A stretch of DNA of 53,148 bases, filler included, from Jimgerdemannia flammicorona (taxonomy: Eukaryota), in NCBI GenBank assembly GCA_003990765.1. It is 2 parts of 2 records of this genome, joined end to end, with 100 filler letters (N's around TTAATTAATTAA, not from the genome) between each part and the next. Parts side by side here need not be neighbours in the genome. Positions count along the whole stretch, not along the records: positions 1 to 26,526 come from RBNJ01000720.1; 1 more part is not named here. The stretch is one strand, 5' to 3'. Shown here in pieces: positions 1 through 53,148 of the stretch. A program made the position numbers and the translations under genes. The notes below the pieces were generated by a model that was not told where the DNA came from, did not search any database, and saw nothing but the letters and a program-made list of their open reading frames with translations. The number at the start of each line of letters is the position of its first letter. Within the stretch, counting starts at the first letter, position 1.

Positions 1-1431
1 CAAGGCACTGGTAGAATTTGTACTCGAACTTGCGGGCGAGGTCGTCTGGCAGGGGAGAGTATGAACCGATGGTATATAGAATGCCGTGTTCGGCCATGTC
101 TCGGGCGACACTGCGAGTATTGCAGGCGGACAGAAACGCCAGTCGTGCCTTCCTGTCCAGCCGCGACGGTCAGATATAGTGTGGTCCGCAATATCTGTAA
201 TCCGCATTGCACCGACGCATCCGGTGTGTGCCCCGTTCGTGTCCGGCGTGTGCCCCAGTTGTGGACCGGATGTTTTATTCCCACAGTTTACTCTTTACCG
301 CCACCCACCACCACCTCTTCCTCTTCCTCTAACTATGGGTCGTGTTAAACAGAACACATCATCAACCAAGAGCACCGAATTGGCCCGTGCGGCCAGACGT
401 GTGAGCCCCAAACCCCCCGGTGCAAGACGATTGAACAGATTTGCCCTCCTGGGTGCCAGCGAACTCACGGAAATCAAGACTCTAAGTACAAAAGCCAAAG
501 ACTTTGATACGAGAGCACCATTAACCAAACGGAACCACGACCTGGTCGCTAGGCAGTGGGACGAGTATATGGCAGTTAATGGAGTTCCAAAGGCAGCAGC
601 ATGGACTATCCAACATGCGACTGTGGGTATGTAGAATGTAATTGCTGATACCCTCGAGCATCTCCTTTATTTATTTATTTTTACTAACATTATATTTCAT
701 TCTCAGATAATATAAAGAGCTTCCTGATTGCGAAAGCAATGACAACATCAAGCAAGAATAAAACACCTATGGCGAAGAAATATCTAAAGGCAACTCAGAG
801 GTTATTACAAAAACTGGTATGTATACCTTCAAATTTGTTTTGATTTTTAATATTATTCAGACTTGTTCTAATATTTGTTATAGCTATGGAAAGATGTTGA
901 AAACTTTCAACTTTCTGATGGTGATAAAATACAAATTACCCAGGTATGAATGTTTGTTATTATTGCTTATGGAGAGGTTTATTATAAATATATATAAACT
1001 AAAATATATATTATATTACAGGCAGTTGATATGATCTCAAACCAGTGCAATCTTATAATAGCTCAAAAGTCTAAAACATTTATTGGCAAATCAGAGCTTT
1101 GTGTTCTGGTGCAGAAGGCACATAGAAATAACTATAACTGAGATCTTATATTTAAATACATTATACTGTAGCTGTTAATGATATTTATAGCCATCCATCC
1201 AGAATTACTTATTTCAAGTACTACACACTATCACTATGACAGAGTCTTGAAATGGAGTATATATTTGATATTTTTTTATTTATTAACATACATAATATTA
1301 TTTAGAGATGCTAATATACTATTTGCTATAAGACATCAAGTTGACATATGAGGGATTAGATAAACTGAGTTCAGTTTTTCATTCAACAATAGTATTCTAT
1401 ACTGTAAAGAGAGGCAAAGCACCATATATAT

Positions 1432-2856
1432 TATAACATGCTGGCTCAATGGAGGCAAATTACAAGGTTGGGGGTTGATGTAGTTTGGCTTGAGCCCCCA
1501 GTTACTTTGTCAAAAAGCAACAAAATGTTCTATGATTCCTGAGGTCCTTGGTGTTTAATGGTATAATAGTCAAAGCTGGATATCTGCGAGCAATTTCCTT
1601 ATTGGGACTGTTCTCTGGGTGTAGCGGCGATTTGTGTGTGAATGGATTTCCTTCTTGAATTAACTGGGAATGCCACAATAATTTGTATAGTGCGATGATC
1701 TCCAAAAGTATACAATTTCCGGGTGACGATCTTGTGTAGCATGATGGTCTGGTAATTTAGCAGTTCTCCTTCTTGGGTGGCGGGTGATCTTCATATAGTG
1801 CAGTAGATTCCTTATGCAGGACGTTCTGATAATTGGGCAGATTACTCAATCTGGCTCACTGGGAATTGTATGGTGTGGGTTCTTCCATAACAGGCTCACT
1901 GGGAATGGCGAATAGCTCAGATATCGTGAGAGGCAGATAATTCAATAACTCAGGTAACTCAGATGATACAGATTCTTCCTGAATCGGTGGGGTTCTTCTG
2001 GGAATGTGGTGGCTTAACTGGGAATTAACTCAAGTGGCACAGATTCTTCTAAATCGGCAGCTTCAACTGGGAATACAGTGGGTAACTTAGAAATGGCGGG
2101 TGATGCGGATTCTTCCTGAATCGGCGGACTCTAACTGGGAAATGGGATGGTGGTTTGGAAAGGGTCTCTTGGCAAAGTTGCATTAAGGACTGGCTTCATT
2201 TGCATGATGAATCACTGCGAAGTTGCATCAGAAACTGGCTTGAGCAAGGTGGCTTTCTTGGGAAGGCGGAGGATAGGGTTCTTCAGGCTTATCTGGCAAG
2301 CATACCAATAGTATGGCTTATTTCTTTAAGCGGTGGGTTCTTCAAAAGGTGGCAAAGTTCTTCTTGAACTTAGGTGGCAATTCTTCAGGCTTATCTGGCA
2401 AGCGAACCAATAGTTCCAAAGGTGACAAAGTTCTTCCTCGAACTTGGCAGCAAAATCAGCTTTATATCGGAAAGTGGACCAGAGTAGAAAGGGGACTAAT
2501 ACTCAATATTTAGAGGCTTCTTTGGTATTTGTATTTCGGACTGAGGTTTTTATTCACTCTCATCTCTGGGGTAATTTATACAAGTTGGTTGCTATCTGGT
2601 TACTATGTAGCTAACTATAGATCTGCTACTTATGGCAGGTGTACAGAGTCTATATGGTATACAGGACCTGTATAGTGTACAGAGTCTGTATGGTGTACAG
2701 AGTCTGTACAGGTAAACAGACCCTTTCTGGTATATCTGGCTATTTATATAGTTTTCCTCGGCAACAGTTGCTGGTTACTAAGCTGTGTGTTCATGTCATC
2801 TTGTTCACATCATCTGGTTAAAATATGATTCAGGTGGTACCTCTTGGCTTGTCACA
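1432..2856 (-). repeat. 3' LTR
   Basis: Colinear direct repeat of 10402-11826. On the + strand it starts TATAAC (TG decayed to TA) and ends GTCACA. Contains ~18-bp tandem repeats (TGTACAGAGTCTGTATGG-like, ~2638-2712). Confidence 0.96.
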
Positions 2857-2869
2857 TTAGCCCCCACTG
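2857..2869 (-). promoter_or_regulatory. Polypurine-tract-like sequence
   Basis: Minus strand CAGTGGGGGCTAA immediately before the 3' LTR. Confidence 0.55.
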
Positions 2870-2895
2870 AAGGGTAGTCTGTCTCAGACTATTCT

Positions 2896-3411
2896 TCAGT
2901 CATCATCCCAATAAGTATAGGCTGCTTCTGTATCTATACCTGTTCCATCATCTTCATTGTCTGTACTGGGGTTACTCCATTCTATGGGCTCTTCTTCTTC
3001 TTCAGGGAATAGGATTTCGACGGAGTTGATAATACTCAGGTAGATAATAGGATTCATTCCTTGAATATCATTCAGAGAGAATTGTGCCTGTGTCAGGGCT
3101 GTGACATTTCGTTTGTAGATAGTGTATAGTCTGTCTGCGGCAGTAGTGTCTCTTCTGGTCAGACCTGTGATATTCCTGATATAGGTCTGTTCTGGGGCCG
3201 AAAGGTTCTGCAATTGTTCACTGATTGCATAATAGGCCTGCAATTGGTGGACCTGTAGTAGGCGTCTGGCCAACGTGAGATTTTCTTGATAGGCTTGGAT
3301 CCTTTGAAGGGGGCTTCCATTGGCTTGACTGAATTGGGGTAGAGGGACAGATAGGGCTTGGAAGGAGCTGAGGACCAATGTCTGGAGGTGCTGATCAATC
3401 CTTTGGCTCAT
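2896..3411 (-). CDS. Accessory 3' ORF of the Ty3 element (171 aa, acidic C-terminus, unknown function)
   Basis: Open frame MSQRIDQHLQ...YTYWDDD between integrase and PPT; its ATG overlaps the pol stop (ATGA at 3411-3408). Confidence 0.7.
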   Translation of the reverse strand: MSQRIDQHLQTLVLSSFQALSVPLPQFSQANGSPLQRIQAYQENLTLARRLLQVHQLQAYYAISEQLQNLSAPEQTYIRNITGLTRRDTTAADRLYTIYKRNVTALTQAQFSLNDIQGMNPIIYLSIINSVEILFPEEEEEPIEWSNPSTDNEDDGTGIDTEAAYTYWDDD

Positions 3412-6400
3412 GATGTAGAGGGGAAATATAGTTTGAGGTGATTGATGTGTACTGGTGTTCTCAGGGTTCATCCATCCATACTTCTTAAATAGATGCTGGT
3501 TCCTCTGATGTTGTGTACAAGGTAAGGTCCTTCCCATTTCGGTTCCAGTTTAGCAGCAAAGTTTGTCTCAATCATACTTCTCCAAACTAGGACTTGATCT
3601 CCAATCTTGATCTCCTGATCCTTCTGTTTTTGGTTATAGTACTTCTTTTGTCTTTCCTGGGCTTTCTTAATCTGTCCTTGGGCTTGATTTCGTAACTGTT
3701 CTGCCTTCTTCAGGAGGTCTCCGAGATTCTCATGGTCAGCAGTTCTGGTTTTCTTAGCAAACATCATTTTGAATAGCTTTTGTTTGGTGGATGTGGCAGG
3801 GGTATTCCGAATTTCCCATAGGATCTCAGGTAAGCAGAGGTCCCAATTAGTAGGGTTGACTTAGGTAAGTCCTTTCTTGATGGTCTGGTTCATTCTTTCT
3901 GTCATGCCATTGGTCTGGGGGTGGTATGATGTGGTCCTTTTGAGGTGGATCTTGTGAATTCAGGCATAGCTTGTGATTATGTTATTGATGAATTCTGTGC
4001 CTCGGTCAGAGATGAGTTCTTCTGGAGGTCCATATCTGAGTGTGAGTCCATGGAGGAGGTCTACAATGGTTAAGGCATCTGCAATTTCCATTGGGAAAGC
4101 CTCAGGCCACTTGGTCAGATGTTCTACAAATACAAGAATGTATTTGTTTCTTCTTGGTGTAACTGGTAGAGGTCTAATTATGTCTACCCCCCATCTTTGA
4201 AGGATGTGAGTGGGTGGGGGAATTGGTTGCAGAGGAGCTTGATAGTTCTTCTTTCCTTGGTACTTCTGGCAGATGTCACATTTCTGGATGATGTCCCAAA
4301 CTTGAGTTCTGAGGTGGGGCCAATGTTGATGTTGTTTTCGAATCCTGTCTTCTATGCTTGTCTGTCCTTGGTGGGCTTTCTGATATTCTTTTTGGATAAG
4401 ATCTTCTTGTACTTTGATAGTCTGAGGAGCTTCTTTTAGGGTGTGGTTCCTTGGGACACCCTTCCTCTGATTCATTGGGGCTGGTGGAAAAGTACATCAA
4501 TATTGTTGTGGGCTTTCCCTGCTTTGTGAATGATGGTGATTTTGTAATCCTAAAGGATAAGGATCCAGCAGGCTAGAATTCCAGCAGGTTCCTTGTGGTT
4601 GAATAACCATTTAAGGGCTACATGGTCTGTGATCAGGGTGAACCTTTTTCTGATTAGATAATGCTTGAACAGGGTGATCACCCATATGACTGCAAGGCAT
4701 TCCAGTTTGGTGCTACCATAGTTCATCTGCTGCTGGTTGGTAGCCCTGCTTGCATAAGCTATCACATGGTGCTGTTGGTCAGGTCCTTCTTGGGCTAGAA
4801 CTGCTCCTAGGCCATCTTTAGAAGCATCTGTATACAAGATGAATGGCTTCTGTAGATTGGGGTACACAAGGATTGGTGCTGTAGTCATACAGTTCTTGAG
4901 TTCTCTGAAGGCTTTTTCCTGTGATTCTGTCCATTTGAACGGTACTCCTTTCTTGAGAAGGGTTTGGATTGGGGTGGCGATTTGGGCAAAGTCTTTGATA
5001 AACCTTCTGTAGTAAGATACTAGTATCAAGAATGATAGTGTTTCCTTTGGAGTCTTGGGTACTGGCCAATTGTTGATCTTCTCGGGTTTCTTTGGATCTG
5101 TATGAGTTCCTTCTTTTGAGACCATGAATCCAAGGAATTCGAGTTTCTGTTTTCCAAAGTAGCATTTCTTTGCATTCAGTCTCAAGTGATTCTTGCAGGT
5201 GAGCTTGAAGAATTCCTCTAGGTGGTGTAGGTGTTCTTCGAAATTTGCTGAATAGATATTGGAATCATCCATGTATACAATCAGACAGTGGTGGATTAAG
5301 GGGGCATAGACTGAATTCATCATCCTCTGGAAGGTGGGGGGTGCATTGCAAAGTCCAAAGGGCATTCAGAGGTATTCAAACAGTTTTCCTAGAGCAAGGA
5401 AGGCTGTCTTTTGAATGTCCTTGGGGTCCATGGGAATCTCATGGAATCCCATGAAGAGGTCCATACTGCTGAAGTATCTGGCATCTTGTAACTGGTCTAA
5501 AAGGTCATCGATTCTGGGCAAAGGATAAGTATCCTTTTCAGTGACTGAGTTGAGTTTTCTGTAATCCACGCAGAGTCTCCATCCTCCTTTCTTTGGTACA
5601 ATAAGTATAGGGCTGGCCCAGGGGCTGGTAGAGGGTCAGATGACTCCATTGTCTAAGAGTTCTTGAATATGCTCCTTTTCAAATGTTTTCAAGTAGTGGG
5701 GTATTCTATAGGGTTTCTGCCAGATAGGTGTTGCAGTATGGCAGGTTGCCATAATCGGTGGTGAAGATATCTTGATATTTGTTGAGAAGTTCTACTAGTT
5801 GTTGCTGTTATTGAGGTGTCAATTCTTCTCCAATGTTGGTGGAAGGCTTCACTGTCTTCTGGGTCGCAGAGGGGCCTTTCCTTTCTTCTGGGACCTTTTG
5901 CTGTTTCCTGATAGGTTTAGTTCATAAACTTCCCTATGAGTTCAGTTGAGAAAAGGCACCAGATATCCTATGATGGTTCCTTTCGGCAGGATGATGGTCT
6001 CCCAACTTTGGTTGGTTGCTCAGGAGTATACTGGGTTCATTTTGTCAGGGAATGTGTATCCCTCTATGTCCAGGTGTGGGATATCTTCCTTGGGTTCAAA
6101 GAAAAGGTTCCTGGGGTCGGGTGGTGCAAATATTTCGAAGGTGGCCTGTTCTCCAGACTCCAGGATGAGATTCTTGTGTAGTCTGACTGGTTGCTGGTAT
6201 ACTTGCTGGGGAACATTCCTCTTGAGGTGGTTGACTTGAAGGAGATGTACCTCTTCCCTATCTGAACTTCCAAATCCCTTGGCTTGTCTTGTTCCTTCAG
6301 TTAGTTCAGAGACTTCCTGTAACTGTGGGGTCTTGATCTTCATGAAGACTGCTTGGGCAATCTTCTGTCCTCTAATGATTCGGTGCCATTCTGCACTGCT

Positions 6401-9400
6401 GTTGTGTAGGATGACCTTGATTTTGCCTGTATATCCAGGGTCAATGGTTCCTCCTTCTACAGTTATCTCTTGTCTGGTGAGCCCGGACCTTGAGGTCAGT
6501 TGAATATAAGCTCCTTGAGGTGGTTGTATGGCTAATCCAGTTCTGACCATGAAGGTTTTTTCAGGCTTGATAGATTCATCCTCCAGGCTGTGAAGATCAT
6601 ATCCTATGTCCTCTGGGTGGGCTTTGGTCAGGGGTTTGGCCTTAGGGTGTAGCAGGGTATACTGGGCAATATCCTTGCTGAGTTCGGGCTTCCCTAAGGC
6701 TGAAGCTCTACTGGCGGAAAGCCTCCAAGCTCTAAGGTTAAGGTGTGGCCATCTGGCTCCAGTAGAGGGGTCCCGGAGGTAATTGATTCCCCTCCTTCCT
6801 GTAGGGTCAAGGGCTTCCATGAAGTTGGTGGCATCTTCTGCCCATCCTTGGCAGGTTGCATGTCTGATGAGAGTTAGGATATCTTCTTCCAAATCATAGA
6901 TCTTGAGAATTCTTTTTCCGGGCTTCTTTGTCTGGCTTTTTCGAATCTGACTTTTTCAGATCTGGCTTCAGTTATCTCCTTTCTTCAAAGTATATACTGC
7001 AACATCATGACTGAGGTGAATCTTCTGATGTCTGCAGTCTTGGCAATCAGGGTGTCTCCCATGGTTGCAATACCCCATTGCTCGGAAATGGTGTTCCTGG
7101 CTATTTATCTCTTGTTGTCTTGGGAATCAGTACCCATCTTGATCATAGGTTGGGGGAAGGGTAGACAAAGGGTATATTTCTGTTTGGGTAAAGAAGCCTT
7201 ATCCTCTAAATCAACTTTGTAACCTTGTGGTGACTTCTTGAAAGGTAGTAGACTGTGCAAGAGTAGTTGGGGGTTCTGGTCTCTGAGGTCTCTGTCTTTC
7301 TTGTTGATCCAACAGATGATACTAATAGCAGTAGTCTCAGGGAGAGTGGAAGACCATTTGATGTGGACATCTTCCTAGCTGGAAAGCTTTCTCTTGGTGG
7401 GTTTCTTTTTTGGGGATAATGGTGATGGTACTGGGTCCTTCTTCGGTATTTCAAGGATCATTGTCTTCAGGTGGTGTCCAATGAGGATCATCCCAAGGAA
7501 TGAGTTCGGGGACTTCTTCTTCTTCTCTGTGTACTTCTTGTTCAGGGACTTCTTGATCAGAAGTTTCTTCTTCCTTGGATGATTCTTGGCCCCAAATTGC
7601 TTATACTTCTATAGCTTTGATTGCAGGTGTTTCTGGAATATGTCTGCATTTCTTCTTCTTCCTTCTGCACTCCAGGTAGGCTGTGCCAGGTGATTTCCTT
7701 GTTCCCATGATCTTGGAGGAGTGCTCAGGACACTTGTGTCTCTTCAGGCATGTAGGGCATCCTTTGGCTTCTCCTGCAATGGCTCCAATAGTGATAGGAA
7801 TAATGTTTTTGGCCCACACATTGTCTTCTGGTCTGTCATCCACCAGGTTAATTTGGGGACTGAGTCTGGGATCATTTCCATCTTCAGATTCTTCTTCATC
7901 TTCTGTGGTGGATTCTCCACTACTGGCATACTCTTCCTGAATAGTGACCTTCTTTTTCTTCTTCGATTGCTCATAGCTGGTCACCTTAACTCTGTACTTC
8001 TTGCCTCGGTAGTCAAACTTGAGTGCTTGTTGGCTGATATCAACAACTGCATTCATTTCCTTCATCCAGTTGGTACCAAGAATCATGTCATAGGTGATAG
8101 CTTCGGTGACAACAGCTTTGGGGATGGAGAACTGAATGTGTCCAAGGGAGATAGTGATATTTCATACTTCTCCAAGGGGTTGGGTTTGGGCACCATCTGC
8201 TACTATGATGCTGAGGTTGGATGGTCCATCAATGGGCCATTGGAGGGTGTCCAGAAACTGTTTGGCAATGATACAGATAGCTACTTCTGTATCTATGAGG
8301 ATTTTTGCTTTTTGTCCTCCAATGTCTCCATGTAAGTAGGTGCTGATATGTCTTTCAGCTGCTTGAACAGGGATGGAGGCTGGTTCTTGCTGTGGGATTG
8401 GAACTCAGCCAGTGCTAGACCTGGTGGTTCTCAATAGTTTGTTTCAGACTCCAGCTGGTGTCAGTTACAGGAACTGCAGGAGAGAGACTTCCATCTTGGC
8501 TTCTTGAATCTTCTGCCAGGCTTCATTGTAAATATCCCTAGGTATGGTCTTTGGGGTGTACTTCTTCTTAGACTTTGGAGCAGCAGGTTCCTGTTCTTCT
8601 TGTTCCATTTCTTCATCTTCTGGTAGTAGTTCATTTGTCTTAGGCACAAAAGGTGAGGGGGTTTGGGGAGGTGTTTCAACTTGTTCCTCCTCATGTTCTT
8701 CATCTTCTTCTTGAATAATTCTTCTGCTGATGTTCCTGGATGGTCTTCCCACAGGTCTCTTTCTTTTTTCTGCTGGGTAGACTGTCTTTCGGGTGGTAAC
8801 CTTGGTAGGATACAAGTCTAGGTCACTGTAGTCTTCACTGTTGCTTGCTTCCTTGAAATCTTCAACTGGATGGGCTTCAGTCTTCTTGTACTGAGTGTCA
8901 TTCCTTTGGTTTGGTGGTTCTGAGTCTCTTCAGTCACTTCTTTTGTTGTCACATTCAGTGGCATAGTGTCTGAATTGTCCACAGTAGAAGCATTGGACTT
9001 GGGCTCTGTCTCGGACAGAGTACCTTCTTTCTTCTTGCTGGTAATTTCTGTTATCTCTTGGTAGATAACCTTGGCTCCTCTGTGGTGGATACCCTCTGTT
9101 GTTTTGGTAGTCCCAATTTTCGCGTATGGTGAGTTTCTCAATCTACCCAATCAGTTGGTCTAACTTGGAGCTGAGGTCTTGAATTTCACTTCTGTCCTCC
9201 TTTCCTTTCTTGGCTGGCCTTCTTTCTTCAGACCTTTCTTGTCCTTGAAGGAGTCCTTGCAGGGCTTTGACCAGGATATCTTCCTTATCTTCCTTCTTGT
9301 CATGATCACTCCAGGTAGTTCCTTGCCTGACATCAAAGAATCCTTGGACTGTATCTACTTGCTCTTCAGACCTTCTGATGCCTAGGGTGCAGACATGCTG

Positions 9401-10369
9401 GGCAATGTTTGGAGGAATTCCATTCATGAAGGTCATTAGACCTATGATATCTTGGTTGGTGGCATTGAACCTGGCAGAATGCATTCTCTTCTGGATTCTT
9501 ATGAAGAAGGCTCTGGGTGATTCTCCAAGATTCATCTTCATTCCCATGTTAGATTTCTGAGCCTTGTAGCGGGTTTCATTTCCTGTATACTTTTCGATGA
9601 GCCAGTAGACCATGGCCTCATATTCTAGCTTATCAGAGAATGCTGCTTGTATCTGTCTTACCAGTTCCGAATCTGGGTTGTTTGCTGTTCAGTGGAAAAT
9701 TCCTCTAGCTGGTTCTCTAAGCTGGGCTTTGTAGATGGCGATTTTTCTTTCATCTGAGAGGTTTCTCAAGGCTGCACTTCCTTCAATTCCATCAAGGAAT
9801 TCTCTGGGGTCTTCCTCCAGATATTCTGCAAAAGTTGGCAATAAGGTGGCCATTTCGTCATCACTTTCTTCTAATTCTGGTTCAGGTTCAGATTCTGATT
9901 CTGATTCACTTTCTGAACTGTCACTAGAGGCAGGAGTGCTTGGGTATCTTGAAGATGGTGTTCTGGTCCTTGGGTGAGGTGGAATAGGCCTAGGTATTCT
10001 TGTAGGAGCTACTTCTGGTTCTGTAAGAGGTTGTGGTAGGGGTTCTATTGGTGATATTGGTGGGACTAGTGTGGGGTGTCTGGCTGTAAAGTGTTGGGTC
10101 TGGGTAATAAAGTCTTCTAGCTCTTGTGCAAGTTCTCCAAAAACTCTAGTGGGGCTGTCTGTATTGTCTGGTTGGGGATTTTGGGCTGTACTGCCTCCTG
10201 CTTCTGGTTGGGATCCTTCTGATGCTGGGTAGTTGGCAAGTCTTGAGGTGATTACTTCTCTTCCTGTCCAAATGCTAGTGATGACTGGTTCTTCTGTAGT
10301 GGCAGATGTTGGTGTGGTATCAAATGTATCCAGTTTGACTGTGGGTTCTTGTGAGCTGAAAAGTCACAT
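3408..10369 (-). pseudogene. gag-pol polyprotein with many premature stops
   Basis: CCHC knuckle CFYCGQFRHYATEC (~8952-8995); aspartic protease ILIDTEVA (~8280-8305); RT DYRKLN, YPLPRIDDLLD, MPFGLCNAPPTFQR, YMDD; RNase H YTDAS, LITDH; integrase H-H-CxxC, WGVD, SDRGTEF, GPY motif (KWEGPY); final stop at 3408-3410. Confidence 0.95.
6260..6667 (-). CDS. dUTPase domain within retrotransposon pol (between protease and RT)
   Basis: All five trimeric dUTPase motifs in ORF 6020-6892: GYDL, SRSGL, GGTIDPGYTG, KIAQ, RQAKGFGSS. Confidence 0.95.
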
Positions 10370-10382
10370 CGATTTGAAATCT

Positions 10383-10399
10383 TCCCAGTTGAGCCCCCA
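10383..10399 (-). promoter_or_regulatory. Primer-binding site, probably tRNA-Pro
   Basis: Minus strand TGGGGGCTCAACTGGGA, 2 nt after the 5' LTR; resembles the tRNA-Pro PBS TGGGGGCTCGTCCGGGA, allowing for CpG decay. Confidence 0.75.
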
Positions 10400-10401
10400 A
10401 A

Positions 10402-11826
10402 TGTAATGTGCCAGCTCAATGGAGGCAAATTACAAGGTTGGGGGTTGATGTAGTTTGGCTTGAGCCCCCAGTTACTTTGTCAAAAAGCAACAAAATATTC
10501 TATGATTCCTGAGGTCCTTGGTGTTTAGCAGTATAATAGTCAAAGCTGGATATCTGTGAGCGATTTCCTTATTGGAACTGTTCTCTGGGTGTAGTGGCAA
10601 TTTGTGTACAAATGGGGTTCCTTCTTGGGTCAACTGAGAATGCCACAATAATTTGTGTAGCACAATGATCTCCAAAAGTATGCAATTTCTGGGTGATGAT
10701 CTTGTGTAGCATGATGGTCTGGTAATTTAGCAGTTCTCCTTCTTGAGTGGCAGGTGATCTTCATGTAGCACAGTAGATTTCTTATGCAGGACATTCTGAT
10801 AATTGGGCAGATTACTCGATCTGGCTCACTGGGAATTGTATGGCGTGAGTTCTTCTGTAACAGGCTCACTGGGAATAGCAAATAGCTTGGATGTCGTGGG
10901 AGGTGGATAATTCAATAACTCAGGTAACTTGGATGATGCAGATTCTTCCTGAATCGGTGGAGTTCTTCTGGGAATATGGTAGCTTAACTGGGAATTAACT
11001 TGGGTGGTGCGGATTCTTCTAAATTGGCAGCTTCAACTGGGAATATGGCAGATAACTTAGAAATGGCAGGTGACGTGGATTCTTTCTGAATCAGTGGGCT
11101 CTAACTGGGAAATGGGATGGTGGTTTGGAAAGGGTCTCTTGGCAAAGTTGTGTTAAGGACTGGCTTCGTTTATATGATGAATTACTACGAAGTTGTGTCA
11201 GAAACTAACTTGAGCAAGGTGGCTTTCTTGGGAAGGTAGAGGATAGGGTTCTTCAGGCTTATCTGGCAAGCATACCAATAGTGCAGCTTATTCCTTTAAG
11301 TGGCAGGTTCTTCAAAAGGTGGCGAAGTTCTTCTTGAACTTAGGCGGCAATTCTTCAGGCTTATCTGGCAAGCGAACCAATAGTTCCAAAGGTGGCAAAG
11401 TTCTTCCTCAAACTTGGCGGCAAAATCAGCTTTGTATCAGAAAGTGGACTGGAGTAAAAAGGGGACCAATGCTCAATCTTTAGAGGCTTCTTTGGTATTT
11501 GTATTTTGGACTGAGGTTTTTATTCACTCTCATCTCTGGGGTAATTTATACAAGTTGGTTACTATCTGGTTACTATGTGGCTAACTATAGATCTGCTACT
11601 TATGGCAGATATACAGAGTCTGTACGGTATACAGGACCTGTACAGTGTACAGAGTCTGTATGGTGTACAGAGTCTGTACAGGTAAACAGACCTTTTCTGG
11701 TATGTCTGGCTATTTATACAGTTTTCCTCGGCAATAGTTGCTGGTTACTAAGCTGTGTGTTCATGTCATCTTGTTCATGTCATCTGGTTAAGATATGATT
11801 TAGGTGGTACCTCTTGGCTTGTCACA
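10402..11826 (-). repeat. 5' LTR
   Basis: TG...CA termini; direct repeat of 1432-2856; differences are mostly transitions at CpG. Confidence 0.96.
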
Positions 11827-12247
11827 ATATATATAATATCTATAATTGATATATGTAAATATCTATATTTTATTAATTTATTATTATTATTATATAGACT
11901 TTCATAGATTATATAATTAGTACAGAATACTCAAAAACCAAACTTGTGTCTTATTATTATACTTATTATCTAAGCTATTCAGTATAGTATCTTTAAAGTA
12001 TTTACAACTCTAAAAGATCTATTTTAGTCCAAATATACTATTATTGAGTAGGCACCAGAGATGCTGAATATTGTGATATTTCAGAATAATATTATAAATA
12101 GTTCTTTATCAATTATCATACAAAAGGTTGGATATTCAGATATATATAATAATATATATAGTATACTAATCTGTATTTTGTACTTAAGTTCTAATATAAA
12201 TATTATTTATCTAGATATATTTATAGTATATATATTTTGCCAAAGTA

Positions 12248-13844
12248 CAGTAAGGGACAAAAGTGATCAAATGTTATTTTATTATTATTATTTTATTTTA
12301 TTGTAGCTTAAATATGAGTTCTATTAAATTCATATTATAACCAATAATTTAGTAACTCTAGAGCTTCCAAAAAATATTAGTTTTAATTTATTTTATTAAT
12401 CTTAAATAAAAGTTTATGACATTTAAAGTAGGATTACTGATTTGATCACTTTTGTCCCCCACCCTTATTTGGACTATCTTCAGGCAGTTATTTCAGATAT
12501 AATTATCCTATTACTATAGAATTTTTCTCTATTATTCTTATCAATATACTCTATCAATTTCAATCTTCAAAATATTTTAAAAATAATGAGAAGGCTCCCC
12601 ATTGATATTTATAACTACATAATTAACGTATTATATTCTGGCATATCTATATACAAGGTTTCCAAGGAGATGGATGTTAGTTATAGATGTATGGCATAAA
12701 TAAGAAAGGAGGATTGTACCGACATCATCATTGAATCAAAAAACAGCCACCCATATATACTTATCACTTTCATTATAAGTAGTTTGCCAAATTACCTCTG
12801 GTAAGGCTGAAACTATCTTCAAGGTTGTCAAACTGATGAAAGAAGTTGGGAAAACCATCAGCACTAAGACTATATATAGAATGCTGAAAAAAGTGAGTAT
12901 GAAAGCCATCATCAAGCAAAAAAAACTGAGATTGCTCACATACCATAAGAAGGCTCAGTACAAATTTGCCCAAAAATATAAGAATTGGACAGTCAATGAT
13001 TAGAAACATGTCATTTTCTCAGATGAGACCAAGATCAACCACTTTGGCTCTGATGGATGCCTATGGGTGTGGAAGAAATCCAGACCTGGTACACTACTTG
13101 AAGACTGCCATGTGACTAGTACCACTAAATTCAGAGACAGTTCAGTGATGATTTGAGGCTATATGTTATTTACCAGTATTGGATATATATGAAAAATAAA
13201 TAGTAGAATGGACAGCAAACTCTACAAAAGTATCCGTGATGATAAATTGAAGAAATCCATCAAATATTTTAAGATATAGCTGAAAAAAAATTTATTCCAG
13301 CAAGATAATGATTCAAAGTATATGTTCAGTTTGGCATAGAAATGATTCAAAAGCCATTCAATCTACTTGTTAGACTGGCTGGCACAATCACCTGACCTAA
13401 ATCCTATAGAATATCTGTAGTGGTATATTAAAAGGAGGCTCAATATATATGAGGAAGCACTAAAGGGAATGCAGGTGCTTTGGGAGTGGGTGGAAGATGA
13501 GTAGAATGAGGTTCCTGATAATGTTTGTGCTGGATTGGTAGAGAGTATGCTGAGATATATTGCAGCAGTATTCAAAGCTAAGGGTGGTTATGTAAAATAT
13601 TAAAGTTATCAATAAAATAGATATGATAATGCATCAAGGACAAAAGTGATCAAATTAGTGATCCTACTTTAAATGCTATAAACTTTTATTTATAATTAAT
13701 AAAATAAATTAAAACTAATATTTTTTGGAAGCTCTAGGGTTACTAAATTATTGGTTATAATATGAATTTAATAGAACTCATATTTAAGCTATAATAAAAT
13801 GAAATAATAATAAGATAACATTTGATCACTTTTGTCCCTCACTA
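12248..13844 (+). mobile_element. Tc1/mariner (Tc1, DD34E-type) DNA transposon, degenerate
   Basis: ~210-bp TIRs starting CAGTAAGGGACAAAAGTGATCAAAT; TA duplications at 12246-12247 and 13845-13846; transposase remnant inside. Confidence 0.95.
12586..13603 (+). pseudogene. Tc1 transposase with stops and frameshifts
   Basis: Motifs VIFSDETKIN, FQQDND, DWLAQSPDLNPIE and terminal AKGGYVKY*. Confidence 0.93.
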
Positions 13845-15719
13845 TATAGCTGATGCAATTGTCAAGAAGAATAGAGATACTAAAGCAAAGCAAGTATTAT
13901 ATCACTCATTCAAATCAGAGATATTATATATATACTATATATGACTGATAAATATTAATATAGTAGAAGCAATACTAGATAATAATATCTTAGCACAATA
14001 TTAAGATAATGTGATTACATTTAGACCTCTACTATTATAGATCCCAATACTATGAATCAATCCAAACTAACTTAACAGAGACTTCAGGACATAGATACTG
14101 ATATTATTAAATAGAGAGTAGATGCAAATATATTAAAAAAGAAACTAAATCTAAATAGAATACAAAAATGGCACTATCTAATAAGATTTTATTTTACAAA
14201 GCATTTAATACATCAGTATCTCCTAATATATATATATACTTATTTTATTTATTAAATCAGAAAAACATCTGATTTACTCAAACAATACAAAAAATTATTA
14301 TGGTTTATAAAAGTATATACTCAAACTCAAATGTTATGAGATATCTAATTTAATAACTACTGTAGAGCTTGAGCAACAAGCTAAGATAATTTAAATAGAA
14401 ACTGAACTGATCTATATTGATGTATCATCTACTAAGATTAATGATATTATTCAATCAGTTTCTGATATACAAAAAAGACAGGCCTTAGTCAGATATGCTA
14501 TAACTTGTTTGATAGAAATATAAAGAACCTATATATTATATTCTAATTTAAACTGCTATTATATAATATATATCTATAGATATTCTTGTACTAAACCTAG
14601 AGGGTATATTTCAACAGTAGTAACAGAAGATATCAAAAACACTATATAGACAAAAGATGATGACAAAATATTATAGAAGATATATATACTATATAGCTAT
14701 TAGTAAGAGAAGATAGCATCAATGATTCCAGGAAAAGAGAGTTATAACTATCAATATAGATGAGATAATATATTAGTTTTATTTATTAATAAGACATAAT
14801 AGATATTTGATAAAGATATACTATTATATCAATATTACTATAAACATAGATATAGTTAGATAACAATTTCAGCTAATATCTCTAATAGAACTCCAGATAT
14901 ATAGTATAGATAAATAACAGTACTCTTAAAAAGAAATCATATTATAGCAGAAACAAAATACAAGTAAATGTCTATATAACAGTATTATAAAAAATAATAG
15001 TCTACTATATACAATAATCTCTTCTCTATACTTATTTATAAATATATATTATTTAAAATATTAGACAAATTCACTATATTATAATACTTATTATATTCTA
15101 GATATATCTGTGTGATACTAGTATATATGAGTTATATTTCTTTACTATTTTATATAAGTATACTCACTCTATTAAAGTTAGGACCATAGTGTCAAATATA
15201 GCAAAATATTGTATTATAATAGTTATTTAGATATACTAAAATATATAGTATATTGTATAATACTAAAATTACTATGTTATATAATTAATTATATATAATA
15301 ATGATATTGATGATTATATTCATCAGTATTTAGATCTGTGAATACTCTCAGTATACTACTTGATGACTCAGAGTAGCTTATACCCTCTAGATTATCTAGT
15401 TGATTTTCTATATATTTTAGCTGAATTAAAATTCTTACCATGCTGAAATTCATAGATCTCAAAGTTATAGTGATTTGTATTTTGAATATATTTATATTAT
15501 CATAAATTAGATCTACCTCTATATCTGTATAGTGATATTTAGAGGTTGTGTATTCCAGGGCTCATATTAGACTTATTGATACTCTTCAATTCTTACATTT
15601 CATCAGCTATATACTGTAGTTGGTTTTTGTTTAAATCTTGGTCTATAAATATATATTATAACAGTGATCCCAGAATAATAATATCAATACAGGAGACAGT
15701 CTTTCCTTACAAGCCACCA

Positions 15720-16406
15720 GATTGAAGCACAAGAAGATTATATGGCATATGAGATGAGCAATAATGACCAACTGTAAGTCATTGTAACCACAGTATGGTA
15801 TCTTGAGGAATATAAAAGAAGGATCAAGAAACTGTAGTAGCAGCAACCAACAAGACCCACCAATCCCAAAATAGCTCAAAGACTTACCATAAATAAAATA
15901 CCTGCTGTCTACCAAATCTCAAGGTCAAGGAACCACCAAGGCATCTCAGTTGAAGAAAGGATGTTCCAAGACATCAGAAGAGCCATGAGGACCCACTCAA
16001 GAAGGACTCCTAGTGTCAACCTGGGTACTGGTGACCCTTATCACTATATTCTCTACTGCTATGAAATGGAAAGAAGGATCACCATTGCTACCAAATATCC
16101 CCAAATGTGGCGAAGTATGAAATAGGAAACCTCCTCTGTCAAGAGTTCCCACAGGCCAGCCCTCAAGAGCTACAAGATACTACTCCCATAGATAAATATA
16201 AGACAAGAATAGCTAAGAAGATCCATCAGATCTTCAGGTATGTACCATGGTTGATCCCCAACTTGGAGTATATTAAAGTCTCAGATTTCAGAGACCTGTC
16301 ATTCCACTATATCAATATACTAGAAACCAAGGTGGCTACAGAAGCCCAGTCCACCATTACCCTCAATAGTGATGAAGTAGAAGACTTCTGGTATCTCATC
16401 CTTTAG
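15720..16406 (+). pseudogene. Degenerate ORF, probably a retroelement remnant resembling the Ty3 accessory 3' ORF
   Basis: CpG-depleted, coding-like stretch with stops and a frameshift. KYEIGNLL...KTRIAKKIHQIF...IKVSDFRDLS aligns by eye with YYAISEQL...DTTAADRLYTIY...FSLNDIQGMN of 2896-3411. Confidence 0.4.
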
Positions 16407-16596
16407 GACAACTCAGACCAATTCCTGTAAGAATTGATCTCAGTATTTTAAGGCCCAAGCATTCAGGTTAGACCTCCCCAAGACTCTACATTTGTTCTCT
16501 ATTTTGTGGAAGAGAATCTCATAGACTAGAGAGCTCCAGATCTTCTTGTTCTCCATTTCCCCACCACCAAACATAATGACATCGAAGTATGCGAAA

Positions 16597-16665
16597 TTTT
16601 TTTTATTTTATTTTTTTTTTTATTTTTATTTTTATTTTTATTTTTATTTTTTTTTATTTTTTTTT
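16597..16665 (-). repeat. A-rich T(A)n tail at the terminus of the Penelope-like array
   Basis: Runs of 4-11 A separated by single T on the minus strand, abutting element sequence ...CTCGTTTTATAAT at 16666. Confidence 0.75.
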
Positions 16666-17395
16666 ATTATAAAACGAGTAGATAATAGTGGAAGAGTTTA
16701 GAGCAAGATGTGATACTGTTACGGCAGATATGAAGGTTGGCGGTAAAAGGTCAAATAGTTATAAAAAGCTTATGTGAATTTTTACAACGGAACAAAAGTG
16801 AGCAGAATAAAGTGTTTTCCGAAGCAAGGTGCAATAGATCTGCAACCCGCTCATGGCACCGCAATTTACGATGGTCTTTATTCAAAAATAAAAACAAAGT
16901 TCGGATAAACAAAGACATGAATCTAACCCCGGAATTTCAGAATCAGACAGGTACATAAGTACCCGGACCTTGCCCCGATCCAAACAAAGGTCTGAATCGG
17001 GCTTTGTTGATCTACACATGTGACGGGCTATTAAAAACCCGATATAGTAACAATTGGGAAAAGGTACCGGTCACATGATCTAGTGTTACACAAACAGTAA
17101 ACAATGCCAAAAACGGAACTAGACCAATGACACGTCACGTGTTGTCATGTGATTGTCACTTATAGGTTTAAAAACCTAAAAATCGTCGGCACCCAAAGGC
17201 GCAGGCATCAGGCCTAGAGCCTCATGATCGGAGCAGAGTAGAGCCTCGGCACCGGAGCGAGCGAAGTGAGCGGAGGTAGACAGGCATCACGGAGTGTAGG
17301 TATGCAGGCGTCAGGCCTAGAGCCTCGCGCCAGAGGTTGTCCGGTGATTTTTTGCATTTTTAAACATTGTACGGCACGTACAAGTGGTGCGGCCT

Positions 17396-19408
17396 TCAAG
17401 GAGGACTTATAGCAAAGCTGGTGTTTGAGACGGCGTTAAGAATGGTTAAACCATTCTTCCGGGCGACGATGGGTCGTCGGGTGGTCGCAGGGAAACCAAA
17501 ACGAAGCAAAGCAGTACGTAGAGTCTTGTCGGGCTGTTGATGTAGCCATCGGGCCATGTCGTATTGGATGACAAGTAGCGGGGGAGGAAAAGCGGAGTGG
17601 GGGATGGGGGGGTGGGAAATAAGGGGAGGAGTGAGAAGTGAAGTTCGGACCTCAAGCCAATCAACCAAACTCAATTGAGCGGTTACAACATCAACAGGGT
17701 ATCCTTTCCTGTGAACCAGGAACTCGGCCAAAGACTGACACTCATCAAGCCAATCATGGCGCGATGAGCAGAGTAGCGATAGGCGGCGGGCTTCATTCAC
17801 AATGCATAGATGGAGCGTCTTCCTAGGATGATTGCTCAACCAGTCGACAAACTGCGTACTATGTGGGAATTTTGCAAAGCGGCCTGTGTGGAATAGTGCG
17901 ACTTGGATTTCCAGGTCTAAGTAATGGCACGGTCCGGTGGACAAGACTTCCCATTCGATACGATGGTGCAGAGGGTACACGGCAGCAAAGATCGAGGCCA
18001 AGTCCATGATCGCGGGCACAAAGACAATAAGATCATCAATGTACCGGTGGAACTTTAGCCCGGCAGCGATGGCTTGGCTAAGCAGATGATCGGGCGTTTG
18101 CAAGGCATGCAACTCATGAGCAAAACCAACAAGATTGGCAAGATCCGGAGCACAATTGGTGCCTATAGCAATACCAGTCACAGAGCAGAAGGAACCGATG
18201 GCAGATGTAAACGTCGTATGAGTCATGACTATGCGGACAAGGCCGAGAATGGCTTCAAGCGGCAAAGAGCCAGGGGGGAAGGCCACCGTTGACAAAAAGG
18301 TGAGGCAGTCGATGCATTCATCTAATGTGATCCTGGTGTAGAAGGCGGCGAAATCTCCAGTAGTGACGTATAAACAATCTGACACATCAAGGTAATCTGA
18401 ATGAACCAATTGAAGCAGTTCGAGTGTATCACGTAGAGGTGAATAATGAGAGTAACCCACATTAAGGCGCAGATGGGCCGACCACAGATGGAGAAAGTGA
18501 GATAGGAAACGCGAAATCTCGGTCATGGGAGAGTTAAACGCACCAACGATAGGGCGCCATGCCATGCGAGCCCCTTTGTATACCTTGGGCATAGCGTGAA
18601 ACATGGGTAGCTTACAATCGATGGGCTCCATGAGGTGTTCCCAAATCGGCATACAATTATGATCACCAATGCAGAACTTGAGTAGACTAAGAAGGTCTAG
18701 CCTCACTGATTCCTTAATGTTATCAATTGTAGAGGGATCATTCACATATGCAGGATCGTGAAGGAGAGACCAAAGACCGTCAAGATATAGAGCACGCGGT
18801 ATAACAGCGAACCCCAGATTCTTATCGGTAAGACAGACAGTGAAGTCATCATGAGTATGGACGCCTTTAAGAAGGCGGTGGAACTTCTTCGATACAAGCA
18901 CGCCGGACACATTCGTCATGGGTCAGACAGCTTGATTTAAAGCGGCACTCATATAGAGCATAATTTGCATATTTTCCATACAGTGTGGCGGTCGCCATTT
19001 TGATGGCACCCAGGCGGAGATCTCCGGGATGTCGTCAGGATTACCCATAGAGGTCCAGAAGGTAGCAAGGTCGAGACGCCGTTGGAATGATGACAACGAA
19101 ATTGGGTTGATGGTACTGTTCATCGATGCTGACCCGGGGAGAATGAACTTAGGGCCAAAGTTCAGCATATACGTGAGCTCGGGGGTAAGCCAAGGCAGAG
19201 GTATATTGGTAACAAAGCCCTCCTCGGTAAACATCCGAAACCGAGGGACGAAAAACTGACTTAAGCGAGAACCGGGAAGAGAAGACATGAAGGCAAAATC
19301 CTCAATTGGTGTCGAGGCCGCTACCCCACGTGGAATGGGGACATCGGGGCCAAACCACGCTACTGGGAAGTCGTATAAGACTTCCAGGCTGGGGACCTCT
19401 AGTTTTTT
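17396..19408 (-). pseudogene. Penelope-like reverse transcriptase (one internal stop at 18923-18925), no GIY-YIG domain
   Basis: PLE RT motifs LNFGPKF, TDKNLG, HAMPKVYK, RPIV, TGDFAAFYTRI, GIAIGTNCAPDLANL, RYIDD, YLDL, SNHP, RPIVARKN; the frame ends shortly after the last of these. Confidence 0.92.
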
Positions 19409-20559
19409 TATGCTAGAGGGCAGGTATCGCTGGCATTATGCCAGACGACATAATGTTTAGCGGCAGTATACTTGTTGCACTGCAGCACAAACGCCCTGGT
19501 GGCACTCTTAGATGAGTGGCTCGAAGTCGACGAGCAGCTGGTCCCGGTAGAAGCGGGGGAAACAGATGGGGAAGGTGAAGCCTTACGTGCTCGCTTGACC
19601 CCTTTTACAGAACCCTCCGTCAAAGCGGGGGCTAGGGGGCAAGGACCCCGGTGGGCCTTTGTAGGCACACCAAGACATCTAGAACAACTACAGCAGTTCG
19701 GCGCAATGGAGGCTGAGGTCACCTTCACCTCCTTCACCTTTCCCGCAGCCTCTGCAGACACGGCGGTAGAGGGTAGGGGAGTGGGGACGCTCTTTTTCGG
19801 TCGGGCGGAACCAGTAGCAGCAGAAGCAAATGTGCATTTCGCATCCGGAGTAACGATCTCGGGGCGCTTCCCAAGCTCCTCAACTACGGCTTTGCGGGCG
19901 GCGGCGGAAATCCCATCTTGCAGGGAGGAGGACGCAGGGGCTGTCGGGCGGACAGTGGTGGCAGCAGCTTTGGCAGCAGCGGCAGCGGCAAGACGGTGAG
20001 ACTGACGCATGACAACGTCAAAACCACAGAACAAGAACAAGTTTGTCTTGGCCCGGTCGGTGGCAGCAAGGGTAGCAATATTCTTAGCAACCCCTAGAGT
20101 GATATCGACTGATACACCAAAAAATTGATGGGCATCGGAAGAACCACCCATGGCCTTGTCGATTTTAGCATACTGGTCCTTAGCATGCTGGGCGGTAGCT
20201 TCTTGATCAGAAACGGCAGCCTCAATCACGGCAGTGGCATGGCGCTTAGCTTCTGCCGAAGCAGTAGCAAGGGCGATGTCACACTGCTCCTCAGGTAGGA
20301 GGGCGATAGTAGCAGCTACCTTCTTGGAAGGAGTAAACCTCCAATCGGCAACTTGGGCCCGAAGGAAATCGGCATGGCGTTCTTTTGTGGTGGCGACCTC
20401 AAGGGCAGAGAGCACTTCGGTGCAAGCAGCACAGAAGTAGAGAGGGACCTCGGCAGATGTGGCAGCAATATAGGCTGCAAGGTTGTCGAACTCCGCCAAA
20501 TCGGTGAAGGAAGCTTTGGGGATGGCAGCATCGCCATCTACATTCATATTATCTGTCAT
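19408..20559 (-). CDS. PLE ORF1 (Ala-rich helical N-terminus, Pro/Ser/Lys-rich linker, two Cys/His motifs)
   Basis: 383-aa ORF; homologous copies at 21774-22934 and from 25664. Confidence 0.85.
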   Translation of the reverse strand: MTDNMNVDGDAAIPKASFTDLAEFDNLAAYIAATSAEVPLYFCAACTEVLSALEVATTKERHADFLRAQVADWRFTPSKKVAATIALLPEEQCDIALATASAEAKRHATAVIEAAVSDQEATAQHAKDQYAKIDKAMGGSSDAHQFFGVSVDITLGVAKNIATLAATDRAKTNLFLFCGFDVVMRQSHRLAAAAAAKAAATTVRPTAPASSSLQDGISAAARKAVVEELGKRPEIVTPDAKCTFASAATGSARPKKSVPTPLPSTAVSAEAAGKVKEVKVTSASIAPNCCSCSRCLGVPTKAHRGPCPLAPALTEGSVKGVKRARKASPSPSVSPASTGTSCSSTSSHSSKSATRAFVLQCNKYTAAKHYVVWHNASDTCPLA

Positions 20560-21773
20560 GTTGTGTATTATAAAACAAGTAGATAATAGCAGAAGAGTTT
20601 AGAGCGAGATGTGATACTGTTATGGCAGATATGAAGATCGGCAGTAAAAGATCAAATAGTTATAAAAAGCTTATGTGAATTTTCACGACGGAACAAAAGT
20701 GAGCGGAATAAAGTGTTTTCTGAAGCAAGGTGCAATAGATCTGCAACCTGCTCACGGCACTGCAATTTGCAATAGTCTTTATTCAAAAATAAAAACAAAG
20801 TTCAGATAAACAAAGACACGGATCTAACCCCGGAATTCCGGAATCAGACAGATGCATAAGTACCCAGACCTTGCCCCGATCCAAACAAAGGTCTGAATCG
20901 GGCTTCATCGATCTACACACATGACGGGCCATTAAAAACCCGATATAGTAACAATTGGGAAAAGGTACCGGTCACATGATCTAGTGTTACACAAACAGTA
21001 AACAATGCCAAAAATGGAACTAGACCAATGACACATCACATGTTGTCACATGATTGTCACTTATAGGTTTAAAAACCTAAAAATCATTGGCACCTGAAGG
21101 CACAGGCGTCAGGCCTAGAGCCTCGCGACTGGAGTGGAGTAGAGCCTTGGCACCGGAGCAAGCGAAGTGAGCGGAGGTAGACAGGCATCACGGAGCATAG
21201 GTACACAGGTGTCAGGCCTAGAGCCTCACGCTGGAGGTTGTCCAGCGATTTTTCGTGTTTTTAAACCTATAAGTGACAATCACGTGACAACACGTGACGT
21301 GTCATTGGTCTAGTTCCGTTTTTGGCATTGTTTACTGTTTGTGTAACACTAGATCACGTGACCGGTACCTTTTCCTGATTGTTACTATATCGGGTTTTTA
21401 ATGGCCCGTCACATGTATAGATCGATGAAGCCCGATTCAGATCTTTGTTTGGATCGGGGCAAGGTCCGGGTACTTATGCACCAGTCCGATTCTGGAATTC
21501 CGGGGTTAGATCCGTGTCTTTGTTTATCTGAACTTTGTTTTTATTTTTGAATAAAGACCATCACAAATTGCGGTGCCATGAGCGGGTTGCAGATCTATTG
21601 CACCTTGCTTCGGAAAATACTTTATTCCGCTTGCTTTTGTTCCGTCGTGAAAATTCACATAAGCTTTTTATAACTATTTGACCTTTTACCGCCGACCTTC
21701 ATATCCGCCATAACAGTATCACATTTCGCTCTAAACTCTTCTACTATTATCTACTCGTTTTATAATACACAAC

Positions 21774-22934
21774 ATAACAGATAATATAAATGTAGATGGC
21801 GATACTGCCGTCCCCAAAGCTTCCTTCACCGATTTGGCGGAGTTTGACAACCTTATAGCCTATATTGCTGCCGCGTCTGCCGAGGTCCCTCTCTACTTCC
21901 GTGCTGCTTGCACCGGAGTGCTCTCTGCCCTTGAGGTCGCCGCTGCGAAAGAACGCCGTGCCGATTTCCTTTGGGCCCAAGTTGCTGATTGGAGGTTTAC
22001 TCCTTCCAAGAAGATAGCTGCTACCATCGCCCTCCTACCTGAGGAGCAGCGTGATGCCACCCTTGCTACTGCTTCAGCAGAAGCTAAGCACCGCACCACT
22101 GCCGCGATTGAGGCTGCCGTTTCTGATCAAGAAGCTGCCACCCAGCATGCTAAGGACTAGCGTGCTAAAATCGACAAGGCCATGGGTGGTTCTTTGGATG
22201 CCCATCAATTTTTTGGTGTATCGGTCGATATCACTTTAGGGGTTGCTAAGAATATCGCTACCCTTGCTGCCACCGACCAGGCCAAGACAAACTTGTTCTT
22301 GTTCCGTGGTTTTGACGTTATCATGCATCAGTCTCACCGTCTTGCCGCCGCCGCCACTGCCAAAGCCGCTGCCACCGCCGTCCGCCTGACAGCCCCTGCG
22401 TCCTCCTCCCTGTAAGATGGGATTTCCGCCGCTACCCACAAAGCCGTAGTTGAGGAGCTTGGGAAGCGCCCCGAGATCGTTACTCTGGGTGCGAAACACA
22501 CATTTGCTTCTGCTGCCGCTGGTTCCGCCCGACCAAAAAAGAGCATCCCCACCCCCCTACCCTCTACCGCCGCGCCTGCGGGGGCTGCGGGAAAGGTGAA
22601 GGAGGTGAAGGTGACCTTGGCCTCCATTGCGCCGAACTGCCATAGTTGTTCTGGACGTCTTGGTATGCCTACGAAGGCCCACTGGGGTCCTTGCCCCCTA
22701 GCCCCTGCTTTGACGGAGGGTTCTGTAAAAGGGGTCAAGTGAGCGCGTAAGGCTTCACCTTCCCTGTCCGTTTCCTCCGCTTCTACCGGGACCAGCCGCT
22801 CATCGACTTCGAGCTGCTCGTCTAAGAGCGCCACCAGGGCGTTTGTACCGCAGTGCAACAAGTGTACTGCCGCTAAACGTCATGTTGTCTGGTATAATGC
22901 CGGCGATGCCTGCCCTCTAGCATCAAAAAACTAG
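21774..22934 (+). pseudogene. PLE ORF1, copy 2
   Basis: In-frame fragments 21834-22160 and 22182-22415 match ORF 19408-20559; ends CPLASKN*. Confidence 0.85.
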
Positions 22935-22967
22935 AGGTCCCCAGCCCGGAAGTCTTATATGACTTCC
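22925..22967 (+). promoter_or_regulatory. Putative -1 programmed ribosomal frameshift signal (A_AAA_AAC plus downstream hairpin)
   Basis: TCA AAA AAC TAG ends ORF1; the RT is in the -1 frame and open from the heptamer; GGAAGTC-ttatat-GACTTCC stem at 22948-22967. Confidence 0.75.
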
Positions 22968-24937
22968 CAGCAGCGTGGTTTGGCCCCGATGTCTCCATTC
23001 CATGTAGGGTAGCGGCCTCGACACCAATTGAGGATTTTGCCTTCGTGTCTTCTCTTCCCGGTTCTCGCTTAAGTCAGTTTTTCGTCTCTCGGTTTCGGAT
23101 GTTTACCGAGAAGGGCTTTGTTACCGATATACCTCCGCCTTGGCTTACCCCCGAGCTCACGTATATGCTGAACTTTGGCCCTAAGTTCGTTCTCCCCGGG
23201 TCGGCATCGATGAACAGTACCATCGACCCGATTTCGTTGTCATTGTTCCAACGGCGTCTCGACCTTGCCACCTTCTGGACCTCTATGGGTAATCCTGATG
23301 ACGTCCCGGAGATCTCCGCCTGGGTGCCATCAAAATGGCAACCACCGCACTGTATGGAAAATATGTAAATTATGCTCCATATGAGTGCCGCTTTGAATCA
23401 AGCTGTCCAACCCACGACGAATGTATCCGGCGCGCTTGTACCGAAGAAGTTCCGCTGCCTTCTTAAAGGCATCCGTACTCATGATGACTTCACTGTCTGT
23501 CTTATCGACAAGAATCTGGGGTTCGCCATTATACCGCGTGCTCTATATCTTGATGGTCTTCGGTCTCTCCTTCACAATCCTGTATACATGAATGATCCCT
23601 CTACGATTGATAATGTTAAGGAATCAGTGAGGCTAGACCTTCTAGGTCTACTCGAGTTCTGCATCGGTGATCATAATTGTATGCCGATTTGGGAACACCT
23701 CATGGAGCTCATCGATTGTAAGCTACCCATGTTTCACGCTCTGCCCAAGGTATACAAAGGGGCTCGCGTGGCATGGCGCCCTATCGTTGGTGCGTTTAAC
23801 TCTCCCACAACTGAGATTTCGCGTTTCCTATCTCGCTTTCTCCGTCTGTGGTCGGCCCATCTGCACCTTAATGTGGGTTACTCTTGTTATTCACCTCTAC
23901 GTGATATGCTCGAACTGCTTCAATTGGTTCGTTTGGATTACCTTGATGTGTCAGATTGTTTATATGTCGCTACTGGAGATTTCGCTGCCTTCTACACCAG
24001 GATCACATTAGATGAGTGCATCGACTGCCTCACCTTTTTGTTGATGGTGGCCTTTCCCTCTAGCTCTTTGCCACTTGAAGCCATTCTCAGCCTTGTCCAC
24101 ATAGTCATGACTCGTATGACGTTTATATCTGCCATCAGTTCCTTCTGCTCTATGACTAGTATTGCTATGGGCACCAATTGTACTCCGGATCTTGCCAATC
24201 TTGTTGGTTTTGCTCATGAGTTGCGTGCCTTGCAAATGCCCAATCATCTGCTTAGCTGAGCTGTCGCTGCTGGGCTAAAGTTCCGCCGGTACATTGATGA
24301 TCTTATTGTCTTTGTGCCCGCGATCATGGACTTGGCCTCAATCTTTGCTGCCGTGTACCCTCTGCACCATCGTATCGAATGGGAAGTCTTGTCCGCCGGA
24401 CCATGCTATTACTTAGACCTGGAAATCCGAGTCACACCATTCTGCACAGGCCGCTTTGCAAAATTCCTGCGTAGTACGCAGTTTGTCGACTGGTTGAGCA
24501 ATCATCCTAGGAAGACGCTCCATCTATGCATTGTGAATGAAGCCCGCTACCTATCGCTACTCTGCTCATCGCGCCGTGATTGGCTTGATGAGTGTCGGTC
24601 TTTGGCCGAGTTTCTGATTTACAGGAAAGGATACTCTGTTGATGTTATAACTGCTCAATTGAGTTTGGTTGATTGGCTTGAGGTCCGAACTTCACTTCTC
24701 ACCCCTCCCCTTATTTCCCACCCCCCCATCCCTCACTTCGCTTTTCCTCCCCCGCTACTTGTCGTCCAATACGACACGGCCTGATGGCTATATCAACAGC
24801 CCAACAAGACTCTACGTACCGCTTTGCTTCATTTTGGTTTCCCTGCGACTGCCCGACGACCCATCATCGCCTGGAAGAACAGTTTTACCATTCTTAACGC
24901 CGTCTCAAACACCAGCTTCGCTATAAGTCCTCCTTGA
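22925..24937 (+). pseudogene. PLE reverse transcriptase, copy 2
   Basis: In-frame fragments 23045-23368, 23372-24259 and 24314-24784 match the minus-strand RT. Confidence 0.9.
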
Positions 24938-25167
24938 AGGCCGCACCGCTTGTACGTACCGTGCGATGTTTAAAAATGTGAAAAATCGCCGAACAACCTC
25001 TGGCGCGAGGCTCTAGGCCTGACACCTGCGTACCTATGCTCTGTGACACCTGTCTACCTCCGCTCGCTTCGCTCGCTCTGGTGCCAAGGCTCTACTCCAC
25101 TCTGGTCGCGAGGCTCTAGGCCTGATGCCTGCGCCTTTGGGTGCCAACGATTTTTAGGTTTTTAAAC

Positions 25168-26514
25168 CTATAAGTGACAATCACGTGACAACACGTGACG
25201 TATCATTGGTCTAGTTCCGTTTTTGGCATTGTTTACTGTTTGTGTAACACTAGATCACGTGACCGGTACCTTTTCCCGATTGTTACTATATCGGGTTTTT
25301 AATGGCCCGTCACATGTGTAGATTGACGAAGCCCGATTCAGACCTTTGTTTGGATTGGGGCAAGGTCCAGGTACTTATGCACCTGTCTGATTCCGGAATT
25401 CTGGGGTTAGATCCATGTCTTTGTTTATCCGAACTTTGTTTTTATTTTTGAATAAAGACCATCGCAAATTGCGGTGCCATGAGTGGGTTGCAGATCTATT
25501 GCACCTTGCTTCGGAAAACACTTTATTTCGCTCGCTTTTGTTCCATCGTGAAAATTCACATAACTATTTGACCTTTTACTGCCAATCTTCATATCCGCTG
25601 TAACAGTATCACATCTTGCTCTAAACTCTTCCGCTATTATCTACTCGTTTTATAATACACAACATGACAGATAATATAAATGTAGATGGCAATGCTGCCA
25701 TCCCCAAAGCTTCCTTCACCGATTTGGCAGAGTTCGACAACCTTGCAGCCTATATTGCTGCCACGTCTGCCGAGGTCCCTCTCTACTTCCGTGCTGCTTG
25801 CACCGGAGTGCTCTCTGCCCTTGAGGTCACCGCCATGAAAGAATGCCATGCCGATTTCCTTCAGGCCCAAGTTGCCGATTGGAGGTTTACTCCTTCCAAG
25901 AAGGTAGCTGCTACCATCGCCCTCCTACCTGAGGAGCAGCATGACGCCGCCCTTGCTACTGCTTCGGCAGAAGCTAAGCGCCGCGCCACTGCCATGATTG
26001 AGGCTGTCGTTTCTGATCAAGAAACTGCCGCCCAGCATGCTAAGGACCAGCGTGCTAAAATCGACAAGGCCATGGGTGGTTCTTCTGATGCCCATCAATT
26101 TTTTGGTGTATTGGTCGATATTACTCTAGGGGTTGTTAAGAATATCGCTACCCTTGCTGCCACCGACCGGGCCAAGACAAACTTGTTCTTGTTCTGTGGT
26201 TTTGATGTTGTCGTGCGTCAGTCTTGCCATCTCGCCGCCGCCGCCGCTGCCAAAGCCACTGCCGCCACCGTCCACCCGACAGCCCCTGTGTCCTCCTCCC
26301 TGCAAGATGGGATTTCCGCCGCCACCCGCAAAGCCGTAGTTGAGAAGCTTGGGAAGCGCCCTGAGATCGTTACTCCAGGTGTGAAATGCACATTTGCTTC
26401 TGCTGCCGCTGGTTCCACCCGACCGAAAAAGAGCGTCCCCACCCCCCTACCCTCTACCGCCGCGCCTGCGGGGGCTGCGGGAAAGGTGAAGGAGGTGAAG
26501 GTGACCTCGGCCTC
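25168..26514 (+). mobile_element. Third PLE unit in head-to-tail tandem, truncated at the contig end (ORF1 from 25664)
   Basis: Repeat of 21267 onward offset by 3901 bp; ORF1 MTDNINVDG... open up to the poly-T and gap. Confidence 0.88.
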
Positions 26515-26526
26515 TTTTTTTTTTTT

Positions 26527-26626
26527 NNNNNNNNNNNNNNNNNNNNNNNNNNNNNNNNNNNNNNNNNNNNTTAATTAATTAANNNNNNNNNNNNNNNNNN
26601 NNNNNNNNNNNNNNNNNNNNNNNNNN
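26527..26626. other. Artificial contig spacer
   Basis: 44 N + TTAATTAATTAA (stops in all six frames) + 44 N = 100 bp. Confidence 0.95.
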
Positions 26627-27585
26627 TTTTTTTCATTTTGGACTTCGCGGAAGCGGAAGCGGAAGCGGAAGCGGAAGCTGGTGTGCATAGTAACAACCAA
26701 CTATTTCAGTGCCTGCCATCACATTTATCTAACCTCACCAATTAGAATATGAACATGATACAACAAATATTGCATGCAAGGGGGGGTCGATATGTCACAT
26801 ATACAAAAGAAAAGGGAACCTGAAACCGAACCGACAATCCGGATACAAACCCGCACGCTGCCATTGAAACGCGGCCGACGTCAGCGATCAAGAGGAGCCA
26901 CCGCCACCGTCAATACGGATCACCAGCAAGGATACCCGGCGCCCGGGCCGAAGTTTAATGGATCGAACGAGTATTCAACAGTGAAACAGCCGTTGCCGCC
27001 GAGGTAAACAATTGCGCACAAATAGTTATTTGGAGATAGGTATGCGAAATCGTATGAAATTGAAATGATACAGCTCTAGCTATCGTCGTAGTGGGTTCCG
27101 TGGTTATTGTTTGGTCGTCGAGGAACGGTCTTTGGTATGGATGAGAGATAGACCATTCGCTCTGGTTGGAGACCCCCAATTTACACTCGGATCTTGCCAC
27201 CGTAAGGGAAGACACGGAAGGGGGCTACGATTCCGACAGAAAACGTCACTGGATTTCCTCTGGCTGCTTGCAAAGCAAACATATGGTTTTGACGAGAATC
27301 TCCACTACTGTGTTGACATTTTAATAAAAAAAAAAAGCTTTATGTCCAGACTTTCAACTTTTTTTTTTTATGCATTTGTCCTTGATGGTTGACATATGCC
27401 ATGTTCTATCCCGTTTTTATTTGTTAAATCTACGCAGTACGGAGGGGTTGAAAAAGATATGGCAACCGCAAATTTGTGCGCGAAGAGTTCCACTCATCTC
27501 ACCACGACATCAAGATATATTACAAGTCAGACCACTCTTCCTAACTGGCCAAGAGGAAACCCAACGTTCTCATCCAGCAAAGCGC

Positions 27586-29421
27586 TTAGGCCTTACCGGC
27601 AAGCTCGTTCTTGCCGATGACGTCAACCTTGAATCCAATCTTCCTCAGTTTGTTGGCGTCGAGGATCAGGCGGCCGTCGAAGATGCAGGCGGGCTTTTTC
27701 ATCGAATCGTAGATACGCTGGTAGTCGAGCTTCGTGTCTCTGAACTCGTCCCACTCGGTCACAATCACCACGGCGTCGGCATCCTCGGCCGCGGAGTACG
27801 GGTCAGGGAATAGCGTCACGTGCTTCTTAGCGGCATCAGCGCCGCTCACGTCGCTCAAATCTATCCAAATCTGTGATTCCTCCACCTTGGGGTCGTACAG
27901 GCGAACGTGGGCATGCTCGTCGATGAAATCCTATCAAAGTGGAAAAAGGGAAATTTATGAGGGATCATGACATGAAGGGATGTATATCGTGTGAACAAGT
28001 AGTTTGCGTGCATACCTTGATCAGGGTGATGGCGGCCGACTCGCGGGTGTCACCAGTGTCCTTCTTGAACGCGAACCCGAAGACGGCGATCTTCTTGTTC
28101 GTGATCGTGTTGAACAACTTCGTGATAATGCGCTTCACGAACCGTTTCTTCTGGTACTCGTTCATGATGACCACCTGGTGCCAGTAGGCAGCGACCTCGG
28201 GCAGGTTGAGGGACTCAGCAAGGTACGTCAAGTTGAGGATGTCTTTCTGGAAGCAGGAACCGCCGAAGCCGACAGAGGCCTTGAGGAACTTGGGGCCAAT
28301 GCGAGTGTCCTTGCCGACAGCGTAGGCGACCTCGTCAACGTCGGCGCCCGTGGCCTCGCAGATGGCGGAGAGGGCGTTGATGGAGGAGATGCGCTGGGCG
28401 AGGAGGGCATTGGCAGCCTGGATTCGGATAGGGTTGAGAAAAACGTTAGTTACCGACCTCAGCAAACTCATGCAGCATCACTTCCACAAATAAACAATCT
28501 CTGCCAAAACTTACCAGCTTGGACAGTTCCGAAGACCACAGGTTCGTGGTGATGACGCGATCCCGAGGGACCCAGTGGCTATAAACCTCCGCCAAAGCTT
28601 GCTGGGCCTTTAGGCCCTCCGGTGTCTGCAGGGCGCCGATGAGGACGCGGTCGGGGTTGAGCAGGTCGCTGATGGCGGTGCCCTCGGCGAGGAACTCGGG
28701 GTTAGAGAGGAGATCGAAGCGGATATGGTCGTGGGAGTTGGCATCCAGAATCGTGCGCATGCTCTCAGCGGTACGGCACGGCACGGTAGACTTTTCCACC
28801 ACAATCTTGGAGCTCTTTGCGACCTCAGCGATCTTGCGGGTCGCGGACTCGACGTAGCTGGGGCGCGTGGGAGCGAAAAAAAGGCAGCGTATGAACAGAG
28901 GTTCTTTCCGATAATTCTTACCTATTCCTCGCGAATCCCTTCCTCGTTTTTATCCTTTTTCAGGCCGTATTCCATCCCTCGCCAGATTAAATCAAAACAA
29001 GATTCTAATTGTGGGTACTTACGCCAAATCAGCAGCCATACCAGCACCCATGCCACTCTTCTTTGTCGGAGTGTTGACGGACACGAAGATAAGATCGGCT
29101 TCCAAGATTGCACCCTCGACGTCGGTGCTGAAGAACAGGTTTTTGCCGCGAGCGCCGAACACGATTTCATCGAGGCCAGGTTCGTAAATGGGCAGGTTGT
29201 TGGAGTTCCAGGCGTTAATGCGAGCCTGGCTCAGGTCGACGATGGTGACCTTGATGTCGGGACACTGGTGGGCGATGACGGCGCACGTGGGGCCACCTGA
29301 GGGAGGATGTTATTCCAACACGTATGAGTATGCCGATCGGGCGGGGTGAGGTGGATCAACGCGTTTCAAGCTTACCGACGTATCCAGCACCGATGCAGCA
29401 AATTTTCTTGACGACGCCCAT
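27586..29421 (-). CDS. UGD1: UDP-glucose 6-dehydrogenase (multi-exon)
   Basis: [63 protein letters not shown] introns. Confidence 0.96.
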
Positions 29422-32400
29422 AATGTTATGTGGTGGTTGAAGAGGGGTGAGAGGGGATGAAAGCTGAGAAGTGAGGAGGAGGGAGACGCGACGTCGGTTC
29501 TGATATAAGGTCGGTTGATTCCCGTGTCACAGCCCGAAAAAAAAGGCGCGCTATATTTGGCAGTCCGCAACTACATTCCTTGGCGCGTAAACAAAAGCAC
29601 TGTCAACCTTCCCTTGTCCCTCGATCTTTGGCCTCCGTCGCGCCAATCGTTGCTCGCCATCCGCTCCGTTTCATCCTCTCCTGGTCTAGATTCTGTCAAA
29701 GCAAACTCCCCAGCGACACAGAGGTGATGGAAACTGCCCCCTTTCCGAAGTGTACATCGCAGGAATGGATAAATATCGCCTAGTCCAGCATTCGCTGAGT
29801 TTTCAGATATTTTTAGGCCACAATTTCGTCCACTCCAGTTCTCAGCTATAAAAGAACGGTTTTCCTCCCACATGTTTTGCACTCTAATCTGGAATCTAGC
29901 AAAGTCGGTTCCCGCTATTCCGAGCCGATGACTCCGATCGGACAATCAAAAAAAAAAACCTGGCGAGGCGGGTTCCCCTTGTGACTGTCATCTCGGTCAT
30001 TCAACACGATGTATGGCAGTAACCAACGTCCATGCAAGTGACGCTTCTTTTCGCCCCTTTAACAAGACAGTCCTTCATTCACAAAAAAGGTAATAGTGCG
30101 CATGAAGGGGCCCGTAAACCAGCAGTTATCTTTGGCCCTTGAAAGGTGTGATGGTGATTCTGGGATTCCGATGGAGGACCCTGTAACTTGTGTCAGGCCC
30201 GACTCTCTAGTGCCAGATCCGGTTCTCTGGTTTTGTGACGCCCCTTGATTGGTCGTCAGAACGCACCATGACTGACGAATTCATGCAGGGGAAAAACTCA
30301 CCGCTTAGTGCAAATAAAATAATAATGCTGTCTAGAGCAACATTCGCCAATAACACGTGGCGATGGTTGACTCATCGTCTTTGCTAACAATAATAGGCAC
30401 GTCACCGTTGTGGCTGGAGGCCCCACTTTATGTATTTTTATACCTCGGATAATTATATCTTACACTTTGTCCTTTTCCTTGGAATCTCGCAACACCATAT
30501 GCTCGCTGGGGAGTTGTGTCTCATTGGTGGAAGTGTGCGATGCAGCCAAAGGGGTGAGAGAAAAAAATCATATGTAAAACGACATCCAAGCCCTAACAAA
30601 TATTCTCGATTATAATTTTGTGATGGTGTTTGGCTAAAAATTAACCAATTGTTTAAAATGTTTGATGATTTTAAAATTAGAGCGGTATGAGAATAAGCAA
30701 TTATACTTCCTAAATGCTTTCGGGGGTGGGGGGTGGGGTGGTGACCTCGCGCGCGTCCACGTGGCAGGCGCGAAAACATTCGGGCCTTGCCTAAATGCAG
30801 TGACGATGGGTAGTGTTATGCCCCTGTTCTATTCGGGCCGGAAAGATGTAGAAAGGCATTCCTTTCACACGTTATGCTATGGGTCAGTGGTACATAAAGA
30901 ATAAATTCATATCACCGATGTATTAAAAGCTACTAGCAAGGTGCCTGAAGTAGCCTAGCCTCACCCGGGTTTCCCAAACTGAGCCATCATGTGGCTGGCT
31001 GCAATGTTGGGAATGCAGGTTCGAAATGATCGGTTCCAAATACACATCCTGCACCTAGATGCCGAGGTTATGGTTGATGTCAAAACAGTAATTTCGGTCA
31101 GATATTATGGGAGCTATCAACAAACGTTAAACATTGTACAACCGTATTTAGGCGACGAGCTTGGGATATCAGGTTATTTAAACGCACACCAAGATTTGTG
31201 GTGGATATTCTCGAGCGAGATGTGCGAACAATGCTTATATTATCGACGAACGTTGGAAGTAGGAACCGTCAGGCATCTTGCCGTGAATTATTCGAAAGGG
31301 TTGTTAGCCGCGTAACGCCCCGGCCAATAGTTTAATTGCCATAAACTGCCAAGGAAACCTTTTTTCTATCAGAAACTCCGAAACATCTATACTTCCTTGC
31401 ATGTCATTTATGATAGGGGTAAGCCATCCTTATCCGGTTTGAGCCGATGTATCTAATAGAATGTATTGATAAGCCAGCATGCAACATTGTAACAATTTCG
31501 GCTTCTTGCTTAATGTCAATAAATCAACTGCTACAAGCAAGACACGATCAATCGTAGAATCAATAATACTGGTTGATGTTCTACCCCAGCTCCGATCACC
31601 TCTTTAAGTAATATTCCATCAGGATCGTAACTCGTTTGCATGAATGATCATGCGGTCTCTGCAATAAAGCATGGGAAGAAGCATCATGGTGTGCCATAGC
31701 TATTGGGTGAGGTTTATGTGTAGTTTGACAATTGTGTATCTATATACTACTTTTTCAAGACATGTGGCTTTGACCAACTTCATTTACGCTTACCAAGTGC
31801 TTTCCACATAAAATGGGGTCTGCGCCTTCCCTAATTCTGACTAGCTCTTCGTTGTGGCGTCACGATGAAGTTATTTTTTCGTCGCTTTTCAAGGTTATTA
31901 AATCCGCTCGTTTTTTTTTTTTTTTTTTATGCCCGTTTACGGATTGGGCGTTCTTTTTCTTTACCTTTTCAGTATGCGGGAACGAGATTAATTTTAGCCT
32001 ATCGGTGGGATCACGCGCGGAATCACGCGCGGAAACAACATGATAAGTGATCATGGTACATTTTGTGGGGAAGTACACACTTCTAACCAATTTCTCGGTC
32101 GCAAAAAAGCGCGTGAGCGTCGTATTATCCTGCACCTCACAGTGTAAGAGTGCTGTCTACAACGTGGCCTATATATGGATGGCGTCATCATGTCCCTTGG
32201 GGGAGGTCACAATGACCGGTATGACTAGTTACGCAGCAATAGATTGTGCTATCTTTTCCTGGTCAGTGTTGTGATGTTTTTGATGATCAAATGAAGTATG
32301 TCTGGAACAGGCAATTAGTGTGGCTTGTGCGGGCCGGCTATTGGTGTGGAGTTTGGAAATCATACACTGCGTGTCACCTGAAAAACGCGGGATGAAGCAA

Positions 32401-32904
32401 ATACCCGTGCGACAGGTACACACAGACCCGACCCAGGACAATAGTGGTATCTGCGGCATGACTTCATAAGCATGGATAGGATACAAATTAGGGAAGAGCG
32501 GAAAGATCAGAAACGTCCCCGGATGACACAGCTTCTCAAACGCCACCAGGAAGACCAGCCTGCTTTTTCAACCGCTGCCAAGGTAAAAAAGGTGCGGGGA
32601 ACACAAAGTCCAGCCTGTCAACAATCCTGGTCATCGGCTACTACGGTCCGATTAGTCTGCCGTCTTCCTATTTCGCTCGGCCGCTGCGCTTGTTTGAGAT
32701 AGTCACACCGCCTCTATGAACTGCGTGCATACTATCTCCCACAAACCGATGTGAAAACTTTTGAAACACTAGTCCGCCGCAGCCACCCCATTCCTTCCGT
32801 ATTTCTATTCGAGCCCCACAAACCATTTGCGCAAATAGTCTGTTCCCAACCCTCAGCCTCTTCTTGCCTCAGATAGCCTGTCTGTCATTCCAGTTCAGAC
32901 CCAC

Positions 32905-35159
32905 ATGGCGTTCAACCTAACCTTCTTCAAGTCACGAAAGCAAGACACCTCGGCCGTGAACAGGAACGACCGACACCCGGAACTTGACCCCATCTTCTCT
33001 CTTTTTAGCGGGGGGGGGGCAGGCGGGAGGCAGCATTTGAAAGGGTCTAAGCCGAATGGTCTCTCCGCACGGTCCACATCGTCGGCGATAGCGCGACCCT
33101 CCTCCCCGGCGCTTTTATCCACAACCCAACGCCCAGGCTCGAGGGCATCGTCACCTCAGGCGCCAATACTTGAGTCCGAGGATCTTGACGAGAATACATT
33201 CTACATCACGGTGGAACGACGGTTCTCCTACGTGTTCTCCCGCGTGTCGGTGCTCTGCGTTCCCCATACATGGAGCATTGGCGGGTTGGAGATTGATAAA
33301 GAATTTGTTGGTGAGTACAATCCGTTTGGCAGACCGAAATACCTTTTGGTGGTCGCTGACTGTACTCTCGCTTTCAAAATCTAGAAACGCACGCGTTGGT
33401 GCCGTCACCATACTTCCAGGGCCAATACCAAAGCTTCAATGGCAAGGTTGTAAGCATTGACAATGACATCATCAGCGAAATTTCAGGTAAGCCATTGTTC
33501 CAAATGTCTCAGGATGATCCCATCCGTTTGGGCCGTCAAAGACTATTGCTCAGTGAGTTCCAAACACCAAACTCAGCGTGGTGCTCACATCAATCCTTTT
33601 TCTCCTTTCTCGGAAACAAGGTTTCACGGACCCGCGTAACGTCCGGATTATCTCGGAGGAACTGATGTACAACGAGCGCTACGCATACAAAAAGATTCGC
33701 ATGCTGCTTATTGAGAGGCCACTGGTCGGCGAGGGGACGGTATGTTGATCGAACACCTAAGTGAGAATTAGCAGAATCTTCCTTGATATTGGGGCTAATC
33801 ATTTGTGAACGCGCATTTCGTATGCAGAGAACACCCGACCAATACGTCCCCTTGATCTCCCCCGTCCGGGAATTCAGCTCGTAAGTGACAATGCATTGGA
33901 TGCAGTTGTGAAAAAGTCTGATTGCTTGGGTGAACGGTGAGATATTAAACATATATGTGCTATATTTCTATTGCAGGGATTTGGAATTCTTGAAATCGTT
34001 CCCTGAAAATGCCGCAGCGCTACATGAACTAGGTACGTCTCTGCACATGGTTCAATCTCGGTTGAAGTTGTCAATTATATCGCATCAATCTCACAGATAC
34101 TTCGCTTTCTTTCTTTCTTTCTTTTTTTTTTTTTCAGAGACTATGATCAATGAGTTTGTAGAAACCTATATTTATGTGCGAGGATGGGCCACCTCCACTG
34201 TAGAGAAGATTCAAAACATATACCAAAAGGTGAAAAAGGTACTTATTGGATTCAGGAATTTGAATGTGCTAGCGTGTCTTGGGGACCGTGAACTATGGGA
34301 AATAATGTAGGGAAACAAAGTTTTCATTTGCTCGTCTTGATTACTCACTGCTCTATAATGTCAACATCCTCCACAACAGAACGTCCTAAATGGCAACGCC
34401 GAGTTAAAGAAAGCTTGCCGCGTGCAATCCGAAAATGACCATTTCATGGAACTAATGGAAAAGTAAGCATCTCTGAACGTAAATCTCTTCGATTGTCCAC
34501 ACATTTGACAAGCAGCCTAACTCCCTTTATCCCCTCAGCGTCGTAATGGGCTACCTCCATGACAAGATTTACATCCAGTCCTTGTGCCCGGTCTTCTCAC
34601 GCGATCGCGAGATTGAGTCCCTGATGCGATCCTACTGCCGGGACACGATCCCGCTGCGCAAGTACGGGGTGGACAACCACCTGCGCGACATGCCCCTGGA
34701 GTACTTCGACGGGGCCATCCGGTGCCTGCGTAGGATTGACGCCGATAATGGCCTACCGGACCCGGACCCGCGCGCCGACGAGGACGAGCCCGCCGACTGG
34801 TCGTTCCCGGCCATCACTCCGCTCGAGAAGCTCTGCTGTGTCAAGAGAACGCTTGAGTTGATCTCGGACGCCGGGGATAAATTTGTGCAGGAGAATGGCA
34901 TGGGGTACGGTGGCGGTGAACGTGAGTGTTGAAGTTTGGAAGTCAAGTTTTTGAGAAGGTGGTATTCGTAGTGCAGCGATCTGATAATGTCTCTTTTTGA
35001 TTATACTTCTGCAGGGGCTATGGTTACGACAGATGATTTGATTCCATTGCTGGCGTACGTGATTGTGCGGAGCAGGATCACTCGCCTGGACAGTCTTGTG
35101 TTTTATATGCAGCATTTTCGGCTGTGTCCAGTGGAAAGGTCGGAGCTGAGGTTTGTGGA

Positions 35160-35195
<36 letters not shown>

Positions 35196-36258
35196 CAGCC
35201 CATTTTCTTTTATATGCCATAATAGCGGTTTGGCAATCGACTTTTCGCTAAAACAATACCTCTTTTTCTACCACCCATATTACAATAGCCATGCTCTAGT
35301 TTCGTTCCAGGCGTCGATCGAATTTATGCGACCCGATCCGCTAGGCATTCACGACGCCTCCTCGACTCTGTCGACGAACTCGAACAGCTCCAACGTTTCA
35401 GTGCTCTCCTATAAGGCCTATCAGCGAACACGATCACGATCCTCCTCCATCTCCGTGCCTATGTCCCCTCCCCTTCTCTCCCCAACAAACAGCAACCACA
35501 CATACACTTTTCAGCCCCGCTCGAGCCTGGGCCCCTCTAGCACGCCGCCCACCCCCTCCTCCACCACCTCTTCGAATCCCATCTCTAGCGTCGGCCCCAC
35601 TCCCGCATACCACCACCGCAAGTCGGCAACCGGTGAAGCCCATGTCCCAGAGCACCTCTCGTCGGACCGCTCGGACACGCAGCAGCGAGTCCGCCGCAGC
35701 TCGCTCACGCCGAGCTTGATCATCAAGCCGCAGATCGTCCTGCCGGCCATCTCCGAGAGCCGTCGCAGCCTCGACACTAACAGCGACCGGCTCGTCCATG
35801 ACCGAACCGTCACGTCGGCGGACAACGCGCCGCACTACCTCATCTTGTCGAGGCCCATCATTCCGCCCGTCCCGCTCGAACGGCCAGGCTCACCCAAGAC
35901 ATGTGCGCCACCCTTGCCCTTGCTCGTTTTCCCGCAGGTCCAGAACGAGGGCCCCGTCAGGTCACGGAGCCCGTCGTTGAACAACATCGAAACCATCGCG
36001 GGCAGGAGGACGGCGTCGAGAAGCAGGTCGCCCGTCATGTCGGGCCCGCCGGAAGTGATCGATGTCCGGTCGCGCGGGTCGTTCGAGGCGGGTTCGAGGC
36101 CCGGGTCGGCGTTGTCGAGGCGGCCGGTGTTTGAGAGCGATATTGTGGGTGAGCTAGGAGAATTCTTGACGGCGTTGAGCATCACGTCGGATGATATCGG
36201 CAACAGCGGCATGTACCGAGAATCTGCCCCGTGGCAGCCGCACGTGCTGAGAGGATAG
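32905..36258 (+). CDS. VPS9-domain protein (putative Rab5-family GEF) with Ser/Pro-rich C-terminus, multi-exon
   Basis: TPLEKLCCVKRTLELI, TTDDLIPLLAYVIVRS and ALVSFQASIEF match the VPS9 domain pattern; exon boundaries approximate. Confidence 0.82.
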
Positions 36259-36643
36259 TGATATAAGTTCAGTCTTTTTTTCTGTACAGTAGTGTAGTGT
36301 ATATGTAATCTAAGTAGGTATATGCAAGTAGCAATAATCTGGCGGGTCCCAGATCCGCGTCAGGGTTGTTTTAGTTTACACATGGTATGGTGTCAATTTT
36401 GCTTTCGGATATGTATATATGTCTGGGTGTCAGTTGTGCTCTCGGATATGTATTTATGTCTGGGTGTCAGTTTTGCTCGGATATGTCAGGCCGTCGATCG
36501 GTCGTCTCCATCTAATTACGGACTGTCCAGGTTAAGACTTTTATGGCACGCGGGCCCCATAAGTCAGACCTCTTTTCATTTGTGCCACAACCCGTCTCCC
36601 TCAATAAACAGAAATCATCCAAACCTTCTCAAGACCATGCCAA

Positions 36644-39600
36644 ATGTTGCACCACAAACAATCCTCTCTCTTGACCCACGACCGCGACCACCACCACCAC
36701 CACCCCCTTCCCCGCAGCTGGCCTGCAGACCACGGCCACACTCTGCCGCAACACCACGGGCACCCCCCTCCTGCCCCCACTCCGCAACGTCGTACCATAT
36801 ATACCTTTAACCTATCAACCCTTTCAAGATCCTTATACCTCGGTCTGTGCGGCGTCCTGGCCCTCGGTATCCTATCCATCGCAAACACATATCTCTTCCA
36901 GACAAGCGATACCGGAACTTTACCTCTACCACCTCCTCAAACCACCATCACCACCACCATCACCACCACCTCGGACATCCAACCTAGTGACGACATCCCC
37001 GCCCAGCGCGTCATGTTCGAGATTGACACCACAGATGTCAGCTACCAGGCCGCCTACAGCTACATTCTCACACTATGGGGTGCAATCATCCTCTTCGCCA
37101 TATACTACCAGGCAACGCGCCTCAGCCTCTACTACACTCGCAAGTCTATGCTCTATCTCGCCGCCGCCCACGCCGAGTGCATCGCAATTAAGGACTCCGC
37201 CGTTGCCACCCTCGCCTCCTCCCCCGCCGGTGTCCTCGCCGTCCCCACTCTCTTGACAGCTCCGAAGCGATCCTTCGAGTCACGCGGGTCGAACGCGTCT
37301 CCGCGCAGCCCGTTCCGCGGCTGGCTCGGCAAGCGTATCTCCGACCCGAACGCCAGCACGATCAGCCAGAGCAGGATCACGGACACCGCTCAGGACGCCA
37401 GCCAGCTCATCGGTGCGCCCGCGGACCCCACGGCTTACTTCTCGTTCCGCGTCCTCGTTTACCAGACCTTCAACTACACTTTCGCCATTCCCACCGTCAC
37501 CGACGTCGCTACCGTGCACCAGGCGTTTGTTCTCCTCGCCTACGTTTGGATCAACGTCTTTTTCATCGTCGCATCCCCTTTCACATTCTCCTCGACACCA
37601 TTCGGCCTCCCCTCCGCCTCCGATTTCGCCGACCGTGCGGCCTATCTCGGGCTCGCCAATCTGGCCTTCATGGTTCCCTTTGCGACCCGCAACTCTGTGT
37701 TTCCGCGGCTCCTCGGTGTCTCTTTTGAGAGGATGATCACCTATCACCGGTGGTTCGGCCGCACGGGATTCTTGCTGATCTCCTACCACGCAAGCTGGCA
37801 CGTCTCGCAGAATTACTTCGTCATGCGCGACTCGTTCAAGGCCGCTTTCGGCACCTTCCAGTTCGGCTACGGCACCTCCACCTACACCTGCCTCTTATGC
37901 CTCGCCCTCTTCTCCCACGAGTTCTTCCGCCGCCGCTACTATGAGTTTTTCTGCGTCACTCACATTCTCGGCTTTCTCTTCCTCATCATGTTTGGCACCT
38001 TACACAACGACGCCTTCCTCCCTTTCATGGCCTCCGGCCTCGTCTTCTGGATCATCGACCGTGCCATCCGATTTTATCGCTCCTGGATTGAGCCCATCCG
38101 CGTCGTCGAGATCAAGCAGGTCCAGGGCGAGATCACGCGCGTCATCTTCGAGAAGGGCGCTCCCGGCAGCTCGGGCGAGAATCGCGCGGGGCAAGCAGGC
38201 GCGCTGGTGGGGTTCATGCGCGGAATATTTGGCGGGTGGGGGTGGAGGTTCAAGGCCGGCCAGTACGTCTTTGTTAGCTTTGGAGGGCAGGCGCTGGATC
38301 GCGGGAAGGGCGGGTGGACAAGGTGGACCGGGTGGACGAGGTGGCACCCGGCCACCATATCGGGGTTTGCGAACCCTGTCATCGGCGGTGAGTACGGCGA
38401 AGACGACGCCGACGACGTCGATCTCAACTACGAGCAGTTCCAGATTGCACAGGATCAGCTCCTTGCCGAGGGTGTCGAGGACGCGGGCGTGGGTTTGGGC
38501 CCCGCAGTCGCGCAGGAGGAGCTCGAGATGCAGAACATTCACCCCGTCTATCAGCCTCGTCCCGGTGGTATTTCGTCCCCGGATCCGTACGTACCCCAGA
38601 ACGCCGGCGTTGACCCGGTTCCGCACCATCGCCCGGCTTACTCGCACCACGAACACCAGAGCTCACAGAGCTCGAACAAGTCGCGCACGCTCTCTTTCAT
38701 CGCGAGCGTTGCCGGTCACAAGCACAAAAACTCCCTTAGCAACCATCACCGATCTCCATCCTCCTCCGCCACCACCGGCCGAACCCCGCCTGGGCCGGGC
38801 CACCTCGTCCGCCAGGGCACGGGCCTCTCAATGCACGCGGCTGCCACGGGGTTTTTTGCCTCAGTGCACATCAAGGCTCTGGGCGACCACACCCGCGCCC
38901 TCTACGAGACCCTGTCTGCCCTGCGGTCCGACTCCAACATCGACGATAACGAAAAATATTTGCATCCGAGCAACGGGCTCGCCGCGCGCGTGCCCGTTCG
39001 CATCGACGGACCCTATGGTATGCCGACTGTTGAGTTCCAAGACCACAAGGTCGCCGTGCTCATGGCATGTGGGATCGGGATCACACCCATGATGGCGCTA
39101 GCGAGGGATTTGGTTGTTAGGAGGACCGAGGGAGTTGAGACCGTGAGGACCGAAGAGGTGTGGTTGATTTGGTCGGTGCCGGATCAAGGTACCTTTTTTA
39201 TTTGTTTATCAGTTTCCCCTTTTGCTAGTCAGGTAGCGGGGAGAGTGGATGGGGAATGGTGTTTACCTTTTCGACCAACATGGATTGATTGCTCATCCCG
39301 TCACTGCTGCTCATACTGTTTTTAGAACACTACGGAACCTTCGCGACCGACCTCACATACCTCTCCACTCTCTCCTCCGTTTCTCACCAATCTCAATATC
39401 CCTGCACGTTGAACGTGCGCATCCACACAACACAATCGACTCCTATGAACGCCTCGGTCGCCCTCGTCAACAAGCATAACCACGCTTTCATTCCCGGTCG
39501 ACCCAACATTAAGAAAACCATGCGCGCCATCAAGGACGCCAACCGCATGGAAGACGTCGGCGTATGCGTGTGCGGTCCGCCAGAATTCGTGAGAAGGGTC

Positions 39601-39675
39601 AAGAACACCGCTGTGTGGACGTGCTCGGACGCGGGGGGTGTGTGGTGGGTGCAGGAGGAGAAGTTTGTTCTGTGA
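36644..39675 (+). CDS. Ferric reductase / NADPH-oxidase family flavocytochrome
   Basis: Heme His pairs (YHRW...YH; THIL...LH), FKAGQY, WHPATIS, IDGPYG, ACGIGITP, VCVCGP, EKF; intron ~39189-39324. Confidence 0.9.
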
Positions 39676-40265
39676 GCGGGTCGGGATTGGGTGGGAAGGG
39701 TTAGACTGTGTAGAGGACGTTCGGTTGAACGTTATACAGCAGAAAAAAAAAGCATGAACATTTGGGAATGGGACGTGGTGCAGGGTCGCCACGATGTTGT
39801 GGATCGGCAACAAAAATAGAAAGGGAAAGCCTGTCTGTACTATATCCCATAATTTAATCAAAATTCGAAATAATATCCTCCCCGATTCGCAACCCATCCT
39901 CAAACCATTGATCGTGTGAATATAATAAATGTGAGCGAAACAATGACAAGACCATCAACGCGTCGAGTATAAGTACATATTTACTAGGTCTTTGAGGTGG
40001 GGACTGCCAATGATAAACCACAGAAATGGGATATGCCATCATTTTACGAAAAGTCGTTCTATCATTTCGTCATCCAACGATCGAGCAATTCCATTCAACC
40101 CGAAATATGGAAAGAACAAGAAAAAAAAAAAAATTACACTCGAGATACATGTGTACGAATAGACATTATGATGGCGGTATTACAGAGGCCAGCGCGAATA
40201 GTATAAGTTGTGTGCGGGTAGGAGATAAGGTGAATGTGCCAGGGCAGTGAAGCCGGATATGGCGG

Positions 40266-41766
<1,501 letters not shown>

Positions 41767-41972
41767 GGTTGTCAATATTGAGTGTAGTTGTGGATGAAGA
41801 GTCAAAAGAACATTAAAAATCCCTTGGGAATTGACTCGGTATAAGCCATTAGATCAAATAAAGCAACTTCTCTCTGGAACCGATGACGCAACGTTGCAAG
41901 ATCATGTGATTACGTCACAGAAAAAGAAATAAGGAAATCACCGGCTAAGCCATCACAAATCATTGTCTCAAG

Positions 41973-42920
41973 ATGGTGACTAAACAAGAAAAGAAGTACA
42001 AGTCCGCCAAGGACCCAGATCCCGAGAACCCCGCAAAGAACCCGGACCCCGAGAAATCCGTCTTGCCCAAACCCGCGACAACAAAGCGGCCGAAGAAGAA
42101 GGTCGACGAGGATACGGATGAGAAGTCCAAAACGTCTAAAGCGGATGTGGAAGCGGCAGCCGAATCGCCCGACGAGGAGGAGGAAAGACAGGTAAAGAGG
42201 AAGAAGAAGGCTGGCAAGCTCGCTGGACTGTTTGACAGGAACAAGAACGATACAGCGGTAACGGAATCCATCATTCCGGTGCATCCTGGTATGAAAATCA
42301 GATTTATGTTTGATATTTTCCATTTCAAGTATCGGCCAAATAATGCCCCCTCTCCTCAGCCCTAGAATACCTATCAACATGGAAGAAGGCTCGGAGCTCG
42401 TGGAAGTTCCAAAAGGTGCGACAAACGTGGCTGCTGCTACATATCTACGACGAAGACAAGGTAAGTCATGGTATCGACCTCAATTCGTTCACACTCCCTC
42501 GTGAAATTGACACCCTGACATCTCACGCGTATGAATCTATGCCAGATTCCCGAGGTGTACTTCAAAATTCTCCTAGCGTATATCGAGGACCTGAAAGGTT
42601 CCGCACGCGTAGTACGTTCATCAGCACCAATTACACGATGCACTCTATTCGACAGCTAGCCTAATTCCGCACGATTATCCCCACAAATCCAACCTTATCC
42701 ATACCATTGTTTCCTCACAACGCCCCACGTGATTCCACATTGCCAGCAAACCATTGAGAAAGCGAACGAGGTCCACCGCGCCACGCCGTCGGAGGACGCC
42801 GAAGCCACGGACGACGATTCCTTAGACGACGAATCTGCTAAGGCCAAGAAGGCAGAGTCAAAAAGGCACGAGGACAAGAAGGCAAAGCGGGCATTAGAGG
42901 TGTTGAGGGTGCTGTCGTAG
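41973..42920 (+). CDS. Hypothetical Lys/Glu/Asp-rich protein (probably spliced)
   Basis: Coding-like ORF segments 41973-~42287, ~42310-42460 and ~42745-42920, with GT donors; no recognisable domain; gene model uncertain. Confidence 0.5.
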
Positions 42921-43446
42921 TAGGATGGCGTCGGTGGAGGAGTTCAGTAGATATGCCGCTTGGGTGATGTTGGCGGGATGGCACGGTTTAGACTCGGACA
43001 TTTTGCATTTTATTGCTTGTACAATGTTGATATCATTAAGTCAAGCAGGTTCGCTCTGTAGCTAATTATATGAGATGAAATTTTTCAAAAAGGTACTAAT
43101 CCAGATAGGCCATAAGGTATATATATACTTTTTAATAAACTTTGCCTTATATTGTCTCCCAATTTCCAAAATGAGATGGTGTTTTTTGTGGTACTATGGG
43201 AACACAGTAGGTGCCGCTCACATGTAAAGTAAGTCACATCGTCGGAAGAGATTGTCCGATTTATAGAACTTGCTCGTTGCATTTACAAGACTTTATATAA
43301 TTCTACAGTCGTGAAAGAAAACGATTAAAGAAAACAAAATGTACTCAAAGAGATAACGAAAAGTTCAAAGATAATGACCATCAAATTTAAAAGGTATAAA
43401 TAGATAACCGACTTCCATAGTCCGTTCCGAATCGACCAGGTCTCTC

Positions 43447-44555
43447 CTACCATGCCTCGCCAACCAATCCCTTCTCCTTCCGGTACCTGATGAGGTCGGC
43501 GATGGTGATCATCTTGAGACCGTGCTTCTTGGCGAAGGCCCAGCAGTCGTCCCGCCTCGCCATCTCGCCATGCAAGTCATCCTCCTTGAGCAGCTCGCAG
43601 ATCACTGCCACGGGCTGTAGTCCTGCCAGCTTGCACAGGTCCACCGACGCTTCCGTGTGTCCGAACCGGTTCATCAGGCCGCCCTTCACCGCGCGCAGCG
43701 GAAGGATGTGGCCCGGCCGGTTGAAATCTGCCGCTGTCGACGTCGGATCGGCTATCGCGCGCGCTGTCAGCGCTCGATCGTGCGCAGAGATGCCGGTCGT
43801 TGTGCCTTTGGGATGAAGAGAGAGAGGAGGGGAGATGGTGAGGATGTTAGTTTGGAGCGTTGGTAGTGAAATTTCAGGTTCGAATTTCTGAGCACAGGAT
43901 TTTCACGACACCTACCATGTTTATAGTCGACGGAAATGGTGTAAGCCGTCCGCATCAGCTCGGTGTTCTTTGGGACCATGAGAGGCAACTCAAGTTGCTC
44001 TAGCCGCTCTTGAGTGGTGGGTACGCATACATAACCGCTGTAAAGAGCGGAGTGTATTCGAAACAGATGGTCAGCGAGCTCGGGGCATCCGGATTAGTGT
44101 CGGGAAGGCTGTGCGCGCCCCTTCCCTTATATACCATTGAGACCTTCTGATCCGACCACCGACACAGCCCCTCGACTGTGTCACACACCCAATCCTCAAT
44201 CCTCGTCAACACTTACGTAGAATACCGCACCAAGAACGCCATCTTCTCGGTGGTGATCTTCTCCGCGGCGATGATGAGATCGCCCTCGTTCTCGCGATCC
44301 TCGTTATCGACGACAACGACAAACTCTCCCTCGGCTATGTGGCATGAGAGAAGCGCGCGTGGGATGACGTTGCATGAGCAAGAGCGGAAATGTAGCCGGT
44401 AGACAAATGGATTGATGGCGATATTCCCGCAATTCGGAGAAGAACATACCAAAAGCCTGCACGGTTTCCTCTATGCTGTCGAACTCAAAGTGCTCCAAGT
44501 GCTTTCCATTGGTAGAGGGCTGAATGGTAGGCTCGGTTGCGATCTGGGTGACCAT
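43447..44555 (-). CDS. RIB3: 3,4-dihydroxy-2-butanone-4-phosphate synthase (riboflavin biosynthesis)
   Basis: [56 protein letters not shown]. Confidence 0.96.
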
Positions 44556-44975
44556 TATGTTGTCGTGTTGTCGATGGGGAGGAGTGTGGGGCTGTGTGGT
44601 CGATGGGTAGATGGGAGAAGTGATCGGCCATGCGATGATCTCAATTTTTACATTTCCGAGACCGTGATTACGTGACTGTTATTGTGATTGGGATGATTCA
44701 TCAATTGGTAACCATATTTGTCACACTCAAACGGTAAACTACTGACAAATCCAAACAAAATTATAAACCAATGCGCTTTCTAAACCGGTGACTATTCCCC
44801 CCCCCCTTCTACCAAATATAATCACCATAGCATATTCTTTTGCTCTTGGAAGTTGCTGGGGTTGAGTATTTTTCTCTCTGTATGTTGACCTTTTTGCTAC
44901 CCTTCAATTTAAATACCCTTTAATTTGAAACGGGTTTCTTTTTCTTACATCTACAAAATAACGAACCCGTCCCAT

Positions 44976-47900
44976 TTACAATTCATTTCTGACCTTTTCC
45001 TCCTTGGTCACTTTCTCTTCCACTTCGATCTTCTCCACCATCACTTCCGCTGCCTGTGACGCCGGCTTGATCTCCTTCTTGACAAGCACCCGCCTACGTA
45101 ATGCCTCGGCCTCGTTGTCGTACTCTTCCCATTCGGGGATCTGGCGACGCGCACGGTCGAGCTTGGGCTCCTTCGTAAGAGGATTGTTGCACTGACACGG
45201 TCAAATTTACAGGAGCATGACGTTAGAAGATTTACACATAAAATGGACAAGATAAAACTTCGCGCCCGACTCTGTGCCCACTTACCAGATCAATCGTCTT
45301 GGCTGTCTTGAGCGACTCATCGCTGCACCACGTCTCGCACCATAGCCAGTCCTGTGGCAGCGAGAAAATGGGCACCTGATGCTGCATGTTGTTGGGCAGA
45401 TCTTGATCCAGGTTGGCGAGGGAGTTGGGGTCCGCGCTCAGGGCCTGGTATTGGCCACGGAGACGATCGCCAGCGGCCATTTGCCGGAAACGAACCAAAT
45501 CGATCACATAGAGGGCGCTGGCGAAATGGCATGCCGGCAATAAGCGATCCATATATTACACCATATATGTACATATAAAATCCAAGTTACATCTTACCTG
45601 ATGTGATATGGCTTGCCAGCCAGGTGTTGCTGCCAGTAGCCTTGCGTCCAGAACCGGAAACCATTCATCTCCGAACGGCTATCGCAGAAGGGAGTGTACC
45701 CATAGGGCGCACCCTTGAGATCCATATCTACCAACTCTTTCAGATCTGTGCGGACGATCTGGAGTTCGCCACGTCATTTTTGATACGGTTAATTCCGGCA
45801 CGGTACATCGTGCGTTAAGTGTGCGAGATCATAGATTTTAACATGAGCAAGCAACTGGGCTTACCTGATCAGCATCAACAAAGATAACCTTGTCGAGATC
45901 CAACGGGAACAACACATCTAAGAACAGGATCTTGTAGCTATGTTACAATAGAAAATCATTAACATTTCTCGTACTATCAAGTATGTACAGTGTTGAAGTT
46001 ACTATTCGTGTAAAGAAAGACTCACCCCCAAATCGTGCGCTGCTTCTCCGTCTGTCCGCGCAACCATGACGGCCATTTGTACGTGACCAGCTCGTATTCA
46101 AATCCATACTCAGTAGCCATTTGTGGAATGAAGTCCTACATCCCCAATCAACGTATATTTTAGGGATATGATAAATACAAATTAGCTTTGAACTCGCAAC
46201 GAGCAAACCAACGAACCCGAGACACGTACCATAAAGTAAGGCGACAAGAAGTTCTCGATGAACCAGAACTTTACGGTGCTCTTGGTGTGCCGAAGCACGG
46301 AGAGGATCATAATTGACAAGAAGCGCTCGTACAAGTGGCCTGAGGCCACGGAGAAGATATTGATCTCGGCCTGGGTCGTCTTCTGCACAACTTGCTTTGC
46401 TTCCTGCAAGCCCCAGATCCTGCGTACCGGGTAACAGCAAAACGCGTCAAAATCGCATAACCATATCGGGCAAGGTTCATTCAACTAGAGACAATCATAT
46501 AAACTAATACGTACTTGGATTTGATTGAGCCCCAAATCCCACCATCCTCACTCTGCTCCTCCTCCTCCGCATCTTCCAACAACTCCTCTCTCTCCATCCC
46601 CGGCTTCTTTGTCACCCTTGGATAAATCACCACGCCCTCGAACGTGTTCAGCACGACATCATACCCAATCTCCTCCACAGACCGGCTTGTCCATCCCTCG
46701 CTCCCGACGCTCTCGATATCGTAAAGCTCCCTGGACCGCCCCTCGCGCAGCGACAGCTCGAACACGCCTGGATTCGCCTTGAGCTGCAGGTATCCCAGAT
46801 TGGCCATCACGATGGTGTCAACCAGCGCCGGGTAGGACGCCGTGCCCAGGACGAATTGGAGCCCGCGCGGCGGGCCGTTAATCGTCATGTCGCGGCAGTG
46901 ACCCTCGATCAGGATGTTGCGGAGCTCAATAACCGCCGTCACGCCCTTGACTCGTTGTTTGGGATCCAGTTTCGCTAGGCGGATGTTGTCAAGGTCTTGG
47001 TCGGCGACGACAGGACGGACGAGCCACGGCGAGATCACATCCATGCCCAGGGTGAGGAGAGGGTCCTCGGGGACGTTAGAGAAATAGGCGGAGGGGCGTT
47101 CAATAGCTCTAAGTATGATATCCAGTTATTAACGTCACTCCCCGTAGAAGTCAGCAGCATCAACGCATAGGGAAATGAGTTTTGTACATATACTCACTCA
47201 GAGGCGTCAAAATGCAGGCTGTCATCAAACACATAGCGGTAAAACCTCTTAAGCGGCAATTCCGTCAGAGCTTGCACTGGATTCAAATAAATCTCCATAT
47301 ACACACCATCGATTTTGGACAAGGTCTGAATATCGAGAGAACCCATAAACAACATAATTATTAGAAGTGGTAAAATTGACATCCAACGAAACCAAAATAA
47401 AGACAGCACAGACACATACCTCCAATATTGCTGCCGTCTTCTGTGCATATTCGCTGAGGGGATCGATAATGGCGCCGATATGATAACAAGCCGAATCTTT
47501 ATCGCCCTTCACAACACGACTGGGAGAAAAAGCAACAAGAAAAACGACAATTACATCAAAGACTTGTTGCAAAATGTATGTGCATATTTGTCTCAGGACG
47601 AAATCAGTAACACGTACGTGTGCTCCCCGTTCATCGACATATAAGGTCGACCCCGTGGCTTCTCTTTCCCGTCGCCGAAGATACCAACGGGGGCCGCAGA
47701 GCTAGCGACGGCACCCAGGATAGAGCTGGCTTTCAAGAGGAAATTGGGATCCACTTTCTCGCTAACGCTAAACGGAAAGGATGGAGTAATGACCCAGTGA
47801 GCCGAATGTAGAAATCCATGTTAAGAGAAGTAATTGCTAGGTCACTCCAACGGTAAGAGGAAAAAAAAAAAAAAAACCCTTACTCGTTCTCTACCAAACT

Positions 47901-50900
47901 CAAATTCAAAGCAAGAATGGCGTTCCGGGCAGGCTCGATCCGTTTCTGCAATTCCAAATGGACCAACAACTCAAAATCATCCGACGCGAAGTCGACGTCC
48001 GCGGGGATTGGCCCGGCAACCTATATCACCGACATAGTACCAAATGTCATAAGTATATGGTGTGCAAGTCATCCTCCTTCTCTTACAAGGTTACATGCAC
48101 CCAGCGCAGCCAACGTGTCCCATAAAACAAGCACATACCCGTCCGTTAACCAGCACACCCGCGAAATCGCCAGCGAGTTCCATATCCGCCAACCCTCTCC
48201 CAATCGCAGCCCACTTTTCGGCGTATCCTTGGGTGATGAGCTCGGTCACGGGAGACCCGTACATGGCCTTGACCTGCTCGGTCAGTGCGGGGTTAGTCGT
48301 CAGCTCATCCTCCTCGAACGTGGTTACGATCTCGAAGATCTGCTTGAGGTCAGCCAGCGAGATGCGCTTGGCGGACTCCCCGTGGAGGGCGCGGTAGACG
48401 ATGTCTGAGAACTTCACGTTCGTGCCATCGTGCAGCTTGAGAACGGTAAGCGCTGGGGCGGCGGGGTTGTGGAGCAAGGTGGCGCGGGTTTTTTTAGAGG
48501 CTTCCTAAAATTTGGAAAAGAAAGGAATTTTAGGATTTCAAGGGTGGATTGGGCTGGGCTACAGGTTCTTTTGATGTGAAAGTGCGCTTACCACGTTAGT
48601 CAAAGCCTCGAGGCCCAACTTGGCGCCTTCGACGCTGTCAAAGTTGGCCACAACCCAAACGCTAGCTAACGGCGATTCTTCAATAGATTCTGGGAGGATG
48701 TAGTGAATTATAGTAAACAATGGAAAAAAAAAAAAAAAAAGCATCCGAGTGAGCCCATGCAAATTGTGATGTTACACACTTTTGCAGTGAACGTAGCGCT
48801 CGTGACTCATGGTATACATCGACTGGATACCTACCCGGCTGAACATAACCGACGATATCCACGAGCGGACCGCCTGCCGTGAGATCGAGAACCTTGAGCG
48901 GCCTCGCGTCGGATACGTACACATAGGGGTTGCGCCTTTGTGCGACATGCGGAAGTGAGAGTAGGTACTCGTAGATGTCAGTTTGATCGGCGGTGATCTC
49001 ACCAATGTAGAGCTAAAGTTAGAAGGGACAGGTGACGCGAAGTAAGGCGTAGAGTTATGGGCCGTGAAATAAACAAAATTTAGCTAATTTTTATTCCCTC
49101 ACCCCCTCCCCCTCTCAAAAGAAAAGAAAAAAAAAGAAAAAAAAGACAGCAATCACCTTGCTCTGAATAAATTGCGTTTGCTCGTTGATACTCTGGAAGA
49201 TATTTTGTTGATAGGACTACGACAGTGCAAACATGACAAGGCAAGATAAAAACTAATGAGGAAGGCGTCGCAAAGATATGATTCCTCCCAACAACCGACA
49301 TGCCCGCAACCCGCCTTCATCATTCACCTCATCCTCAAAGTCGTACACCTTCCCGTTCACAAACATGAGCCCGTTCCCATCGGTCCTGGAGCTGGCGCCG
49401 ACGCGTTTCAGGAACCGGCGCACCTCGGCCACGTGGTCAGCATACGCAGTCATGATCTCGTCGAATGTTTTAGCAGACTCACCGCTCTTGGTGCTCGTAG
49501 TGGGCGCCGAGGATCTGAAGGCACGTTCGGCGGCCGGGCGGATCGTCTTGGTGGTGGGGTCGAGTTCGGTTATGACCTGAGAAGGCGGGTGGAGGTCAGA
49601 ATGGTAAGTGACGGAACCGATGAAAGGGATTGGACGCGGGTATCTTACTGGGATGCTTACGGCTTGCAGGAATTTCATGACCTGGCCCCTACCGAACTCA
49701 GAGACATAGTAGTGGATCAACTTGGCCATTATGGTCGCTGTGTCCCAGTAATGATGGCAAACAGTATCTCAAATCAGATGACTATTCTCGCACACAAGCC
49801 CTCAACTCGTGCGTATTACACAAATCCTCAAACCCACGTACCGTCCGCATTATCATCCTTATCATCCACGAGCGGCACTAACCCGAATCGGATGGGGTAC
49901 CCATTCTTGACGAAGGCCTGCACATCCTCAACCAAGTTGTTGATGACGGCGGGATGGGACATATCGCGCACGAAGAGGACATTGTAAAGGTTGAGGCCGA
50001 GCTGGCGCATCTGGCCGGGATACGAAGGACGGAGGAGCTGCGAGGTAAGAGGGAGGGAAGGAGTGGGTGAGAAATATGGGTCAGTTAGCGGGAAAATGGA
50101 GATTCGAGGTACGTCAGTGAGGCCAATTGGAAATAGAGTCAGCGAAATCGTGAAGACGATAGTAATTCATGTTTTCAAATATTCCACCCACTACAAAAAC
50201 CCGCATATTAACACCATGCATAAACTCCCCCATAACTCCAACACAAACCCCCTTCAATACACACTTCAAACAAGTTCCTTGGCCACCTCGCGTATCGCTT
50301 GTCTTTCTCGAGGTCGTTCCACCACAGCACGACGGTACCGTCGGGCGAGGTGTCGCGCACGTCGAAGACACCCTCGGGCGCCGCACCTTGCACCGCGGCG
50401 GCGGGAACGAGCAACGGAGAAGAGACAAGAGCAATTGAGGTGGAGGGGGTCATGCCCAGGGAAGTCAGGCTGCGGACAATCTGGTGTTCGCGACGGAGGA
50501 GGCGGAGAATACTGTGAAGGAAGGGAGGATAGGGGATCGTAGGAAGGAAGGGAAGATAGTTATCAGAAGCTAAATGCGATGGCCTTGAGGGTTTGTACAG
50601 AGTCTCCGCCATTCGGATTCTTCACCCACCTAAACGGATTGATCTCCTGGACACCCACGGTGAGACCGTTCAGCCATAGCGCGTTAATGCCGCCCTCCAC
50701 CACCGAGTTTTGGTTCTTCTGCACTTCGTCGTGGACGGTGTCGTTGAGTTCGAGCTGCGCAATGCTGTGGGCGTAGCGCAGAAAATCCTGTGAGAGTTGT
50801 ACGAGGGAGCCGAGCGAGGAGGGGGAATCGAGGACGAACTGGGCGGTCTTGAGGCCGAGTTCTGGTTATGCGTGGGAGAGGAAGGGTAAGGATGCGAGGG

Positions 50901-52116
50901 GAAGATTGGAACATCTGGAGGTGGATGGGAGTAAAGGAGAAAGTGTACCGCGGATCTCGTTGGCTTTGAGGGGTTTAATCTCGGGAATTTCGTCGTCAAA
51001 GAGATGTTCCTGGATGCGGGTACGAGTCTCGGCGTCGACGAGTGTCTCAGAGGTCGACGCGTCGTCATCTACGATTTCGATTGCCAAGCGAGAGAGAGAG
51101 AGGGAGAGAGAGAGAGAGAGGACTCGGGTGAGTTCTCATCCAGATCACAAGTTCGAACAAATCAAAGCAACATCACGCTCCCACATCGAACCAACGAACA
51201 TACCATCGACCTTGCGGTCGTCAATAACGAGATAGTCGGTACTCTTCAGCGCCAGCTCAACACCATATCCAGTCAAATACAACGGCCCGCCTTTCGTCGA
51301 CGGCGGCTTGTACCTGAGGACGTACGTCACGCCTGTGGACTCGACCTTCTCGGTCAGGTACTCGTGGAACACTGGAAACGATGCGGCCGTGATGTCAGCA
51401 TAGACGATGACGATGGGGGAGTCAGCGCGCGCGTTGACGGGACGGAGGATGTGATCGAATGGAAGGAGACGCGTCGGCTGGACGGTGGCGGGAGACGCGA
51501 CGTCGAGTAGCGCGGCAAGTGTGGCAACAGTGCATGCCTGGTGGCCGTCGAACTCGGCCCAGATCTCGCAGGACGGGTCGAACTGCGCTCCGGAGGCGTT
51601 GAGCTTGCCCGGTAGGATGGAGTTGTTGTAGTAATGGTAGTAAGCCTGGATGGCCGGCGCGGTGGCATGCAGTGAGAGGGCGACCTTGGTGAGCGCGAGG
51701 GAGATTAAGGACCTGAGATAGCCCTTCTCGGAGACGACGTTCAGAGCAGCCTCGTAGAAGACTTTGGGAGTGGTGAACTCAGCGAAGAAGGCTGGGGAGG
51801 TGAGGTCGGTGAGAAGCGGGAAGTAGGCGGTTTTGTTCTCAACGGCGACGGACTCGCTGTTTCCAAGAAAAGAGAAGTGTGATTAGCAGTTGAACAAAAA
51901 TGGGTTATGACGAGCTCGGCGAACTCGGCGAGACATTGGTGCTTACAGTATCTCGAGGAGCAAGTGCGAGCCCTCCCACGGGGTGATCAGCTGAAGCTGG
52001 ATAGGCGGCGAGCGGTTTGCGCGGACAGTGAAAGCACAGGTTATGACGACAAGGGCGACAGCAGCGACAGCAGCGACAGCCGATGGGCCACGAAGGCCAC
52101 GGCTGAGGTTCACCAT
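44976..52116 (-). CDS. UGGT: UDP-glucose:glycoprotein glucosyltransferase (multi-exon)
   Basis: Signal-peptide-like N-terminus; [75 protein letters not shown]-terminal RNEL*. Confidence 0.96.
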
Positions 52117-52266
52117 GTTTTTTTTGTCGATTCTGAAGCGACAGAAGGGGACTCCACCGTTATAATTCCGAAGTGACGTGTCGCGCTGTCATTTCGCTCG
52201 CATCGAAAAAAGCAGTCCCCCAAAAAGAAACGCCTTCATTCGACGCGTCACATCTTCCTTCTAACA

Positions 52267-53148
52267 ATGGCCACAAATAAGCAAGAGGACTCGAACAGGC
52301 CCACCACAGAGACGAGGGACCCACAATATTTCGCTTACTATGCAATGCTTCAGCACCAGGTACAGCTAAAGCGAACACCCTTTGCCACTCCCTCCACCCC
52401 ACCAGTTCTCCAGACTGACCGTGACACCCTGAACATCTCCCACAGCAAAATATGCTCCAGGACAGCGTGCGCACCTCCACCTACCGTTCCGCCATACTCC
52501 TCAACGGCCCTGCGTGCTTTCAAGACAAAGTTGTTATGGACGTCGGCGCCGGCTCCGGGATCCTTTCCTATTTCTCGGTCCAGGCTGGCGCGAAGAAGGT
52601 ATATGCCGTGGAGGCCTCCAACATGGCCGCAAAGATGAAAAAGATCGTCGAGGCCGCTAAGACACAAGGGAAGAACGTTTTTCTCAAGGATAAGATTGAG
52701 GTCATACAAGGTTAGCTTAACATCTTGTCAGTGGCGATTGTGAGGACCATTGATGCAGTGTCATTTGGTCCATCAGCCGACCCTCTCCGACAATCCATTC
52801 TGCATACATGCTTCCCCCCAGCCAAAATCGAAGAGCCCAATCTCCCGATACCGCAAGTCGATACCATCATCTCCGAACCCATTGGTGTTTTACTCATCCA
52901 CGAGCGTATGGTAGGTCACCGTCTCGATTGATTAAAAACCGTTGTCCCCGTACTGATAATCCATTAAACATGCGTTAGCTCGAGAGCTTTATCCACGCGC
53001 GAGATCACTACCTCAAACCTGGGGGCGCGCTGTTCCCCTCAAAGGGCGTGATCTACCTTGCGCCTTTCACGGATGCTGGTCTGTGGAGTGAGACGATGGG
53101 CAAGGCGCGGTTTTGGTAGGTATCGCGTCTGTCGTTTTTTTTTTTTTT
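52267..53148 (+). CDS. CARM1: Protein arginine methyltransferase PRMT4/CARM1-like, 5' part (runs off the window)
   Basis: [62 protein letters not shown]. Confidence 0.85.

Follow-up and report, generated by a model that had tools for sequence, protein, structure and literature searches.

Tyrosine recombinases of the DUF3435 family include both the CryptonF transposases and the captains of Starship giant transposons; CryptonF DNA transposons were reportedly described by Goodwin et al. in 2003. For fungi outside the Dikarya, CryptonF elements have been reported from Rhizopus oryzae, a Mucoromycota relative given there as "Zygomycota" (Kojima & Jurka 2011, PMC3212892, in the part of that paper available to us), while the accessible text of a systematic Starship survey gives no such recombinases outside the Dikarya (PMC11162782). 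In a window of 53,148 nucleotides (the whole stretch of DNA that was analysed), we find a locus that is very probably a dead, intron-containing DUF3435 tyrosine-recombinase gene, most likely that of a small Crypton-type DNA transposon, in what is probably a genome of the Endogonales (Mucoromycota). The sequence-only reading had proposed a hidden recombinase gene of an early-diverging fungus, split by two nested transposons. The split is borne out, P0003 being colinear with the gene on both sides of both insertions, and the early-diverging host is supported by the two closest proteins, P0002 and P0003, which belong to Jimgerdemannia flammicorona (Endogonales). An Atlas search with a UGGT exon, intended to locate the host, yielded broad eukaryotic clusters only. 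Excision of 1432-11830 and 12248-13846 leaves one frame, which runs from the ATG at 335 to at least 14034 once each insertion, one copy of its target site and four GT-AG introns are removed.

All parts of the gene lie on the plus strand. Exon 1 (335..626; 97 codons plus one base) has 52% GC, is free of hypermutation and shows homology to P0002 (88% identical, E 3.9e-47) and P0004 (38-39% identical, E 5.9e-11), both of which share its start methionine and end just beyond the same GT donor. Intron 1 (627..706; 80 nt, GTATGT..CAG) carries TACTAAC at 682-688 and leads to exon 2 (707..816), an open frame on which P0003 residues 1-27 align at 739-819; it is followed by intron 2 (817..883; 67 nt, GTATGT..TAG), by the 20 codons of exon 3 (884..943), which align to P0003 in the spliced model, and by intron 3 (944..1021; 78 nt, GTATGA..CAG). 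Exon 4 (1022..1256) contains the core-binding region and box I, matched by P0003 residues 44-131 on 1013-1273 at 50% identity and also by P0005 (40% identical, E 7e-15); HPE at 1196-1204 replaces R-P-G, LKW stands at 1247-1255, and the stops at 1139 and 1169 are Trp codons of the homologue. The canonical introns of the earlier reading from ATG 335 stand, as four with GT..AG ends, the 49-nt form of intron 4 being replaced by one of 76 nt (1257..1332, GTATAT..AAG): this in-frame version suits P0003 better and has one stop fewer than the alternative with its acceptor at 1305, which adds eight codons including a stop. P0005 itself terminates by reading into intron 4 right after LKW.

Exon 5 is the part broken by both insertions. 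Its first part (1333..1431) ends shortly after VKRG (1404-1415), the putative hairpin of the catalytic lysine, and is matched by P0003 residues 126-153 on 1332-1415. Its middle part (11831..12247; 19% GC), matched by residues 158-250 on 11890-12141, runs from LS*II*LVQ..NLCL to YIFCQS, the form that box II takes after R>C and R>Q replacements, FCQS occupying 12235-12246. The last aligned part (13847..14034), matched by residues 262-323 on 13849-14034, contains IADAIV.., YH at 13900-13905 and the putative catalytic tyrosine at 13936-13938. The motifs HPE, VKRG, FCQS and YH lie where they had been placed; the restored box had been read as YxFRRG, which we correct, because the family box is Y-R-R-S and an S-to-G reversal is unnecessary. 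The earlier reading had ended the gene at 13950; the first in-frame stop is found at 13942, but homology to P0003 extends beyond it, to 14034. To account for the 17 codons that the gene has in excess of P0003, we considered an intron near the point of LTR insertion and rejected it because the sole GT..AG candidate seen is 43 nt long and breaks the frame. Downstream, an AT-rich tail (14035..15700; 23% GC) continues past the end of P0003, with low-stop frames persisting to about 14,700, and may hold the remainder of the gene or of the element.

The case for a real gene rests on similarity to intact proteins. A phmmer search with the read-through of 335-1432 against 1.84e9 proteins gave four matches at E <= 0.001, among them P0003 (E 2.3e-15), an intact and uninterrupted but partial protein of 327 residues; for the suggestion that intact copies may exist elsewhere, it is one partial relative. 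In tblastn, P0003 yields five colinear matches across both insertions, with E-values, in the order of the segments given above, of 0.048 for exon 2, 3.4e-23 for the two linked matches of exon 4 and the start of exon 5, 1.3e-13 for the middle part and 1e-3 for the last. Against the spliced read-through, blastp returns E 6e-49 and 158 bits, whereas the reversed sequence gives no match and 20 shuffles reach at most 25.8 bits. The gene and P0003 are identical at 139 of 322 aligned positions (43%). That there is no gene here, and that AT-rich DNA yields the motifs by chance, is a view to which the absence of Pfam matches for the fragments might lend something; the phmmer, tblastn and blastp E-values and the shuffle controls already refute it, the scarcity of stops is specific to one frame (in 11831-12247 the gene frame has five stops, and the other two have 12 and 13), and the stops fall on Trp positions of the homologue, so that we give it practically no weight.

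Membership of the DUF3435 family, which the sequence-only reading had also proposed, is supported transitively. Searched against Pfam, the contiguous read-through fragments, each holding at most 140 hypermutated domain residues, match no recombinase family at E <= 10, and the assignment therefore passes through a single bridging protein: the gene model matches P0003 (E 6e-49, as above), and P0003 matches PF11917 with E 2.7e-13 and 50.1 bits, the gathering cut-off being 25.8 bits. The score is modest and the match partial, covering profile positions 12-254 of 418; the precomputed Pfam entry of P0003 is likewise PF11917, and residues 208-281 show a weak Phage_integrase match. The top two ESM Atlas feature clusters for P0003 are DUF3435 (0.95 and 0.94), and its Atlas model (pTM 0.72) is closest to a DUF3435 cluster (TM 0.72) and next to Phage_integrase clusters (TM 0.57-0.63); an AlphaFold2 single-sequence model (mean pLDDT 35) was unusable, and a PDB sequence search with the window fragments and P0003 returned nothing relevant. 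P0003 has R105, K151, R258, H280 and Y291 in an R-K-(H)-R-H-Y pattern, which we take to be the catalytic residues from the pattern and spacing of other recombinases. The window keeps the putative catalytic K, H and Y, and its putative arginines have changed, R to H at 1196 and RR to CQ at 12238-12243, each a single transition away from an Arg codon.

Relatives are few. With P0003 as query, the longer proteins gave no match and those of near length gave P0003 alone, so that the family around it appears unsampled; exon 1 had no relative among longer proteins, its 99-residue read-through was absent from the protein collection in an exact look-up, and of the 210 pattern stretches that alignment A1 matched in a metagenome scan none was confirmed. 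In all, the 1.84 billion representative proteins include one recognisable full relative. P0002 and P0003 come from separate J. flammicorona contigs (12,977 and 2,122 bp), and their presence on different contigs of one species is indirect evidence for a family. Exon 1 is assigned to the recombinase gene by splice-site logic only.

The copy in the window is dead, and no recombinase can be made from it. It holds seven or eight internal stops, five of them at Trp codons; of the ten stops in the alignment with P0003, five stand opposite W (Trp) and one opposite R. Undoing C>T and G>A changes reverses 74 of the 183 mismatches to P0003, compared with 18 and 20 in two controls. In exon 1, whose mismatches were counted against P0002, transitions are not skewed (3 vs 4). 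The same transition hypermutation is seen in the gene locus and in the surrounding transposons.

One might also regard the locus as the decayed remains of a host gene of recombinase descent, domesticated in the manner of Ndc10/Cbf2 and never mobile in this lineage. The third-nearest Atlas cluster of P0003 (0.94) is NDC10_II, commonest in Mucoromycota, P0002 may be an orthologous exon 1 in J. flammicorona, and a divergent ORF lies about 240 bp from the gene across a promoter-like gap; against this, P0003 retains the residues that an active recombinase should have. Domesticated recombinase forms lose catalytic residues, according to the part of PMC3212892 at hand. The locus, moreover, has its hypermutation in common with neighbouring transposons, and its relatives show divergence, not conservation (P0003 43%, P0004 38-39% and P0005 40% identical). 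Such a domesticated origin appears unlikely to us.

The two insertions within the recombinase gene are themselves readily recognised. The first is a Ty3/gypsy LTR retrotransposon on the minus strand (1432..11826), with LTRs at 1432-2856 and 10402-11826 that are identical at 1301 of 1425 positions (8.7% apart) and an ATAT repeat on either side (1428-1431 and 11827-11830); its ORFs encode RVT_1, RNase H, rve/integrase and dUTPase domains, and its GC content is 44%. The second, on the plus strand, is a Tc1/mariner element (12248..13844) with inverted ends of about 210 nt, flanked by a TA duplication (12246-7 and 13845-6), in which a decayed single-frame transposase matches HTH_Tnp_Tc3_2 (E 1.7e-7). 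The order of events would be that Tc1/mariner entered a TA within the coding region of box II, that heavy C-to-T and G-to-A mutation then brought the gene and the Tc1 element down to 19-34% GC, and that Ty3/gypsy inserted later, just past the hairpin of the catalytic lysine, and has suffered less mutation. While it was active, the recombinase, by analogy with its family, would have cut and rejoined DNA through the catalytic tyrosine, excising the element as a circle and re-inserting it at short matching sequences.

Without the two insertions, the AT-rich block measures about 3.1 kb, and exon 1 brings it to about 3.4 kb, a size that suits a Crypton-like element better than a Starship. Were the gene instead the captain of a degraded Starship, it would form the 5' end of a giant element with its cargo downstream; the Pfam family is, through P0003, common to captains, and the gene does lie leftmost in a long transposon-rich stretch (335-26,600). 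However, the hypermutated block stops at about 15.7 kb and, by Pfam, contains no recognisable gene besides the two insertions, and beyond it come another retroelement family and then ordinary host genes. The match to PF11917 is weak and covers part of the profile, and neither a tRNA or 5S target nor any tRNA or Rfam family was detected in the window. The Dikarya-bound distribution in the available survey text (PMC11162782) points the same way, and we judge a degraded Starship to be very improbable. Of the captain-like or Crypton-like element first suggested, the Crypton-like part is favoured by the size of the block; no Starship cargo or architecture was seen.

A probable small Crypton-type element of the Endogonales, read through nested insertions and hypermutation, offers a worked example of how such a gene can be recovered, here from a genome reported to consist of more than 77% repeats (PMC10386755, as far as its accessible text goes). 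In itself the locus is a dead transposon copy, a new member of an already known type of mobile element (with a Crypton/Starship-type DUF3435 recombinase), and CryptonF was already known from Rhizopus. What it adds for the Endogonales is documentation of a DUF3435-family recombinase locus together with an intact relative, and with them a starting point for tracing the origin of the captain/Crypton superfamily. It is conceivable, although we hold it to be rather doubtful, that the Endogonales have a DUF3435 lineage of their own, some copies of which are intact and which branches beside or below the Starship captains, so that the captain/CryptonF superfamily would predate the Dikarya, and that repeat-directed C-to-T silencing operates outside the Ascomycota.

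Set beside the described systems, the locus has in common with Starship captains the Pfam family PF11917, through P0003, and the layout of core-binding and catalytic domains with its R..K..R..H..Y pattern (available parts of PMC8092012, PMC9156397 and PMC11162782), but it shows no cargo or giant element, and its host apparently lies outside the Dikarya. Kirc of Podospora strain Wa139 differs in that it heads a giant element already known, Enterprise, and in that its host is an ascomycete (PMC8092012, in the text at hand). As here, the locus of MarCry-1_FO in Fusarium oxysporum brings a Crypton recombinase together with a mariner-type transposase and shows TA duplications; in that case, however, both are fused in one composite element moved by the transposase (PMC3212892, available part). 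In the present locus the Tc1 element, which possesses inverted ends and a TA duplication of its own, interrupts the codons of the recombinase, and it is therefore a simple nested insertion, unlike MarCry. CryptonF elements carry 6-bp direct repeats at their termini and have a C-terminal GCR1_C domain that was not detected at the locus in a six-frame Pfam search (13847-15750 gave nothing at all, a weak test at 23% GC and with many stops), and the copy described here is dead; in comparison, both are fungal, CryptonF elements are a few kb long, have a tyrosine recombinase as their only enzyme and are devoid of inverted or long terminal repeats, with all of which the locus, though its ends are not defined, is consistent, and the block of about 3.4 kb fits the size of a CryptonF element.

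The decayed recombinase gene opens with an ATG at 335 (+), from which four GT..AG introns, the first containing a TACTAAC box, connect the exons. Excision of 1432-11830 and 12248-13846 (in each case the inserted element together with one of its two flanking repeats), followed by splicing, yields one reading frame to 13942 and further, which agrees with the hidden gene split by two transposons proposed in the sequence-only reading. Within 11831-12247, this frame holds 5 stops versus 12 and 13 in the other two. The intron 4 first proposed is replaced by a 76-nt version (1257-1332), also GT..AG, which is in frame, drops one stop and agrees to within one residue with P0003, a partial database protein.

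Pfam finds no recombinase family in any of the window's read-through fragments, and a PDB search with these fragments gives no match. An exhaustive phmmer search with the read-through of 335-1432 against 1.84 billion representative proteins (E <= 0.001) returned four matches: P0002 (99 aa, 88% identity, E 3.9e-47) and P0004 (111 aa, 39%, E 5.9e-11) match exon 1 (335-626), while P0003 (327 aa, 51%, E 2.3e-15) and P0005 (78 aa, 40%, E 1e-7) match exon 4 (1022-1256). P0003 is uninterrupted and colinear with the window across both insertions; its residues 1-27 align with 739-819 (E 0.048), 44-131 and 126-153 with 1013-1273 and 1332-1415 (a linked pair, E 3.4e-23), 158-250 with 11890-12141 (E 1.3e-13) and 262-323 with 13849-14034 (E 1e-3). 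Against the spliced read-through, blastp scores P0003 at 158 bits (E 6e-49); the reversed sequence gives no match, and the best of 20 shuffles scores 25.8 bits. P0003 in turn matches Pfam DUF3435 (PF11917; E 2.7e-13, 50.1 bits, curated cut-off 25.8) over residues 76-309 and profile positions 12-254 of 418, in concurrence with its precomputed protein-database annotation; a weak Phage_integrase match also falls where one would expect it. The nearest ESM Atlas clusters are DUF3435 (0.95), DUF3435 (0.94) and, third, NDC10_II; the Atlas model of P0003 (pTM 0.72) aligns best with a DUF3435 cluster (TM 0.72), integrase clusters coming next. As the window matches P0003 and P0003 matches PF11917, the locus is, by transitive sequence homology through this one bridging protein, a DUF3435-family tyrosine recombinase gene. 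The identity first read from motifs is thus borne out transitively, not by a direct Pfam match, and that overall reading proves accurate, now with significant homology behind it.

P0003 carries R105, K151, R258, H280 and Y291, putative catalytic residues in a pattern that we take to be that of an active recombinase. The window retains the putative catalytic Lys, His and Tyr. In place of the first Arg it has H, and in place of the Arg-Arg pair C-Q; in every case a single transition would give back an Arg codon. The motifs were correctly placed at the outset (HPE 1196-1204, VKRG 1404-1415, FCQS 12235-12246, YH 13900-13905), but the S-to-G reversal once suggested is unneeded: the homologous family reads Y-R-R-S, so the Ser is native. 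Identity to P0003 covers 139 of 322 aligned positions, and reversing C>T/G>A changes in the window's codons turns 74 of the 183 mismatches into the residue of P0003 (opposite direction, 18; transversion control, 20); of ten aligned stops, five lie opposite Trp and one opposite Arg. The locus holds a mobile-element gene of a known kind, here a dead copy, from a fungal order that is under-sampled.

All repeat pairs in the window differ nearly exclusively by transitions, with Ti:Tv of 117:3 for 1432-2856 and 10402-11826 (122:2 in full-length alignment), 322:13 for 16640-21085 and 21247-25681, 118:0 for 19709-21266 and 24968-26514, 96:3 for 21242-22624 and 25144-26514, 65:0 for 16665-17365 and 20566-21266, and 11:1 for 12246-12457 and 13638-13846. 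Per-site rates in the five longer pairs follow CpG > CpA >> CpC > CpT. This pattern resembles C-to-T hypermutation acting on repeats, in what is probably a Mucoromycota genome; a more conservative explanation is that methylated CpG/CpA was deaminated. A 2025 survey found enrichment of RIP-like signatures in ascomycetes only (PMC12543289).

The exon 1 homologues P0002 and P0004 share the same Met start and both stop just past the same donor site, and P0005 ends just past the intron 4 donor; that the relatives break off at such shared positions speaks for the introns. At 52% GC, exon 1 lacks the transition asymmetry (3 vs 4 of 12 mismatches with P0002). Since no homologue among the relatives found unites exon 1 with the recombinase body, we only infer its membership of the gene, which we consider quite likely. 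Exon 1 and the promoter region, at 52-54% GC, show no hypermutation; the remainder from intron 1 on has 10-34%, and the boundary is sharp (335-640 vs 641 onward). A divergent neighbouring ORF (ATG 97, minus strand, 1-97), some 240 bp away from the start of the recombinase gene, exits the left end; it has no Pfam match. At the other end, and beyond the extent first read, homology passes the stop at 13942 and reaches 14034, where the partial P0003 itself stops. Two few-stop frames (1-2 stops per 50 codons) continue for about 600 nt (14035-14700, +), so the gene was probably longer originally; this stretch may be a decayed C-terminal domain, with no family match in Pfam.

The larger insertion is a 10.4-kb Ty3/gypsy retrotransposon (1432-11826, minus strand) flanked on either side by ATAT, with 1425-nt LTRs (1301 positions identical, 8.7% of sites differing), 44% GC and ORFs with RVT_1, RNase H, integrase and dUTPase domains; the dUTPase (6023-6955, minus strand, E 6.5e-26) lies between the gag-like and RT regions. 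Exactly at its site (junction 1416-11866), the model has 17 codons without P0003 counterpart, which may be a variable loop or old intron. The smaller is a 1.6-kb Tc1/mariner element (12248-13844; 30% GC) with inverted ends of ~210 nt, TA at both flanks and a decayed transposase that, in one frame, still matches HTH_Tnp_Tc3_2 (E 1.7e-7). Both are embedded in strongly AT-rich DNA (GC 28% at 641-1431, 19% at 11827-12247, 23% at 13847-15700). Because the recombinase gene (19-34% GC) resembles the Tc1 element rather than the gypsy element with its 8.7%-diverged LTRs, the Tc1 insertion and most hypermutation would have come first and the gypsy insertion afterwards.

The window looks eukaryotic and fungal, with many short introns in host genes that include UDP-glucose dehydrogenase, ferric reductase, Arf, DHBP synthase and UGGT. 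In the Atlas, a UGGT exon falls only among broad eukaryotic clusters. The early-diverging fungus first suspected is supported by the source name of P0002 and P0003, both transposon-associated proteins, which is Jimgerdemannia flammicorona, an Endogonales species; the window also fits that genome, described in the part consulted of a review as >77% repeats with Ty3/gypsy dominant (PMC10386755). A second repeat family (16640-26514) comprises a minus-strand copy (16640-21266) with 701-nt direct end repeats, an inverted copy (21247-25681) and a partial third in tandem, 91-92% identical; a weak RVT_1 match is all that it shows, and RNase H, integrase and recombinase domains were not seen. The sequence has two gaps of 44 N each, at 26527-26570 and 26583-26626.

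The element had been called captain-like or Crypton-like, and nothing suggests the former, a Starship: Pfam finds no recognisable cargo, past the AT-rich block come another retroelement family and, after it, host genes, neither a tRNA nor a 5S gene lies nearby, and the starfish survey, as far as consulted, reports Starship recombinases as absent outside Dikarya (PMC11162782). DUF3435-domain repeats were, according to the section consulted, originally annotated as Cryptons (PMC9156397); the literature searches listed no paper on DUF3435 or Crypton elements in Endogonales. Pfam does not find the GCR1_C domain typical of CryptonF, a group known, in the portion drawn on here, from Ascomycota, Basidiomycota and 'Zygomycota' (Rhizopus oryzae) (PMC3212892). 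Cryptons lack long terminal repeats and code for a recombinase, and the AT-rich block minus both insertions, ~3.1 kb or ~3.4 kb with exon 1, is of Crypton size; the locus is thus classed as a DUF3435-family recombinase pseudogene, probably of Crypton type.

Follow-up and report, generated by a model that had tools for sequence, protein, structure and literature searches.

How does a Penelope-like element (PLE) without a nuclease of its own enter chromosome interiors, and how do its copies come to lie head to head? How PLEs make direct-plus-inverted insertions, and how nuclease-less PLEs obtain primers away from telomeres, are named as open questions in PMC8557442, PMC3846280 and PMC11167929. 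Both questions are raised by a locus of Jimgerdemannia flammicorona (assembly GCA_003990765.1) within a stretch of 53,148 nucleotides, filler included, which was analysed as a whole and is referred to here as the window. Positions 16597-26526 almost certainly represent a decayed insertion of an autonomous nuclease-less PLE family, consisting of two head-to-head arms and a tandem third copy. An earlier note on this DNA had the element end at 17396 and 20559, and it continues past both coordinates. The three copies that the note counted were recovered by self-comparison of the window (arm A on the minus strand, arm B on the plus strand and tandem copy C), but the palindromic unit had been overlooked, as A and B together form a 9-kb head-to-head palindrome with the arm joint inside an inverted repeat. 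Pseudo-LTRs in tandem and inverted arrangement, a feature of PLE membership, are present. The features of the window are as follows.

80-634, plus strand: 184-codon open frame with no Pfam match, truncated by the Gypsy element
1444-11829, minus strand: decayed Gypsy-type LTR element with dUTPase, RT, RNase H and integrase; LTRs of 1416 bp, 91.5% alike
12246-13846: MITE-like stretch, 212-bp terminal inverted repeats around AT-rich sequence, 1.6 kb
16597..16664, minus strand: A-rich tail at the outer 3' end of arm A, its A runs broken by single T
16665..17365, minus strand: 3' pseudo-LTR of arm A, a 181-nt leader (17185-17365) and a 520-nt repeat ending at TTTTATAATA
17396..19402, minus strand: arm A RT frame, counting 668 codons from the slip site; encodes a PLE-type RT with thumb and no nuclease
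19312..19398, minus strand: stem-loops 3' of the slip site, the strongest stem at about 19362-19389
19402..19408, minus strand: heptamer A AAA AAC, a putative site of -1 slippage, immediately followed by the TAG stop of ORF1 (19399-19401)
19399..20559, minus strand: ORF1 of arm A, with Ala-rich helices, a low-complexity linker and two Cys/His knuckles; premature TAA at 19408-19410
20566..21266, minus strand: 5' pseudo-LTR of arm A, full leader included
21067..21266, no strand: palindrome centre; a GC-rich loop of 157 nt flanked by the halves of an imperfect inverted repeat of ~21 bp (21067-21087 / 21245-21266)
21247..25657, plus strand: arm B, with repeat 21247-21767, ORF1 21774-22934, slip site 22925-22931, RT 22931-24937 and 3' pseudo-LTR 24968-25657
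24968..26514, plus strand: tandem copy C, whose 5' pseudo-LTR is the 3' pseudo-LTR of B; its ORF1 starts at 25664, and the copy is interrupted by a T run where the contig ends
26527-26626: artificial linker (N44, TTAATTAATTAA, N44)

A PLE-type RT had been placed on arm A, and this assignment was borne out by a Pfam RVT_1 match (E 8.9e-6), by the PLE motifs DKN, PKxHK, RPI, GxAMGT, YIDD and thumb SxHP (motifs 1-7 and the PLE thumb are all present) and by a telomerase-like fold. In the AlphaFold model (pLDDT 80.9) telomerase RT accounted for the two best Foldseek matches, and a sequence search of the PDB gave no relevant match. The RT ends 216 aa after YIDD, compared to about 350-370 aa in most nuclease-bearing relatives. 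Copy A had been credited with only two disabling substitutions, which understates its damage. In addition to two stops, the TAA in ORF1 and an internal TGA at 18923-18925 in the RT frame, two strongly conserved RT positions are altered in copy A, a histidine that does not vary among 60 aligned RTs and a methionine with at least 90% conservation. Arm B has a changed start codon and 3 internal stops in ORF1 and 3 internal stops in RT. Natural open frames exist for both proteins, and the open RT frames found in other copies are 679 codons long and all terminate at the same stop. Variants inherited by both arms gave an omega of 0.11 for RT and 0.17-0.24 for ORF1, demonstrating purifying selection, with 1.0-2.1 in the other frames; differences between arms gave about 0.6.

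Relatives of this RT are few. Among 1.84 billion representatives 4 proteins reached E 1e-30, and the sole named RT relative was from Racocetra fulgida. A second nuclease-less PLE family was found in the same genome (loci L144, L147-L153 and L159-L173), with an RT 41% identical and frames of 696 codons. Phylogeny was assessed with a careful tree of 39 chosen rows and a fast tree of 145 rows. In these trees of unnamed proteins the two families and the relatives P0001, P0005, P0006 and P0007 formed one 6-row group (100/100), separate from the groups with a nuclease and those with a long single frame. The DNA of P0001 and P0005 was looked for in metagenome contigs and was not found there. The proposal of an undescribed endonuclease-less family was upheld in part: the RT falls in its own group and has no close protein in the collection searched (best match 44%), but the ORF1 plus RT layout is known from Athena and Coprina-1_Alen.

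The absence of a GIY-YIG domain at either end of the RT, reported from the sequence earlier, was confirmed with Pfam in 7 frames and with a PLE-type nuclease profile. This profile, made from 16 PLE-type nuclease domains, found nothing in the six frames of 41 stretches (best E 1.2). Full-length copies elsewhere also lack GIY-YIG, as their 679-codon natural frames share one stop. Alternatively, the cuts could come from a nuclease concealed within ORF1 or provided in trans, and the element would then work as an ordinary Penelope. The layout equals that of nuclease-bearing PLEs, there are 34 Pfam GIY-YIG matches in the genome, ORF1 has no identified fold (pLDDT 39), and the genome-wide nuclease search comprised just 2 scored candidates. 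However, PLE RT was contained in none of the 15 GIY-YIG stretches fetched from these 34 matches, the PLE-type nuclease query of the genome returned no nuclease core and only a weak zinc-finger match, and the short duplications are missing, and we consider this explanation quite improbable. The GIY-YIG matches were clustered on few contigs (L041-L055, four on C509), had no PLE RT and are possibly organellar intron endonucleases. Rfam and motif scans agreed with the earlier note that a hammerhead core is absent, although a divergent ribozyme could escape such scans. CUGANGA sites in the motif scans were confined to coding frames; the one within the RT frame (30/42 arms) was rejected as a hammerhead, as it had no helix II and was absent from the sister family. 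Rfam matches to L31-leader and miRNA scored under the gathering thresholds and were also rejected.

ORF1 had been described as a gag-like protein of 383 aa. This length is correct for copy A, from the ATG at 20559 to the TAA at 19408-19410, but unbroken natural copies have 385-386 codons and the natural end lies three codons past the TAA of copy A. The label gag-like has its basis in two Cys/His knuckles conserved in both families (C289-C292-H303-C307 and C361-C364-H374-C380) and in long Ala-rich helices at about 21-204 in a low-confidence model (pLDDT 39), but Pfam, homolog and Atlas searches with ORF1 gave no match, to gag or otherwise, and ORF1 has no detectable fold. ORF1 was compared with N-terminal regions from 35 long relatives that lack a nuclease and 10 relatives that carry one; homology was rejected, as the similarity was not above shuffles and the hhalign probability was at most 0.2. 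An HxxFL motif spotted by eye was unsupported.

ORF1 ends with A AAA AAC TAG and RT follows in the -1 frame. Heptamer and TAG were intact in 41/42 arms, and the 10-mer at the junction was intact in 93% of arms versus medians of 44-71%, better kept than 95-100% of comparable 10-mers. Stems 3' of the slip site gave folding z values of -2.5 to -4.0 in all five natural copies folded. The first common Met lies 57 codons downstream of the slip site, and the stretch between has 5 synonymous and 9 non-synonymous changes. Translation across the junction is likely, judged from sequence conservation, because the sister family retains both knuckles, shows the same -1 overlap, there on A AAA AAA, and conserves the motif FPxAWFxPxVPxP, which precedes any Met. 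With good confidence, one RNA would be translated into ORF1, a predicted helical oligomer and zinc-knuckle RNA-binding protein, and by -1 frameshift into an RT fusion of about 1,054 aa, similar to the 940-1,100 aa of single-frame relatives. In one sister-family locus (L159, near 5900) a 2-nt deletion merges ORF1 and RT into a single long frame.

The palindrome is not particular to the window. In a genome search in which 144 of 781 RT candidates were scored, all 20 minus/plus pairs fetched shared its layout, spanning about 9.0 kb around a centre of about 161 bp, and the joint was identical, within the ~21-bp imperfect inverted repeat, in 21/21 pair loci aligned, window included. As the first 20 loci were selected as pairs, full-length palindromes are overstated; among 7 loci picked as single matches 5 had the same joint, 1 was cut and 1 was without the joint. 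The joint motif had 53 exact matches in the genome on 52 contigs, two of them variant sites and not separate joints, and the 3' leader motif had 70. Twenty further junction sides were followed; 6 entered ORF1, 4 ended in an A tail and 10 gave no assignment, indicating that a short or a full arm can lie on either side of the centre. Outwards, the palindrome terminates on both sides in an element 3' end, at one fixed base; tails of at least 7 nt were present at 24/28 ends in 14 loci other than the window. Several tails have (AAAAT)n, (AAT)n or (AT)n repeats that echo the element's own end (window 16597-16664, L025, L032, L035, L036 and L131), which suggests re-alignment during priming. In the sister family the centre has a 27-bp perfect inverted repeat and the inverted arm is mostly short (337 bp), with long arms in L166 and L169; there are no A tails, and copies end inside ORF1. 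The GC-rich centre loops of both families (window 21088-21244; L160 4280-4435) share CTCGCT-rich motifs (CTCRCTTCGCTCG), while outside these loops the non-coding DNA of the two families does not align. In the window (26514-26526), L181, L186 and L193 a T run at a contig end interrupts the copy, in two of the four within the centre loop, as if the tail of another copy had inserted.

The two arms of a locus are each other's closest relatives. At non-CpG sites the nearest sequence was the partner arm for 42/42 arms, and for 41/42 by transversions. Doubleton transversions were shared within a locus in 146 of 158 cases, with 3.9 expected. As this relationship was seen in all 21 loci, each insertion came from one source. 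The extra tandem copies of the window, L116 and L117 are likewise sisters of their own locus; copy C was born with A and B, from which it differs by 0 and 4 transversions as compared to at least 15 from other loci. The three copies of L120 are not each other's nearest by transversions. All four repeats of one locus carry the same private variants, as retroviral LTRs do. Short-read assembly and contigs that often break at tails could point to palindromes created by assembly or amplification, or to arms homogenised later by gene conversion. However, arms differ by 4-17%, mostly by CpG transitions and with more divergence at older loci, which excludes artefact and ongoing conversion; the same joint also recurs in 21/21 loci with unrelated flanks, and a second family repeats the layout. 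We consider this explanation extremely improbable.

The chromosomal position of the family was assessed against the host chromosome ends, which are TTAGGG. The family is not telomeric: all 10 telomere-adjacent 10-kb stretches, taken from the first 100 of the 771 matches listed, were free of it, and neither 20 of its loci nor 15 sister loci contained a double telomere hexamer. The flanks of the loci are unrelated and are often other repeats. To the right of the linker are intron-split fungal-type host genes (UDP-glucose dehydrogenase, ferric reductase, Arf, DHBP synthase and UGGT), and these were dropped as proof of an interstitial site because the linker (26527-26626) joins another contig, so that adjacency to the element is not implied. 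Short target duplications were at background, with at least 4 nt (4-5 nt) in 2/14 loci compared to 8/182 mismatched pairs, and in 0/9 sister-family loci. Long duplications of about 710 and 311 bp were found at 2/13 loci, and in both cases the tail-poor end showed a short A/T-rich microhomology. Empty sites were tested for five loci; two showed deletions of 4 bp and about 175 bp, and the right flank was unmatched at the other 3.

We modestly favour a mechanism in which reverse transcription is primed from each end of a host DNA break, giving two cDNAs that are joined through the short inverted repeat. The element, without its own cutter, would use the 3' ends of existing breaks in chromosome interiors, and each of the two break ends would prime at the same fixed site, the A-tailed repeat end, on template RNA with presumed ends that would come for both from one source locus. 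RT could re-enter the repeat by strand transfer, by which every repeat of a new insertion would be copied from one template and arms of about 0.15, 1.15 or 2.15 units would result. Pairing of the two cDNAs would then occur through the short inverted repeat that surrounds the leader, after which host repair would fill in, and the break would be sealed with a deletion, or with a long duplication where its ends were staggered. Two-ended priming is favoured by the fixed outward 3' ends, the unequal tails, the short and long arms on either side of the centre, in particular short arms that are tailed, and the irregular footprints. Such footprints resemble those of nuclease-independent L1 insertions (PMC1920257). 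Of the tail-poor ends, one arm type had 4 and the other had 2, a split that, like the asymmetry of the four repeats, speaks neither for nor against fold-back. Counted against two-ended priming is that only 2 of the 5 empty sites tested could be reconstructed.

The main rival is fold-back, in which priming occurs at one end and the cDNA, after stopping at the leader, folds onto itself via the inverted repeat and serves as its own template, giving a hairpin that is then opened to a palindrome; a self-priming idea of this kind has been proposed for nuclease-bearing PLEs (PMC3846280). The joint lies exactly inside an inverted repeat of the right geometry, and the sister family has a perfect one at its centre. 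Fold-back also explains more simply why arms are sisters in 21/21 loci, as two-ended priming needs two RNAs from one source and fold-back needs no such addition. However, in the window, C18411 and C634 the arm that a fold-back must make exceeds its template in length, so that extra template jumps are needed, as they also are where an arm is short yet tailed (L174); the short arm of C634 ends at a contig edge, which weakens that case. In addition, no inverted copy of host flank was found at any of 13 loci. Taken with these points fold-back appears unlikely, and less so than any other rival.

A linear double-stranded palindromic DNA could instead be made free of the target, in an ORF1 particle, and then be captured at breaks by end joining. 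The fixed ends, the LTR-like identity of the repeats, the irregular footprints and the gag-pol-like combination of a knuckled ORF1 and a frameshift are consistent with such a route. It is improbable in our assessment, since the two ends differ in tail length and make-up, no primer-binding site, RNase H or capsid fold was found in the element, and the long duplications are better suited to staggered target priming.

The family was compared with known systems. Athena elements of bdelloids (Terminons) are likewise nuclease-less with a separate ORF1, which in Athena is coiled-coil and can be joined by frameshift and pseudoknot (PMC8557442), whereas they attach to telomeres via reverse-complement telomeric repeats beside a hammerhead and form head-to-tail arrays (PMC6431247); the fungal family has no telomeric repeats and no hammerhead, and is interstitial and head to head. 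Coprina shares a fungal host, the lack of a nuclease and an RT that ends after the thumb region, and Coprina-1_Alen also has two ORFs and direct terminal repeats (PMC13159263). Coprina differs in lying at chromosome ends between telomeric repeats, in being few in number and in having hammerheads (PMC13159263, PMC4209133). The RT described here groups apart from the long single-ORF nuclease-less proteins, which we infer to be Coprina. A 2013 statement has fungal nuclease-less PLEs without a direct/inverted repeat layout (PMC3846280); contrary to it, this layout is present in the family described here.

Penelope/Poseidon, Neptune, Naiad and Chlamys elements (for example Pen2a_Av and PAc) likewise have pseudo-LTRs and partial tandems and are interstitial, and nuclease-bearing PLEs can also carry a neighbouring copy in inverted orientation, with a palindrome where the two meet (PMC3846280, PMC8557442); the short inverted arm of the sister family matches Pen2a_Av. 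The GIY-YIG domain, C- or N-terminal, that marks these clades as well as Nematis and Hydra is absent from the family, as is an 8-10 bp duplication. The family further differs in its separate ORF1, its A-rich tails and its fixed joint, beyond which the inverted copy often has full length. PLE-X of Chara and Selaginella and MjPLE01 of shrimp are nuclease-less and non-telomeric as well, and in Chara PLE-X is spread genome-wide (PMC8557442). Compared by description, PLE-X differs in having hammerheads and a CxC motif, in being Chlamys-derived, and in hosts and layout. Outside PLEs, endonuclease-independent L1 insertions also show deletions and rearranged flanks at DNA breaks (PMC1920257), and in L1 twin priming two independently extended ends are joined (PMC11702581). 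Break priming is a side route for L1, whereas here it is apparently the sole route, and the insertions have two full 3' ends and a joint of fixed position.

The element had also been put forward as a candidate for a new system, and it is better regarded as a variant within PLE. Each feature alone has precedent, as Athena has ORF1 and frameshift, Coprina is fungal with two ORFs, PLE-X is non-telomeric and nuclease-bearing PLEs have inverted copies. No description of the combination in a fungus was found in the literature searched. What is truly new is the unit of insertion, interstitial and head to head. We speculate, with rather little confidence, that an undescribed PLE lineage of early-diverging fungi lives wholly by healing breaks from both ends by means of a telomerase-like RT, its simple-repeat tails made by telomerase-like re-alignment at the end of its own RNA and its fragile 9-kb palindromes supplying new breaks, as the copies interrupted by T runs would illustrate. 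The family is a natural test case for how nuclease-less PLEs insert. It offers an inverted layout without nuclease or hammerhead at about 50 junctions in one fungal genome, where the arms date each insertion and the target footprints can be read, and it bears on telomerase-like RT action at breaks.
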